Assembly: GCA_018657475.1 (NCBI GenBank)
Contig: JABHXC010000021.1
Coordinates: 1-47,256 of the forward strand
DNA: 47,256 nucleotides
From: Candidatus Woesearchaeota archaeon
Lineage (GTDB): Archaea > Nanobdellota > Nanobdellia > Woesearchaeales > GW2011-AR9
Direction of reading: 5' to 3'
The position numbers and the translations under genes are program-made. Position 1 is the first letter of the stretch. The number at the start of each line of letters is the position of its first letter. This document shows positions 1 to 47,256 of the stretch, piece by piece. The notes below the pieces were generated by a model, which saw only the letters and a list, made by a program, of their open reading frames with translations, had not been told where the DNA came from and ran no database searches.

Positions 1-73
1 GATATCTCCTCGCGCTCCATTTTTATTCTTCATCACAATAATGTTAATATACAACAATCTCTCATAAAACTCT

Positions 74-703
74 ATGAAAAGAGGGGCGTTACTAATTATA
101 TTCTGTTTACTTGCAACAGCAGTTACTGCTCTTCCTACATTAGATTTTGATAATAAACAACCAGCAGATTGGCAGTGTAGTAATTATCGTTCTGCAGAAA
201 AAACATTTGACGCAGAATATTCCACAACAAAAGTAGGTCTAGTTTGCGGTGAAGATTCTTTTATCAAACTTTATGAATGTCTTGACACTAACTGTAATAA
301 TCGTATTAATGTAGGTGAGGCCTATAAGGTAAATTACATTCTACCACAATTTGTCGACTATACTCTTAAAACTAATTATCATTATCAATGTTATGTTTGT
401 AAAAATCCTGCAGACAATGTTCCTCCAGAAATTTCTGGCCCAACAATTATAAGGGTTGAAGAAGGTGAAACAGTGGAATTAAATGCCAATTGCACAGATC
501 CAGAAAATGATGTAGTCTCGGGAATTCGTTATAATGGCTGGATGAACTCACAAACAAAAACTACAACTTACACTGACGAAGGTAACCATAAGGTAACATT
601 AATCTGTGAAGATGAGTTTCAGGGAAGAACTGAAAAAGTAGTTCAAGTAATAGTAAAAAATAATAATCGTGCACCGCAAATACTAACCATTAATCAACGG
701 TGA
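74..703 (+). CDS. secreted Cys-rich protein with a PKD/cadherin-like Ig-fold repeat
   Basis: ORF-track ORF. N-terminal hydrophobic signal MKRGALLIIFCLLATAVTALP and many Cys in the first half. C-terminal segment PPEISGPTIIRVEEGETVELNANCTDPENDVV...HKVTLICEDEFQG resembles PKD/cadherin repeats. Confidence 0.6.
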   Translation: MKRGALLIIFCLLATAVTALPTLDFDNKQPADWQCSNYRSAEKTFDAEYSTTKVGLVCGEDSFIKLYECLDTNCNNRINVGEAYKVNYILPQFVDYTLKTNYHYQCYVCKNPADNVPPEISGPTIIRVEEGETVELNANCTDPENDVVSGIRYNGWMNSQTKTTTYTDEGNHKVTLICEDEFQGRTEKVVQVIVKNNNRAPQILTINQR

Positions 704-1719
704 AGAACTTCTGGAAAATAAGTATATTTGTACTCCGCAAATGTTAATAAGCTTTCATAGTTTTCTATAATTTCATTAAACTTTTCTCTAAATTCTGTAA
801 TTACATCATGGAAATGAAAATTGTTTTTAACAATAATATAAGTGATGTTATCAACTCCCCCCAAACACTGGGCAGACCATAATACATTTGGGTGCTGTTT
901 AAGGAACCCTGCAAACTTCTTTTCTTTTTCTATTGTAAAATTTTTAAACTGAAAGAATAATGTGTAAACGCTATACTCTAACGCTGCATAGTTAATAATT
1001 GGTCTAAATGCAACAATTATTTTCCCTTTAATTAATTTCTTAATTCTGTAAATAACAGTATCTACACTAATTTCTAACTTACTTGCCAAGTTCACCATTG
1101 TTATTCTAGCATCGTTGGCTAGTAAGGTTAGAATCTTATAGTCTGTGTTATCTAATGTAACCTCTTGCTGTGTTTTACCAAATCCACTGTGGAAAGATCC
1201 GTCTCTTCCAATTTTTTGCAACTCTAAAGAAAAGTTATACATACATTTTGGATAAACTTTTGATGTTACTGTTTGTAATAATTGACAAACCATTTGTGAT
1301 TTTAACTGTTTTGCCGAGAGATCTTTTAGTTCTTCATTCAGAGAGTTTGTGTCAGGAACAACATATGCTAATTCAAAATCAAACTTTCCAGTATATTTTA
1401 AAATTGCATTTGTTTTTGGATTTTTCACACTTTCTTGTGCAAATTTTTCTGCAATAACTTTTTTTGGATTTTGTAATTGAACAAAGATGTGGTAAGAAAT
1501 TTGTTTTAATAATTTCAAGTTTACCACTGTTTGAAAACCTAATAAAACCTTTTTTTCTTGTAATCTTACTATTCTTTGTTTAACTGCTTCTCTAGAAAGA
1601 TTAACATGCTTTGCTATGGTTGAATAAGAGAATCTTGCGTTGTGAGAAAGTAAGTAAAGAATTTTTTTATCTATTAAATCAATCATTACTTTTTTACGTT
1701 CTGGAACTAATACTCTCAT
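694..1719 (-). CDS. tandem (duplicated) Lrp/AsnC-family transcriptional regulator
   Basis: Two HTH_AsnC-like modules (IDKKILYLLSHNARFSYSTIAKHVNLSREAVKQRIVRLQEKKVL and TDYKILTLLANDARITMVNLASKLEISVDTVIYRIKKLIKGKII), each followed by a RAM-like region. An alternative start at the ATG at 1686 (MIDLIDKK) is possible. Confidence 0.75.
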   Translation of the reverse strand: MRVLVPERKKVMIDLIDKKILYLLSHNARFSYSTIAKHVNLSREAVKQRIVRLQEKKVLLGFQTVVNLKLLKQISYHIFVQLQNPKKVIAEKFAQESVKNPKTNAILKYTGKFDFELAYVVPDTNSLNEELKDLSAKQLKSQMVCQLLQTVTSKVYPKCMYNFSLELQKIGRDGSFHSGFGKTQQEVTLDNTDYKILTLLANDARITMVNLASKLEISVDTVIYRIKKLIKGKIIVAFRPIINYAALEYSVYTLFFQFKNFTIEKEKKFAGFLKQHPNVLWSAQCLGGVDNITYIIVKNNFHFHDVITEFREKFNEIIENYESLLTFAEYKYTYFPEVLHR

Positions 1720-1838
1720 AGAACTAGCGAATTTCTTAAAGTATTTAAGCCTGTTTAGAGAAAAGCATGCATTTCCCGCAAACGTTTAATATACAAAAAT
1801 GTATACTAATGTTCTATAAAACATCAAGGAGTAAAAAA

Positions 1839-2261
1839 ATGACAACAAATGAAAATTATTTAGCTGTGATGAATATGAGTTTAGATAAATTAGGAGATTA
1901 TTCTGCCTTAGGTAATTTTATTGGTGGTCTTTTAAAAGATGAAAATGTTCAACACATTAAGATTGGTCCAGAAATAAATAGTGAGGGCCATCCAATACAG
2001 GGCTTAGAAAGAGAGATTTATGGGGTTGGTATTTTTGTAAGAGAGAACGATCTTGCTCCTGGTTTAAGTGAAAAGACAACACCTTACAATTTTGTCAATG
2101 GTGGGCCATTAACGTATGATGAAGCAATTGCTATTGAACCACATTTTGATAAAAAATTAGAGTCTGCACTCAATAGACTGTTTAAAGAAAGTCAACAACC
2201 TGCGTTAGATATAACTTCTCGTTTTGAGGATGTTTCAGACGCATACAGATTAGCTTCATAA
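1839..2261 (+). CDS. hypothetical protein
   Basis: Track ORF 1767..2261. The internal ATG at 1839 is preceded by AAGGAG (1826-1831), so the shorter form is preferred. No recognisable motif. Confidence 0.5.
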   Translation: MTTNENYLAVMNMSLDKLGDYSALGNFIGGLLKDENVQHIKIGPEINSEGHPIQGLEREIYGVGIFVRENDLAPGLSEKTTPYNFVNGGPLTYDEAIAIEPHFDKKLESALNRLFKESQQPALDITSRFEDVSDAYRLAS

Positions 2262-2397
2262 TTTTTTTATTTTTTTAAAAACATAAAAATGATAAGTAAA
2301 ACAGGAATAAGATTTACGTTTTCTCAAGACTCCAAAAAGAGGTGAACTTTTTTAATTTGCAGCAAACGCTTAAAAACTCACAAAATTATCTTTTATT

Positions 2398-3483
2398 ATG
2401 AACAAGAAATCAATATCTTCTGTAGAATTGACAGCAATAGTTGAAGAACTACAATTTCTGGTTAAAGGAAAGTTTACACAGATTTACCATCAAGAGAAAA
2501 GAGAATTACTTTTACAATTACATGCTTCTGGGAAAGGTAAATTATTACTAAAAATCATTCCAGGGAAATATGTTTGTTTCACAAAAACAAAACAATCACA
2601 ATTAAGACCAACTGGTTTTTGTATGTTATTAAGAAAATATATTGGAAACGGTTTTATTAGAAGTATAAAACAACAAGGTGCGGAAAGAATTCTTGTTATG
2701 GAAATAGAAAGAAAAGAGACATATTACTTAATTTTTGAATTATTTTCTAAGGGGAATATTATTCTTACAGATAAAGATTATACAGTTATTGGTGCATTAG
2801 ATCAAAATACTTGGAAGAATAGGACTATTCGAACAAGGTACCCTTATGTTTTTCCAGAAGTGAGAGTAAATTGGAAAAAGATTACCCCGAAACAACTTAA
2901 AGAATTGTTACAAAAAAGTGAGAAAAAAAATCTTGCAACAGCATTAGCAACAGAAGTGGGTTTAGGAGGTTTGTATGCAGAAGAAGTGTGTCTAAAGGCA
3001 ACAGTAGATAAAACTGTACTTCCCCCAGAAGTTTCTGCAGTACAAGTAAAATCTCTCATTGCAGCCATTGATGAGATTCATAAAGCGCTTAAAAAACCTA
3101 CTGGAAATATTTATGAAAACGAAATAACTCCTTTTATTTTAGAAGGGAAAAAACCACTGAAAACTGTTACATCTTATACTTCTGCGTTAGATTTGCTTAA
3201 ACCTTTCCAAGTAACCTCTCCTTATGAAAAGAAAATAGCTACTATTGGAAGGATGATTGGCAGGCAAGAAGAAGCATTAAATAATTTACAAAAAAAAATA
3301 GATTTAAACAAACAAAAAGGTGAATTAATTTATGGGCAGTATCAACCACTAAGTAAATTGTTATCTATTGTAAAAACATTAAGAGAAAAGAAAACGTGGA
3401 ACGATGTAGGCACTGAGTTAAAGAAAGAGAAAAAAATAACTCAAGTTAATTTAAAGAAAAAATCTGTAACTATCGAGCTTTAA
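2398..3483 (+). CDS. NFACT-N domain protein (RqcH/NEMF/FbpA-like ribosome quality control factor), short form
   Basis: The N-terminus (SSVELTAIVEELQFLVKGKFTQIYHQEKRELLLQLH...GNIILTDKDYTVIG) is typical NFACT-N. It is followed by an HhH-like segment LATALATEVGLGGLYAEEVCLKA and the start of a coiled coil. The protein ends at 361 aa without an NFACT-R region. Confidence 0.7.
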   Translation: MNKKSISSVELTAIVEELQFLVKGKFTQIYHQEKRELLLQLHASGKGKLLLKIIPGKYVCFTKTKQSQLRPTGFCMLLRKYIGNGFIRSIKQQGAERILVMEIERKETYYLIFELFSKGNIILTDKDYTVIGALDQNTWKNRTIRTRYPYVFPEVRVNWKKITPKQLKELLQKSEKKNLATALATEVGLGGLYAEEVCLKATVDKTVLPPEVSAVQVKSLIAAIDEIHKALKKPTGNIYENEITPFILEGKKPLKTVTSYTSALDLLKPFQVTSPYEKKIATIGRMIGRQEEALNNLQKKIDLNKQKGELIYGQYQPLSKLLSIVKTLREKKTWNDVGTELKKEKKITQVNLKKKSVTIEL

Positions 3484-3485
3484 AT

Positions 3486-4256
3486 TTATTTCTTCTTTCC
3501 CATTCCTTCGAACGCTTTCAAAATTTCCAGTGGAACAGCAAAGATTACAGTATTACTTTGATCTGAAGACATATCATTGATGCTCTGTAACGTTCGTAGA
3601 TGTAACGCGCCTGGCGCTTTAGATAACATTGTAGCAGCTTTTGACATGTTAGCAGCAGCAGCAACTTCTCCTTGTGCTTTGATAATCACTGCACGTTTCT
3701 CTCTTTCAGATTCAGCTTCTTTGGCCATAGTTCTTTTCATGTTTTCTGGAAGTTCAACATGTTTAAGATCAACTGAATCTACCTTAATCCCCCAAGGATC
3801 TGTAGCTTTATCAACAAGTTGCTGAATTCTTTTTGAAATGTCATCTCGGTTTGCTAATAATTCATCTAATGTAGCTTCCCCTACAACATCCCTCATTGTA
3901 GTTTGGGATAATTGCGAAGTTGCATAAAAATAATTTTCAACACTCAATATTGCTTTTGATGCCTCTGAAACTTTGAAGTATAATACTGCATTAACTCTAA
4001 CAGAAACATTATCTTTTGTAATACAATCCTGATCAGGAACATCTACTGCTTTAACTCTTAAATCGACTTTTTGCCATGATTGAATAACCGGAATAACAAT
4101 ACGTAAACCTGGTTTCATTACCCCAGAAAACTTACCTAATGTGAATTTAACTCCACGTTCATACTCTTTTACTACTCTTAATCCAGAGAGTACAACAATA
4201 ATTAAAAGAACAACAACTGTTGGAATTGCTATAATCGCCATATGTAAACCACCCAC
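3486..4256 (-). CDS. SPFH/band-7 (stomatin/prohibitin-like) membrane protein
   Basis: N-terminal TM segment followed by a band-7 core (VKEYERGVKFTLGKF...GLRIVIPVIQSW...VDVPDQDCITKDNVSVRVNAVLYFKV...TTMRDVVGE). Confidence 0.85.
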   Translation of the reverse strand: MGGLHMAIIAIPTVVVLLIIVVLSGLRVVKEYERGVKFTLGKFSGVMKPGLRIVIPVIQSWQKVDLRVKAVDVPDQDCITKDNVSVRVNAVLYFKVSEASKAILSVENYFYATSQLSQTTMRDVVGEATLDELLANRDDISKRIQQLVDKATDPWGIKVDSVDLKHVELPENMKRTMAKEAESEREKRAVIIKAQGEVAAAANMSKAATMLSKAPGALHLRTLQSINDMSSDQSNTVIFAVPLEILKAFEGMGKKK

Positions 4257-4299
4257 TGGACAAGTACACGTAGACTATTTAAATGTTGTTTTTTCTAAA

Positions 4300-5028
4300 A
4301 TGCTTATGATCCAACAATCATTTATTTTTCTTGAAAAAGTGGGTAGAAAGAAAGAACAGAAAATCTTTCAACAAGCAAAGAATTGGCAACAATTCCTAAA
4401 TAAAGACAAAATAAAAGGAATAGCTACAAAGAAAAAGTTCCAGTATGACCGTCAAATCCAAGAAGCTCAAAAATCTTTAAAAGAAGAAAAACCAGAATAT
4501 TTTGTTAATCGACTTCCTAAGAAAGAAATGTGGCGTCTTTACAATTACTTTAAAGAAGATTGTTGCTTTCTTGACATTGAGGTTGACAGTAAAGGACAAA
4601 TCATCATAGTGGGTATTTCTAATGATTATTCCACAAAGACTTTTGTTGCAGGAATAAATCTAGATAAAAACTCTATTCAAAAAGAACTTCAAAAATACAA
4701 AATCATTATTACTTTTAATGGTGGTGCTTTTGACTTACCTAAATTAAGAAAACAGTTACAACTCCGGTTAACGCAACCACATATTGACTTAAAACCATTA
4801 TGTGTTAATTTAGGACTAAAAGGCGGATTAAAAGAAATAGAACGAATTCTTCAACTAAAAAGGCCACAGAATCTTCAAGGAAGCCCTGTTAGTTTATGGA
4901 AAGCATTTCACGCTTCTGGGGATAAAGAATATTTAGATTTATTAATTCAGTATAACAATGAGGATTGTGAAAACTTAAGAGCTATCATAAACAAAGTTTA
5001 TGGTGAGTTAAGCAAATTTTACCAATAG
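4300..5028 (+). CDS. RNase H-fold (YprB-like/DEDD-type) predicted exonuclease
   Basis: Track ORF 4141..5028 overlaps the stomatin gene, so the start was trimmed to the ATG at 4300. Acidic motifs FLDIEVD, ITFNGGAFDLP and YNNEDCENL are spaced as in RNase_H_2/PolB-exo-like domains. Confidence 0.5.
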   Translation: MLMIQQSFIFLEKVGRKKEQKIFQQAKNWQQFLNKDKIKGIATKKKFQYDRQIQEAQKSLKEEKPEYFVNRLPKKEMWRLYNYFKEDCCFLDIEVDSKGQIIIVGISNDYSTKTFVAGINLDKNSIQKELQKYKIIITFNGGAFDLPKLRKQLQLRLTQPHIDLKPLCVNLGLKGGLKEIERILQLKRPQNLQGSPVSLWKAFHASGDKEYLDLLIQYNNEDCENLRAIINKVYGELSKFYQ

Positions 5029-5157
5029 TTAATTTTTATTTTATTAACATATAAATAAACTCTTAATCAGTAATTATATCAGAATTTTCCTATTACTTCA
5101 ACAATCTACTTTTAAAGAAGCAGAAAGTATTTATTGAATTGCAACTCTAAAGCAAAT

Positions 5158-5673
5158 ATGGGGTTTAATTTTAATTTTAGAGATATTAGTAGTCATAAAG
5201 ATCTACAAATGTTAGTAGATTTTTTAATAAAGCAAGATCTTGGTTATCCACAATATGAAAGTTGGGTGCAACGAACAGAACATGAACTTGACACCGGATA
5301 TAAAAATGCCATCTTAGCGTTTAGTGATGGTCATTTAGTGGGTGATTTAATTTATCAACCACACAAAGAGTTACCAAATATAGGTGAAATAAAAAATCTA
5401 AGAATTCATCCTGGAGTTAGACGACGATACTTTGCTCAATTCATGCTACGACAAGTAGAAATAGAACAAGCAAATAGATTTTCTACACTTCTCGTTGATG
5501 TTCGATCTAATCAATCTGATGTTATCACTGCTTTTAGAGTAGCTGGCTACACAGAAGTCTTAAGAACACCATTGTATGACCCAAATATTGAAGATGTTGT
5601 TATGACAAAGTGTTTTGATAAAACTACTGAAATGGGCATTTTACACAAAACTAGGAGACTAATCTTAGGCTAA
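5158..5673 (+). CDS. GNAT-family N-acetyltransferase
   Basis: The track ORF starts at a TTG at 5134; the first ATG is at 5158. GNAT motif-A-like segment IKNLRIHPGVRRRYFAQFMLRQVE, with size and layout typical of the family. Confidence 0.55.
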   Translation: MGFNFNFRDISSHKDLQMLVDFLIKQDLGYPQYESWVQRTEHELDTGYKNAILAFSDGHLVGDLIYQPHKELPNIGEIKNLRIHPGVRRRYFAQFMLRQVEIEQANRFSTLLVDVRSNQSDVITAFRVAGYTEVLRTPLYDPNIEDVVMTKCFDKTTEMGILHKTRRLILG

Positions 5674-5720
5674 CTTTGTAGGCAATAACTATTTAAACTC
5701 CCTCCTCCAACCTTTACCCT

Positions 5721-6839
5721 ATGGCAACGGTAACTCCTTGGGAAGTAAAGGGTAATATTGATTATGATAAATTAATCAAAAATTGTGGTTTAAAACCGCT
5801 AAAAAATCTTCCAGAAATATTTCAAAAGCAAGTATTGTTTAGAAGAGAAATTATTTTTGCTCATCGTGACTTTAAAAGGATAGTCGATGCTGTTGAGAAT
5901 AATGACTCTTTTGTAATGATGACTGGATTAATGCCTTCTGGCAAGTTTCATTTTGGCCATAAAATGGTTGCTGACCAAATAATCTTCTACCAAAATTTAG
6001 GTGCTAAAGTATATCTTACTGTTGCTGATATTGAAGCTTATAACTCAAGAACTACTGATATGGAGTTGTTAAGAAAAACAGCGATAGAAGAATATCTTAC
6101 AAATTATGTCGCTTTAGGGTTAGATCTTGATAAGTGCGATTTTTATTTTCAATCTAAAAGATCTAATGATGGGAAAAAATCTAATGCTTATTATAGCTTA
6201 GCTTCAATGCTAGCAAGACACGCAACATTTAATGAGTTTAAAGCAATTTATGGTACTGTTTCTCCTGGAAAACTATCTGCTTCTTTACTTCAAGCAGCAG
6301 ACATGTTACATCCTCAACTACCTGAATTTTCTGAGAAACCTTTACCTGTTGTAATTCCTGTTGGTGCAGATCAAGATCCTCACTTAAGAATCGCTAGAGA
6401 TGTTGCTAAGAGAATAAAGCTTCATAAATTCATTCCGTTAAGTTCAACAAACCATAAGTTCATGCCAGGATTAAAAGGTGGAAAAATGTCTTCTTCAGAT
6501 GAAACATCGTACATTGCGCTAAGTGATTCTCCAGAAGCAGCAGCAAAGAAAATTAAGAAGTATGCTTTTTCTGGTGGTCAAGCCACTTTAGAAGAACATC
6601 GTAAGAAAGGCGGAAATCCTGATGTTGACGTTTCTTATCAAATGCTATTTTATGGTTTGGAAGAAGATGATAAGAAACTTAAAGAAATTTATGCCAATTA
6701 CAAGTCTGGAAAATTACTTTCTGGAGAATTAAAAAATATTGTTATTGAAAAACTAACTACTTTTTTAACAGAACATCATAAAAAACGAAAAGCTGCAGAA
6801 AAAGTGGTCAAGAAGTATATTCTTGAACACAATCTTTAA
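5721..6839 (+). CDS. trpS: tryptophanyl-tRNA synthetase, archaeal/eukaryal type
   Basis: N-terminus VTPWEVKGNIDYDKLI, HIGH-type motif GKFHFGH, KMSKS-type motif GGKMSSSD; length 372 aa. Confidence 0.9.
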   Translation: MATVTPWEVKGNIDYDKLIKNCGLKPLKNLPEIFQKQVLFRREIIFAHRDFKRIVDAVENNDSFVMMTGLMPSGKFHFGHKMVADQIIFYQNLGAKVYLTVADIEAYNSRTTDMELLRKTAIEEYLTNYVALGLDLDKCDFYFQSKRSNDGKKSNAYYSLASMLARHATFNEFKAIYGTVSPGKLSASLLQAADMLHPQLPEFSEKPLPVVIPVGADQDPHLRIARDVAKRIKLHKFIPLSSTNHKFMPGLKGGKMSSSDETSYIALSDSPEAAAKKIKKYAFSGGQATLEEHRKKGGNPDVDVSYQMLFYGLEEDDKKLKEIYANYKSGKLLSGELKNIVIEKLTTFLTEHHKKRKAAEKVVKKYILEHNL

Positions 6840-6880
6840 ATACGTAAAATTATTCTTTAAAGTAAAAGAGGTTGATAACT

Positions 6881-7078
6881 ATGGCAAAAAAGAAACCAAG
6901 AAAGTTTCATTATGCACCATTAAAAAGCAGTTTTATGCTAATTGCTATTTTAGGTTTTCTTATTTCAGCTTATTATTTGTTCCCATTAAGTTTTAATTTT
7001 GGTATTGCCGCAATGATAATTTTTGCTGCAATGTTTGTTGCTTCGTTAGTTAGTATGACAAAAGCACCGGTGATGTAA
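6881..7078 (+). CDS. small two-TM membrane protein
   Basis: ATG at 6881 is preceded by AGAGGT. Basic N-terminus followed by two hydrophobic helices. The next gene starts 2 nt after its stop. Confidence 0.5.
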   Translation: MAKKKPRKFHYAPLKSSFMLIAILGFLISAYYLFPLSFNFGIAAMIIFAAMFVASLVSMTKAPVM

Positions 7079-7080
7079 AG

Positions 7081-7533
7081 ATGGTAATAAAAAAAACAGC
7101 AGGATTTCGTTGGGAATTTCCCTTACAAACAATGTATTTTTTAAGAATAGAACTAGTTTTTATAGCATTAATTGCAGCACTTGTTTTTTTAATGACTTTT
7201 TTTGGTATGGGTGATGCTTTCGTTGCTGGGTTATTATTTGCAATAGTTTTTTTAGGTTTATATGTTGTAATTTCAAGAACCATTCAAACAATTCGTCAAG
7301 TAGAAGAACACTATAAAATTTCTAGAACTCATCTTGAAGTGACAAGAAAAACAAAAAAAAGAACAAAAAAATTTAAAGTTGCACTGAAAGATGTTGTGCA
7401 CCATAAATTAGATAAAATCTTTCTTGGTGGTTATGTTTTAACTAAACAAGGAGCAAAACATCCTTTATTTTTTAATACTAAGAAAGAGCTTGAACAATTT
7501 GAAAAAATTCTCTTGAAGGGTTTAAAAAAATAA
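7081..7533 (+). CDS. membrane protein with cytoplasmic basic domain (possible bPH-like)
   Basis: Two TM helices followed by a soluble domain (ISRTHLEVTRKTKKRTKKFKVALKDVVHHKLDKIFLGGYVL). Tightly linked to the upstream small membrane ORF. Confidence 0.5.
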   Translation: MVIKKTAGFRWEFPLQTMYFLRIELVFIALIAALVFLMTFFGMGDAFVAGLLFAIVFLGLYVVISRTIQTIRQVEEHYKISRTHLEVTRKTKKRTKKFKVALKDVVHHKLDKIFLGGYVLTKQGAKHPLFFNTKKELEQFEKILLKGLKK

Positions 7534-7534
7534 T

Positions 7535-7831
7535 TTACTTAAACTTTTCATCAAATTTTTCTTTAGCTTTATTTTCCTTAAAGAAAATTTCATGTGATGC
7601 CCTTTTTTCAAATAATGCCACTGCCAATCTCACAACATTTTCACTTTCATTCAAGCTATGTTTTATGGCCAATGCTCTTGCTTCTCTTAATGCATGATCC
7701 AGAACTTTAAAATTTTCTTGTTTGCACTTTTCTGCAGCAAGTGATTCTTCTTCATTAGTTAAAGTAATTTCTTCCCAAGTAGGATAATTACTTCCTGGGG
7801 TCGTCTTTGGGAACGTCTTTGAGAATGCCAT
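7535..7831 (-). CDS. hypothetical protein
   Basis: Track ORF of 98 aa that fills the gap between neighbouring genes. No motif recognised. Confidence 0.4.
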   Translation of the reverse strand: MAFSKTFPKTTPGSNYPTWEEITLTNEEESLAAEKCKQENFKVLDHALREARALAIKHSLNESENVVRLAVALFEKRASHEIFFKENKAKEKFDEKFK

Positions 7832-7879
7832 AATAAAAACATTACTTCAACCTATAAAATAATTATGGCGGTAAAAACA

Positions 7880-8374
7880 TTATTTCTTCCAATAATAAAT
7901 TATTAATCCTATTGCAGCAATGGTTAACGCAGTATCTGCTAGATTAAATGCTGGCCAGAATGAAAAATTAATAAAATCAATAACAAACTTTCTAAATAAT
8001 CGATCAATAAGATTACCTATTAATCCTCCCAAAAACAAAGCAAATAATAATTGTGGCATTAACTTTTTATCAATTTTATTATATGATCCAATCAACACAA
8101 TTCCAATAATTATTGATAAAATGGCAAGGGTTAATGTTTGTCCTTGTAATATCCCAAATCCTGCTCCTGTATTCTGAATATAATTAATTGAAACAAATCT
8201 TGTATGCCATTGTGGCTGTAAAGAAATAATCAACCATTTTGTTAGTTGATCAAGAAGTACTACTTCTGCAACAATTCCACCAAAAATAACAGGATAACGT
8301 TTCCTTACAAAGAAATCTTTAGATTTTTTGTTCCAAAAATGGCGGATTGAACCTAAATCCATTTTTCTTACCAT
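7880..8374 (-). CDS. lspA: lipoprotein signal peptidase (signal peptidase II)
   Basis: Four TM segments with the two conserved Asp-containing blocks (INYIQNTGAGFGIL and WPAFNLADTALTIA). Confidence 0.8.
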   Translation of the reverse strand: MVRKMDLGSIRHFWNKKSKDFFVRKRYPVIFGGIVAEVVLLDQLTKWLIISLQPQWHTRFVSINYIQNTGAGFGILQGQTLTLAILSIIIGIVLIGSYNKIDKKLMPQLLFALFLGGLIGNLIDRLFRKFVIDFINFSFWPAFNLADTALTIAAIGLIIYYWKK

Positions 8375-8679
8375 AACTTTTGTTGTGGCGGTTCTGGAGC
8401 TTTTGATTGTTCTAATCTTGCTAGCCTTTGTTCCATGGTGTTTAACATTGCTTTAATGGTGTCTAGTTTGCTATTGATCAATTCTAACTGTTGAACATCT
8501 CCGCTACCATGCTGCTGTAAATCAGGCATTTTTGGCTGTTGTGTGAATGGAGACTGATTAAATGGAGATTTTTCTAAGCCAAGAGGGTCAGGTTTTTGAG
8601 AAGTTTGCAGTTCTTTATCTGCTAAATTATCAAAATCAAACTCATCCTCTTTTTTCCAAAATTTAAGTTTATCAAACAT
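8368..8679 (-). CDS. hypothetical coiled-coil protein
   Basis: Track ORF whose stop overlaps the lspA start by 7 nt, suggesting operon coupling. Q/P-rich middle region and C-terminal coiled coil. Confidence 0.5.
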   Translation of the reverse strand: MFDKLKFWKKEDEFDFDNLADKELQTSQKPDPLGLEKSPFNQSPFTQQPKMPDLQQHGSGDVQQLELINSKLDTIKAMLNTMEQRLARLEQSKAPEPPQQKLW

Positions 8680-8762
8680 TTTATTTACTTAGTATTCTTT
8701 TATTTGTTTTAAAGCTTTTTCTTCCCAAAATGTTTATAAATGCTATCCTAACCAATAAAAAC

Positions 8763-8990
8763 ATGACAAAAACAGATAATGCAGAGAAAATTGGTTTTCA
8801 CAAAGGCTCTTTAGCTACACTTACTAAGGAAAGAGAAGAATTCATGCGTATTCTTCAGATTGTTGAACAACTCATGCAAATGCACATTAAAGAATTAAAA
8901 GATTTAGGTGTTGATTTAATGAAAGAAGCTAAAGCAGCAACTAAACAGTTAAAAGGAAAAACACCAATTGAAGACGTTCTTAAGAAATAA
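8763..8990 (+). CDS. hypothetical small protein
   Basis: The first ATG of the track ORF (8730) lies inside a TATA-like box ATGTTTATAAATG. The ATG at 8763 is about 25-30 nt downstream, consistent with a leaderless transcript. Confidence 0.4.
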   Translation: MTKTDNAEKIGFHKGSLATLTKEREEFMRILQIVEQLMQMHIKELKDLGVDLMKEAKAATKQLKGKTPIEDVLKK

Positions 8991-9021
8991 TTTTTTTAAA
9001 TTATAAAAAAATAAAAAAAAT

Positions 9022-10050
9022 CTATTGGCGTAATAACACCGCTAGTAAAAAGATTATTAGAATCGCTACTAAGACAATTCCACCAATAATTAAACCAAAG
9101 TATAGGTTATCACTACCTTCTTGAACTGGTTCTCTAGGTGGAAAGTTTAATGGATCTAAGACAACTCTTCCTGAAGTGGTTGCAGGCACAGAATTTTTTG
9201 GTGCAGTGTTTGCAGTGAATGCGTTACTGTCAAAAAATCTGTCCCGATCATTATTGAAGTTACCATCAAGAGCTTCATCAATTTCATCTTTCAATGTATC
9301 GATGTCATCTTTTAAATCTTCTAAATCATCTTCAAAATTGTCATCGTCTTCTCCTGAAGCATCATAGTCATCTTCCAATTCATCCACATCATCTTCTAAT
9401 GCTTCAAGATCGTCTTCTATGTCTTTGATTTTATCTTCAGAATCTTCGATATCGTCTTTGTCATCTACTCTGTAAGCTTTTTTAAGATCATCTTCTTCAT
9501 CTTCAAAGTCGTCTTCAACATCTCTAAAATCTTCTTCTAATGAGTCTAAACGAGAATCAAATGAACTATCTGTATCACTAGTTGAATCAGAGCTAGATGA
9601 ACCATCATCGCAAGCGTCTCCTAAACCATCAGAATCACTGTCAATTTGATCAGCGTTAGAAACAGTCGGACAGTTATCTTCTCCGTTTAAAAGTAAGTCA
9701 CTATCTTGGTTACCTAATGGGCCATCAGTGTTATCTACATCACAAGCATTTCCAATATCATCTCCATCAGAATCAGTTTGATCAGCGTTAGAAACAATTA
9801 AGCAGTTATCTTCAGCGTTAAATACTCCGTCTCTATCTTTATCAAAAACATCGTATAGTGTGTAATCAGTATCTACTGGAACTAAAATATCAGTACCGTA
9901 TTTTTCAACGAGTTTATCTACAAAGTCTGGGTTAGCAACAACAACATTGCTTGCACCAGAAATGTCATGAAGACTTTTAGCTGCACTAACTTGGCCAACT
10001 AATAGTCCTGTAAGTAATAATAAGACAAATAATTTGATATATGTTTTCAT
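9022..10050 (-). CDS. acidic cell-surface protein with thrombospondin type-3 (Ca-binding) repeats and C-terminal TM anchor
   Basis: ATG at 10050 is preceded by GGAGG. Signal peptide [23 protein letters not shown] and TSP3 repeats ([62 protein letters not shown]). A long D/E-rich region and a C-terminal TM follow. Confidence 0.7.
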
Positions 10051-10130
10051 GGTTTTGTAAACCTCCGTAAACACTTCAGAGAGAACTCTATTTATAAACT
10101 TTTCCAAAAAGAACCACTTTTAAGTAACAA

Positions 10131-10613
10131 CTAAACAATTACTGTGCCCCTATATGTCTTTGGCAAAAAATTCAATATTTTGCCTTCTTTATACTGAGCA
10201 CACCCAAGAATCTCATTTTTGTAACGTAAAATTATTGCTTTTGAAGATTCTCCAAGATCCTGGGGAAGATCTTCTCCCTGAAAATATGCCTTAACTTCAT
10301 CAGAAGTAAAGTCAATAATCGGTTTAACTTGTTTTCCTCCTAATTTTACTATAAACTGTGCTCCCTCTTTGCTTAATCGAAAATGATTTTCTTTTAATTC
10401 TCCAAAATATAACCCCATTCTATCAATCTTTAAATGTTCTAAATTAACTTTAGAAATACTTTTGTTTACTAAGAATAATCTACCTTTTTCTGAAAGCAAG
10501 AATGCATAATCCCCTGAAGGAAAAAATCCATATTGTTTTTCCATGAGTAAACGTAACTTCTTAATTTCTCGTGAATTTTGTATTTTATATGTTTGCACTA
10601 TCCTACTCCCCAT
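10131..10613 (-). CDS. PUA-domain RNA-binding protein (NIP7-like)
   Basis: Size and C-terminal pattern (ILRYKNEILGCAQYKEGKILNFLPKTYRG) resemble archaeal NIP7/PUA proteins. Its start overlaps the aIF5B stop by 16 nt. Confidence 0.5.
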   Translation of the reverse strand: MGSRIVQTYKIQNSREIKKLRLLMEKQYGFFPSGDYAFLLSEKGRLFLVNKSISKVNLEHLKIDRMGLYFGELKENHFRLSKEGAQFIVKLGGKQVKPIIDFTSDEVKAYFQGEDLPQDLGESSKAIILRYKNEILGCAQYKEGKILNFLPKTYRGTVIV

Positions 10614-12373
10614 ACTGCATTATTTTTTCTTTTAATTTCTGCAATTTCTTTTAATACCACTAATTCCATTTGATGAAGATGCTTTTTTAACACTTTCAAT
10701 TTTTTAAAATCTTCTTCTGGAATATCTGAGTATAAAAAATCGCCTTCATCAACCTGTCTTCCAACAGTAACATTATCAAGTGCCATTGCTAATTGTTTTC
10801 CTTGTTCCGCTACAGAAACTGAATCTTTTCCTTCTTGTAAACTCTTAACTATAGAAATTTTTCTTCCTTCTATGTTCATCACAGGATCTCCTGTTTTAAT
10901 TCTACCAATTTCAATTTCAACTCCAACAATTGCTGGATTACTTTGTCTAAATGTGTACCCTTTTAATACCGCAAATTTACATGGTCGAACTAATTTTGTA
11001 AACTCTTTTAATTCAATGGCCTTCTTCAAATTATCTACATAGGCTTCATATTCATCAATAGTCTGATAAATAACTTGATTAGAAATTAATGTAAGTTTTT
11101 TTACTTTAGCTAATTCTTCTATCTCTTGCGGGATGGAAATATTAAATGCTAAAAGTACGCCATAAAATTCATTTTTACTTTTCATACTTTCAATTTTTGA
11201 AAGATCTTTTTTGGTAACGTCTCCTAATGATGCTGATGCAATTGGAATCTTTTTCTCCTCTAATAAATGTCTTAATGCTTCTAATCCTCCAATTGTGTCT
11301 GCTTTAATGATTACTCCTTCATCTTCACTTTCTTCAGAAACTACTTCTCCAACTTCTTCTTGTACTTCTTTTTTCAAAGCTTCTAAATCATCTCCTGTAC
11401 GAAGAGGCATTCCTGCAATACTTCCTTCTAACCCTGGAGCTGCAATCTTAACTCCTGTCGCGGCAGTAACTTCTTTAACATTCTTAAACAAACTTTTCTT
11501 TTCTCTCATGTCCGCAAGTTCTGCAGGTTCTAACAAAGCACGGATTTTGACAGTCTTTGCTTCATCAATTCCACCAATAACTAATGTATCTCCAACATGA
11601 ACTTTACCTTGGTAAATTATTGTGTTTAATGTAATTCCTAAACCTTTTTCTTCTTTAACTTCTAGAATTGTACCCTTTGCAGGACCATTCTCATCTATAT
11701 TTAACTGTTGTTCTAAATATCTCTGTGCTAAACCTGTTAGTACCATTAAAAGTTCTGGTATTCCTTGTCCTGTAATTGCTGATACTGGAACTATTGCGAC
11801 TTGTTTAGTGTAATCGTCTACTCTATCAAATCTTTCTGACTGTATTCCCAAATCATTAAATTGTCCAACTAACTTGTATATTCTTTTTTCAAATTCTCCT
11901 TGAATGTTATAATCAAAATTGTTTACATTTTCTAACAAGAATTTTTCTTTATTATATCCCCAACCAGCTTGCAAATCAATTTTATTTGCTGCAACAATGA
12001 AAGGCACTTTATTTGCTTTAAGAATTTCAATGGATTCAATTGTTTGGGGCTTAAATCCTTCATTAATATCTACAACTAGTATTGCAATGTCCGCCAAGCT
12101 CCCACCCCGTTTTCTTAACGAAGTAAACGCTGCATGTCCGGGCGAATCAATAAATAGGAGTCCAGGTATGGTAAGATTTAGTTTTAATGAATTTAGAAGA
12201 GCCCCACAAATTTTTTGAATTGTCTCTAATGGAACAATACTGCAACCAATTGCTTGGGTAATTCCCCCAGCTTCTCTACTTACTATAGAGGTTCCTCTAA
12301 TCTGATCAAGAATACTTGATTTTCCGTGATCAACATGACCAAGTAGTGTAATAATTGGTTTTCTTAGTGCCAT
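10598..12373 (-). CDS. infB: translation initiation factor aIF5B (IF-2 type GTPase)
   Basis: G-domain motifs GHVDHGKSS, DSPGH and NKID are contiguous, so there is no intein. The track ORF starts at a TTG at 12469. The ATG at 12373 (MALRKPIITLLGHVDHGKS) gives the usual length of about 590 aa. Confidence 0.9.
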   Translation of the reverse strand: MALRKPIITLLGHVDHGKSSILDQIRGTSIVSREAGGITQAIGCSIVPLETIQKICGALLNSLKLNLTIPGLLFIDSPGHAAFTSLRKRGGSLADIAILVVDINEGFKPQTIESIEILKANKVPFIVAANKIDLQAGWGYNKEKFLLENVNNFDYNIQGEFEKRIYKLVGQFNDLGIQSERFDRVDDYTKQVAIVPVSAITGQGIPELLMVLTGLAQRYLEQQLNIDENGPAKGTILEVKEEKGLGITLNTIIYQGKVHVGDTLVIGGIDEAKTVKIRALLEPAELADMREKKSLFKNVKEVTAATGVKIAAPGLEGSIAGMPLRTGDDLEALKKEVQEEVGEVVSEESEDEGVIIKADTIGGLEALRHLLEEKKIPIASASLGDVTKKDLSKIESMKSKNEFYGVLLAFNISIPQEIEELAKVKKLTLISNQVIYQTIDEYEAYVDNLKKAIELKEFTKLVRPCKFAVLKGYTFRQSNPAIVGVEIEIGRIKTGDPVMNIEGRKISIVKSLQEGKDSVSVAEQGKQLAMALDNVTVGRQVDEGDFLYSDIPEEDFKKLKVLKKHLHQMELVVLKEIAEIKRKNNAVWGVG

Positions 12374-12512
12374 CTGTGTTTTAGACTTTATAGCTTTTTT
12401 AAACTTATCTGAGCCACTCCCGCACTGGACAGGTTCAGGTAGAGCATATAAAATCGCTATTCTTTTCAATAACGCTCTTCTTTAAACTAGTGAAAAGAAG
12501 AGGTAATTGGAA

Positions 12513-13676
12513 ATGAATGAAAAATATTTAATTGATCACACTGAAAGCCCTTTCTCCAAAGTGATTGCAAATGATGATCACATTAAGAACGTCTTATGTA
12601 GGGCAATTAAGAAATGCAATACAAATCTTCATACTCCTATATCAAAGAATATTAATATTGAATTGCGTAGCTGGAAGAAATTCCTATCTAAAAAATATAT
12701 AAAAGAATTAACCTATTATCGATTAAGTAAATTTTGTGATTTTTCTGAAAGTCAAATAAGAGAAGGTATAAGTTATATTGATGATATTAATAATCCAATA
12801 ATTCCTTTAAACTTCAATTGTCCTGCAGGAGTTAGAATGGATGTTGCAGTGATTAATGAAGGAAGAACCAGAAAAAGAATAGTTGAATATACTAACAAAG
12901 ATAAAGAAATTTTAGATCTCATCAGAGAATGTTCCAAGAGGATTCTTGGAGAGAACTTTAACCCTCATGAGAGGGTTGATCTAAGAGACCAAACTGTTTG
13001 TCTTTCATTCCCTCCCTACTTTGCTAAACACTTTATCAAGATTGAAATTTCTTCTAATAAAAATCATTTACAGGTTGGTGTCCCAGATTATATCTTAAAA
13101 AATCCAAAATACCATAAAATCTGGTGGCAAGGTAATCTTAGTGAAGAAGCTTCAATTTATGCTTTTGTCAGTTCAAATAATAGTTTTTCGTATGTTGTTC
13201 CCAGAATTCAAATAAACAGAGCTAAATCAGTAAGTTTACCTTTTAAATTTCCCCATAAAGAAACAACTTACTATCATAAAGACTTATCTCCCGTATTTTT
13301 AGAAGAACTTAAAGCTAATATTCCTAAATTAATAAAAGATGAAGCAAAAATGTTGGCAACATTCGGGATTAATGTAACACCCTACTTCTCAAAATTATAT
13401 ATTAATAAGAGAGGAGAACAAACCGCAACTTATTCATTAATGGTATCTAATTTAAGTGGGATAGCCAATTATTTCCAACATATTGGATTTGAGTTAGATC
13501 GACATAGAAAACAGTGTGAGTTATTAATGTCTAATAACGGACCAAAGACAAATGATGAAGTTCGAGATATTATCTTAAAATTTTATCAATTGGTTCCAAA
13601 GTACTTAAGAGGAAATAAGAAGATTAAAAATAATAAATGGTTGACTCATAAAGATAAAAAAGATTTATTGGGTTGA
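12513..13676 (+). CDS. free-standing LAGLIDADG-like (double-motif) homing-endonuclease-family protein, Glu-substituted motifs
   Basis: ATG at 12513 is preceded by AGAGGT. Motif-like blocks GVRMDVAVINEGRT and IWWQGNLSEEAS sit at the spacing expected for a two-domain LAGLIDADG fold. The C-terminal block IANYFQHIGFELDRHRKQ is shared with the 461-aa ORF at 39049. Confidence 0.55.
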   Translation: MNEKYLIDHTESPFSKVIANDDHIKNVLCRAIKKCNTNLHTPISKNINIELRSWKKFLSKKYIKELTYYRLSKFCDFSESQIREGISYIDDINNPIIPLNFNCPAGVRMDVAVINEGRTRKRIVEYTNKDKEILDLIRECSKRILGENFNPHERVDLRDQTVCLSFPPYFAKHFIKIEISSNKNHLQVGVPDYILKNPKYHKIWWQGNLSEEASIYAFVSSNNSFSYVVPRIQINRAKSVSLPFKFPHKETTYYHKDLSPVFLEELKANIPKLIKDEAKMLATFGINVTPYFSKLYINKRGEQTATYSLMVSNLSGIANYFQHIGFELDRHRKQCELLMSNNGPKTNDEVRDIILKFYQLVPKYLRGNKKIKNNKWLTHKDKKDLLG

Positions 13677-13973
13677 CCATACCACTGTAACTAAGACTTT
13701 TCGCATTACCATACTTCATTTTTGTATCAAGAACTTTTTAAATCTATCTTGAAAGTAAGACAAGCATCGCTTAGATAATTCTAGCCAATAATTCTCTTTA
13801 AATAAAAAAATAAACTCATTTTTCTCTTTCTTCTCTTTTTCTTATGTTCTTTATTGCCACTGTTAAACAAAAAACAGAAATAATCAACAATAATTCAATT
13901 CTAGACTCAAAAACCAAAATGTTTATATACTTTTTAACATCACCAGTATACAAAAAAGGCAACTGGTGTTGGA

Positions 13974-14690
13974 ATGAACTTTATATTTGATTGGCTGGTA
14001 ACATACCACATTGAACGAAATCTTCTTAGATGTTTACCTTACTTGCAAGAAGGTAGGGTGGTTCATCATAATGGTCTTCCTTATATGGAAGGTGATGAAA
14101 ATACACATTATTCAGGTTTGTTAATTGTAGCACATCCTTTGGCTACTGCTCCTTCACAACTTGCCGATGCAGAAGACGTTGAGCAGTTTGAACCAGTTTT
14201 AGACAAAGCTGCATTTTTTAGCTATCTTGAAAGAGTAGGTAAAAAAGATGGAGCTCATTTTTTTGATCCACAAAGTAAAAGGGTTGCAAGAGTTTTTGAG
14301 TTAAACAATGTACCCCTTAAAGGCCTACCTTGGGGCCAAGTTTTATCAACAAAACTTCCCAAGAACTTTGTTTACAATGATGGAAGAGGCGTTGCTCGTG
14401 CAGATTTAGGGACTAAAACAAGATTAGCAATAAAATTACCAATGAAATATCCTGGTTTAGAAATATTTCAAGTAAAACAATCTGCTTATGGTAGGTTTGG
14501 AGTTGGAAAAGTAACTCATTTTACACAAGAGGGTTTAACAAAAGAATTTTTCTTTGATTTTAATGGACAGAATATAGAAGGTGTTTATAGAACATATCAT
14601 CATGAAGCTGGTTCAGTTCAATCAGCGGAAAGAAGGTCCACTATTGATATTTCACAATTACCTCACGTTTTACAACAGGAATTATTATAA
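13974..14690 (+). CDS. hypothetical protein
   Basis: Track ORF of 238 aa with a TATA-like GTTTATATAC at 13921-13930. No motif recognised. Confidence 0.5.
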   Translation: MNFIFDWLVTYHIERNLLRCLPYLQEGRVVHHNGLPYMEGDENTHYSGLLIVAHPLATAPSQLADAEDVEQFEPVLDKAAFFSYLERVGKKDGAHFFDPQSKRVARVFELNNVPLKGLPWGQVLSTKLPKNFVYNDGRGVARADLGTKTRLAIKLPMKYPGLEIFQVKQSAYGRFGVGKVTHFTQEGLTKEFFFDFNGQNIEGVYRTYHHEAGSVQSAERRSTIDISQLPHVLQQELL

Positions 14691-14714
14691 GTAATTCTTT
14701 TACTTTTTCCATGC

Positions 14715-15791
14715 ATGCAACAAATAGTGGAAAGAAAAATAGAACTAACCATTCCAAAACAAAAAAAACTAAACCGTGCAATGCCAGTTTTTTATAATTC
14801 TTTAATGCAAAGTCACCGTGACATTTCTGTTTTATTACTTAATTCTATAACACAAAAGCAACTTAACATTGCACTACCATTGGCCGGTTCAGGAATTCGT
14901 GCACTTAGATTCTTAAAAGAGTTAAAGCAAGACAAAATAAAATCATTATTTGTTAATGATAAGAAAGCTAGCTTCATAGAGACTTTTGAAAAGAATTTAC
15001 ATCTTAACAATATGACTAAAGATAAAATTAAACTTTTTAACCAAGATGCTTCTTTGTTTCTTTCACAACAAGAAGAATTAAATTATATTGATTTAGACCC
15101 ATTTGGTTCTCCTAATCCATTTTTATCAGCTGCAGTAAAATCCATATCAAGAGGAGGAATTTTAGCTGTTACTGCCACTGATACTGCTGCATTGACAGGA
15201 ACTTATCCTAAAGCAACTAGAAGAAAGTATTGGGCAAAAATACAAAAACAATATTTCATGCACGAGATTGGTTTACGAATTCTTATTAGAAAAGTCCAAT
15301 TGCAAGGTATTCAGTTTAATAAAGCATTAACACCAATCTTTTCTTATCATAAAAATCATTATTTTCGTATTTTTTTTGTTTCATCTTTTGGTAAAACTAA
15401 ATGTGATGACTTACTTAAACAACATCAATATTTTTTGTACAATCCTAAAACAACAGAGTTTAAGATAACTAAAAATAATTACCAGGATGGTTGGCAAACT
15501 TGTGGCCCTTTATGGGTGGGAGATCTTCAAGATAAAAAACTAGTACAAAGAATGGAAAAAATCAACAAATTTCCAGAAGAAAAACAATTTCTTAACACCA
15601 TAAAGCATGAACTTGACATTGTAGGATATTATGATGTAAATATTCTTGGAAAAAAATATCGTTGTAACACTCCTAAGATGGAACCGTTACTCGAAAGATT
15701 AAAAGGGACCAGGACACATTTTTCTATGAGTGGATTCAAAACAAAAAAGAGTTTGAAAGAAATAATAAATAAAATAAAAAAAACAAATTAA
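14715..15791 (+). CDS. trm1: tRNA (guanine26-N2)-dimethyltransferase Trm1
   Basis: SAM-MTase and Trm1 blocks: LPLAGSGIRALRFLKE, IDLDPFGSPNPFLSAAVKSISRGGILAVTATDTAALTG. Confidence 0.85.
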   Translation: MQQIVERKIELTIPKQKKLNRAMPVFYNSLMQSHRDISVLLLNSITQKQLNIALPLAGSGIRALRFLKELKQDKIKSLFVNDKKASFIETFEKNLHLNNMTKDKIKLFNQDASLFLSQQEELNYIDLDPFGSPNPFLSAAVKSISRGGILAVTATDTAALTGTYPKATRRKYWAKIQKQYFMHEIGLRILIRKVQLQGIQFNKALTPIFSYHKNHYFRIFFVSSFGKTKCDDLLKQHQYFLYNPKTTEFKITKNNYQDGWQTCGPLWVGDLQDKKLVQRMEKINKFPEEKQFLNTIKHELDIVGYYDVNILGKKYRCNTPKMEPLLERLKGTRTHFSMSGFKTKKSLKEIINKIKKTN

Positions 15792-15794
15792 GGT

Positions 15795-16028
15795 TTAACG
15801 ACACACTTTACTACATGGGCAGAACCAAACTGCTAAGTTTCCAAGTATTAGTAGCACTAATGCTGGAACCCATGCTCCTAGAACTCCTAAGTAAGCTAAC
15901 AAGAAGTAAAGGAAGAAGTAACATGCTGCTTCACTTAATAATACACTAAAATATTGTTTTGGTGTCCAACTCATACAACACGTCTTCTGAGCCGGTGCCA
16001 CTTTTTTTGTTGATTTTCTTTTTGCCAT
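15795..16028 (-). CDS. small Cys-containing membrane protein
   Basis: Track ORF with a basic N-terminus, two hydrophobic helices and C-terminal CPCSKVC. Confidence 0.4.
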   Translation of the reverse strand: MAKRKSTKKVAPAQKTCCMSWTPKQYFSVLLSEAACYFFLYFLLAYLGVLGAWVPALVLLILGNLAVWFCPCSKVCR

Positions 16029-16077
16029 AAAATATCACCTCATTTTTAATGAATAAAGAACTTGTTGCATATAAAAC

Positions 16078-16515
16078 TTACTGCCGTTCATATTTGCCTA
16101 TAAGTTGTGCTTCTTCAATAATGTGAGAATCCATTGAATCTAAAATCTGTTGTTTAGTTGCACCTTCTTGTAGTTCCAATTTCACATCAAGTGCATAAAC
16201 CGTAAACACATATCCATGTTCACCGTCTGCTGGACAAGGGGCACCATATCCAGCTTTTCCCCAACTATTCTTACCGGGAGTACCTTGCGGTTCTGTTCCT
16301 TCTTCAATTTCTTCAGTTTCTGGAGGTACATTAAATACTATCCAATGGTCCCAAACTCCTACTGACGCATCAGGATCATCCATTATTAGAACTAAGCTAA
16401 TAGTTTCTGTTGGAATATCGTCAATTGTTAATGGGGGACTAATTTCTGTTCCATCACAAGTATACTTGCTAGGGATTTTACCATTGTTATCAAACATATC
16501 ACTAAACAATTCCAT
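16078..16515 (-). CDS. PEBP/YbhB-family (Raf-kinase-inhibitor-like) protein
   Basis: Blocks LVLIMDDPDAS..GVWDHWIVFN and GYGAPCPADGEHGYVFTVYALD are typical of the YbhB/YbcL family. Confidence 0.8.
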   Translation of the reverse strand: MELFSDMFDNNGKIPSKYTCDGTEISPPLTIDDIPTETISLVLIMDDPDASVGVWDHWIVFNVPPETEEIEEGTEPQGTPGKNSWGKAGYGAPCPADGEHGYVFTVYALDVKLELQEGATKQQILDSMDSHIIEEAQLIGKYERQ

Positions 16516-16580
16516 AATATAACTAAAAAAGAGAAATATAAAAAGCTTATCCTAAAACCAAACTAATTCGCTTTACTTAC

Positions 16581-16859
16581 TTAACCCAAAGCTAAATCCA
16601 TTTTAGCAATTTCGGCAGACTGAACGCCATCAAGTTCTTTCATTTTTGCTGCAATAGCTTCAAAATCAGCACCTTCAACTTCATACATTGCTAAAATCAA
16701 AACAGCTTTTAAACCAAATGCTACAGGTTCTTCTTTCCCTTGCATTTCTCCAATAGCTCCATTTTCTTTAGCAATCTCTAAAGCTTTGTCTTTAATTGGC
16801 CCTAAATCAATTTCAACAGACTCAGGCATTAACTTAAATGTAATTACTGCTTTCGACAT
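16581..16859 (-). CDS. ef1b: elongation factor aEF-1 beta
   Basis: 92 aa. The sequence MSKAVITFKLMPESVEIDL...AFGLKAVLILAMYEVEGADFEAI...VQSAEIAKMDLA matches the archaeal EF-1beta pattern. Confidence 0.85.
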   Translation of the reverse strand: MSKAVITFKLMPESVEIDLGPIKDKALEIAKENGAIGEMQGKEEPVAFGLKAVLILAMYEVEGADFEAIAAKMKELDGVQSAEIAKMDLALG

Positions 16860-16871
16860 AGAATATACCTC

Positions 16872-17042
16872 TTAGTTTGGTCCTGTAAAGTTACATGCGG
16901 AACAGTGGTACTTTATTGCGTTCTTTCTTGCAAATACGCTTCTAACAATTTCCTGTTTTCCACATTGTGGGCACATGAAAATTACTGCTCCCTGATCATT
17001 ATCAATGCGCCTTTTAGTAGCACCACAAACTTTTGCTTCCAT
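16872..17042 (-). CDS. Zn-ribbon protein (COG2888-like, commonly next to aEF-1beta)
   Basis: Not in the ORF track; hand-translated as MEAKVCGATKRRIDNDQGAVIFMCPQCGKQEIVRSVFARKNAIKYHCSACNFTGPN*. It has two Cys pairs plus CxxC and fills the rtcA-ef1b gap exactly. Confidence 0.65.
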   Translation of the reverse strand: MEAKVCGATKRRIDNDQGAVIFMCPQCGKQEIVRSVFARKNAIKYHCSACNFTGPN

Positions 17043-17065
17043 AATAAGCTCAGAATTAGGGTTAT

Positions 17066-18166
17066 TTATAAATCTTTACGTTCAACGAGTAATGAGTTTC
17101 CTTCTTTTCTAAAAACGATTGGTAAGAACTGTTCAATCACATACATATTAGTTTCCATATGTGGGGTAAATTCAGGTACGGCTATAGAAGATCCAGGTGT
17201 CATTGCCATAAATATTAGTAATTGATCAGCCAGATACTTGTCCATTGGTGCATTTTTCTTCAATGAAGCAGTTAGTGTTTGTGCCGCAGATTTACCTACT
17301 TCTTCAGCAGTTTTATTTCTTTCAATTAATGCATCACTGCCAATAATCACTGGGTTAAATTGGTGAACATCATCATTTTTGCTACACACTGCCCATAATA
17401 CAATCTCTCCACCAACACTTTTTGAATTACTATATTCTACTCTGATACTGATAGGCACTTCATTTTTTCTTAAATGAACTTCTGCAGATTTCTTGATTCG
17501 TTCTCCAACTTCGTTGTTAGAAAGTTCTCTTGAAACATTAACGACCCCTCTAATTTGTGCTAAATCTCCTTTTTCAATTAAAGTAATTTTTGGAATCATG
17601 AAGCTTAATTCTTCATACAATGAACCAAAATCAGGATATTTTTTCAAAGAAAATTTTGGTGAAACTTCTACCACAACTTCTCCTCCTCCTCTTGGGAAAT
17701 ATCCTCTCTTTAACACTTTAACTTGTAATTTTTTTGTAAATCTCTGTAAATGGGGTAATAAGATGTTTTGTAAATAATCTACAGAAGCTTGCCATTTTCC
17801 ACAAGTTCCTCCAAACAAAGTGAATGTAACTTTTCCTGAAGAGAACATACTAGGTAACAATACTCCTTGTAATAACAATGAAATACTACCTGCTGTACCA
17901 ATATCAACAGTGAATTTTCCCCTTTTTATCATCCCTGGGTTATAGTTTAATATTGTAGACCCTAAAGAAATTTCATTTGTTTTTGCATCACATAACAATT
18001 TGAGTAAAGTAATTGTGCTAAGATGTTGTGCTTTTAATCCAGGAGTTGGCCTACCTGATCTAATTTTATTTACGGTGAAAGGTTTCCCTGTTAATGTGGA
18101 TAATGCTAATGCAGTTCTTACTAATGCCCCTCCTCCTTCACCATAAGAACCATCTAATGTGATCAT
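17066..18166 (-). CDS. rtcA: RNA 3'-terminal phosphate cyclase
   Basis: N-terminus MITLDGSYGEGGGALVRTALALSTLTGKPFTVNKIRSGRPTPGLKAQHL is diagnostic; length 366 aa. Confidence 0.9.
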   Translation of the reverse strand: MITLDGSYGEGGGALVRTALALSTLTGKPFTVNKIRSGRPTPGLKAQHLSTITLLKLLCDAKTNEISLGSTILNYNPGMIKRGKFTVDIGTAGSISLLLQGVLLPSMFSSGKVTFTLFGGTCGKWQASVDYLQNILLPHLQRFTKKLQVKVLKRGYFPRGGGEVVVEVSPKFSLKKYPDFGSLYEELSFMIPKITLIEKGDLAQIRGVVNVSRELSNNEVGERIKKSAEVHLRKNEVPISIRVEYSNSKSVGGEIVLWAVCSKNDDVHQFNPVIIGSDALIERNKTAEEVGKSAAQTLTASLKKNAPMDKYLADQLLIFMAMTPGSSIAVPEFTPHMETNMYVIEQFLPIVFRKEGNSLLVERKDL

Positions 18167-18258
18167 AATAGAAATAGATTATTACTTATTTATTAAAGTA
18201 TAGAAAAAAATAAAAATTGGTTAGAACATTTTAAATATGTTCATAGATCCATTAAAAA

Positions 18259-18864
18259 ATGTTTATTGATTTTAATCAATATGTTTTAGAAAGATTATGG
18301 AAAGAACCAAAGAGGGCGTTGGAATATGCTCTACGCATGCCCAGAACTTATTATTGTTTAACTGTTGGAGATTTTATTGTTAATGAGAAGAAAATTCGAC
18401 CAACAGGTTTTGTCCCTTTTAATCCTGGGAGAAAATATAAAGATGAAAGCTATATCTGTATATCATCTGCTATATATAAGAAAAGAGAACATTTGCCCAA
18501 CAGAGAATTGGCTGTTAGTAAACTATTGGACCAGATGGGAAAGCTTGATGAATCACTTCCAGACGATGAAGCAAGTGATAAAATCTTCGTGCAAACATGG
18601 AATGAAGGATTAGAAAAACTAGCGGTGGGAGAATTATTTGATAACCAGGGAAATACTATTTTAGTCGTTAATACACCTATTGATACACCAGAAAGAAAAC
18701 TCCATTTTGTCGAGTTAAGATATAGGCCCGTTTATAAAATGATTATGATAGAAGGATTTAGATTATCTTCTCCCAGAAAAAGAGGTAAAAAAAAGAGAAA
18801 AAAAGAAACATTACTTAAGATAATTGGGGACATGGTGCTCACTCCAACTCCACAACCTGTTTGA
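18259..18864 (+). CDS. hypothetical protein with basic C-terminal tail
   Basis: Track ORF with a TATA-like box about 35 nt upstream. The only feature is a KRGKKKRKKE tail. Confidence 0.45.
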   Translation: MFIDFNQYVLERLWKEPKRALEYALRMPRTYYCLTVGDFIVNEKKIRPTGFVPFNPGRKYKDESYICISSAIYKKREHLPNRELAVSKLLDQMGKLDESLPDDEASDKIFVQTWNEGLEKLAVGELFDNQGNTILVVNTPIDTPERKLHFVELRYRPVYKMIMIEGFRLSSPRKRGKKKRKKETLLKIIGDMVLTPTPQPV

Positions 18865-18930
18865 TTAAAAAACAAGTTAACTTATTACATATTAAAAACT
18901 ATAGAAAAAATAAAGTAAAATAAGAAAAAA

Positions 18931-19347
18931 TTAATCTGATGCAAGCTTCCAGATTGTTTTTAATCCAACAATGATTGCGCCAGGAACAACGAAGACAACA
19001 ATGTTACTTAATGCCTGTCTTAACCAAGGACCAATTCCGGGAATTAAACCAAGATTAACAATTCCTGCTAACATTAAAGCAATTGCTGCAAGTAAGAAAG
19101 GCGTTGTTTCTTTCGCTGTTAAGTTGAATAATCCAACAATTAATCCTAAAACTACTAATGTTGTTACTAACACTTGTGGTCCAATGTAGGATCTAAAAAA
19201 TGCTGCAAGAATTGCAATAACTAATCCTATAAAGAATGTGTAATGGGCAATTTGGTGCAGTTCCATTGTTGCTTTTTGCTTAACTGCTCTTCGTCTTGCC
19301 GGTTTTTTTCTCGCTGAACGTGAACTCCTCTTTTTTCGTGCTGCCAT
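18931..19347 (-). CDS. membrane protein with Arg/Lys-rich N-terminal tail
   Basis: Track ORF with three or four TM helices after MAARKKRSSRSARKKPARRRAVKQK. An alternative start at MELHQIAHY is possible. Confidence 0.5.
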   Translation of the reverse strand: MAARKKRSSRSARKKPARRRAVKQKATMELHQIAHYTFFIGLVIAILAAFFRSYIGPQVLVTTLVVLGLIVGLFNLTAKETTPFLLAAIALMLAGIVNLGLIPGIGPWLRQALSNIVVFVVPGAIIVGLKTIWKLASD

Positions 19348-19396
19348 ATAACTATCACCTCTTGATGCAGTTTATAAACAGAACTTGCTATATAAA

Positions 19397-20602
19397 TTAT
19401 TCGGTAGCATGCTCTCTTTCTCTCAGTGGAAGTTCGTTTCTCATCCTCCCTGCCCATTCAGTTGAATATAGTTGTGGTGGAAATAATGCACACATTAAAT
19501 CTGTCATTTGCCTGGTTTTGTATCTATCATGGTGTGCATCTGAAGAAGTATCTTGTCTATAAGCAACATCACCTTCAAATGTAAGAATCATAACTTCCAC
19601 AGGTGTAGAAACCAATTGAAAGCTAGCAATTGGATTAGCTAAAGATCGTGGAGGGATCGTTGTTACATCATAAACAAATTTATCCATGCGTAAACCTTTA
19701 CCAGAACTTTTGTTTTGTACTGCCGCTTCACCCCAACCTACTCTCTTCAAATTTTCAAGTGGCCTGCCCCTATTTAATCTAGTGAAAATGTTTAGTAGTT
19801 TATCCGCATCTTCTTCTGTTGGAACAACAAATCGTGTACCAAGGTAATCTGAAACATTTCCTAATGATAAACCTCGGCATATTCTCTTACGCATTAAAGA
19901 GGAATAATTAACATCACCTGTTTCAGAGTCAATAAGCTTATGTCTAAAATCAAAAGGTCGTGTTTCACTAGAGTTATAGATTGATAATCCTTCTATACTA
20001 GTTGGCCTAACAAAAGAATAGTTTCCCATTTGTACTTCTTGTGGTTTTCCAATTCCTAGTTGTTTAATCATCCAATTTTTTACTTGCTCAAATTGTGATA
20101 CTGATAAAATAACTTTTGAGTTATGTTTGATCTCTAATATTTCTTCTCCTAACCCTAAAGCACGTAATAGTGTATTAGCTTCAATAAGATCATTTAGATC
20201 AGTGGTAGATTCAACTATTTCATATTTGTAATCAGTTTTAACTCCAGCAACTAAATTATATGCTTTTGTAACTAAATCTAAAAGTGAGGTATCTTCTGGG
20301 ATTTTATCAAAAGGTAATAACTCTCTTTCTTCAGGGAAATGTTCTTCAACTATATCAATAACGGTTTCTATACCAGTATTCATAGCCCTAACAACTCTCG
20401 CAGCTGCTTCTTTTTCATTCATACCATTACAATACTGTGCTTGATGTCCTTGAACAAAAATATCATCTTGGGTTTTAATTGCGTTCATAACAAATGAGTT
20501 ATCAAAAAATGTAAAATCTGGACTAAATAATGGGTAACGTTCCCAACTCCCTGGAAGATTCATTTTTTGAAAATCTGTTAATTCTTTTCCTATAACTCTC
20601 AT
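19397..20602 (-). CDS. protein with divergent RelA/SpoT-like (RSH synthetase-fold) nucleotidyltransferase domain at the C-terminus
   Basis: The C-terminal ~160 aa carry RSH-like blocks in the right order: SSLMRKRICRG (Syn1-like), VSDYLGTRFVVPTEEDADKLL (DxxGxR), VEVMILTFEG (ExQxRT-like) and AHHDRYKTRQ (HxxYK). The N-terminal ~230 aa are unrecognised. Confidence 0.45.
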   Translation of the reverse strand: MRVIGKELTDFQKMNLPGSWERYPLFSPDFTFFDNSFVMNAIKTQDDIFVQGHQAQYCNGMNEKEAAARVVRAMNTGIETVIDIVEEHFPEERELLPFDKIPEDTSLLDLVTKAYNLVAGVKTDYKYEIVESTTDLNDLIEANTLLRALGLGEEILEIKHNSKVILSVSQFEQVKNWMIKQLGIGKPQEVQMGNYSFVRPTSIEGLSIYNSSETRPFDFRHKLIDSETGDVNYSSLMRKRICRGLSLGNVSDYLGTRFVVPTEEDADKLLNIFTRLNRGRPLENLKRVGWGEAAVQNKSSGKGLRMDKFVYDVTTIPPRSLANPIASFQLVSTPVEVMILTFEGDVAYRQDTSSDAHHDRYKTRQMTDLMCALFPPQLYSTEWAGRMRNELPLREREHATE

Positions 20603-20658
20603 ATTTTATTCAACAAATAATCAGATATATAAACGTTACTCCTATTTAGTTAATAACT

Positions 20659-20946
20659 TTGATCCACTGGACTACTGGTCAAGTTTGGGTAGCAACTATA
20701 GACTCCCTTATCATTTTAAAAAGATACGCAAAAAGATTCATAATATTTGAAATAGAAATTTATGGAAAAAAGAATCTTGAATTGTGGATGAATCATATTG
20801 GTTTTTCCAGTTATAACACTCTAACTAGATACTTTGTATGGAGAGAAACGGGAATTCTTCCTAAAAATACCGATATTAATGATAGGATAAAGATACTAAA
20901 AGAGAGGGGAATAAAATTCCCCCCTAACGTCCCCGAAGGGATTTGA
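20659..20946 (+). pseudogene. C-terminal half-domain remnant of a LAGLIDADG homing-endonuclease gene
   Basis: No ATG (TTG at 20659). The block IEIYGKKNLELWMNHIGFSSYNTLTRYF matches the C-terminal ...HIGF/HVGF block of the ORFs at 12513 and 39049. The degenerate TTGQ lies where TDGS is expected. The last 19 nt run into tRNA-Asn. Confidence 0.4.
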
Positions 20947-21001
20947 ACCCTTGACCTGATGGTTAACAGCCATCCGCTCTTCCGGACTAAGCCACGGGGA
21001 C
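20928..21001 (-). tRNA. tRNA-Asn (GTT)
   Basis: Hand-folded 74-nt cloverleaf. Acceptor GTCCCCG/CGGGGAC, D arm GCTT-AGTCCGGAA-GAGC, anticodon stem GATGG/CCATC with loop CTGTTAA, variable loop AGGTC, T arm AAGGG-TTCAAAT-CCCTT. No encoded CCA. Confidence 0.85.
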
Positions 21002-21055
21002 GTGATCACTTAAATTAACAATTCTTTTATAAACATTTCTCGGTCCAAATAAATA

Positions 21056-21751
21056 ATGCAAATAAGTAAAGACATCGAACCAATCCAATGTGCACTTTAT
21101 TGGACAACAGAAAAGATCTTAATAATTAACGATTTACATATTGGCTATGAAGAAGCTTTACAAAAAAGAGGTTTTCTTGTACCAAAATTTCAAACTCAAG
21201 AAATAATTAAGAAAGCACAATCTATTCTAAAGGAAGTCAAACCAAAAATCATAATTCTTAATGGTGATATCAAACATACATTCGGCAAGATTTTACAACA
21301 AGAGTGGAAAGATATCCGTAAACTTCTTACTTATCTGCAACAACATGGTAAAGTTATAATCATTAAAGGTAACCATGATCCAATCATTCAACCGATTGTA
21401 AAAGACATGGATATTGCAATAGTCAAAGAATACAAAGTCAAAGATACACTAATTATTCATGGAGATAAACTGGTCAAAACTAATGCAAAACGTTTAATTA
21501 TCGGTCATGAACATCCAGCTATTACTGTAAGAGAAAATAGTAAATATGAAAAGTACAAATGTTACCTTAAGGGTAAATGGCAAAGAAAAGAACTCATTGT
21601 TATGCCAAGTTTTAATCCACTAATTGAAGGTACAGATATTCTTAAAGAACAAGTTTTAAGTCCATTTCTTAAAAATTTAAAAAACTTTGAAGTCTTTATT
21701 CTAAGTAAAAAAGAAGTGTTTGAGTTTGGTAAAGTAAAAAATTTAAACTAA
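21056..21751 (+). CDS. metallophosphoesterase (SbcD/Mre11-related small archaeal type)
   Basis: Calcineurin-like motif series: INDLHIG, LNGDIKH, GNHD, IHGDK, GHEHP. TATA-like CTTTTATAAAC lies about 30 nt upstream. Confidence 0.8.
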   Translation: MQISKDIEPIQCALYWTTEKILIINDLHIGYEEALQKRGFLVPKFQTQEIIKKAQSILKEVKPKIIILNGDIKHTFGKILQQEWKDIRKLLTYLQQHGKVIIIKGNHDPIIQPIVKDMDIAIVKEYKVKDTLIIHGDKLVKTNAKRLIIGHEHPAITVRENSKYEKYKCYLKGKWQRKELIVMPSFNPLIEGTDILKEQVLSPFLKNLKNFEVFILSKKEVFEFGKVKNLN

Positions 21752-21987
21752 CCATTTCTAGCTTTCTTGTTATATTTATCACGTTGTTTTTTATGATATT
21801 CACATAAAACTATTCCTTTAATGGCTTGTCTATCACACCTTACACAAATTCCTTTTTTTCTTTTATTATCATATTTTGATTTGCGTTCTTTTAACACTTT
21901 TTTTTGATTAGAATAATAATGTTTCAAAAACCTGTTGGGGTAAATTTTCTTTTTTCTTCTAAACAGTTTTTTTAACATGGTTGACAT
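21748..21987 (-). CDS. small basic Zn-finger protein
   Basis: Track ORF, Lys/Arg-rich, with CVRCDRQAIKGIVLCEYH. It overlaps the upstream glycosylase gene by 16 nt. Confidence 0.45.
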   Translation of the reverse strand: MSTMLKKLFRRKKKIYPNRFLKHYYSNQKKVLKERKSKYDNKRKKGICVRCDRQAIKGIVLCEYHKKQRDKYNKKARNG

Positions 21988-22763
21988 TTTGGGCAGTAAT
22001 ATGTGCCTCTCCCACTAATTTTAACTTTTTCAGTTTTATGCCCTTTTGGACAATTATCTCTACCATAAACTGAAAGAAAGTTTTGAAAATTACCTTTACC
22101 AGCAATATGTGTATAATTATCTACAGTTGTTCCATTATTTTTTATGGCTTCTCTAAGAATACTTTTCATTTCCCTATGCAACAATTTTAACTGTCCATCG
22201 TTAACTTCATTAACTTTTTTTTCTGGATGAATTCCTGAAGCATACATCGCTTCTTGTGCATAAATGTTTCCAACTCCTACCATAAATTGTTGATCTAATA
22301 ACTTACTTTTAATTGAAGCGTTAGGAAATTGTTTTAACATATTACTGAATGTAGTAGGGGTAACTTCTAAAGGTTCAGGTCCAAGAGAATTAAGTTTGTT
22401 TTCTAACTGTTTTTTAGTAAAAATATTCATGCCACCAAATCTTCTAATTGAATTGTGGGTTAAAAAACTTCCATCTGTAAATCTAAATATTCCTGCAAGA
22501 TATTTTAAATAATTTTTATCATTTGGGCTATAATGAAAATGACCGGTCATACGTAAATGTGTTAAAATTTGTTTACCATTACTCAAAGAAAAAATAATAC
22601 TTTTTCCTCTACGTTTTACCTCAGAAATTTTAACTTTATTTACTTTTACCAGGGCCGGATCAATAACTTTCTCGTCAAGAACAGTTATTCTTGAAATAGT
22701 CTTACCAACAACACAACGTCGTAGCTGACGCACCACCGTTTCCACCTCTGGTAATTCTGGCAT
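21972..22763 (-). CDS. Fpg/Nei-family DNA glycosylase/AP lyase
   Basis: N-terminus MPELPEVETV (catalytic Pro2/Glu3), H2TH region, C-terminal zinc finger CPKGHKTEKVKISGRGTYYCPKCQ. Confidence 0.9.
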   Translation of the reverse strand: MPELPEVETVVRQLRRCVVGKTISRITVLDEKVIDPALVKVNKVKISEVKRRGKSIIFSLSNGKQILTHLRMTGHFHYSPNDKNYLKYLAGIFRFTDGSFLTHNSIRRFGGMNIFTKKQLENKLNSLGPEPLEVTPTTFSNMLKQFPNASIKSKLLDQQFMVGVGNIYAQEAMYASGIHPEKKVNEVNDGQLKLLHREMKSILREAIKNNGTTVDNYTHIAGKGNFQNFLSVYGRDNCPKGHKTEKVKISGRGTYYCPKCQPC

Positions 22764-22803
22764 ACGTTTAATGTTTTGCCAAACATATATAAACTTTTAG
22801 CAG

Positions 22804-23301
22804 ATGATTCTTGTAATGAGTCAGGGTGCAGATTACATATTAAAAACATATCGACGAACCAGAAAAGCTTTCATAATAGAATACACTTGTGCAGCAATTC
22901 TAATTTTACTTGTTTTAGCATTCATAATTTCTGGAACAGTTTTACCAAATTTTATCTATTGGGTCGTAGTTATCATAGTCATTTTAATTCTTAGTTGGAC
23001 TGAGTTATCTAGAGCATTTGTTAGGTACAACATCACCCCAGGAAAATTAGTGATCATTAATGGAATAATTCAACAAAAGAAAAAGAATGTATATTTTCAT
23101 CCGTTGGCTTATGTTCCAGATATTAACTTACATCAATCAAGGTTACAAAGGATATTAAATTATGGGTCCATTTTTGTTTCTGGTGACCAATCAGAAACTT
23201 TCCAAGTTAAAGATGTTGATTCCCCTAAAAAAGTGTTAGAATTTATAGAAGAAATGATTGAAAAGAATAAACCAAATCATGGTGCACCTCCTCAACAGTA
23301 A
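22804..23301 (+). CDS. membrane protein with bacterial PH (bPH_2/YdbS-like) domain
   Basis: Two TM helices followed by YNITPGKLVIINGIIQQKKKNVYFHPLAYVPDINLHQSRLQRILNYGSIFV, typical of DUF304/bPH_2. Confidence 0.65.
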   Translation: MILVMSQGADYILKTYRRTRKAFIIEYTCAAILILLVLAFIISGTVLPNFIYWVVVIIVILILSWTELSRAFVRYNITPGKLVIINGIIQQKKKNVYFHPLAYVPDINLHQSRLQRILNYGSIFVSGDQSETFQVKDVDSPKKVLEFIEEMIEKNKPNHGAPPQQ

Positions 23302-23375
23302 AGCTAGAGAACCAAAAAGTTTATTAACACTTTTCAACTTGTTTATTAATTACAAAAAGAGGAAATTAAAGAAAG

Positions 23376-24128
23376 ATGCATCCAGCTCCACATCATTCAC
23401 ACCATTTAAGATTCTATATAGTTATGGTTACTGTTGTTGTGGGGGTAATTTTAGTTTTATTATTCTTAAACAATGATGGAAATCCATTAAGTATTACTAA
23501 TGCAGTAATTGGCGGAAACAATAATGAAACTATTGTTGAAGAAACAGGTATTACTGGAGCAGTAACTACTTCTACAAAACGTAGTGGGAGTAAAACTGTT
23601 GAGTTTACATTAACTACTGACCAAATTCCAGAAGTCGAGAAAGAAGTAACATTATCTTCTATAATGGTAGATTTTACTGATGCATCTACAATCATAAGTG
23701 TTGGTGGTGATCGTTTAGAAACGTTAAATAATCTTGATGGTGTCAAATTGGTTATTGAAGAGTTTGAAGGTGACTTTTTAGTTGACGATACGAGATTATC
23801 TTTAGATGGTGAAGCTAAACGAATAGAAGTAAGTGGTATAGCTTTATCTCCATCTTCTTCTAAAGACCTCAAAATTTCATTTAAAGATCTAGACTATGAT
23901 CATGTAACTGTTGAAGATATCGAGTTAAGTTCCATTACATTTCCTGCAGGCGATGGCGAATTAACCGCGGAAAGATTGTCTTATTCTTTAGATAGAGATG
24001 AAGCAATAATTCAAGGAATAGTTGGAAATTTAGAAATTGATAGAACTACAACAGAATCAACAAAATTTATTGGAACAGCTAACAAATTAACTATTGATGG
24101 CGATTCATTTGATCTTTCTTTAGAGTAA
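23376..24128 (+). CDS. N-terminally anchored extracellular protein, acidic
   Basis: Track ORF with a His-rich N-terminus, one TM helix, and an acidic Thr/Ser-rich beta-type sequence. Confidence 0.5.
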   Translation: MHPAPHHSHHLRFYIVMVTVVVGVILVLLFLNNDGNPLSITNAVIGGNNNETIVEETGITGAVTTSTKRSGSKTVEFTLTTDQIPEVEKEVTLSSIMVDFTDASTIISVGGDRLETLNNLDGVKLVIEEFEGDFLVDDTRLSLDGEAKRIEVSGIALSPSSSKDLKISFKDLDYDHVTVEDIELSSITFPAGDGELTAERLSYSLDRDEAIIQGIVGNLEIDRTTTESTKFIGTANKLTIDGDSFDLSLE

Positions 24129-24293
24129 ACCTTTTTCTTTCAAAAAATCTTTTTTAGCTTCTCTTCGATATTTTCCAAGTTTATCAATTGGAGAATATTT
24201 TGGTGGGCGGGGTAATATAGTTAATTTTTGACAATGATTTTGTTTTAAAGTATATTGTTTACAAACCGCGCACTGTTTTAATACAGCGGCCAT
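24120..24293 (-). CDS. nop10: H/ACA RNP protein Nop10
   Basis: Not in the ORF track; hand-translated as MAAVLKQCAVCKQYTLKQNHCQKLTILPRPPKYSPIDKLGKYRREAKKDFLKEKGLL*. The CxxC..YTL..C and PP(K/R)(Y/F)SP.D..(G)KYRR pattern is diagnostic. It lies directly downstream of aIF2-alpha, as in many archaea. Confidence 0.8.
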   Translation of the reverse strand: MAAVLKQCAVCKQYTLKQNHCQKLTILPRPPKYSPIDKLGKYRREAKKDFLKEKGLL

Positions 24294-25073
24294 TTATTCA
24301 GATTTCTCCCTGTCAAATGTTGCTGTTGCTAGTTTATCAGTAAATTTTTCAAGAATTTTTAATGTCAATTTCAAATGTTTTTCAGCAGGTTTATAATCCT
24401 CATCCACAATAATCATCTTGAACCTGCCAGCACCTAGATAAAACAAAGTAATTGTGTCAGAAATTTTTTTAATTTCAGATAATGCTAATTTAATATCACC
24501 AACTCCATCTGTTGCATAGGTTTTGAAAGTAATTTCTCCCTGAATTTTAATTTTTTGTGGTTTAAATTTATCTTTAATTGATGAAGTTAATTCTTCAGCT
24601 AATTGCTTTGGTACTCCTAACTTTTCAAGATCAGTTTCATCTGTTGCTACTTCTTGAAAACAAAGGTACAAATGAGAATATTCATTAAAGATACTTTGTT
24701 TAAGTTGTTTATAGATCTCTAAAACTGGTTTGTTTAATCTTTTTGCTACTGCTTTGATTAAACTTTCAGCTTTTAGTTCTTGTTTAATTTCATCTAGTTT
24801 TTCTCTTCGCTGATGTGAATTTACACGTCTTAATGATAAATCAATGTGACCTCTATCCCGATGAATCCGTAGAACTTTACATACTACTTGTCTTCCCACA
24901 CTTACGTGATCTCTTAGATTTCTAATTCTTCCTGGAGCAATTTCAGAAATATGAATCATTCCAGAATCATTATATTCTAACATTTCTACAAAAACAGAGT
25001 TTGGGAGAATTCGAGTTACTTTACATAACAAGATCTCATCTTCTTCGGGTAATCCTTCAATTTTATAGAGCAT
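24294..25073 (-). CDS. eif2a: translation initiation factor aIF2 alpha subunit
   Basis: S1 domain (EILLCKVTRILPNSVFVEMLEYNDSGMIHISEIAPGRIRNLRDHVSVGRQVVCKVLRI..IDLSLRRV) plus a helical and an alpha-beta domain; 259 aa. Confidence 0.9.
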   Translation of the reverse strand: MLYKIEGLPEEDEILLCKVTRILPNSVFVEMLEYNDSGMIHISEIAPGRIRNLRDHVSVGRQVVCKVLRIHRDRGHIDLSLRRVNSHQRREKLDEIKQELKAESLIKAVAKRLNKPVLEIYKQLKQSIFNEYSHLYLCFQEVATDETDLEKLGVPKQLAEELTSSIKDKFKPQKIKIQGEITFKTYATDGVGDIKLALSEIKKISDTITLFYLGAGRFKMIIVDEDYKPAEKHLKLTLKILEKFTDKLATATFDREKSE

Positions 25074-25111
25074 GGTTGAATCAGTGCTGTAAGCTCTTTA
25101 TAAAATTTCGC

Positions 25112-25285
25112 TTATTCTAGAACTTCTAATACCCTTGCAGAAATTTTTGCTTTGCCACCAGTTGGCTGTGCTAATACTTCATCACAGACTAAACAGTGAA
25201 CTTCTTTACTTGCGGTATCAAAAACAATTTGTTCATTTTTACACTTAGCGCAACGAACTTTGATAAATTTGGTTGTTGGTTCCAT
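25112..25285 (-). CDS. rps27e: ribosomal protein S27e (eS27)
   Basis: Not in the ORF track; hand-translated as MEPTTKFIKVRCAKCKNEQIVFDTASKEVHCLVCDEVLAQPTGGKAKISARVLEVLE*. It has a C4 zinc ribbon and a GGAGG about 8 nt upstream. Confidence 0.85.
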   Translation of the reverse strand: MEPTTKFIKVRCAKCKNEQIVFDTASKEVHCLVCDEVLAQPTGGKAKISARVLEVLE

Positions 25286-25310
25286 CAAAAAACCCTCCTA
25301 GTGTTTTTTG

Positions 25311-25342
25311 GGGTCCCAAAAAAACATTTTTTTTTGAGGACC
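25311..25342 (-). other. intercistronic imperfect palindrome between the L44e and S27e genes
   Basis: GGGTCCCAAAAAAACATTTTTTTTTGAGGACC. The GGTCC/GGACC ends plus the A-run/T-run can form a long hairpin in the operon transcript. Confidence 0.3.
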
Positions 25343-25345
25343 ATC

Positions 25346-25654
25346 TTAAACTAACTCCACCCTCTTTGCTCTAATACCTGAAGATTGAGCTGAGGATTTT
25401 TTACAAGTGCTACACATGTAACGTAAATCTGTTTTTTTACTACTTTTTGCTCCGGTTCTTTTCCATTTACCAATGGCAGGTTTAGAATACTTTCCATAAC
25501 CACCAACTCCGCGTGCAAGACCTCTTTTTCTAGCTCGATATTTTGAACCAACTCTTAATGAACTTGCAGTTTTTTTCTTGTTTTGAGTTACTTTTTGTGT
25601 TGTGTGAGTTTTACACTTTTTGCACAATCGCTTCATGGTTTTAGGAATTTTCAT
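25346..25654 (-). CDS. rpl44e: ribosomal protein L44e (eL42)
   Basis: MKIPKTMKRLCKKCKTHTTQKVTQ...GGYGKYSKP...YMCSTCKKS: four-Cys zinc motif and a basic composition typical of L44e. Confidence 0.9.
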   Translation of the reverse strand: MKIPKTMKRLCKKCKTHTTQKVTQNKKKTASSLRVGSKYRARKRGLARGVGGYGKYSKPAIGKWKRTGAKSSKKTDLRYMCSTCKKSSAQSSGIRAKRVELV

Positions 25655-25674
25655 ATTCTAGCTTTGGAGAATGA

Positions 25675-25688
25675 GTTATTTATAAATG
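25675..25688 (-). promoter_or_regulatory. TATA-box promoter of the L44e-S27e-aIF2alpha-Nop10 operon
   Basis: The minus strand reads CATTTATAAATAAC about 25-33 nt upstream of the L44e ATG, so the transcript is leaderless or has a short leader. Confidence 0.5.
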
Positions 25689-25717
25689 TTTGGCAAATAC
25701 AAAGACAGTATACAAAA

Positions 25718-25728
25718 CTTAATAAAAG
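25718..25728 (+). promoter_or_regulatory. TATA-like box for tRNA-Trp
   Basis: CTTAATAAAAG is centred about 29 nt upstream of the tRNA 5' end at 25752. Confidence 0.4.
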
Positions 25729-25751
25729 AGCTTCTTTTTTCCTAGACCAGT

Positions 25752-25904
25752 GGGGACGTAGTATAAATCACTTACTTTAACTGGTAAGATGAGTACATCC
25801 TGGTCAGAATAGGGGCCTCCAGTAATGGAGATTTGAGCTTTATGCAATGACAAATTTTCCCTTGAAGCAAGCCTTAGATCCGAGTTCGAATCTCGGCGTC
25901 CCCA
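25752..25904 (+). tRNA. tRNA-Trp (CCA), 153 nt, with a 47-nt anticodon-loop intron and a ~35-nt insertion in the D arm
   Basis: Perfect acceptor GGGGACG/CGTCCCC with discriminator A, and perfect T arm CCGAG-TTCGAAT-CTCGG. Anticodon stem GGGGC (25812-16)/GCCTT (25871-75) with CTCCAG...A implies a canonical 37/38 intron at 25823-25869. Removing 25763-25797 would give a GTTC/GAAT D stem. The splice boundaries were not verified. Confidence 0.6.
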
Positions 25905-26662
25905 TATTTCTTTATCATTTCTAAATCTTCTTCTGACATTATATTTATTTTAAAGTCATTTACAGTAATATTTCTACTATTTTTTCTTTTCGGGAAACTT
26001 TCCTTTGGACAAATAATTAATCCATTTTTATACTTTAGTGCTTTCATATATCTTATTAGTTGTTTAATTTGTGTTTGAGTAATGTTATTTCTAGCTCTAA
26101 AATCTTTGACTTCAACAACATAATTTATTCCATTTAGTTCTAGTGTACAATCTGCGATCCCATTTTGAGTTCTGACTTTGGATCTAACTTTTCCGAGCCC
26201 ACTTAAAATGTCAACTATTTTTCTTTCATATGCAATACATCTGTTTACAATAATATTTGAAGCAACACCTGAAACGATATTTCTAGGAACATATTCAATA
26301 CCTGCACAGCGGTAAGCATTTTCTATTGTTCTAAATAATCTGGGGAGACAAACGTGAATGTTTTCTTGAATATCTGTAACAGTGCATCCTGGATTATTTT
26401 GGATATACTCAATAATTTCTCTCTTTTGTTGTTGTCTATTTCTTCTACTTAGACTCTTAGAAAGTTTAACGTTTGCTGCCCTATAGGCAGCTCCCATATT
26501 TTTGTATAATCTTTCTACTTTGATCTTTGTATTGTTCTTAATATCTAAATAAGTACAATTTGGATTTTTACGAATGTAGGCTATCAGAATTTTCTTTTTC
26601 TCATTAGGATTATTGTAACAATCTTTTGGAACCCATTCAGAGCACTCTTCTTTAATTCTCAT
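25874..26662 (-). CDS. two-wHTH + PD-(D/E)xK (restriction-endonuclease-fold) nuclease-like protein
   Basis: Preferred start is MRIKEECSEW at 26662 (the track ORF extends to 26746). There are two similar wHTH-like repeats (ILIAYIRKNPNCTYLDIKNN...AAYRAANV and IIEYIQNNPGCTVTDIQENI...NAYRCAGI). The C-terminal block GIADCTLELNGINYVVEVKDF fits a D...ExK nuclease core. The last 9 codons (GDAEIRTRI) are read from the tRNA-Trp 3' half. Confidence 0.5.
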   Translation of the reverse strand: MRIKEECSEWVPKDCYNNPNEKKKILIAYIRKNPNCTYLDIKNNTKIKVERLYKNMGAAYRAANVKLSKSLSRRNRQQQKREIIEYIQNNPGCTVTDIQENIHVCLPRLFRTIENAYRCAGIEYVPRNIVSGVASNIIVNRCIAYERKIVDILSGLGKVRSKVRTQNGIADCTLELNGINYVVEVKDFRARNNITQTQIKQLIRYMKALKYKNGLIICPKESFPKRKNSRNITVNDFKINIMSEEDLEMIKKYGDAEIRTRI

Positions 26663-26736
26663 TTTTATCGCCTCTTTGTTTTGCACTAAATAAAAACAAA
26701 GAGCGTGTAAAAAAAGAGATAACAACTTAATAAACT

Positions 26737-26763
26737 CTATCAGCACTTGTCCAGTGACCAGTG
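26737..26763 (+). repeat. 27-bp repeat, copy 1 (CTATC-N5-TTGTCCAGTGACCAGTG)
   Basis: The exact 17-mer TTGTCCAGTGACCAGTG (26747-26763) recurs reverse-complemented at 36577-36593. The CTATC 5 nt upstream is also shared. The copy is embedded in a local inverted repeat AGCACT...AGTGCT and lies immediately 5' of the TATA box of the permease gene. Confidence 0.85.
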
Positions 26764-26765
26764 CT

Positions 26766-26779
26766 AAAAATATATAAAC
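26766..26779 (+). promoter_or_regulatory. TATA-box promoter of the permease gene
   Basis: AAAAATATATAAAC is centred about 28 nt upstream of the ATG at 26800, implying a leaderless transcript. Confidence 0.5.
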
Positions 26780-26799
26780 ACTAAAGAAGTCATTAATTC

Positions 26800-27990
26800 A
26801 TGTTCAAAAAAGAGGATAGAGAAAAAGTTTACAAAGGCCTTTTCAAAAATAAACTATTAATTGCAGCTACAACTCTGATTGGTACTATTGTTGGTGCTGG
26901 AATTCTGGGTATTCCTTATGTTGTAGCTGAATCCGGTATTGCTATAGGCTTTCTTTGGATAGTATTACTTGGATTAACATTTCTTTTAATGAATCTCTTC
27001 ACGGGAGAAGTAATTTTACGTACAAAAAAACATCACCAATTAACCGGTTATGCTGAGAAGTATCTTGGAAAATGGGGAAAACGTGGTATGACTTTATCCA
27101 TGCTCATATCAATTTATGGTGCATTAACTGCATATCTTATTGGTAGCGGTGCTACTTTACAAGCCATTTTTTCTTGGGGATCTCCTTTGTGGTATTCTCT
27201 AATCTTTTTTGTTATAACTGCAGTAATTGTAGTTAAAGGAATTAAAGCAACAGGTAGGACTGAGTTAATTCTTATTTCTTTACTATTCCTAATTGTTATT
27301 GTTATTGGTTTGTTATCGGTTGCAAATTTCAATGCAGCTAATTTTGTTCCTCATAGTTTTGCAAAATTCTTTGTTCCTTATGGGGTAGTTTTGTTTGCTT
27401 TTATGGGGATGCCAGCCATCCCAGAAATTACACAGGAATTAAAGAGGAATAAAAAACAATTAAAGAAAGCTATTATTATTGGTTCAGTTGCACCAATCAT
27501 TTTATATTTGGTTTTTACAGTAATCATTCTTGCATTAATTGGTGTTGATCAATTTTCTTTGTTAGCACCTAATGAAAGAATAGCAACTATTGCTTTGAGT
27601 GTTTATGGAAATCCAGTTCTTGGAGTGTTAGCAAACATTTTAGCCGTTCTAGCAATGTTTACCTCATTTTTAACGTTGGCATTAGCATTAACTAGTATGT
27701 ACCATTATGATTATAATGTGAAAAAGTGGCTTGCTTTAGTATTAACCCTTAGCCTTCCTTTATTGATAGTTTTGTTTAATATTACTACTTTTCTTATAGT
27801 TCTTGGAATAACTGGTGCATTAGCAGGAGGTTTAGAAGCAATTATTGTACAACTAATGTATTGGAAAGCTAAGACAAAAGGAAACCGTAAACCTGAATAC
27901 AGTTTACCTAAATACAAGCTTTTAGGGATTCTCTTTATTATTCTCTTTATTTTGGGAATATTGATATCATTATACTCTCAATTCTTTTAG
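26800..27990 (+). CDS. amino-acid permease, aromatic amino acid (Mtr/TnaB/TyrP-like) family
   Basis: About 11 TM helices. The N-terminal block LIGTIVGAGILGIPYVVAESG...FLLMNLFTGEVILRT...YAEKYLGKWG resembles the ArAAP/Aa_trans signature region. Confidence 0.7.
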   Translation: MFKKEDREKVYKGLFKNKLLIAATTLIGTIVGAGILGIPYVVAESGIAIGFLWIVLLGLTFLLMNLFTGEVILRTKKHHQLTGYAEKYLGKWGKRGMTLSMLISIYGALTAYLIGSGATLQAIFSWGSPLWYSLIFFVITAVIVVKGIKATGRTELILISLLFLIVIVIGLLSVANFNAANFVPHSFAKFFVPYGVVLFAFMGMPAIPEITQELKRNKKQLKKAIIIGSVAPIILYLVFTVIILALIGVDQFSLLAPNERIATIALSVYGNPVLGVLANILAVLAMFTSFLTLALALTSMYHYDYNVKKWLALVLTLSLPLLIVLFNITTFLIVLGITGALAGGLEAIIVQLMYWKAKTKGNRKPEYSLPKYKLLGILFIILFILGILISLYSQFF

Positions 27991-28076
27991 TTACTACTCT
28001 AGATTAACAAAAGATCCAAAAACTTTATATACCGATGCCTACTGGAGAGTGGTATTAGGGGTGTGTTGAGTATATA

Positions 28077-28970
28077 ATGGATAACGAAATACCAGAAAAT
28101 AAACTAGAGCAGGAATTATTTCTTGAAACCGTTAGCGGTATGGCTAGCGCTTTGAATAATGGTGAAGGTATAAAAATTCCTATAGAAAAAGTAAGAGAAC
28201 TTTCACTTTATCTTTCTAAAACAGTTTCTGAATCACAACGTCAAGATGTTGGTAGTTGGGTGTTAAACAAAGCACCAGCTGTTGCAAAAAGACTTGAATA
28301 TCATCCTCAAAAAGTTGGAGACGCATTAAAAGAACTTGCTAGAGTCCGTAATTTTCTTCCAGTGGAACAAGCAGACGAGTGGGTAGAAGAAGGAATTAAA
28401 CACGGTTCTTCTCCTCTGTATAAAGATTATTTTAAGCTCCAGCATGAAGGCGCAGATAAATATAGTGAATTATTAGAAAACGCAGTTGCAGATCATCACG
28501 AGCAACTAGAAATAACATTAAAAGATCACAAAAGAAATGCAGGTAGATGGAGAAAAGCCACTTTACTTGGCATTTTAGGCTTAACTTCTATAGGATCAGC
28601 AGCTATGTATTTTATGGGCGAGGGTCAACTTTCGTTTGAAGTCGGTGATTTAAATTTAAGCGGAATTGCACAAAGAATGAATCCAGATGAATATGTACAT
28701 CCACTTGAAGCAAATCGTGATGATCCAGAATATTTACGGAATATGACTCAAGATTTTATTAATGAATTTGGTGGAGTTTTAATCACCGTTAACCAAGAAT
28801 TACCTTTAGAGGATAGGTGTCCTGATGTGATGGAGAGATTGTATAACGCAATGACCTCTACTTCACGACCTATTGACATTACAATAAAAGAAGATTACAT
28901 TGACGCAACCAGCCCAATGTGTGATTTAACTGATAGTTCAACCGGAGTGGCTCTTAGAGCAACCCGCTAA
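28077..28970 (+). CDS. single-pass membrane protein (helical cytoplasmic N-domain, Cys-containing external C-domain)
   Basis: Track ORF with a TM segment ATLLGILGLTSIGSAAMYFM at about residue 165. It is the first gene of a same-strand, tightly spaced four-gene cluster. Confidence 0.5.
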   Translation: MDNEIPENKLEQELFLETVSGMASALNNGEGIKIPIEKVRELSLYLSKTVSESQRQDVGSWVLNKAPAVAKRLEYHPQKVGDALKELARVRNFLPVEQADEWVEEGIKHGSSPLYKDYFKLQHEGADKYSELLENAVADHHEQLEITLKDHKRNAGRWRKATLLGILGLTSIGSAAMYFMGEGQLSFEVGDLNLSGIAQRMNPDEYVHPLEANRDDPEYLRNMTQDFINEFGGVLITVNQELPLEDRCPDVMERLYNAMTSTSRPIDITIKEDYIDATSPMCDLTDSSTGVALRATR

Positions 28971-28986
28971 TGGAGGAATAAATAAA

Positions 28987-30594
28987 ATGAAAGGAAAAAT
29001 ATTAAATTCAGCATTATCTTTAGCTTTAGCAGCTACACCTGCTGGTACAGCGTTCGCACAAGAAGGCACTGGAGCAGCAGCTGTAGAACAGACTGTTGAA
29101 GGTGTTGAAATACCTGGATTAACAGATATGTTAAATCCAATAGTAGGTTCTGAAAATCCTGAAGAAGCAGTTGATGAAGTACAACCTACATCTCAATACG
29201 GTGAAATCTTTGGTTTTGGAAACTTTTTTACTAATGTTCCTGAATCAATTACAGAAGCACAAAGATTATTGGCTGAACAACAACCTGTAGGGATTGAAAC
29301 ACCAGTTGTAGCACCAGTTGAAATTACACCAGTTGTAGCACCTGAAGAATTAACTTGTGATTATGTACGTGGTTGTTTAGACACTCCTGTTGTAGAAACA
29401 GCACCTACAAGAACAAGACGACCTTCTAGAACAAGAGCAAGAGCTTTAGAAAATGAAACAGCAATTGAAGATTTGCAAATTTCCTTAGAAGGATTAACTC
29501 TCCATCTTCAATCAACAAATAACACTGATAGATTTTTTACAGAAAGAATCGATAATCTATATCAAACTTTAGAAAATCTACAAACAGAAGTTGTTGAAGG
29601 ACCTTCAGCAGCTCCTACTGTAGAAGCTTTAGAATCAGCAGGCGGATTTCCAACTGCTACTCAATTTAGAGACGAAGCATTAAACACTGCTTACAACCAA
29701 CTCTTTGCACCCGTGCAAGAAGCACATGAAGCATATGTACAAGTTTTCGAAACTGAAATGGCAGAACTTGATGTTTTAGTTGCCGAAGCAAGAGAACAAT
29801 TTCCAATTATTGCAGAATTAGATGAAACTGATTCAGAAGAAGGCTACAGCCAAATTAGTTTAATCTTCAATGCACTTGGCGATGAAGGAAATGAAATTAA
29901 TGAACGTCTAGCAAGAATTACTGCTGCAGAAGAACACAGAGATGTGTTATACCAAAGTGCACTTGATTTAGCTGTTGCTAGCGCAACATCTGGTCCAACT
30001 CCAGATCATCCAAGATGGACTACAGGTGTTTCCTTAGGATACGGATCTGATGGAGTTGTCGTTAGTTTTGGTCAAGATGTAACACTTCCAGGAAGCAACG
30101 TTGTACTTTACACTGGATTCGAAGTCCCTACCGGTCCAGAACCTGAAACTAATCAAACTTCATCTACTGTAGAAGGCTTAGGATCAGCAGGAAGATACAA
30201 TGTAGCTACAGAAGATACAACTAAATCTGAAGAAATAATTAGTCCTTTTGTAACATTCAGAGCTGGATTAGGATACACACTTAGTGATATTGTAGATGTT
30301 CGAGCTGGAGTAAGACTTAATGTTTCAAGCGTTGAAGAAACTGAAACAAATTCGGCTTACAGTCGGCTACAAGACACAGATGGAGAGCTAATTGGAGATG
30401 AACAACGTGTTGTTGATGATGCTGAATTAGTTAGGAGTGAAACTAATTTACAAGTAGCTCCCGAAGTTCGTTTAAATGTCCATACAGATCAAGCTAACAC
30501 TCTTGGTTTTGGAGCAGAATTAGGGTTTTCCTACGATTTTGAAAGCAACGACGTTGAATACCAATTAATCTTTGGCCCAAGAGCCAATTTTTAA
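28987..30594 (+). CDS. secreted acidic protein: Sec signal, coiled-coil middle, C-terminal OMP-like beta-barrel-type domain ending in Phe
   Basis: Signal MKGKILNSALSLALAATPAGTAFA|QEG. The last ~190 aa contain about 8 amphipathic strand-like segments (RWTTGVSLGYG, VVVSFGQDVTL, VVLYTGFEV, FVTFRAGLGYTL, VDVRAGVRLNV, LQVAPEVRLNVH, LGFGAELGFSYDF, VEYQLIFGPRANF). The terminal residue is F. Confidence 0.55.
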   Translation: MKGKILNSALSLALAATPAGTAFAQEGTGAAAVEQTVEGVEIPGLTDMLNPIVGSENPEEAVDEVQPTSQYGEIFGFGNFFTNVPESITEAQRLLAEQQPVGIETPVVAPVEITPVVAPEELTCDYVRGCLDTPVVETAPTRTRRPSRTRARALENETAIEDLQISLEGLTLHLQSTNNTDRFFTERIDNLYQTLENLQTEVVEGPSAAPTVEALESAGGFPTATQFRDEALNTAYNQLFAPVQEAHEAYVQVFETEMAELDVLVAEAREQFPIIAELDETDSEEGYSQISLIFNALGDEGNEINERLARITAAEEHRDVLYQSALDLAVASATSGPTPDHPRWTTGVSLGYGSDGVVVSFGQDVTLPGSNVVLYTGFEVPTGPEPETNQTSSTVEGLGSAGRYNVATEDTTKSEEIISPFVTFRAGLGYTLSDIVDVRAGVRLNVSSVEETETNSAYSRLQDTDGELIGDEQRVVDDAELVRSETNLQVAPEVRLNVHTDQANTLGFGAELGFSYDFESNDVEYQLIFGPRANF

Positions 30595-30641
30595 TTTTTT
30601 TTATTAAATTATCATAATAAACACAACAGGTGAAAAAACAA

Positions 30642-32939
30642 ATGAAACGAGGACAATTTTTTGTAATCTTGGCGTTAATCTTAACGCTGACAACCATGTA
30701 CTCAGCTTTAGCTGACAATCCTATTGCTTTAACCAGCATCTGGACTGAAAACGATGGAACTTCATTGACAGTAGACGCAGGCGAAGAAGCAGAAGTCTAT
30801 GTTTTTGTAACAAGTTTAGAATCATTCAGACTATCTATTGATATCTTAGACGAAGATGGTTTGACTGAATCAATAGTTACCAATTTACCAATCCCTGCAG
30901 GACCTTCCAACAGCAGGTACTGGAATGAATTTGCTATTGACACTACAGAATTAAATGGTGATTATGATGTTGTTGTTCGTGTAACTAATAGTAGAGGAAC
31001 CACAACCGAAACTTTATCTTTAAATGTTATTGGTGAAGATTCAACAGCAGTAAACAATCCCCCTACTATAAGATTAGACCCTTCTCCAGACAGATGGGAT
31101 TCATTATTTGGTTTGAACATTATTCCATTCTTTTTCCACTATGATCGAACAGTAGATGAATCATTTACTATCAACATTGTTGGTGAGGATGTTAATAATG
31201 ATGATGTTACTGTTGAAGCTAACTTTTTCGGTTCAACACCGGCTGGTATGAGTTTAGTTCAAATATCAGAAGGTCGTGTTAGATTAACTGGAACTCCTAC
31301 TGAAACAGGAAAATTCACCGTACAATTTTTAGCAACTGATGAACATGAAGCTTCAGCAGGTTGGGCATTTGATGTAACCATTCACCCTGAAAGTCCTGAA
31401 TTAGAAATTACTTCAGTTGAACCTTTAACAGTAAATGAAGGTAACACTAACGTTATTGTAGCAGAAGTAACTAATGATGTATCTGTTGAAGAATTTACTG
31501 TACAATTACATGATGCAGAAACTGGAGACAGAATCAGAAGTGATATATTTACTTCTTTAGAACAAACTGAAAATCAATTAAGAATTGAAGTATCACCTAA
31601 TTTTAATGCTGTTAATCATGTAACACATACTGAACTAACAAGAGATGTTGTTGCAACAATTACTGCAGATGATCTAACCACCATAACTACAGAATTAACT
31701 GTAGTTGATACAAATCAAAATCCTTTATTTGGTTTAATTGAAGATATTGGTCCTGTAGAACTTAACTCATTAGTTGAGTTTACTGTAACTGCTTATGATA
31801 CAGATCGAGAAGATGTGTTAACTTACAATAAAGTAAGCGGTCCAACAACTCTAACTATCGATTCAGAAACTGGTGAAGTTAGCTGGTTAGCTAGTACAGA
31901 AGGCACTCATACAATCGTACTTCGAGTAGAAGATGGATTTGGTGGTAGTGATAAAATTACTCTTTTACTAACCGTAAACGAACTAGAAAACAGCGCACCT
32001 GTGTTAACTGCAATCGGCTCACAATACGCTGAAGTTGGAGACTTGGTAACTTTTACTGCAACTGCATCCGATGTTGATGGCGATGAATTAACTTTTAGAA
32101 CAGGAGGAGATTACGCGGAACATTTTAACCCATTCGATCATACTTTCACTTGGAGAGTTGAATCACCTGATGTTGGAACGCACACAGTAAGAATAATTGT
32201 ATCTGACGGAGAATTAACCGACTTTGAAGATGTCTTGATCACTGTAAGTGAGTTAGACACTGACAGAGACGGAATTCCTGATAGTGAAGACAATTGTCCT
32301 TTAACACCAAACCCTGATCAAGAAGATACTGACGGTGACGGCCTAGGTGATGCCTGTGATGACTCTCCATTTAACGATGAACCAAGAATTGTCTCTAACC
32401 CACCTACAACTGCACAGGAAGGGGAAGAGTATCAATATCAAGTAATTGTTGTTGATAGTGATTCAATTGATTACTGGGTTAATGGTCCTGAAGGAATGGA
32501 AATTGATGAATCCGGTTTAGTAACTTGGACACCTGAGGATGGTAATGACGCTTTTGTCACTGTGTTTGCTACCGATGGTGAATTTGTTGTAAGTCAGGAT
32601 TATCACATCCAAACAAGAGAAAGTTATAGGAATGTTAAATTCACATCTGTGCGTGTTTCACAAGAAGAAGTTTACCCTGGAGAACCAGTTTATGTTTATG
32701 TAAGCATGGAAAATAATGGTAATCAAGATTTAGATGATTTGCGAATAACTGCAATGATTCCAGAATTAGGTTTACATTACTCTGGTGGCGAATATGATCT
32801 TGAAGAAGGCGACAGCGTGACTGAACAGCTATTTTTGCCAATCCATTACTCTGCTCCGGCAGGAACTTACACTGTTTGGGTTATGGCAAAGAACGGCCAG
32901 TTCCATGACAACGCATTCAGGCAAGTGATTGTAAGATAA
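30642..32939 (+). CDS. large acidic surface adhesin-like protein (cadherin/PKD-like repeats, TSP3 repeat, C-terminal CARDB-like domain)
   Basis: ATG at 30642 follows AGGTGA; the track ORF starts at a GTG at 30630. Signal [24 protein letters not shown] and repeated Ig-like modules (e.g. [24 protein letters not shown]...; [17 protein letters not shown]...). Also a TSP3 repeat [36 protein letters not shown] and a CARDB-like end ([34 protein letters not shown]). Confidence 0.7.
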
Positions 32940-32995
32940 CTCCTCTTAAATGAAGATTATCTGTAATCACTCTTGAATACTAAAAACGGCGAAAC

Positions 32996-33005
32996 CTTTA
33001 TATAG
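32996..33005 (+). promoter_or_regulatory. TATA box (flanked by GAAACC/GGTTTC inverted repeat) for the S-layer-like gene, with long leader and GGAGG
   Basis: CTTTATATAG lies about 75 nt upstream of the ATG at 33079, and GGAGG at 33064-33068. A strong promoter with a long 5' UTR is typical for abundant surface proteins. Confidence 0.4.
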
Positions 33006-33078
33006 GACATTGGTTTCGACCGTCTAAGAAAGAGTCCTACTCAAAAACGACCTTAAAAGGTTTGGAGGAAAAATAAAA

Positions 33079-34383
33079 ATGAAAAAATTGTTGAGCATAA
33101 TGGTTATTTTTAGCCTACTTGCAGTTGCTTTAGTGAGTTCAACCTCATTAGAAAGCGATCTTGCAATTAATATGGTTGAAGTAGATGACCGAGAAGCACA
33201 GCTATACAGTCTTGATGAAGTTGCAGCAGTAGCTTCTATTGATGACTTAAACGCTATTGTAGTTGAAGAAGGCGAAACACTTGAAGTGGAAGTAACCTTA
33301 GAAGCTGAAAGTTCAGCTAAAGATATCCAAGTTGAAGTTGAACTTCGAGGATATGAATATGATGACATTTCTGATCGAAGCGAAGTATCTGATATTGACG
33401 TTTCCCCTGAAGGTACTGGAACCAGTACAGTTGATGTAAACTTAGATTTAGAATTACCTGCTAGGTTAGACAAAGACCGATACTTATTGCGAATTACTGT
33501 AGATGATAAAGATAGCGCACCTGTTATCCGAAACATTGCTTTACAAGTAAAACCTGCAAGACACAGTATCGAAATCGCAGATGTTGCATTCTCCCCAGGA
33601 AACACCGTTCAAGCTGGCCGAGCATTGTTAACAGACGTTTTGTTAGCTAACTTTGGAGACAAAGATGAAAAAGATGTTCGTGTTAATGTAGCAATTCCTG
33701 AATTAGGAGTAAAAGCATTACCTGAAACTGTTAATGTAGTTTCTACAGATGATCACAACCTTGATTACGAAGACGTTACTGGAATGTTCGTACCTATCCC
33801 TGCAAACGCAGCGGCAGGAGAATATCAAGTATTGGTAACTGTTGATTATGATTTGTATAGTGAACAAATTACCGAAGCTTTTACAATTAATGTTGTTGAA
33901 GACGCACGATTCCAAGCAGCAGAAACTTTAGTTTTAGCTGTTGGTCCTGAAATCCAAAGTATCTCACAAGGAACAGTTGGAACTTACGCAGTTGCATTAA
34001 CTAATGCAGGCCACAGTTCTAATGCTTACTTGTTAAGTGTACAAACTGGAGATTGGGCTACCTCAACTCTAAGCGACTCATTAGTTGTTTTAGAACCTGG
34101 AAGAAACCAAGTTGTGTATGTTGATGTAACACCTAGTTCAAACGCAGCACCTGGTGCTCACGCAGCTTCCTTAACCATTCAAACTGGTGACGGAGAAATG
34201 CTTGAAACTATCTCTTTACAAACAAATGTTTTGGAAGGAAACGGTAGAGACAGAGCAGGCTTGCGAAGTGGTCTAGAAATTGCATTAATTGTCTTAGTAG
34301 TATTATTAGTAATCATCGGTTTAATCGTTGGTTTTAGTAGATTACGAAGAGACGACGAAGGCGAAGAACAAACTTACTATTAA
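33079..34383 (+). CDS. acidic cell-surface (S-layer-like) protein with CARDB-type domains and C-terminal TM anchor
   Basis: Sec signal MKKLLSIMVIFSLLAVALVSS. CARDB-like blocks (IADVAFSPGNTVQAGRALLTDVLLANFGDKDEKDVRVNVAIPELG; ...AGEYQVLVTVDYD). C-terminal TM IALIVLVVLLVIIGLIVGF plus a charged tail. Confidence 0.7.
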   Translation: MKKLLSIMVIFSLLAVALVSSTSLESDLAINMVEVDDREAQLYSLDEVAAVASIDDLNAIVVEEGETLEVEVTLEAESSAKDIQVEVELRGYEYDDISDRSEVSDIDVSPEGTGTSTVDVNLDLELPARLDKDRYLLRITVDDKDSAPVIRNIALQVKPARHSIEIADVAFSPGNTVQAGRALLTDVLLANFGDKDEKDVRVNVAIPELGVKALPETVNVVSTDDHNLDYEDVTGMFVPIPANAAAGEYQVLVTVDYDLYSEQITEAFTINVVEDARFQAAETLVLAVGPEIQSISQGTVGTYAVALTNAGHSSNAYLLSVQTGDWATSTLSDSLVVLEPGRNQVVYVDVTPSSNAAPGAHAASLTIQTGDGEMLETISLQTNVLEGNGRDRAGLRSGLEIALIVLVVLLVIIGLIVGFSRLRRDDEGEEQTYY

Positions 34384-34414
34384 TTTAGTAAGCGTTTTTA
34401 ACTTCCCTCCAAAC

Positions 34415-34432
34415 TTTTTTTTTCTTTTTTTT
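34415..34432 (+). terminator. oligo-T tract downstream of the surface-protein cluster
   Basis: TTTTTTTTTCTTTTTTTT lies about 30 nt after the stop at 34383. Archaeal termination commonly uses oligo-T tracts. Confidence 0.4.
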
Positions 34433-34434
34433 CT

Positions 34435-35175
34435 TTAATAATTCTGGAGAGTTTTTATATATTTTTTATTTAATCCACCTAGTCTGAAAATCACAACTTC
34501 ACTAATACCTATTTTTTTCATGGTCTTAAGATCTCTTTCTAAGTTTTCACGTTTAAGTATTGGTTCATCTCCAAGAATTCCTGTTGCTATTGTGCCTAAA
34601 CCAACGTGTAAATCTTTCCCATATTTTCTATGTAAATTCTTAATTTGTTTTAGTAACAACCAACTATACCCTTTATGCATTGAAGTGTAATACATAACAA
34701 TTTTCTTATTTCCATATCTCTTTGGTGAGAATGAAACACTCAAAAAAGTTAAAATCCATTGTGAAAATTTTCCTTTGATAGGATATTCAGCTGTAACAAT
34801 TTTCTTACCATATCGTTTAAAGAATTTCTTAATCCTCACTTTATTTTTGATAAAATAACCTAAACGTAAAAACAACCATGGATGTCTAAAAGGTAATTCT
34901 GCGTCCCACATAACTAATCTTTTTCCTCGTTTAACATCTTGTATAGTTTTTTTAACAGCTTTTGCAGAACTAAACGGGCTTAACCAATAACCTTCTTTCT
35001 TTTCAAGAATTGGCCAATAACCAAATGTAATATTCTTCTTTTTGTATGGCTTTATGAGTTTCTCATATTCTTTAACACTTTTAGCAGCAACATAAACTGT
35101 TGTGGGCCAATCAATTAACTTTAGTTTATCCAGATTTTTCTTTGTAGGAAACTCTTCAAAAAAGCTAATTCGCAT
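34435..35175 (-). CDS. hypothetical Lys-rich protein
   Basis: Track ORF of 246 aa whose composition matches the bulk genome rather than the adjacent acidic cluster. No motif recognised. Confidence 0.5.
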   Translation of the reverse strand: MRISFFEEFPTKKNLDKLKLIDWPTTVYVAAKSVKEYEKLIKPYKKKNITFGYWPILEKKEGYWLSPFSSAKAVKKTIQDVKRGKRLVMWDAELPFRHPWLFLRLGYFIKNKVRIKKFFKRYGKKIVTAEYPIKGKFSQWILTFLSVSFSPKRYGNKKIVMYYTSMHKGYSWLLLKQIKNLHRKYGKDLHVGLGTIATGILGDEPILKRENLERDLKTMKKIGISEVVIFRLGGLNKKYIKTLQNY

Positions 35176-35206
35176 ACAATAAGTAAATTTTTATTGTTAA
35201 TAAGAT

Positions 35207-36055
35207 TTACTCAATAATCCCATACCATTCATATAATACTCTTTCAATGGCTTTAACAAACTCAAAATCTTGTCCTTGAATTAACATGCAGGTATCGTTA
35301 AGAATAACTTTAGTCTCATTTGCAATAACTAATTCAATTACTGGCAATCTGTCAGGGTTATTATCACAACTAATAATATCTCTGTCTACACATGCTTCGT
35401 CTTCTACAGTACAGGAACCAACAGCACGTCTGTTTAATCCTTTAACTAAATTAAAACTTAATTCTGAAATTCCTAATGTATAATGTTTATCATTTACAGC
35501 GGGATCAATGGCAACATAAACGTCAGTACCATTATTAAAATCATCATGTAATTCTCCTCCTACTAATAATTGGTCAACATCTTTTGGACCAAAATGAAGA
35601 GGTGTCCTTACCCATTTACCTCCAATAAACATCTCTGTCCACCACAAATCTTGTGCATAAACAAAACTATAATCATTGTAAATGTAACCTTTATCTGGAT
35701 CTAATTTTCCTTCTGCATTTCTTTGATGTAAACTATCAATGCTCGTTACTGTAGCTCCAGTTATGTTATTATAAATATAAAATCCACCAATAATCACTGC
35801 AAAAATACCAATAACTACTGCAATAGCAATAAAGATATTTTTAGTTTCTACTTTTTCTGCTACTGTTTCTTTCCCTTCATCAGGCTGTGCTTCTTTAATT
35901 TGAATATCTTCTTTTGGAGAATCATCTTTAATAGGTTCTTTAGAAACTTCTTCTTTAACAGGAGTTGGTTCTACTACTTCCTGTTTAGGTTCCTCTTTAA
36001 CCATAATCTCTTCAGATTTTTCTGGCATTTTGTCTTCTTCAGGCATATTTGTCAT
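35207..36055 (-). CDS. type-II membrane-anchored extracellular protein
   Basis: Track ORF with an E/K/P-rich N-terminal region, one TM helix (IFIAIAVVIGIFAVIIGGFYIY) and a Cys-containing globular C-domain. Confidence 0.5.
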   Translation of the reverse strand: MTNMPEEDKMPEKSEEIMVKEEPKQEVVEPTPVKEEVSKEPIKDDSPKEDIQIKEAQPDEGKETVAEKVETKNIFIAIAVVIGIFAVIIGGFYIYNNITGATVTSIDSLHQRNAEGKLDPDKGYIYNDYSFVYAQDLWWTEMFIGGKWVRTPLHFGPKDVDQLLVGGELHDDFNNGTDVYVAIDPAVNDKHYTLGISELSFNLVKGLNRRAVGSCTVEDEACVDRDIISCDNNPDRLPVIELVIANETKVILNDTCMLIQGQDFEFVKAIERVLYEWYGIIE

Positions 36056-36090
36056 TTTTTTTAGCCATTTAAATAGTTAATGGAAGAAAT

Positions 36091-36507
36091 TTATTCAGGT
36101 AATTGGCAGCCGGTGATTGTTCCTAATTGTTTAAGTGTAATCTCTCCAGCAATTCTTATTTCCCAATTTGGCCCGCTAGATTTACGGTTTGCGAGTTCAG
36201 CTGGGATTAAAGTATCATCTACAAATTGCCAGGCAGGATAACCTTGAATATCTGCATCTTTACACACTTGTGTTTGTCCTGATCTGTCTGGAAGGGAACA
36301 TTCAATATAATTTACCTCTTCCCAAGCATCTCCAAAAGACTCTTTTTGATCAATACAGTGCGGACACCAAAATGCTCCATACATTACTGCACCTTCATCT
36401 GTTAAACATTGAGCAAATTCTGTATAATCTTTCTTTTCTCCACAACCTGCTAATACTAATGTTGCTATAATAATAAGAATTATACCAAAAAATAAACTCT
36501 TTTTCAT
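36091..36507 (-). CDS. thioredoxin-like lipoprotein (VKOR-associated Trx-like domain type, CPHC active site)
   Basis: Signal with lipobox MKKSLFFGIILIIIATLVLAG|C. The block VMYGAFWCPHCIDQKESFG...VNYIECS...GYPAW resembles the Trx-like domain fused to bacterial VKOR. Confidence 0.7.
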   Translation of the reverse strand: MKKSLFFGIILIIIATLVLAGCGEKKDYTEFAQCLTDEGAVMYGAFWCPHCIDQKESFGDAWEEVNYIECSLPDRSGQTQVCKDADIQGYPAWQFVDDTLIPAELANRKSSGPNWEIRIAGEITLKQLGTITGCQLPE

Positions 36508-36576
36508 TGAGCTCTATTTTAATTAGTGATATATAAATATTTTGGCTTACCACCCCTCATTCTAACAATATTGTCC

Positions 36577-36603
36577 CACTGGTCACTGGACAACCCCGGA
36601 TAG
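36577..36603 (-). repeat. 27-bp repeat, copy 2 (reverse complement of copy 1)
   Basis: The minus strand reads CTATC-CGGGG-TTGTCCAGTGACCAGTG. The copy is nested inside an 8-bp inverted repeat ATATTGTC (36568-75)/GACAATAT (36603-10). It lies 70-95 nt upstream of the minus-strand Trx-lipoprotein gene. Confidence 0.85.
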
Positions 36604-36648
36604 ACAATATAAACTACCTGAATTCTAATGATAACTGAGGTGATTCAT

Positions 36649-36774
36649 ATGAAAAAGATCAGATTGTTCCGCAGGGGGAAATTGGTGGGATTAATAACTC
36701 CGAGTTTTTATCGGCCAGAACTTAGAACTGAAACATCAGTATGGGAGACTATTGACCTTCCTCAAATGGCATAG
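36649..36774 (+). CDS. small ORF (41 aa) directly abutting the RelE/ParE-like toxin gene; possible minimal antitoxin
   Basis: Not in the track. A strong SD-like TGAGGTGAT lies just upstream of the ATG at 36649. Sequence MKKIRLFRRGKLVGLITPSFYRPELRTETSVWETIDLPQMA*. Its stop TAG (36772-74) is followed immediately by the toxin ATG. Confidence 0.35.
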   Translation: MKKIRLFRRGKLVGLITPSFYRPELRTETSVWETIDLPQMA

Positions 36775-37050
36775 ATGTATCTGCTAAAAACAACTAGAGA
36801 TTTCAGAAAACAGTTTAAGAAACTCCCAAAAGAGATTCAAAGAAGGTTTAATCAGCAATTTAGAATATTAAAAGATGATCCTTTTCATTATGGGAGACCA
36901 TTAGGAAACAAAAAGTTCAGAGAACTCAAAAACGAGGGATTTAGGGTATATTTTGTAATTTACAAAGAACAAATTGTAGTGTTACTAATAGGGGTCTCAA
37001 ATAAAAAGACTCAACAAAATGTAATTGATTATGTTAAGAGGTTCATATAA
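36775..37050 (+). CDS. RelE/ParE-family type II toxin
   Basis: 91 aa. MYLLKTTRDFRKQFKKLPKEIQRRFNQQFRILKDDPF...FRELKNEGFRVYFVIYKEQIVVLLIGVSNKK fits the RelE/ParE layout. Confidence 0.7.
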   Translation: MYLLKTTRDFRKQFKKLPKEIQRRFNQQFRILKDDPFHYGRPLGNKKFRELKNEGFRVYFVIYKEQIVVLLIGVSNKKTQQNVIDYVKRFI

Positions 37051-37087
37051 TCAAAGAAAAGATTATAAAATAATAAGACTTACAAAA

Positions 37088-37313
37088 ATGATGAATAAAG
37101 AAATTGAAAAACTCCTAGAAGAGAGAGACAAATTAGTTCAAAAATTTTGTAAAGAACTAAATTATATTAAAAAAAATGGTATTAAAAACAAAAAAAGAAA
37201 AAAAGCTCAAAACCGAGCTTAAAGAACAAAACAAATTTCTAAAGAGCTTGCTTAGGTCTCTAGATGATGCTAAACATGGTAGGGTTAAAGAATTCAAGTT
37301 TTCAAAAAAATAA
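37088..37313 (+). pseudogene. antitoxin-like small gene split over two frames at an A-tract
   Basis: Frame A (37088..37222) reads MMNKEIEKLLEERDKLVQKFCKELNYIKKNGIKNKKRKKAQNRA*. Frame B is open from 37161, with an ATG at 37176, and reads ...KKLKTELKEQNKFLKSLLRSLDDAKHGRVKEFKFSKK*, ending at 37313. The switch would fall in the A7-G-A7 run at 37190-37204. Confidence 0.3.
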
Positions 37314-37315
37314 AA

Positions 37316-37423
37316 AGCCCTTGGTGGGAATCGAACCCACGACCTGCTGCTGTCTGAAATCAGAGATTTCCGAACAAATCAAGATTTTACGAGGCAGCCA
37401 CTATACCGCTAAGCTACAAGGGC
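37316..37423 (-). tRNA. tRNA-Thr (CGT) with 36-nt intron at the canonical 37/38 position
   Basis: Hand-folded. Acceptor GCCCTTG/CAAGGGC with discriminator T, D arm GCTT-AGCGGTA-TAGT, anticodon stem GCTGC/GCAGC with loop CTCGTA[intron 37352-37387]A, variable loop AGGTC, T arm GTGGG-TTCGATT-CCCAC. Mature length 72 nt. Confidence 0.75.
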
Positions 37424-37451
37424 AACAAAACTTCAAGAATCAATTCTCTTT

Positions 37452-37622
37452 TTAAACTTTTTTTAGTTGTTCAAGTAATTCTTCTTTTGTAGAAAATTTC
37501 TTTTGACAAGAAAAACAAACGGAATATTTTTTTGAAGAACTAGCTTTTTTAACAATCGTCCCTTTAATCTTTCCTAAGAACGTTTCAGCTAACTGTGCTT
37601 TACATATCGAACATTTTGCCAT
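37452..37622 (-). CDS. small Zn-ribbon protein
   Basis: Not in the track; hand-translated as MAKCSICKAQLAETFLGKIKGTIVKKASSSKKYSVCFSCQKKFSTKEELLEQLKKV*. It has a CxxC...CxxC pattern. Confidence 0.5.
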   Translation of the reverse strand: MAKCSICKAQLAETFLGKIKGTIVKKASSSKKYSVCFSCQKKFSTKEELLEQLKKV

Positions 37623-37724
37623 AATAAGTTAATTAAGATACACACTTATCTTATTTTTGTTACTTCTATTAGGGGATTACAATAAGAAAATTTTATAAAC
37701 CATGGTTATCAATAAAAAATTCCT

Positions 37725-38807
37725 ATGATTGATCTCTTATTAACGTATGATCGAACACGTCGTTTTTCTTACGGTGACGTTTATTTAAATGTGGCTAGAA
37801 ACCTTTTAAATGAAAATTTTAAAGTTACAGTGTTAGACATTGAAAATCTCATTGCAGATACAAAATCAGTTCCAGTTTCTGTTTATTTACAACAATACAC
37901 CGATCATTTTAAACCAAAAATAGTGGTGTCAGATCATGCAGGTTTGTATGAAACAATTAGTTCTGTTCAAAATTCTCCTATAATTCAAGATGAAATTGAA
38001 GATTTTTTTAGTACAGAATATCAAGGAAGGTTACAATGTAACTCCCCTCTTTCTTTTCCTGGTGCTTTGGAACTAAAAGTAGAATTCATACGCCGTATGC
38101 GTGATGAAAAACTTCCAATCCCTCAAACAATACTTCACGAAGATTTTGATGATTGGAATTATAACTCTCTTGCTAAAAAACTTGGTTCTCCTTTTGTTAT
38201 AAAAGAAACTGGCCAACATTATGGGAAAGGTGTACATTTAGTTAATGAAGAAAGTGCATTATTGCATAAAGATTCAGTAGTACTTGCTCAACGTCGTATA
38301 ACCTCTGTAACTGATTTTCCTTGTACATTACGTGTAATGACTTTTGGTTCAGAAATTATTGGTACATTTTTACTTTATAGCAACGATCATTTACTGTCAA
38401 ACGCAAAAGATCATACTGCAATGCTGTTAAACACTCCAATTAAAGTTAATGATTCTATTCCATCGAAATTTTTAGGTAAACTTTCCAATCTTGGATTAAA
38501 TTCCAATTTAGAATTAACTGATGAAATTCATGAACTTGCAACCACTATTGGTGGGCTTCATTCAAGAAGTTTCCTTCGTGGGATTGATATTAAGTTTAGT
38601 GAAGATGGACTTCCTTATGTTCTTGAAGCTCAAACCGGACCTGCTTCTTTACAGAAAGGAACTTATTGTTCAATTCAAGGAATAAAGAAAGGAAATGTTT
38701 CTCATAATTTTCAAACAGCTGTTAATTTTCTTACTCCAAGATTCTTAAATCTGTTAGGTAACCAAAACCAATATAAAGCTCAATCTGAGCAGTATAATCA
38801 TGCGTAA
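37725..38807 (+). CDS. ATP-grasp family ligase (RimK-like)
   Basis: ATP-grasp blocks: SPFVIKETGQHYGKGVHLVNEE, VLAQRRI, LRVMTFGSEIIGTF, FLRGIDIKFSEDGLPYVLEAQTGPA. TATA-like TTTTATAAAC lies about 35 nt upstream. Confidence 0.7.
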   Translation: MIDLLLTYDRTRRFSYGDVYLNVARNLLNENFKVTVLDIENLIADTKSVPVSVYLQQYTDHFKPKIVVSDHAGLYETISSVQNSPIIQDEIEDFFSTEYQGRLQCNSPLSFPGALELKVEFIRRMRDEKLPIPQTILHEDFDDWNYNSLAKKLGSPFVIKETGQHYGKGVHLVNEESALLHKDSVVLAQRRITSVTDFPCTLRVMTFGSEIIGTFLLYSNDHLLSNAKDHTAMLLNTPIKVNDSIPSKFLGKLSNLGLNSNLELTDEIHELATTIGGLHSRSFLRGIDIKFSEDGLPYVLEAQTGPASLQKGTYCSIQGIKKGNVSHNFQTAVNFLTPRFLNLLGNQNQYKAQSEQYNHA

Positions 38808-38871
38808 AAGAATTGCTATAATAGACAAAGAGAAATGCCATCCTGCTTTTTTGAAAAACCAGATTTCTTAA
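38800..38871 (+). pseudogene. relic of an ABCE1 5' end (first ~16 codons) followed by unrelated sequence and a stop
   Basis: MRKRIAIIDKEKCHPAFLKNQIS*. Residues 2-15 match residues 3-16 of the intact ABCE1 (RKRIAVIDKNKCRP) at 11/14 aa and 27/42 nt. The ATG overlaps the ATP-grasp stop (cATGcgTAA). Confidence 0.6.
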
Positions 38872-40427
38872 TAATTGTTCATTTAACTTTTCCTAAAAAC
38901 GTCTTAGCTAAGAAACTATTTATTTTTAAAAAATGATGGTTTAAGATAATGTAACACTCACTGCCAGGGTTAACATTTAAATAATGATGCCCTTTCCAGT
39001 AGAGATGGATATTTCTCATTTAACATTTCTCGTACTGGGTGAAGAAAAATGTTAAACTACGAAAATGATCCATTATTACTTGAGAACCAAACTGCTAATT
39101 TTTTAATTTCAAAAAAGAAAGACGATCTTTTATTTCTTGACAAAAATAAGGGGATCCTTAATATCTTTTCAGCATTTGTTAAAATGAATGACTTTGTAAA
39201 GAAAGATAAGATTGTTCAGCCTTTACAAACTACTTTATACGCTAAGATAAGTAAAGATCTGGCCGATGAATTAAATAAGAGATGTAATTCTACAAAACAA
39301 GTAAGGGGCTTGATCAGTAATTATACTAAAAAAAGAACAAATTGCAATGTTGACAAATGGTTTAAGCTTAAAGTTTTCCCTTTAATTTTCTTAAGGATTA
39401 TCAGTAAAGATGTAAATGAATTATCTCGTTGGGTTTTAGAGATAGATTACTTAACTGATTATCTTAACAAGTCCAGATTTTATGTTCCAAAGAAAATTGA
39501 TGATTTATTAGATAATAAACTTATTTACTTTGTTGGTTGCTCTGTAGGGGATGGACATATTGATAAAGCAGGAAAAAGATGGATATTGGTGGATGGTAGT
39601 TCAGATAACAGAAGATTAGAGCAATCTCGTGACTTTATCTATAATCTTGCATCTCTGCTTAAGAATTACATAAAGACTTACACTATATCTGAACATAAGA
39701 CAAAGTATGTTCTAAATGTAAACAACAAGTCGCTTTGTCGTTTCTTAAATTTTTTCTTTAGTTTACCTTATGGTGCAAAGAAAAATGTGACACTAAAAGT
39801 TCCATTAATATTAAGTTACTCTAGAAACAATTTAGAAAAGTACTTCTGGAGGGGAATGTTCGATACTGATGGGAGTGCAGTGCAAAATCATAGTGTTGAT
39901 CTTTGTTCTTCTGATAAAAATATTCTTAAGGAATGCACAGATTTTTTAAAAAAACTATCAATCAATCCAAAGGTTTCAATGATTGGAGTTAGAGTTAATA
40001 ATTCTGATCTTAAAACTTTTTCTCATGTCGGTTTTGCTCATCCAAGAAAACAAATCGAATTTTTATCTTCTTTAAAGCAAGGTCCAAAATTTAAAGTTTC
40101 CAGAATAATCCCAGGAATGGAAAAGAAAATTTCTTCTGATTTATATAAAATCCATAAAATTTTAAGAGTTGATAATTCAAACAATAGAATTAGAATAAAC
40201 GCTACAGAAATAAGGAGAAGCAACCTTACTTTTGATGATGTCAAAGAGATTATTAAGAACAATTTTGGATACGAATTTAAAATAACTTCAAAGAATCTTC
40301 ATTACTTTAAATCAAAAAAAGTTGCATCTTTTCTGAGGAGTAGGTTTATATACGAACCCGCATGGAAAGCCATTGAGGAAGAGGAAGAAGATCAACTTTT
40401 AATAAGTTGGAATGATGTGTGGAGAAA
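38847..40427 (+). mobile_element. homing-endonuclease cassette inserted at the ABCE1 5' end (approximate bounds)
   Basis: Bounded on the left by the end of homology of the ABCE1 relic (about 38846) and on the right by the ATG of the intact ABCE1 (40428). Contains the LAGLIDADG ORF and the Zn-ribbon relic. Confidence 0.5.
38870..38911 (-). pseudogene. 42-nt degenerate copy of the middle of the Zn-ribbon gene at 37452..37622
   Basis: 33/42 nt are identical to 37551-37592. The relic translates to LAKTFLGKVK*TII, versus LAETFLGKIKGTIV in the intact gene. Confidence 0.5.
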
Positions 40428-40434
40428 ATGTTAA
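39049..40434 (+). CDS. LAGLIDADG homing endonuclease (double-motif, free-standing) with N-terminal extension
   Basis: Canonical motifs LIYFVGCSVGDGHI and KYFWRGMFDTDGSA about 100 aa apart. Supporting blocks SLCRFLNFF, KVPLIL, NILKECTDFLKKLSI, FSHVGFAHPRKQ. The last codons (TGG AGA AAA TGT TAA) overlap the ABCE1 ATG. Confidence 0.8.
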   Translation: MLNYENDPLLLENQTANFLISKKKDDLLFLDKNKGILNIFSAFVKMNDFVKKDKIVQPLQTTLYAKISKDLADELNKRCNSTKQVRGLISNYTKKRTNCNVDKWFKLKVFPLIFLRIISKDVNELSRWVLEIDYLTDYLNKSRFYVPKKIDDLLDNKLIYFVGCSVGDGHIDKAGKRWILVDGSSDNRRLEQSRDFIYNLASLLKNYIKTYTISEHKTKYVLNVNNKSLCRFLNFFFSLPYGAKKNVTLKVPLILSYSRNNLEKYFWRGMFDTDGSAVQNHSVDLCSSDKNILKECTDFLKKLSINPKVSMIGVRVNNSDLKTFSHVGFAHPRKQIEFLSSLKQGPKFKVSRIIPGMEKKISSDLYKIHKILRVDNSNNRIRINATEIRRSNLTFDDVKEIIKNNFGYEFKITSKNLHYFKSKKVASFLRSRFIYEPAWKAIEEEEEDQLLISWNDVWRKC

Positions 40435-42188
40435 GGAAAAGAATAGCGGTTATTGATAAGAACAAATGCAGACCAGATGCTTGCGGAAATTATTTATGCG
40501 CAAAATTATGTCCAGTGAACCGCACTGGAACAGAGTGTATAACTCCTGGTAGTGATAATACTGCACGTATAGATGAAATCTTGTGTACTGGTTGCACGGT
40601 GTGTATTGGGCGTTGTCCATTTAATGCTATAACTATAATCAACCTTCCATCACATTTAAACAAATCTCCAGTTCATAGGTATGGTGCTAATAGTTTTGAG
40701 TTATACAGCTTACCAACACCAATTTTTGGGCAAGTAACAGGTATTTTGGGAAAGAACGGTATAGGAAAGTCTACTGCGTTAAAAGTAATGGCTAACATAT
40801 TGAAACCTAATTTAGGTAATTGGCAAGACCCTCCAACGTTTAAAGAAGTAATTAACTATTTCAAAGGTTCAGAAACACAAAAATTTCTAGAACAATTACA
40901 AAAGAACGAAATTAATTTATCATACAAACCGCAACAAGTTGATTTGATCCCTAAACAGTTTTCAGGTACGGTAAGGGAACTGTTACAAAAAGTTGACCAA
41001 ACTGGAAAGATCGAAGAACTTGCAGAAACATTGCAGCTAACTGCAATTTTGGATAATGATATTACAAAAATTTCTGGCGGAGAGTTACAAAGAACCGCTA
41101 TAGCAGCAACTGTAGCAAAAAAAGCAAATTTATTTTTAATTGATGAACCAACATCTTACTTAGATATTAAACAAAGAGTAAACATTTCTAAATTTTTAAG
41201 ATCATTAACTAACGAAAAAACAGCAACAATTGTTATTGAACATGATTTATTAATTTTAGATTACATGACTGATGCATTAAATATTATGTATGGTCAAGAT
41301 AATGTTTTTGGTGTTGTTTCAGGTATAAAATCAACAAGAGAAGGTATTAATTCTTTTTTAGAAGGTTTCCTACGTGAAGAAAATGTTAGGTTTAGAGTAA
41401 AACCGTTAAAATTTGAAAAATCACAAGAAACTAAAACAGGTAGGATTGAGCAATTAGTTGCTTGGAAAAATTTACAGAAACAACTTGGAAACTTTTCATT
41501 AAAAACAGAACAGGGAGTTTTGTATAAGAACGAAATTGTTGGAGTTCTGGGAGAAAACGGTATGGGGAAAACCTCTTTCATTAAACTTCTTGCAGGTATT
41601 GGTAAACCTGATAGTGGAGAATTAGACAGTGAAATTAAAGTTGCCTATAAACCACAATACTTGGATACAGAATCCGAAATGCTAGTAGCTGATTTTTTAC
41701 AAAAAGCAATTGAAGATTATTCACACCAGTTAATCAAGTGGTTAGATTTAGAAAAATTGTTTACTCAAAAGTTATGTGAGTTATCTGGAGGACAGTTACA
41801 ACGTGTTGCTGTTGCACATTGTCTGAGCCAAGATGCAGATTTATTTTTGTTAGATGAACCTTCTGCCTATTTAGATGTTGAACAAAGATTGTTAATTGCA
41901 AAAGTAATTAAGAATATGACTAATGAACGTGAAACCACTGTTTTAGTTGTAGATCACGATTTAATGTTTTTAGATTATTTAGCTGATCGGGTGATTGTTT
42001 TTTCTGGAGTCCCAGCGAAAGAAGGAATTTTACATGGTCCACTTCCTTTGAAAGAAGGTATGAACCAATTTTTACAACAATTAAATATTACTTTACGTAG
42101 AGACATAACTTCTTCTCGACCCAGGATAAATAAACCAGGTTCAGTAAAAGATAGAGAACAACAATCAAAGAATTCTTGGTATGGATAG
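40428..42188 (+). CDS. ABCE1: ABCE1 / RNase L inhibitor (ribosome recycling ATPase)
   Basis: N-terminal double 4Fe-4S region (CRPDACGNYLCAKLCP; CTGCTVCIGRCP). Two ABC domains with Walker A GKNGIGKST and GENGMGKTS and signatures SGGELQR and SGGQLQR. The track start at 40419 is a GTG; the ATG at 40428 is preferred. Confidence 0.92.
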   Translation: MLRKRIAVIDKNKCRPDACGNYLCAKLCPVNRTGTECITPGSDNTARIDEILCTGCTVCIGRCPFNAITIINLPSHLNKSPVHRYGANSFELYSLPTPIFGQVTGILGKNGIGKSTALKVMANILKPNLGNWQDPPTFKEVINYFKGSETQKFLEQLQKNEINLSYKPQQVDLIPKQFSGTVRELLQKVDQTGKIEELAETLQLTAILDNDITKISGGELQRTAIAATVAKKANLFLIDEPTSYLDIKQRVNISKFLRSLTNEKTATIVIEHDLLILDYMTDALNIMYGQDNVFGVVSGIKSTREGINSFLEGFLREENVRFRVKPLKFEKSQETKTGRIEQLVAWKNLQKQLGNFSLKTEQGVLYKNEIVGVLGENGMGKTSFIKLLAGIGKPDSGELDSEIKVAYKPQYLDTESEMLVADFLQKAIEDYSHQLIKWLDLEKLFTQKLCELSGGQLQRVAVAHCLSQDADLFLLDEPSAYLDVEQRLLIAKVIKNMTNERETTVLVVDHDLMFLDYLADRVIVFSGVPAKEGILHGPLPLKEGMNQFLQQLNITLRRDITSSRPRINKPGSVKDREQQSKNSWYG

Positions 42189-42223
42189 AAAGTTATTTAT
42201 AATATAATTCCACTTATGATCCT

Positions 42224-42376
42224 ATGGAAACTGTAACAATTCCAAGGAAAGAGTACTTACGTTTAGTTCATGAGAATAAAGCTCTAAAAAATACAAAATT
42301 GTACAAAAGATTGCTTGAAGCTGAAATGAACATTGCTAGTGGTAAGAGATACACACGGCAAGACGTAGGGTTGTAA
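42224..42376 (+). CDS. orphan antitoxin-like small ORF (50 aa)
   Basis: Not in the track. METVTIPRKEYLRLVHENKALKNTKLYKRLLEAEMNIASGKRYTRQDVGL*. The pattern (I.IP..EY..L......L.......L.E.......G+....+V) resembles small archaeal RelE-partner antitoxins. No intact toxin gene is adjacent. Confidence 0.3.
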   Translation: METVTIPRKEYLRLVHENKALKNTKLYKRLLEAEMNIASGKRYTRQDVGL

Positions 42377-42521
42377 ATACTGCTTTGATTTTATTTCTTA
42401 ATTTGTTTATATTTAGTTTTTGTCTTTTTGTGTTCTTTTTAATTTCAAATTCAAAAAGTAAAATCTCTTCATCAAAAACAATGGAATATTCTTTTGTCAT
42501 ATTAAAAAAAAGAAAAAAAAA

Positions 42522-42854
42522 TTAAAATTTAAACATTTCTGCATACTTTCCAACAATAGGTATTGGTTTTTCTTTTCCACTTAATGCAAAGATCCAACCC
42601 ATTAGCCAAAGCACCAACAAAATAACGCTCAAGACCCAATAAATGATTAACCCAATAATTGGAATGAACATTAAAATTATTCCTACAACCCAAACAATTA
42701 TTGCCGCAATGAATAAAACTAAACTTTGTTTTGCGTAAAACATTGCATACTTATCATCTTTCTTTGCTAGAAGTACAATTAAAAATCCAATAATCCCTAA
42801 AAATACTGCTAACCAAGCAAATACTTTAGAATCACTTTCAACTTGTTTTGCCAT
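42522..42854 (-). CDS. small multi-pass membrane protein (DUF4870-like)
   Basis: Track ORF with three TM helices and the block YAKQSLVLFIAAII. Confidence 0.55.
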   Translation of the reverse strand: MAKQVESDSKVFAWLAVFLGIIGFLIVLLAKKDDKYAMFYAKQSLVLFIAAIIVWVVGIILMFIPIIGLIIYWVLSVILLVLWLMGWIFALSGKEKPIPIVGKYAEMFKF

Positions 42855-43017
42855 GTAAAATCACCTCTATTATCATTAGAAATATATTTCTAGTTTATAA
42901 GTTTATACTTCAAACGTATGTATTTAGTTAGCTTTGCCAATGGAGCCACATAATGGCATATAAAATTAAAACTAGTCATTATCCAAGTGGTGTGCAAGCT
43001 TAACTAAATACGTGCAT

Positions 43018-43794
43018 TCAAACTCTTGACAAAACTTTTATCCAGTCTTTTCTATATTTTTTAATGAACACATAAATTCCTACTATGATCATTAACAAAC
43101 TGAACCATTGTCCAAGACTTAAACCTGCATAAAGTGTATCTTCTCTGTAAAAATCTACGATGAATCTTCCAACTCCTTCCCAGAAAATAAAGTTCCAGAA
43201 AATAAAACCTGGGGCATATTTCGTTCTTAATGTTAACCATAATAACCAACCAGCTACTAAAAATCTTTTTAATGCTGCATATAATGTTGAAGGATGTCTA
43301 CATTCATCAAATCCTGGGAACACTACGCAAATTGAACTGTTTGTAACTCGTCCAACTAATTCTCCGTTAATAAAATTAGCAACTCTTCCCAAAGCTAATG
43401 CAAACATTGTAGGAAATGATAACATATCTGCCAATTTTAAGAAAGATATTTTTTTCTTTTTACTATAATAATATCCTGCAGTAATAATTCCTACTAATCC
43501 CCCATGGAAACTCATTCCCCCTTGCCAAATTTTTAGTAGGTTTAACGGATTTTTAAGATAAATTTGTGGTTCCCAGAAGATCATAAACAATCTGGCCCCA
43601 ATTATTACTCCTAACAACAAATAGAATGCTAAATCCCAAATTTCATCTTTTTTTAATGGGAATTTACCTTTTTTCCTTAAATAATTTAGCCACCAAACCG
43701 CAATAAAGAATCCTAAAACGTAAGCTATCCCATACCACCTAATTTCTAACGGGCCTAAATGAACCAAAGTTGGGTCAATATTGTGTATCCACAT
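43018..43794 (-). CDS. lgt: prolipoprotein diacylglyceryl transferase
   Basis: Diagnostic blocks: IRWYGIAYVLGF, WQGGMSFHGGLVG, GRVANFINGELVGR, RHPSTLY. Length 258 aa. Confidence 0.9.
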   Translation of the reverse strand: MWIHNIDPTLVHLGPLEIRWYGIAYVLGFFIAVWWLNYLRKKGKFPLKKDEIWDLAFYLLLGVIIGARLFMIFWEPQIYLKNPLNLLKIWQGGMSFHGGLVGIITAGYYYSKKKKISFLKLADMLSFPTMFALALGRVANFINGELVGRVTNSSICVVFPGFDECRHPSTLYAALKRFLVAGWLLWLTLRTKYAPGFIFWNFIFWEGVGRFIVDFYREDTLYAGLSLGQWFSLLMIIVGIYVFIKKYRKDWIKVLSRV

Positions 43795-43951
43795 GTAGTT
43801 CCTCTTGATTAATCTAATATAAACTCTTCTATTTTAAATCTACTATATATTGATTTATTATTTCTATATGTTGTTTTAGATCTTTTAAAGAAATAAAAAC
43901 GTTTATAAATAGTTGATTTATACTTATAGTAGATTTAAAGAGGCCTCAATA

Positions 43952-44212
43952 GTGTACTTTGTAGAGAAAATCCAGGCGCAAGGAGAGCGTCAGAGAAAAA
44001 TACCCCTGCTGAAAAGGTTCTGGGACGAGTTCCCCCTAGACAGTTATGTAAGGGTAGAGTTAATAGAGAATTCTTCAGTTTATTTTGTTGATTTTGTGCT
44101 TAAACAAGGGTCTTTACAAAGAAAAATCCCTGTCCCGCAGAAGTTCTGGAAAGAATTTTCTGTCGGCGCAATGGTAAAAGTTTCGTTAGTTAAGCGAGGT
44201 GATGAACGATGA
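43952..44212 (+). CDS. small internally duplicated protein (2 x ~40 aa), AbrB/SpoVT-like swapped-hairpin candidate
   Basis: Repeat 1 is VYFVEKIQAQGERQRKIPLLKRFWDEFPLDSYVRVELIE; repeat 2 is VYFVDFVLKQGSLQRKIPVPQKFWKEFSVGAMVKVSLVK. The track start (TTG at 43913) abuts the TATA-like box GTTTATAAAT (43901-10), so the GTG at 43952, which follows AGAGG, is preferred. Its stop overlaps the next ATG (ATGA). Confidence 0.4.
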   Translation: MYFVEKIQAQGERQRKIPLLKRFWDEFPLDSYVRVELIENSSVYFVDFVLKQGSLQRKIPVPQKFWKEFSVGAMVKVSLVKRGDER

Positions 44213-47200
44213 AATCATCACGTTCTAAAATCACCTGGCAAGAACGGCAAGAAATGGTAGAGTTAGAGTTAGCTAAATTGCAAGAGATTGAACAAAAATC
44301 TGAACCTGTAATTGAAAGACCTGTAAAAACTGTTCATGTTGTTAACCGTAAACCAATTCGAGAAAATACTGGTGTAAAAATTGTTACAGGATTGTTAGTA
44401 GTTCTTGCAGTATTATTTGTCTTTTCTATTCATAGCCTTGGTTCTCATTCTACCACCCCCGGTACCGGGGACCAAGGTTTTTTTAGTTTTTTCAATGGTG
44501 GAATTACCGGCGCAGTAGTTGGTGATAATGTAACTGTAAATGCTACTGAAGAAATCATTTTGAATGAGTCTGTTGATGAATTTACACCAGAAGAAATTTC
44601 TATCCCTGAAGAAGTTGTTGAAGAGAATGAAACTATTGTTGATAACACTACTATTGAACTTCCAACAAATGAAACTGTAGAAGAAAATATCACTGCACCT
44701 GAAAACTTTACTATTGGACTTCCAACAAATGAAACAGAAAACGTAACTATTTCTTTACCAGAAGTAAATGAAACTATTGAAGAGATAACTCTACCTGTAG
44801 AAAATGAAACAATAACTGAGAATGTTACTGAAATTCCTGTTGAGGCCCCTTCAGAATCAGAACTTCCAGAAGAAGTAAGTGAACCAGAAACACCAGTAGA
44901 AGAAGTTGTTGAAGCACCAATAGTTGAAGAACCAACTCCTGAAGTTAATGATCCAGAAACACCTGTGGAAGAAGTTGTCGAAGATCCAGTAGAAGAAGTT
45001 ATTGAAGTCCCAGTAACCGATCCTATTGTAGAAGAACCAATTATCGAAGAGAACGTTACTGAAGAACTTCCTGTAGAAAATGTAACTCCTCCAGAAGTTG
45101 AAGAGAACGTAACAGAAGAATTCATTGGACCGATTCAACTTCCTGTAGAAGAAGAACCTGTTGTAGAACCAACTCCACAAGATCCAGTAGAAAATGTAAC
45201 ACAGGACCCAGAATTCATTGGCCCTCTTCCATTACCAGTAGAAGAGTCAATTATTGAAGAGAACGTAACTGAAATCGTTAATGAAACAATTGAAGAACCT
45301 CTAATTGAACAATCATTTGGTTTCGCAGAAGAAATATCTCCATTTGCCGGACCTGACTTAACATCTGTAGTATTAAATTCAAGTTCACTTGGAAATTCTA
45401 CTAATGAAAATTTAACTGTAACTACAGATCAAGATGATAATGCTTCTGTTAAGTTAATTTACAATTGGAAGAAGGATAGCAATTCTATTACAGTGTTAAA
45501 TATGCCATTTGAAAATAACACTGCTGATCCTGCTTCTACAACAAAAGATTATTCTGGAAATAGTAATAATGGAACTATTAATAGTGCAACTTGGAACTCA
45601 ACTGGTGGTTATGATGGTTTTGGTGCATATGAGTTTAATACTGATGATCTTATCAATTTGAGTACTTTTGCACCAAGTATTTCTCCAGAAGATAATGATT
45701 GGGCAATATCACTATGGACAAAGACAACCATGACTGGTACAGGACAACTGTTTTCAAGCAGTAATAGTATAGCTTCTTTAACTGATTGGGTTCAATTTGA
45801 TATAGGGGTAAGCGTTGCAGGTCAACTTAGATTACAAGTTGATGATGGAACTGACCCAATTACTTCTTTAACTTACAATGGTATTAATGATGGTAATTGG
45901 CATCATGTTTTTGTAACAAGAGATGCTTCTCTTAATAATTGGAGTTTATATGTTGATGGTTCATTTCAAACAAGTGATACAAATACCGATTCTTCTGTTG
46001 ACGCTGATGTTGTTGCTTCGATAGGTAATCTGATAATTTTAAATCCTAATATTAGGTTTTTTAACGGTACGATTGATGATGTTCAAATTTTTAATAGAAC
46101 CTTATCTCCTGAACAAATCTCAGCTTTATACAATAATCGTACAGATTTAATAGTTTCTCAAGAAACTTCTGCTGGAGATGTTTGGCAGGTAGACGTAACT
46201 GCTAATGATGGTACTGGAGATTCTGCAGTTGCTTCTTCTGGTAATTTGACTGTTCTTTCTAATGGAAAGCCGGTTGTTAGTAATGTTGTTTTGAATGCTA
46301 CAAATATAAATAACAATACTAACCAAAACTTAACCACTTATTGGGATGTTAGTGATGCTGATGGAGATAATGTAAAGAACATCACCAATTGGTATCTAAA
46401 CAGCACTTCAATCACTGTGTTAAACATGCCATTTGAAGAGAACGGTTCTGCTTCAACAAAAGCACATGATTACTCCTCATTGAATAATTATGGCTCAGTT
46501 ACAGGGGCAACATTCAATCCAACAGGTGGTTACGACGGATTTGGTGCTTATGACTTTGATGATAATAATGATTATATTTTATTAACACAAAGTATATCCG
46601 ATCAACTTGAGAAAAAGTCAGATGGGTGGACAATCACTACCTGGCTATATGCTACTACAACGTCAGATACAGATTATTTCTTTAACGCTAGGTCAGCAGC
46701 TAACACAGACGAAATTAGATTAGCAATCACTCCTACAGTAATAGCACTAACTTATGATGATGACACATTTGGTGCAAGTAATTGCTTAATGTATGGGAGT
46801 TACACTAATGCATGGCACCATATAACTATGAAAATCAATAGCACCGATTTAAGTTGTTATGTTGATGGCGCATTAATTAATACCACTGACGTATCAGGAA
46901 GTGCAAACTTAGTTAGTTTAGGTGTAGCAACATTAGGGGAAAGATGGAACTTGGGTGGACACAGAGCAGCAGCAAGTGCTGACTACTATGATGGTTATAT
47001 TGATGACTTAATGATTTGGAACAAAACTTTATCAGACGAACAAATACTAAACATTTACAATAACCAATCATATCTATTAGATTCAAACGAAACTTCAGTA
47101 GGTGATGTCTGGTCAGCAACCATAACACCAAATGATGGTACAGAAGATGGAACAACTGTAACTTCAAATAATGTTACAATAGCAGCTGCTAACACTGCAC

Positions 47201-47256
47201 CTTCCGTAACAACTCCTACTATTACTCCAACTACTGCTTATACTAATAACACTCTA
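44209..47256 (+). CDS. giant surface protein (5' partial view; runs off the window): N-terminal cytoplasmic segment, TM anchor, sequon-rich acidic stalk, repeated Ig-like + LamG (Laminin_G_3) modules
   Basis: Absent from the ORF track because no stop is reached. Every stretch hand-translated in frame 1 from the ATG at 44209 (about 44209-45300 and spot checks at 45301-45660, 46021-46140 and 47221-47256) was free of stops. TM segment VKIVTGLLVVLAVLFVFSI and stalk repeats such as EENVTEE and PETPVEEVVE. Two LamG-type modules end in FFNGTIDDVQIFNRTLSPEQISALYNNR and YYDGYIDDLMIWNKTLSDEQILNIYNNQ. Confidence 0.8.
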   Translation, partial: MKSSRSKITWQERQEMVELELAKLQEIEQKSEPVIERPVKTVHVVNRKPIRENTGVKIVTGLLVVLAVLFVFSIHSLGSHSTTPGTGDQGFFSFFNGGITGAVVGDNVTVNATEEIILNESVDEFTPEEISIPEEVVEENETIVDNTTIELPTNETVEENITAPENFTIGLPTNETENVTISLPEVNETIEEITLPVENETITENVTEIPVEAPSESELPEEVSEPETPVEEVVEAPIVEEPTPEVNDPETPVEEVVEDPVEEVIEVPVTDPIVEEPIIEENVTEELPVENVTPPEVEENVTEEFIGPIQLPVEEEPVVEPTPQDPVENVTQDPEFIGPLPLPVEESIIEENVTEIVNETIEEPLIEQSFGFAEEISPFAGPDLTSVVLNSSSLGNSTNENLTVTTDQDDNASVKLIYNWKKDSNSITVLNMPFENNTADPASTTKDYSGNSNNGTINSATWNSTGGYDGFGAYEFNTDDLINLSTFAPSISPEDNDWAISLWTKTTMTGTGQLFSSSNSIASLTDWVQFDIGVSVAGQLRLQVDDGTDPITSLTYNGINDGNWHHVFVTRDASLNNWSLYVDGSFQTSDTNTDSSVDADVVASIGNLIILNPNIRFFNGTIDDVQIFNRTLSPEQISALYNNRTDLIVSQETSAGDVWQVDVTANDGTGDSAVASSGNLTVLSNGKPVVSNVVLNATNINNNTNQNLTTYWDVSDADGDNVKNITNWYLNSTSITVLNMPFEENGSASTKAHDYSSLNNYGSVTGATFNPTGGYDGFGAYDFDDNNDYILLTQSISDQLEKKSDGWTITTWLYATTTSDTDYFFNARSAANTDEIRLAITPTVIALTYDDDTFGASNCLMYGSYTNAWHHITMKINSTDLSCYVDGALINTTDVSGSANLVSLGVATLGERWNLGGHRAAASADYYDGYIDDLMIWNKTLSDEQILNIYNNQSYLLDSNETSVGDVWSATITPNDGTEDGTTVTSNNVTIAAANTAPSVTTPTITPTTAYTNNTL

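What the first reader, a model, noticed from the sequence alone, without database searches (positions are those of the whole stretch)
28987..30594. Gram-negative-style outer-membrane beta-barrel signature in an archaeal context
Seen in sequence:
- There is a bacterial-looking Sec signal (..LALAATPAGTAFA|QEG).
- A Pro/Val-rich and coiled-coil region follows.
- The C-terminal ~190 residues contain about eight amphipathic strand-like segments with alternating hydrophobic residues.
- The protein ends ...VEYQLIFGPRANF, with a terminal Phe and hydrophobic residues at alternating positions. This is the classical OMP C-terminal beta-signal.

Established knowledge: such barrels are inserted by BAM into bacterial outer membranes, and almost all archaea lack an outer membrane. 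Every clearly assignable informational gene in the window is archaeal.

Inference, three options: a horizontally acquired bacterial OMP-like gene kept for a new role such as a secreted pore or adhesin toward a partner cell; convergent beta-rich architecture; or a contig chimera.
Basis: partly seen in the sequence, partly recalled or inferred. Interest (0 to 1): 0.65.

Follow-up and report, generated by a model that had tools for sequence, protein, structure and literature searches.

The report
OMP-like surface protein in DPANN archaeon
A real, native gene of an uncultivated marine DPANN archaeon encodes a secreted stalk protein whose tail looks like a bacterial outer-membrane beta-barrel, and related archaea keep similar fast-evolving genes at the same spot, some with a textbook outer-membrane ending, although the fold could not be confirmed.

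Summary
The ORF (28987-30594, +, 535 aa) is real. It has a signal peptide, an acidic Pro/Val-rich linker, a helical stalk and a ~190-aa all-beta C-terminal domain ending in Phe.

It is neither a chimera nor a recent transfer. The identical protein lies between the same archaeal genes in four independent assemblies. Read depth is even across it, and its GC3 (0.13) matches the host.

By sequence it is an orphan. Pfam, NCBIfam and PDB give no match. Two billion-scale protein searches found only itself.

Two AlphaFold runs failed (pLDDT 38-39), so a closed barrel is neither shown nor refuted.

Synteny gave the main new result. In 13 further related Woesearchaeota/Nanoarchaeota loci, the slot between an amino-acid permease and a giant Ig/PKD adhesin holds a signal-peptide protein with a Gly-rich beta tail.
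- Three of nine non-target subfamilies end like classical OMPs (...VGLELEF, ...VGLQLDF, ...INIGCEF).
- One (L029) scores 27.6 bits against Pfam OMP_b-brl (cut-off 28.7).
- The closest counterpart (L008) does not end in Phe.
- In the target a Gly-Pro breaks the final strand.

Best reading (~0.45): an OMP-type beta-barrel surface protein. The membrane it would occupy is unknown. A soluble beta domain remains a serious rival.

The parts
26800..27990 (+). Trp/Tyr-type amino-acid permease; conserved synteny anchor upstream of the variable slot
   Evidence: Pfam Trp_Tyr_perm E=1.6e-33. Relatives of it flag the syntenic loci.
28077..28970 (+). 297-aa single-pass membrane protein: ~160-aa cytoplasmic N-terminal part, TM segment around aa 163-181, ~110-aa external part with a Cys pair (C248, C282). 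Probably co-transcribed with the target
   Evidence: No Pfam or NCBIfam match. Best hydrophobic window is LLGILGLTSIGSAAMYFMG at aa 163. Only 16 bp separate it from the target. L008 has a 670-aa single-pass protein at the same position, also with a C-terminal Cys pair, but BLASTP shows no significant similarity.
28972..28976 (+). GGAGG Shine-Dalgarno-like motif 10 nt upstream of the target's ATG, as expected for an operon-internal gene
   Evidence: Read directly from the sequence.
28987..29058 (+). Signal peptide, aa 1-24 (MKGKILNSALSLALAATPAGTAFA); predicted cleavage AFA|QEG
   Evidence: Sequence reading and hydropathy. The L008 counterpart has ...TTYA|QDG, and other slot proteins have ...ALA|QE...ALA|DE...TSA|QE. 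No dedicated signal-peptide predictor was available.
29059..29457 (+). Acidic linker, aa 25-157, containing the TPVVAP-type Pro/Val repeats (aa 100-143), a Cys pair (C124, C130) and an Arg-rich patch (TRTRRPSRTRARA)
   Evidence: pI 4.17.
29458..29985 (+). Helical stalk, aa 158-333: three predicted helices at 158-204, 224-271 and 284-333. The first has clear heptad periodicity
   Evidence: AlphaFold secondary structure at low confidence. Heptad power p=0.0015 for 158-204, 0.10 for 284-333, not significant for 224-271.
30013..30591 (+). All-beta C-terminal domain, aa 343-535 (20.8 kDa, pI 4.1). It has at least 8 long amphipathic strands with one purely hydrophobic face and one Gly/polar/charged face. 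Tight 2-5-residue turns alternate with two long acidic loops (aa ~380-416 and ~447-482)
   Evidence: Strand positions agree between two AlphaFold runs. Dyad-pattern statistics against shuffles and controls. Period-2 power 59.5. The 3D fold was not obtained.
30553..30591 (+). Last strand plus tail: VEYQLIF-GPRANF. Aromatic-ended strand, Gly-Pro break, terminal Phe
   Evidence: Compare L053 ...EFYNSKMGPRTTVGLELEF and L029 ...KMTPRKYRGTNVFINIGCEF.
30595..30602 (+). T8 run directly after the stop codon; a likely archaeal oligo-T terminator
   Evidence: Read directly from the sequence. Its function is inferred.
30630..32939 (+). 769-aa secreted Ig-like/PKD/thrombospondin-type-3 adhesin-like protein; conserved downstream partner of the slot
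   Evidence: Pfam He_PIG 5.9e-18, Big_9, TSP_3, PKD. Relatives lie downstream of the slot in 12 loci.
33079..34383 (+). 434-aa S-layer-type protein with a C-terminal TM anchor and charged tail; conserved end of the cluster
   Evidence: NCBIfam PACE-CTERM-PROT putative S-layer protein E=1e-17, below its cut-off. Pfam NPCBM_assoc. C-terminal anchor. Strong relatives in 7 loci.

Best explanation
The gene is a native, protein-coding gene of an uncultivated marine DPANN archaeon of the Woesearchaeota/Nanoarchaeota type. It encodes a 55-kDa, very acidic secreted cell-surface protein.

Architecture: a Sec signal peptide is cleaved after AFA24. The mature protein has a flexible acidic Pro/Val-rich linker, a ~175-residue helical (partly coiled-coil) stalk, and a ~190-residue C-terminal beta domain.

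Context: it is the local occupant of a positionally conserved, sequence-hypervariable gene slot. In this archaeal lineage that slot lies between an amino-acid permease and a giant Ig/PKD adhesin followed by an S-layer-type protein.

Most likely mechanism (inferred): the beta domain folds into an OMP-type up-and-down beta-barrel of about 8-10 strands that anchors or embeds the protein in a hydrophobic layer. The stalk and linker project from it. Together with the co-transcribed single-pass membrane protein and the neighbouring adhesin, it forms part of the envelope or host-contact apparatus.

Shown: gene reality, native origin, modular layout, conserved slot, and OMP-like features of several slot proteins.

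Inferred: the barrel fold of the target, its membrane insertion, and its function. The membrane it would sit in (a second envelope membrane of the archaeon, or a partner cell's membrane) is unknown.
For: Native and real:
- Four independent assemblies have identical protein and neighbours.
- Depth is even and contigs bridge the junctions.
- GC3 is 0.134, and the gene shares the acidic low-Lys profile of all secreted proteins in the window.
- Population SNPs are 5 synonymous against 2 non-synonymous, and both non-synonymous changes fall in the signal peptide or a predicted loop.

Beta-domain pattern:
- Alternation exceeds shuffles (p=0.001).
- Long alternating runs occur at 1.5 per 100 aa. OmpX has 1.35 and OmpA 1.7. 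Streptavidin and GFP have 0. The Ig/PKD neighbour has 0.27 and 28 pooled window proteins 0.28.
- Connections alternate as expected for OMP topology. All even-numbered connections are tight turns, and the two long acidic loops fall on the same side (sequence reading; strand positions).

Family context:
- 14 loci carry a signal-peptide plus Gly-rich beta-tail protein in the same slot.
- The loci are archaeal.
- C-termini include ...TTVGLELEF...SVGLQLDF...SGGLEVRF...VFINIGCEF and ...VNLGYQHKY.
- The strict beta-signal pattern occurs in 3 of 9 non-target subfamilies against a 2.8% background (p=0.0017).
- The L029 beta domain hits Pfam OMP_b-brl at E=4e-6 (27.6 bits, cut-off 28.7), aligned to the very end of both profile and protein. 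It also echoes Phenol_MetA_deg, Autotransporter, DUF4421 and TIGR04565 OMP_myx_plus.
- L008, the closest counterpart, gives OMP_b-brl as its only hit (E=0.14).

Precedent: double membranes are reported in some archaea, including DPANN ARMAN (PMC4243693). A possible OMP relative in DPANN Altiarchaeales is mentioned in PMC12228718.
Against: - The target itself has no detectable similarity to any OMP family or solved OMP.
- It has no demonstrable homology to the other slot proteins: phmmer E about 0.01 at best, hhalign 5.6% or less, and jackhmmer does not expand.
- AlphaFold gave no usable model (pLDDT 39 and 38), and the fold search was meaningless.
- The pattern metric is imperfect. The neighbouring S-layer-type beta-sandwich protein reaches 1.06 long runs per 100 aa.
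- Terminal Phe is not conserved in L008 or in four other subfamilies. The target has Gly-Pro five to six residues from its end.
- No outer membrane or BAM machinery is known for this lineage. The window's other surface proteins use ordinary C-terminal TM anchors.
- No RNA evidence was found.
Confidence: 0.45

Rival explanations
1. Soluble beta-rich surface domain. The C-terminal domain is a water-soluble beta-sandwich, jelly-roll or small soluble barrel with a hydrophobic core. It docks the stalk protein onto the S-layer, the co-encoded membrane protein or a host ligand. The OMP-like pattern and terminal Phe are convergent or coincidental.
For: - The target matches no OMP family.
- Alternating hydrophobicity alone also marks soluble beta proteins. 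The Ig/PKD neighbour also exceeds its shuffles, and the S-layer-type protein has 1.06 long runs per 100 aa.
- Terminal Phe has a 7.5% background and is absent in L008.
- The organism's other surface proteins are typical archaeal ones.
- Cultivated DPANN are generally described with an S-layer (title and abstract of PMC11329633).
Against: - Strands are unusually long and Gly-rich on the polar face, as in OmpX and OmpA. Streptavidin and GFP controls score 0.
- Slot counterparts carry classical OMP termini and a near-threshold OMP_b-brl match.
- No soluble beta-fold family appears among the stronger Pfam echoes of the 14 domains.
Confidence: 0.35
2. Secreted membrane-attacking barrel. The protein is released and its beta domain inserts into the membrane of a partner or host cell, forming a pore or anchor for nutrient or lipid uptake by the symbiont.
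For: - It has a signal peptide but no membrane anchor of its own.
- It lies in a cluster with a giant adhesin.
- It evolves extremely fast and is lineage-specific, as expected for host-interface proteins.
- DPANN depend on host lipids (PMC11035636 abstract), and surface proteins diversify in Nanoarchaeota symbionts (PMC6142677 title and abstract).
Against: - There is no similarity to any known pore-forming toxin family.
- Known beta-pore-forming toxins contribute one or two hairpins per subunit rather than a whole barrel (my own knowledge).
- The host of this lineage is unknown.
- Nothing here tests localisation.
Confidence: 0.1
3. Assembly chimera or recent bacterial transfer. The segment belongs to a Gram-negative bacterium and was joined to archaeal DNA by misassembly, or it was acquired very recently.
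For: Total GC of the gene (0.383) is above the window mean of about 0.32. It also has an OMP-like look.
Against: - Four independent assemblies have the same junctions.
- Contigs from four runs span the junctions at even depth.
- GC3 is 0.134, as low as or lower than neighbouring archaeal genes.
- The same slot is occupied in 13 other archaeal loci.
- No bacterial homologue exists among 1.84 billion representative proteins.
Confidence: 0.02
4. Non-functional or spurious ORF. It is an orphan reading frame without a protein product.
For: It is an orphan in two very large searches. No metatranscriptome holds it.
Against: - It is a 535-codon open frame in AT-rich DNA with a GGAGG ribosome-binding motif and a T8 terminator.
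- It has a modular protein-like layout with significant heptad and dyad periodicities.
- SNPs are 5 synonymous against 2 non-synonymous.
- The slot is conserved across genomes.
Confidence: 0.03

Closest known systems
Small bacterial outer-membrane beta-barrels (Pfam OMP_b-brl PF13505; OmpX/OmpA-TM type)
   Same: - Sec signal peptide.
- About 190 residues with at least 8 long amphipathic strands, one hydrophobic face and one Gly/polar face.
- Tight turns alternate with long loops, and the last strand ends in an aromatic residue.
- The density of long alternating runs equals that of OmpX and OmpA.
- A syntenic counterpart (L029) nearly reaches the family threshold.
   Different: - The target has no significant sequence match.
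- The host is an archaeon with no known outer membrane or BAM.
- A Gly-Pro break lies before the terminal Phe.
- The barrel is C-terminal to a long stalk.
- The loops are extremely acidic.
Stalk-plus-barrel envelope proteins of diderm bacteria: trimeric autotransporter adhesins (YadA type) and OmpM/SlpA-type SLH-coiled-coil-barrel tethers (comparison from my own knowledge)
   Same: The module order matches: signal peptide, N-terminal region, coiled-coil or helical stalk, C-terminal beta domain. The gene also lies next to a large adhesin.
   Different: - There is no YadA anchor, Autotransporter or SLH domain hit in the target.
- Only one helix shows clear heptad periodicity.
- The beta domain is too long for a 4-strand TAA anchor and too short for a large porin-type barrel.
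Archaeal S-layer stalk or anchor proteins (SlaB of Sulfolobales, tetrabrachion) (comparison from my own knowledge)
   Same: It is a secreted archaeal envelope protein that combines beta domains with a coiled-coil stalk, and it is encoded next to an S-layer-type protein.
   Different: Those proteins are anchored by a C-terminal TM helix. The target has none, and its domain order is reversed, with the beta domain last.
Putative OMP relative reported in DPANN Candidatus Altiarchaeales (PopA superfamily note, PMC12228718)
   Same: It is a bacterial-type outer-membrane barrel suspected in a DPANN archaeon.
   Different: - PopA-type proteins are 16-stranded plugged barrels found by structure search.
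- Altiarchaeales are known to be double-membraned.
- No relationship to the present proteins was tested or seen.

Membership tests
Bacterial OMP beta-barrel (Pfam OMP_b-brl PF13505 and related outer-membrane barrel families) | Significant match to a family profile | tested here: not met
   The target has no Pfam or NCBIfam family at E<=10 or E<=1, whether whole or as the beta domain alone, and no PDB sequence match. Only counterparts echo the family: L029 at 27.6 bits against a cut-off of 28.7, L008 at E=0.14.
Bacterial OMP beta-barrel (Pfam OMP_b-brl PF13505 and related outer-membrane barrel families) | Cleavable N-terminal Sec signal peptide | tested here: met
   Basic n-region, Ala-rich h-region and AFA|Q site. 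The top hydrophobic window is at the N-terminus. This rests on sequence reading, since no dedicated predictor was available.
Bacterial OMP beta-barrel (Pfam OMP_b-brl PF13505 and related outer-membrane barrel families) | Even number (at least 8) of membrane-spanning antiparallel strands closing into a barrel with an outward hydrophobic belt | tested here: inconclusive
   The strand pattern is OMP-like and significant. Both AlphaFold models were unusable (pLDDT 39 and 38), and the fold search was meaningless.
Bacterial OMP beta-barrel (Pfam OMP_b-brl PF13505 and related outer-membrane barrel families) | C-terminal beta-signal: terminal aromatic residue with hydrophobic residues at positions 3, 5, 7, 9 from the end | tested here: inconclusive
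   The target has F1, A3, P5, F7, L9, with Gly at position 6, so it fails the strict test at position 5. The signal is met in counterparts L053/L055, L040/L039 and L029 and absent in L008, L056, L037, L030/L034 and L032/L036.
Bacterial OMP beta-barrel (Pfam OMP_b-brl PF13505 and related outer-membrane barrel families) | Resides in an outer membrane and is inserted by BAM/Omp85 | not testable with these tools
   Only about 47 kb of the genome is in hand and it contains no Omp85/POTRA gene. The rest of the genome and the cell envelope could not be examined.
Type V secretion (autotransporter / trimeric autotransporter adhesin) | Autotransporter beta-domain (PF03797) or YadA-type C-terminal anchor | tested here: not met
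   The target has no hit. Only L029 shows a faint Autotransporter echo (E=0.004, 17.4 bits against a cut-off of 26).
OmpM/SlpA-type SLH-coiled-coil-barrel tether | N-terminal SLH domain | tested here: not met
   No Pfam family of any kind was found in aa 1-335 at E<=10.
Archaeal C-terminally anchored surface proteins (SlaB-like, PGF-CTERM-like) | C-terminal hydrophobic TM helix with or without a sorting motif | tested here: not met
   There is no hydrophobic stretch after the signal peptide. Neighbours 9022-10107 and 33079-34383 do have such anchors.
Permease-adjacent 'slot' proteins of Woesearchaeota/Nanoarchaeota-type DPANN (group defined here) | Position between the Trp/Tyr-type permease and the Ig/PKD adhesin plus S-layer-type gene | tested here: met
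   This holds for the window and for L008, L029, L030, L032, L034, L035/L036, L037, L039, L040, L041, L053 and L056. L055 was found by sequence similarity to L053 only.
Permease-adjacent 'slot' proteins of Woesearchaeota/Nanoarchaeota-type DPANN (group defined here) | Ala/Gly-rich signal peptide plus Gly-rich (10-16%) beta-strand C-terminal domain without a TM anchor | tested here: met
   Table; sequences.
Permease-adjacent 'slot' proteins of Woesearchaeota/Nanoarchaeota-type DPANN (group defined here) | Demonstrable sequence homology among members | tested here: not met
   Only local links exist: L053-L029 at 1.5e-5, L056-L037 at 4e-6, L041-L036/L037 at about 1e-3. The target reaches E about 0.01 at best and hhalign 5.6% or less.

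The most novel reading that the evidence does not exclude
A lineage of marine and groundwater DPANN archaea (Woesearchaeota/Nanoarchaeota type) encodes genuine OMP-type transmembrane beta-barrel proteins at a conserved, hypervariable locus. This would imply one of two things. Either these archaea have a second, outer lipid layer populated by beta-barrels, assembled without a known BAM machine. Or they plant barrels into the membrane of a partner cell as part of their symbiotic contact apparatus.
Probability: 0.3. Interest if true: 0.9.

Novelty: new variant of a known kind. Interest (0 to 1): 0.68.

Why it matters
To my knowledge, transmembrane beta-barrels of the OMP type are a hallmark of bacterial outer membranes and of organelles. 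No archaeal one has been characterised, and the Ignicoccus outer-membrane pore is a different kind of protein.

A conserved locus in DPANN archaea encoding signal-peptide proteins with OMP-like barrels, some with the classical C-terminal insertion signal, would bear on three questions:
- whether some DPANN are diderm;
- how a barrel could be assembled without BAM;
- how these lipid-dependent symbionts contact hosts.

It also gives concrete, short, expressible domains (about 190-230 aa) from 14 loci for direct testing.

If the domain instead turns out to be a soluble beta fold, the finding reduces to an ordinary fast-evolving archaeal surface protein.

Tried and rejected
- Word-indexed homology searches with the whole protein, its beta domain and the L008 counterpart found only self hits.
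- An exhaustive phmmer search against 1.84 billion representatives found only a 99-aa fragment of the same protein and one hit (P0003) that is spurious. It is a repeat protein, with pairwise E about 1.7.
- Pfam, NCBIfam and PDB sequence searches of the target were all empty.
- AlphaFold on the full length and on the beta domain alone gave pLDDT 39 and 38. I make no 3D claim from either.
- Foldseek on the poor model gave TM-scores of 0.2 or less and was discarded.
- No paralogue exists in the window.
- Syntenic loci found via aIF2alpha: only L008 keeps the slot.
- jackhmmer and hhalign failed to join the subfamilies or link the target. Both tests are underpowered with 1-2 sequences per group.
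- The simple alternation count does not separate OMPs from Ig-like proteins. Run length separates better, but the S-layer-type protein is an exception.
- No metatranscriptome contains the gene.
- tRNA scans of the syntenic loci found nothing.
- I considered PGF-CTERM/archaeosortase-type anchoring and rejected it, because there is no C-terminal hydrophobic helix.
- I noted that the target's GPRANF tail might be a truncated version of the ...GPR + last strand seen in L053 and L029. This rests on a 3-residue motif only and I do not claim it.
Full report
**1. The observation**

The ORF at 28987-30594 (+) exists and encodes 535 aa. Its features are as follows.
- The N-terminus MKGKILNSALSLALAATPAGTAFA|QEG has the layout of a Sec signal peptide. 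The most hydrophobic window of the whole protein lies there, and no other TM-like stretch exists.
- Residues 100-143 carry TPVVAP-type Pro/Val repeats.
- AlphaFold's secondary structure, at low confidence, gives helices at 158-204, 224-271 and 284-333, and strands from 346 to 531.
- Only helix 158-204 has significant heptad periodicity (p=0.0015). So 'coiled coil' is only partly confirmed.
- The C-terminal 193 residues have strong period-2 hydrophobicity.
- The alternating pattern exceeds composition-preserving shuffles (p=0.001; long runs p=0.007).
- The protein ends VEYQLIFGPRANF. The alternating register runs to the terminal Phe (positions 13,11,9,7,5,3,1 = V,Y,L,F,P,A,F), but a Gly-Pro sits at positions 6 and 5.
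- The mature protein is 55.5 kDa with pI 4.05 and only 0.6% Lys.

**2. Context, and the chimera and transfer options**

The window is archaeal. It encodes aIF5B with EFTU_D4, Trm1, RtcA, ABCE1/RLI, aIF2alpha, L44e and archaeal RqcH. The closest aIF2alpha relatives (57-69% identity) are Woesearchaeota/Nanoarchaeota MAGs.

A chimera is excluded as far as these data allow.
- The identical protein sits in the same gene order in four independent assemblies (JGI 3300072015, NCBI GCA_018667585.1, ENA ERZ4200979 and ERZ27237583).
- The gene differs among them at four synonymous sites only.
- Contigs from four marine metagenome runs cover 24000-35000 at an even 3-9x. Separate contigs bridge each gene junction.

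Recent transfer is excluded.
- GC3 is 0.134, as low as or lower than the rest of the window.
- The higher total GC comes from first and second codon positions, that is, from amino-acid composition.
- All signal-peptide proteins of the window share that composition (pI 4-5, low Lys), whereas cytoplasmic proteins are basic.

Population SNPs are 5 synonymous against 2 non-synonymous: G3R in the signal peptide and D463N in a predicted loop. A GGAGG motif lies 10 nt upstream. Only 16 bp separate the gene from the preceding 297-aa single-pass membrane protein gene. A T8 run follows the stop codon. This suggests a two-gene operon.

**3. Homology**

The protein is an orphan by sequence.
- Pfam and NCBIfam gave nothing, whether for the whole protein or its halves.
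- PDB sequence searches gave nothing.
- The word-indexed search of 5.8 billion clusters returned only the protein itself.
- The exhaustive phmmer search of 1.84 billion representatives returned a fragment of itself and one spurious repeat hit.
- The window holds no paralogue.

**4. Structure**

Two single-sequence AlphaFold runs failed: full length at pLDDT 39 and aa 336-535 at pLDDT 38. Foldseek on the second model gave TM-scores of 0.2 or less.

At the pattern level I compared the domain with positive controls (OmpX and OmpA-TM, verified against the PDB) and with negative controls. Long alternating runs of at least 9 residues, per 100 aa:

| Protein | Runs per 100 aa |
|---|---|
| Target beta domain | 1.5 |
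| L008 counterpart | 1.7 |
| OmpX | 1.35 |
| OmpA-TM | 1.7 |
| Streptavidin | 0 |
| GFP | 0 |
| Ig/PKD neighbour (769 aa) | 0.27 |
| 28 pooled window proteins | 0.28 |
| S-layer-type neighbour (434 aa) | 1.06 |

The metric leans OMP-like but is not decisive, because the S-layer-type neighbour also scores high.

Reading the strands directly, one face is almost purely hydrophobic with aromatics near the strand ends, and the other is Gly/Ser/Thr/charged. The connections alternate as in OMPs: all even-numbered connections are 2-5-residue turns, and the two long acidic loops (about aa 380-416 and 447-482) fall on the same side.

**5. The new evidence: a conserved slot**

L008, a marine Nanoarchaeota MAG, keeps the order permease, single-pass membrane protein, X, 769-like adhesin. 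X is a 429-aa orphan with the same layout as the target:
- a signal peptide ending ...TTYA|QDG;
- an acidic region with a Cys pair;
- a coiled coil;
- a Gly-rich beta domain.

X ends ...VVSFGYTSSNRDE, with no terminal Phe. BLASTP between X and the target is not significant.

Using the permease as a probe in metagenomes, I found the order permease, variable slot, 769-like adhesin, 434-like S-layer-type protein in a dozen further loci. In each, the gene immediately upstream of the adhesin encodes an Ala/Gly-rich signal peptide and a beta-rich C-terminal domain with 10-16% Gly. Their C-termini are:

| Locus | C-terminus |
|---|---|
| L053, L055 | ...TTVGLELEF |
| L040 | ...SVGLQLDF |
| L039 | ...SGGLEVRF |
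| L029 | ...VFINIGCEF |
| L041 | ...VNLGYQHKY |
| L030 | LQVGYQF-DREDREAKK |
| L034 | LNVGYEF-GGEGKEAPK |
| L032, L036 | INLIYLF-GGDERK |
| L056 | IKLGY-CPVEKEE |
| L037 | NANFGY-CPKTE |

These loci are archaeal. L053 has aIF5B and Trm1, L029 has Trm1 and RtcA, and L040 has RtcA and a LAGLIDADG protein. All have 32-39% GC.

The enrichment in OMP-type endings is moderate. The background for a terminal Phe is 7.5%. Excluding the target, 3 of 9 subfamilies end in Phe (p=0.025). For the stricter pattern (aromatic end plus hydrophobic at positions 3 and 5) the background is 2.8%, giving p=0.0017 for 3 of 9.

The L029 beta domain gives the strongest link to bacterial OMPs.
- Pfam OMP_b-brl: E=4e-6, 27.6 bits against a cut-off of 28.7, aligned to the last position of both profile and protein.
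- Phenol_MetA_deg: E=0.0024.
- Autotransporter beta-domain: E=0.004.
- DUF4421: E=0.0043.
- TIGR04565 OMP_myx_plus: E=0.0043.

The only Pfam echo for L008 is OMP_b-brl at E=0.14. No soluble beta-fold family appears among the stronger echoes of the 14 domains.

**6. Limits**

- The subfamilies are barely connected by sequence: L053-L029 at 1.5e-5, L056-L037 at 4e-6, and L041-L036/L037 at about 1e-3.
- The target reaches only E about 0.01 and hhalign 5.6% or less.
- Its place in this set therefore rests on gene position and architecture, not on demonstrated homology.
- The upstream membrane-protein gene is not a constant partner. It is present in the window, L008, L030/L034 and L032/L036, and absent in L029, L039, L040, L041 and L053.
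- No RNA run holds the gene.
- Nothing here shows an outer membrane or a BAM-like machine in this lineage.
- The window's other surface proteins use ordinary archaeal C-terminal TM anchors.

**7. Interpretation**

The best-supported reading (about 0.45) is a native, secreted, fast-evolving envelope or host-contact protein. Its C-terminal domain is an OMP-type beta-barrel, carried on a helical stalk, and it works with the neighbouring adhesin. The site of insertion is unknown.

The main rival (about 0.35) is a soluble beta-rich docking domain with a convergent pattern. A secreted barrel that inserts into a partner cell is a sub-variant (about 0.1). Chimera, recent transfer and spurious ORF together come to about 0.05.

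Literature:
- Two membranes have been reported for a few archaea, including the DPANN ARMAN cells (PMC4243693).
- A possible OMP relative in DPANN Altiarchaeales has been mentioned in passing (PMC12228718).
- I found no report of such proteins in Woesearchaeota.

**8. Verdict**

The chimera option is wrong. The homology-based claim (bacterial OMP) is unproven for the target but unexpectedly strengthened by its syntenic counterparts.

I rate this as a new variant of a known kind. It is of high interest if the barrel is confirmed. It becomes an ordinary surface protein if the domain proves soluble.

Noticed in passing
whole window (table): The proteome splits sharply in two. Proteins with signal peptides or external domains are very acidic (pI 4-5, Lys 0.6-6%), while cytoplasmic proteins are basic (pI 9-10, Lys 8-15%). 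The raised GC of 28-34 kb comes entirely from this amino-acid bias (GC1 and GC2), not from codon usage.
   Followed up: partly
window 30630-32939 and 33079-34383; L026-L056: The 769-aa Ig-like/PKD/TSP3 adhesin and the 434-aa S-layer-type protein (NCBIfam PACE-CTERM-PROT, E=1e-17, below its cut-off) form a conserved pair downstream of the variable slot in many related archaeal loci. In L026 the S-layer-type gene directly follows the permease, with no slot gene and no adhesin.
   Followed up: partly
window 9022-10107 (-): Another surface protein has a signal or anchor sequence, thrombospondin-type-3 repeats (MtsC-like echo, E=1e-15), an SMC-like coiled coil and a C-terminal TM anchor. It has 27% Asp+Glu.
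   Followed up: no
window 44206-47256 (+), runs off the window end: A very large ORF (more than 1017 aa) carries Laminin_G_3/concanavalin-like lectin and pentaxin-like domains, so it is probably another giant surface protein. The Ser/Thr-rich ORF 44445-45125 on the opposite strand is probably spurious.
   Followed up: partly
window 39049-40434 (+) and 12507-13676 (+); L040 3491-4762 (-): Free-standing LAGLIDADG-domain proteins lie next to informational genes. One overlaps the start of ABCE1 by 16 nt, and one sits beside aIF5B. A similar gene lies beside RtcA in L040. Whether they are homing endonucleases or domesticated proteins is unknown.
   Followed up: no
window 36091-36507 (-): A small protein has a lipobox-like signal (LVLAGC|GEK) and a CxxC-type motif (FWCPH), so it looks like a thioredoxin-like lipoprotein. 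L037's slot protein (LAPMGC|A) and L056's 268-aa slot neighbour (MLFASC|T) also have lipobox-like signals.
   Followed up: no
window 26569-26935 and 27303-27669 (inside the permease gene): In three of four runs, contig depth jumps to 54-129x over two short segments of the permease gene, against a 2-9x background. Many of those contigs continue into unrelated sequence. Abundant other organisms probably share near-identical permease segments.
   Followed up: no
window 33805-33928: One run (X1) has a contig that skips 122 bases inside the S-layer-type gene, so there may be a length variant in the population.
   Followed up: no
L053 11700-11766, L029 12020-12095, window 30571-30591: A short shared motif precedes the C-terminus: KMGPR in L053/L055, KMTPR in L029 and FGPR in the target. 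In L053 and L029 a full final strand follows it, whereas in the target only ANF follows. The target may have lost most of its last strand.
   Followed up: partly

What the first reader, a model, noticed from the sequence alone, without database searches (positions are those of the whole stretch)
38800..40478. Homing-endonuclease cassette at the 5' end of essential ABCE1, with a displaced diverged relic of the native N-terminus
Seen in sequence:
- A 24-codon ORF (MRKRIAIIDKEKCHPA-FLKNQIS*) starts inside the stop region of the ATP-grasp gene (cATGcgTAA).
- Its residues 2-15 match the N-terminus of the intact ABCE1 1.6 kb downstream (MLRKRIAVIDKNKCRPDAC...) at 11/14 residues but only 27/42 nt. 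Most differences fall at synonymous positions.
- Homology stops just before the first Fe-S cysteine cluster.
- Between relic and intact gene lies a canonical two-motif LAGLIDADG ORF. Its last codons overlap the ABCE1 ATG (TGG AGA AAA TGT TAA, ATG at 40428).

Inference: a free-standing homing endonuclease invaded the conserved 5' coding region of ABCE1. It brought a replacement 5' segment from a different allele, so the essential gene stays intact and becomes translationally coupled to the endonuclease. The old 5' end, once coupled to the ATP-grasp gene, remains as a scar. This would be an intron-less and intein-less way of parasitising an essential translation gene.
Basis: partly seen in the sequence, partly recalled or inferred. 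Interest (0 to 1): 0.8.

Follow-up and report, generated by a model that had tools for sequence, protein, structure and literature searches.

The report
Homing-endonuclease cassette replacing ABCE1's start
A selfish nuclease gene has inserted into the front of the essential translation gene ABCE1 in a tiny archaeon and brought a substitute gene start and its own promoter, and the same layout recurs in many related genomes.

Summary
It needs one correction and it generalises.

- **Layout in the window.** In order: the native ABCE1 promoter, a 16-codon relic of the ABCE1 start (38800-38847), a promoter and leader block shared by all such cassettes, a 461-aa two-domain LAGLIDADG endonuclease gene (39049-40434), and an intact ABCE1 whose ATG overlaps the endonuclease stop.
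- **Empty-site relative.** The nearest relative without the endonuclease (L144) has the same gene order. Its ABCE1 start matches the relic better (39/48 nt) than the window's own intact start does (32/48).
- **Family behaviour.** All 17 endonuclease loci examined abut the ABCE1 start, behind varied upstream genes: 15 distinct full-length loci and two truncated remnants. The endonuclease is present in some related genomes and absent from others.
- **Recurrent relics.** Six distinct loci carry ABCE1 5' relics of 11-35 codons. In four of the five relic/intact pairs measured, divergence equals that between alleles of different species.
- **Correction.** A conserved motif next to the cassette promoter matches ABCE1 codons 53-58. 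The original insertion point is therefore at or beyond codon 58, not codon 16.

Cleavage activity, the target site and co-transcription are inferred, not shown. I judge it a new variant of a known kind.

The parts
37452..37622 (-). Small 56-aa Zn-ribbon-like gene; the conserved left neighbour of the ABCE1 locus in relatives (context marker)
   Evidence: tblastn finds it upstream of ABCE1 in most Woesearchaeota-like relatives, with or without the endonuclease gene.
37725..38807 (+). ATP-grasp (RimK-like) gene; optional neighbour directly upstream of ABCE1 in some relatives
   Evidence: Pfam RimK E=9e-5. Relatives without the endonuclease gene, L007 and L144, have ATP-grasp followed directly by ABCE1.
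38760..38779 (+). Native ABCE1 promoter (AACCAAAACCAATATAAAGC; TATA-like AATATAAA at 38770-38777), retained 22 nt upstream of the relic ATG and lying inside the ATP-grasp 3' end
   Evidence: The same CCAAAAnTAATATAAA box sits at the same 22-nt spacing before ABCE1 in endonuclease-free loci L001, L003, L005, L007-L010 and L144. Promoter function is inferred from the archaeal TATA consensus.
38800..38847 (+). Relic of the native ABCE1 5' end (codons 1-16); the open frame continues to a stop at 38871
   Evidence: tblastn E=0.01; Pfam Fer4_RLI E=0.0027; protein HMM 27.6 bits; DNA HMM E=1e-7. It is 39/48 nt identical to the ABCE1 start of the nearest endonuclease-free relative L144, against 32/48 to the window's own intact start.
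38848..38959 (+). Spacer with no detectable homology. Its 112 nt are close to the 111 nt expected for ABCE1 codons 17-53, so it may be a fully decayed relic.
   Evidence: No hit with the ABCE1 DNA HMM, the cassette-leader HMM or Rfam. A T6 run lies at the breakpoint (38845-38853).
38960..38975 (+). Degenerate copy (ACTGCCAGGGTTAACA) of the cassette junction motif ACTGGTTGTGGAAAAA, a remnant of ABCE1 codons 54-58 (T-G-C-G of the CTGCGICP Fe-S motif)
   Evidence: The motif lies upstream of the endonuclease gene in 11 of 12 full-length loci aligned. A 24-mer search with up to 5 substitutions hits only there in 1.16 Mb, apart from one chance hit. A motif HMM lands on ABCE1 codons 52-59 in 6 of 12 endonuclease-free alleles that gave a hit, and L144 matches exactly.
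38976..39048 (+). Cassette promoter and leader: TATA box TTTAAATA (38976-38983), conserved ATGCCCTTTCC (38987-38997), block CATTTAACATTTC (39019-39035) and SD-like GGGTGA (39037-39044)
   Evidence: A leader HMM built only from other loci hits window 38966-39051 at E=3.6e-6. Alignment. Promoter and ribosome-binding roles are inferred.
39049..40434 (+). Free-standing two-domain LAGLIDADG homing endonuclease gene (461 aa). Motifs YFVGCSVGDGH (39526-39558) and YFWRGMFDTDGS (39841-39876).
   Evidence: Pfam LAGLIDADG_3 E=2e-10; PDB profile hits to PI-PfuI and I-DmoI over residues 160-333; AlphaFold pLDDT 92.7; Foldseek matches to I-DmoI, I-Tsp061I and PI-PfuI; D168 and D274 invariant in 33 homologs.
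40428..42188 (+). Intact ABCE1 (586 aa); its ATG overlaps the endonuclease stop (ATGTTAA)
   Evidence: Pfam Fer4_RLI plus two ABC_tran domains; 60-77% identical to the Woesearchaeota-like ABCE1 proteins examined.
40428..40601 (+). ABCE1 codons 1-58: the replacement 5' segment inferred to have arrived with the cassette
   Evidence: Relic versus this segment: pS 0.93, pN 0.21, the same as between-species allele pairs. The N-terminal 66 aa are relatively more diverged from endonuclease-free alleles than expected (ratio 0.97 against 1.12). The right-hand limit is not mapped.
40584..40619 (+). Variant second Fe-S motif CTGCTVCIGRCP in the intact gene: predicted former target region, now presumably immune
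   Evidence: The exact CTGCGICP motif occurs in 9/14 endonuclease-free alleles and 1/14 endonuclease-linked alleles (Fisher p=0.004). T54/G55 are changed in 5/10 against 0/14 (p=0.006). The target-site role is inferred.

Best explanation
The locus holds a mobile cassette. It consists of its own archaeal promoter and leader, a free-standing I-DmoI-like two-domain LAGLIDADG homing endonuclease gene, and a replacement copy of the first ~58 or more codons of ABCE1.

**Proposed mechanism (inferred steps marked)**
1. The endonuclease cuts endonuclease-free ABCE1 alleles in or just after the conserved CTGCGICPNRCPF coding sequence (inferred).
2. Repair from a cassette-bearing donor copies promoter, endonuclease gene and donor 5' codons into the break (inferred).
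3. The recipient's own promoter and 5' codons are left stranded upstream as a relic, which then decays by deletion (relic shown; process inferred).
4. The reconstituted ABCE1 keeps a full reading frame. It now starts at an ATG overlapping the endonuclease stop codon, so it must be transcribed through the endonuclease gene and is probably translated by coupling (inferred).
5. Substitutions in the imported CTGCGICP region probably protect the new allele from re-cutting (inferred).

**In this window**
- The relic is 38800-38847, with its native promoter at 38760-38779.
- The degenerate junction and the cassette promoter are at 38960-39048.
- The endonuclease gene is 39049-40434 and ABCE1 is 40428-42188.

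**Shown:** the anatomy, the fold, linkage to ABCE1, patchy distribution, decay stages, recurrent relics, and the foreign origin of the intact 5' end.
**Inferred:** cleavage, the exact target, immunity and the mode of expression.
For: 1. **Fold and catalytic residues.**
2. **Tight linkage to ABCE1.** All 15 distinct full-length endonuclease loci abut or overlap the ABCE1 start while upstream neighbours differ. These are the window, L002, L053, L054, L134, L136 and L138-L143, plus L146 whose endonuclease is only 32% identical.
3. **Empty sites.** L144 (nearest relative, ABCE1 75% identical) is collinear with the window but lacks the endonuclease gene. L007 has ATP-grasp followed by ABCE1. L005, L010, L011, L016 and L022 have the Zn-ribbon gene next to ABCE1.
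4. **Selfish-element life cycle.**
   - Endonuclease-linked alleles are scattered among endonuclease-free ones in the ABCE1 tree.
   - L134 and L139 share 88% ABCE1 identity but only 56% endonuclease identity.
   - L055 and L062 carry 5'-truncated endonuclease remnants in the same place. In L055 a deletion fuses the junction motif to endonuclease codon ~243.
   - 8 of 12 SNPs between two samples of this species lie in the endonuclease gene.
5. **Recurrent relics.** ABCE1 5' fragments lie upstream of the endonuclease gene in the window, L054, L138, L141, L143 and L146, with a weak one in L142. DNA-HMM E-values run from 4e-19 to 1e-3.
6. **Relic and intact copies are diverged alleles.** In 4 of 5 pairs pS is 0.93-1.15 and pN 0.18-0.21. 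Random between-genome allele pairs give pS 0.88 and pN 0.2. The window relic is closer to L144 (39/48) than to its own intact start (32/48).
7. **Junction motif.** It maps to ABCE1 codons 52-59 and sits next to a conserved BRE/TATA box and leader.
8. **Substitutions.** Endonuclease-linked alleles carry excess changes in CTGCGICP.
Against: - No cleavage, transcription or translation data exist.
- A permutation test found no excess similarity among endonuclease-linked alleles in codons 1-58 (p=0.70), so co-conversion tracts are not demonstrated and the right-hand boundary is unmapped.
- The CTGCGICP substitution excess is not corrected for phylogeny. It is not the strongest region in a scan of the whole protein, and L141 keeps the consensus motif.
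- Host alleles vary synonymously at ACN-GGN-TGY-GGN, yet the junction motif is nearly fixed as ACTGGTTGTGG. The motif is therefore inherited with the cassette or held by some function, rather than renewed at each invasion. This complicates a simple homing picture.
- In the window the junction motif is degenerate (about 9 of 16 positions) and codons 17-53 of the relic are undetectable.
- The endonuclease family is full-length and well conserved, which would also fit a domesticated protein.
Confidence: 0.8

Rival explanations
1. The LAGLIDADG protein is a domesticated DNA-binding regulator (WhiA-like or maturase-like) of ABCE1. It was inherited vertically from one ancient insertion and lost many times, and it is no longer a mobile nuclease.
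For: - Full-length homologs at 44-61% identity always sit in the same position.
- A nearly fixed DNA motif lies next to its own promoter and could be a binding site.
- WhiA structures appear among lower-ranked fold matches.
- Endonuclease and ABCE1 pairwise identities are weakly correlated (Spearman 0.50).
Against: - Both catalytic aspartates are invariant in 33 sequences.
- The protein is absent from the closest relatives.
- Truncated copies occur in L055 and L062.
- Endonuclease divergence is flat at about 50-60% whatever the host distance, for example L134 against L139.
- The relics show little extra non-synonymous decay. They are young relative to allele divergence, which argues against one ancient event.
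Confidence: 0.12
2. The ABCE1 5' end was duplicated in tandem in situ, and an unrelated endonuclease gene later landed between the copies. No foreign 5' segment was imported.
For: Two ABCE1 starts lie in direct orientation flanking the endonuclease gene.
Against: - Relic and intact copies differ at essentially all synonymous sites with pN/pS about 0.2, the same as alleles from different species.
- The relic resembles the nearest relative's allele more than its own genome's copy.
- The same architecture recurs in six lineages together with a shared promoter and junction block.
Confidence: 0.03
3. The small ORF is a chance similarity or an independent small gene or leader peptide, unrelated to the endonuclease gene.
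For: It is only 16 codons long and the single-search E-values are modest.
Against: - It is significant in protein and DNA profile searches.
- It is preceded by the native ABCE1 promoter at the native spacing.
- Orthologous relics in other loci have different lengths and different stop positions, so no conserved peptide exists.
- No Rfam family matches the region.
Confidence: 0.02
4. The cassette is a degenerate intein or intron in ABCE1 that lost its splicing function.
For: The best structural matches include intein-associated endonucleases such as the TliVMA intein and PI-PfuI.
Against: - No Hint or splicing domain is detected.
- The ORF has its own promoter, ribosome-binding site, start and stop, and is not in frame with ABCE1.
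- ABCE1 is complete downstream, so nothing needs to be spliced.
- No intron RNA family is detected.
Confidence: 0.02

Closest known systems
I-DmoI, I-Tsp061I and PI-PfuI: archaeal monomeric two-domain LAGLIDADG homing endonucleases
   Same: Two LAGLIDADG motifs in one chain with conserved acidic residues. The core fold matches (TM-score normalised to the target 0.6-0.7).
   Different: The known enzymes are encoded inside rRNA introns or inteins. This one is free-standing with its own promoter, carries about 150 extra N-terminal and about 120 extra C-terminal residues, and is tied to a protein-coding gene start.
Free-standing phage homing endonucleases and 'intronless homing' (T4 SegF/SegG, MobE).
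   Same: An endonuclease gene sits beside the gene it targets and is thought to spread by break repair that co-converts flanking sequence. Distribution among relatives is patchy.
   Different: The phage enzymes belong to the GIY-YIG or HNH families and are inserted between genes. They do not carry a duplicate gene end and leave no relic. Here the cassette interrupts the coding region and supplies a new start.
Organellar endonuclease insertions that bring a replacement gene end (Allomyces macrogynus atp6 with ORF360; LAGLIDADG insertions in Ophiostoma rps3). From my own knowledge, not verified here.
   Same: The endonuclease gene travels with a substitute terminal coding segment. The displaced native end persists as a pseudogene fragment, and the imported segment comes from a diverged allele.
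   Different: Those cases replace 3' ends, usually as in-frame fusions, in mitochondria. Here the 5' end is replaced in an archaeal chromosome. That requires supplying a start codon and promoter, and it places an essential gene's expression downstream of the endonuclease gene.
I-TevI acting as autorepressor at an operator resembling its homing site. From my own knowledge.
   Same: A remnant of the presumed target (ACTGGTTGTGG) sits directly against the cassette's BRE/TATA box and is more conserved than synonymous host variation would predict.
   Different: Binding and repression are entirely untested here. The enzyme family and the host domain of life also differ.

Membership tests
LAGLIDADG homing endonuclease (monomeric, two-motif) | Two LAGLIDADG motifs, each ending in a catalytic acidic residue | tested here: met
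   YFVGCSVGDGH (D168) and YFWRGMFDTDGS (D274) are both invariant in 33 homologs. The profile aligns to I-DmoI across both domains.
LAGLIDADG homing endonuclease (monomeric, two-motif) | Pseudo-dimeric alpha-beta-beta-alpha-beta-beta-alpha core fold | tested here: met
   AlphaFold model with pLDDT 92.7 and pTM 0.87. Foldseek probability 1.0 to I-DmoI, I-Tsp061I, PI-PfuI, I-SceI and I-AniI.
LAGLIDADG homing endonuclease (monomeric, two-motif) | Site-specific double-strand cleavage of a long (~20 bp) target | not testable with these tools
   Needs protein and substrate. The predicted substrate is endonuclease-free ABCE1 codons ~50-80.
Mobile or selfish homing-endonuclease gene | Presence/absence polymorphism at one genomic site among related genomes, with degenerate copies | tested here: met
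   Empty sites in L144, L007, L005, L010, L011, L016 and L022. Occupied sites in 15 distinct loci. Truncated remnants in L055 and L062.
Mobile or selfish homing-endonuclease gene | Phylogeny decoupled from the host gene (horizontal spread) | tested here: inconclusive
   L134 and L139 share 88% ABCE1 but 56% endonuclease identity, and endonuclease-linked alleles are scattered in the ABCE1 tree. These are only neighbour-joining trees, and fast endonuclease evolution is an alternative.
Free-standing endonuclease gene ('intronless homing') | Not embedded in an intron or intein; has its own expression signals | tested here: met
   Separate ORF with a conserved BRE/TATA box, leader and SD-like site. 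No Hint domain and no intron RNA family.
Free-standing endonuclease gene ('intronless homing') | Co-conversion of flanking host sequence with the endonuclease gene | tested here: inconclusive
   The intact 5' end is a diverged allele relative to the relic. However, there is no shared-tract signal among endonuclease-linked alleles (p=0.70) and no clear boundary between L134 and L139.
Gene-end-replacing endonuclease cassette (Allomyces atp6 type) | Displaced native gene end persists next to the endonuclease gene while an imported, diverged copy completes the gene | tested here: met
   Relics in six loci. Divergence equals between-species levels in four of the five pairs measured. The window relic is closest to the orthologous allele of L144.
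Intein | In-frame insertion with Hint splicing blocks | tested here: not met
   No Hint or intein Pfam hit. The ORF is out of frame and separately initiated.

The most novel reading that the evidence does not exclude
The cassette has captured expression of an essential gene.

- The native ABCE1 promoter is stranded with the relic, so ABCE1 is now made only from the endonuclease gene's promoter and by translational coupling.
- The conserved remnant of the target half-site (ACTGGTTGTGG) abutting the BRE/TATA box could be an operator through which the endonuclease represses itself, and therefore also represses ABCE1.
- That would make the selfish gene hard to silence or delete, a form of addiction by promoter capture.
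- The same trick (relic end, endonuclease gene, intact gene) may be used by related endonucleases on a Hef-like helicase, AlaRS and GlyRS.
Probability: 0.25. Interest if true: 0.8.

Novelty: new variant of a known kind. Interest (0 to 1): 0.66.

Why it matters
- It would show how a homing endonuclease can colonise a protein-coding gene with neither an intron nor an intein. The element pays for the interruption by carrying a spare gene start and promoter.
- To my knowledge, protein-gene-targeting free-standing LAGLIDADG elements have not been described in archaea, and 5'-end replacement has not been described anywhere. This rests on memory, because the literature tools failed.
- It makes an essential ribosome-recycling factor depend on transcription through a selfish gene in genome-reduced DPANN archaea.
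- It supplies a natural series of enzymes, 32-61% identical, that are predicted to recognise one conserved Fe-S motif coding sequence. That series is useful for studying how specificity evolves and for meganuclease engineering.
- It gives a directly testable target prediction.

Tried and rejected
1. **Shared imported tract.** A permutation test asked whether endonuclease-linked ABCE1 alleles resemble each other more in codons 1-58. There was no signal (difference -0.009, p=0.70).
2. **Boundary mapping.** A sliding-window comparison of L134 and L139 showed the endonuclease core at 52-60% identity and flanks at 75-85%, but no sharp edge inside ABCE1.
3. **Selection for synonymous divergence.** I considered that relic and intact copies are selected to differ at synonymous sites, which would avoid recombinational loss of the cassette. 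Rejected: random allele pairs give the same pS (0.88 ± 0.2).
4. **Nested older cassette.** A 19-nt repeat (38874 and 39011) suggested one between relic and junction. The leader HMM gave no second hit.
5. **Longer relic.** ACTGGTTGTGG and TGTCCTTTT are 27 nt apart in both ABCE1 and the cassette, and three alleles give weak collinear hits at nt 186. These hits are not significant (E 3-17), so this stays a possibility only.
6. **Non-coding RNA.** Rfam found nothing in the spacer.
7. **Same-species empty site.** No ABCE1 between 75% and 100% identity exists in the protein collection.
8. **Literature.** All paper searches and look-ups failed with database time-outs. Comparisons with published systems therefore rest on my own knowledge.

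Full report
**1. What is in the window**

The window has 33% G+C. Its closest relatives are Woesearchaeota-like DPANN archaeal genome bins.

On the + strand, the sequence and ORF list show the following features in order:
- an ATP-grasp gene (37725-38807; Pfam RimK);
- a 23-aa ORF, MRKRIAIIDKEKCHPAFLKNQIS (38800-38871), whose ATG lies inside the ATP-grasp stop region;
- 177 nt of non-coding sequence;
- a 461-aa ORF (39049-40434);
- ABCE1 (40428-42188), whose ATG overlaps the TAA of the 461-aa ORF (ATGTTAA).

The small ORF is not a chance match.
- It is the best non-self tblastn hit of ABCE1 in the window (E=0.01).
- It hits Pfam Fer4_RLI (E=0.0027).
- It scores 27.6 bits against an HMM of ABCE1 N-termini.
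- It scores E=1e-7 against a DNA HMM of ABCE1 5' ends.

A second assembly of the same species (L133) has the identical arrangement.

**2. The 461-aa ORF is a LAGLIDADG endonuclease**

- Pfam detects LAGLIDADG_3.
- A profile of 33 homologs aligns over residues 160-333 to I-DmoI, and over similar or partial ranges to PI-PfuI and PI-SceI.
- The AlphaFold model has pLDDT 92.7.
- Foldseek returns I-DmoI, I-Tsp061I, PI-PfuI, the TliVMA intein endonuclease, I-SceI and I-AniI at probability 1.0.
- Both motif aspartates (D168, D274) are invariant.
- There is no intein splicing domain.

**3. Comparative genomics**

In endonuclease-free relatives the local gene order is a small Zn-ribbon gene on the minus strand, sometimes an optional gene, then ABCE1, then LGT.

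The nearest relative, L144 (ABCE1 75% identical), is collinear with the window over six genes. Its order is Zn-ribbon, ATP-grasp, ABCE1, with no endonuclease gene. L007 shows the same order. The relic therefore sits exactly where the ABCE1 start belongs.

The relic also keeps the native promoter box. The window has AACCAAAACCAATATAAAGC, with AATATAAA 22 nt before the ATG. The same box at the same spacing precedes ABCE1 in L001, L003, L005, L007-L010 and L144.

The relic is 39/48 nt identical to the L144 start, with the first 17 nt identical. It is 32/48 identical to its own genome's intact start.

**4. The endonuclease is a family tied to ABCE1**

A protein search found 56 homologs, about 23 of them full-length at 47-56% identity.

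Every full-length locus I could examine abuts or overlaps the ABCE1 start codon. These are the window, L002, L053, L054, L134, L136 and L138-L143, plus L146 at only 32% identity. Their upstream neighbours are unrelated and include histone deacetylase, a giant protein, radical-SAM genes and toxin-antitoxin genes.

L055 and L062 keep only the C-terminal 220 and 150 codons of the endonuclease gene in the same place. In L055 a deletion joins the junction motif to endonuclease codon ~243.

Other evidence for mobility:
- In an ABCE1 neighbour-joining tree, endonuclease-linked alleles are scattered among endonuclease-free ones.
- Endonuclease identity stays at 44-61% whatever the host distance. L134 and L139 share 88% ABCE1 identity but 56% endonuclease identity.
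- Between the two samples of the window species, 8 of 12 SNPs fall in the endonuclease gene (p=0.003).

Together these are the expected signs of a selfish gene that invades, decays and is lost.

**5. Relics are recurrent**

Profile searches of the 400-600 nt upstream of each endonuclease gene found ABCE1 5' fragments in six distinct loci.

| Locus | ABCE1 nt covered | DNA-HMM E-value |
|---|---|---|
| L143 | 3-84 | 4e-19 |
| L141 | 7-79 | 6e-14 |
| L054 | 5-94 | 6e-13 |
| L138 | 6-62 | 1e-9 |
| window | 2-47 | 1e-7 |
| L146 | 6-54 | 1e-3 |

L142 has a weak candidate. The relics differ in length and in where their frames stop, so no conserved peptide is encoded.

Relic and intact copies were compared by Nei-Gojobori counts for five of these loci. 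Four pairs give pS 0.93-1.15 and pN 0.18-0.21. The same codons in 325 between-genome allele pairs give pS 0.88 ± 0.2 and pN about 0.2.

Each relic and the intact start beside it therefore look like orthologous alleles of different lineages that diverged under purifying selection. This supports import of a foreign 5' segment. It argues against in-situ duplication and against a single ancient insertion followed by neutral decay.

The fifth pair, L054, is the exception. There the intact copy itself is degenerate.

**6. Where the insertion really is**

Eleven of the twelve full-length loci aligned share a block upstream of the endonuclease gene:

[TGT]ACTGGTTGTGG-AAAAATTTAAATA-(3-4 nt)-TGTCCTTTTT

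The central part is a good archaeal BRE/TATA box. A leader follows, with a second conserved block and often an SD-like site.

- A 24-mer search allowing five mismatches finds the block only in this position across 1.16 Mb of collected loci, apart from one chance hit.
- A leader HMM built without the window hits window 38966-39051 (E=3.6e-6).

The left part, TGT ACT GGT TGT GG, encodes C-T-G-C-G, the start of the second Fe-S motif CTGCGICPNRCP of ABCE1.
- In L143 the relic frame reads ...CAKLCP|CTGCGKNLNI. In L138 it reads ...ECGDF|TGCGKI*.
- An HMM of the motif, scanned over 14 endonuclease-free ABCE1 genes, places its best hit at codons 52-59 in six of the twelve alleles that gave a hit.
- L144 contains the exact TGTACTGGTTGTGGGA (E=0.003).

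The ancestral junction is therefore at or after codon 58, not codon 16. The relics have since lost internal parts. In the window the junction copy is degenerate (ACTGCCAGGGTTAACA, 38960-38975). The 112 nt between it and the relic have no detectable homology.

TGTCCTTTT lies 27 nt after ACTGG in both the cassette and ABCE1 (C63-P-F). The promoter may thus have been carved out of relic sequence, with the true junction further downstream. This is not statistically established.

Host alleles vary freely at synonymous positions of ACN GGN TGY GGN, while the cassette motif is almost fixed. The motif therefore travels with the cassette or is held by a function. One possibility is an operator for the endonuclease, by analogy with I-TevI autorepression. 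That is speculation.

**7. Target and immunity (inferred)**

- The exact CTGCGICP motif is present in 9/14 endonuclease-free alleles but only 1/14 endonuclease-linked alleles (p=0.004).
- T54 or G55 are changed in 5/10 against 0/14 alleles (p=0.006).
- The window has CTGCTVCIGRCP.

This fits protective changes at a target in that region. The test ignores phylogeny, the region is not the top outlier in a scan of the protein, and L141 retains the consensus.

The window's N-terminal 66 residues are relatively more diverged from endonuclease-free alleles than expected. The ratio of N-terminal to remaining identity is 0.97, against 1.12 for pairs of endonuclease-free alleles.

**8. Expression (inferred)**

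Endonuclease-free ABCE1 genes have a TATA box about 22 nt before the ATG, which suggests leaderless or near-leaderless mRNAs.

In cassette-bearing loci that promoter is stranded with the relic. In the window a T6 run lies at the breakpoint. The intact ABCE1 start overlaps or abuts the endonuclease stop (ATGTTAA, AAATGA or TAAATG). ABCE1 must therefore be transcribed through the endonuclease gene and is probably translated by coupling. No expression data are available.

**9. What did not work**

- There is no shared-tract signal among endonuclease-linked alleles.
- No sharp right-hand boundary was found.
- No same-species empty site exists in the collections.
- There is no ncRNA in the spacer and no nested older cassette.
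- All literature tools timed out.

**10. Comparison with known systems and verdict**

By fold the protein is a member of the monomeric LAGLIDADG endonucleases.

By lifestyle it works like free-standing phage endonucleases ('intronless homing'). It is closest to the mitochondrial cases in which an endonuclease gene carries a substitute gene end and leaves the old end as a pseudogene (Allomyces atp6, Ophiostoma rps3; both from memory). It differs in three ways: it replaces the 5' end, it brings a promoter, and it occurs in archaeal chromosomes at an essential translation factor.

I rate it a new variant of a known kind. The structural model (cassette plus relic) has high confidence, about 0.8. 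The proposed target region and the coupling of expression have moderate confidence.

**11. A wider pattern**

More distant homologs (25-31% identity) sit against other conserved genes:
- the 3' end of GlyRS (L058-L060, L063);
- the 3' end of AlaRS (L061, with a possible displaced 3' fragment);
- the 3' end of ABCE1 (L066);
- the 5' end of a Hef-like helicase (L056). There a short upstream ORF, MPDKVLKTIKPRKYQQEIYENCS*, resembles the helicase N-terminus.

These hints are individually weak. They suggest that gene-end replacement is a general habit of this endonuclease lineage.

Noticed in passing
window 37316-37423 (-): A tRNA gene with an insertion of about 38 nt after the anticodon region (an archaeal-type intron). 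It scores 57 bits against Rfam RF00005, but ARAGORN missed it.
   Followed up: partly
L054 5375-5560 and 3790-3876: In this cassette-bearing locus the intact ABCE1 has lost four of its eight Fe-S cysteines (MTRLAIVDNNKLKDMALKKHIQSLCP...; CIGCGICTKPALEAI). The upstream relic still encodes them. Either the Fe-S domain is degenerating after the invasion or this ABCE1 is unusual.
   Followed up: no
L056 ~3660-3730, 4001-5500, 5487-7076: A 31%-identical homolog of the endonuclease overlaps the start of a Hef-like helicase. A short upstream ORF (MPDKVLKTIKPRKYQQEIYENCS*) resembles the helicase N-terminus (tblastn E=0.04). This may be the same relic, endonuclease gene, intact gene layout at a different gene.
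   Followed up: partly
L058-L061, L063, L066: Homologs of the endonuclease at 25-29% identity lie tail-to-tail against the 3' ends of GlyRS, AlaRS and ABCE1. L061 has a second AlaRS C-terminal fragment about 700 nt beyond the endonuclease gene (E=2e-7, not corrected for composition). L063 has a weak GlyRS fragment containing stop codons.
   Followed up: partly
window 39049-40434 against L133: Between two samples of the same species, 8 of 12 SNPs fall in the endonuclease gene, 2 in ABCE1 and none in the ATP-grasp gene. This suggests relaxed or diversifying selection on the endonuclease.
   Followed up: partly
window 37725-38807; L007 3728-4819; L144 3918-4973: The ATP-grasp gene upstream of ABCE1 is itself optional among relatives. 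It is only 30-33% identical between genomes whose ABCE1 proteins are 69-75% identical, so the slot between the Zn-ribbon gene and ABCE1 is a variable region.
   Followed up: no
window 36775-37050 (+): A 91-aa ORF with the look of a RelE/ParE-type toxin (MYLLKTTRDFRKQFKKLPKEIQRR...) lies a short way upstream of the locus. It was not analysed.
   Followed up: no
L134 and L139, 3983-4160 against 4160-5200: The two endonuclease genes are 73-87% identical over their first ~150 nt and in the promoter, but only 52-60% identical over the core. The endonuclease genes may be mosaic through recombination between variants.
   Followed up: no
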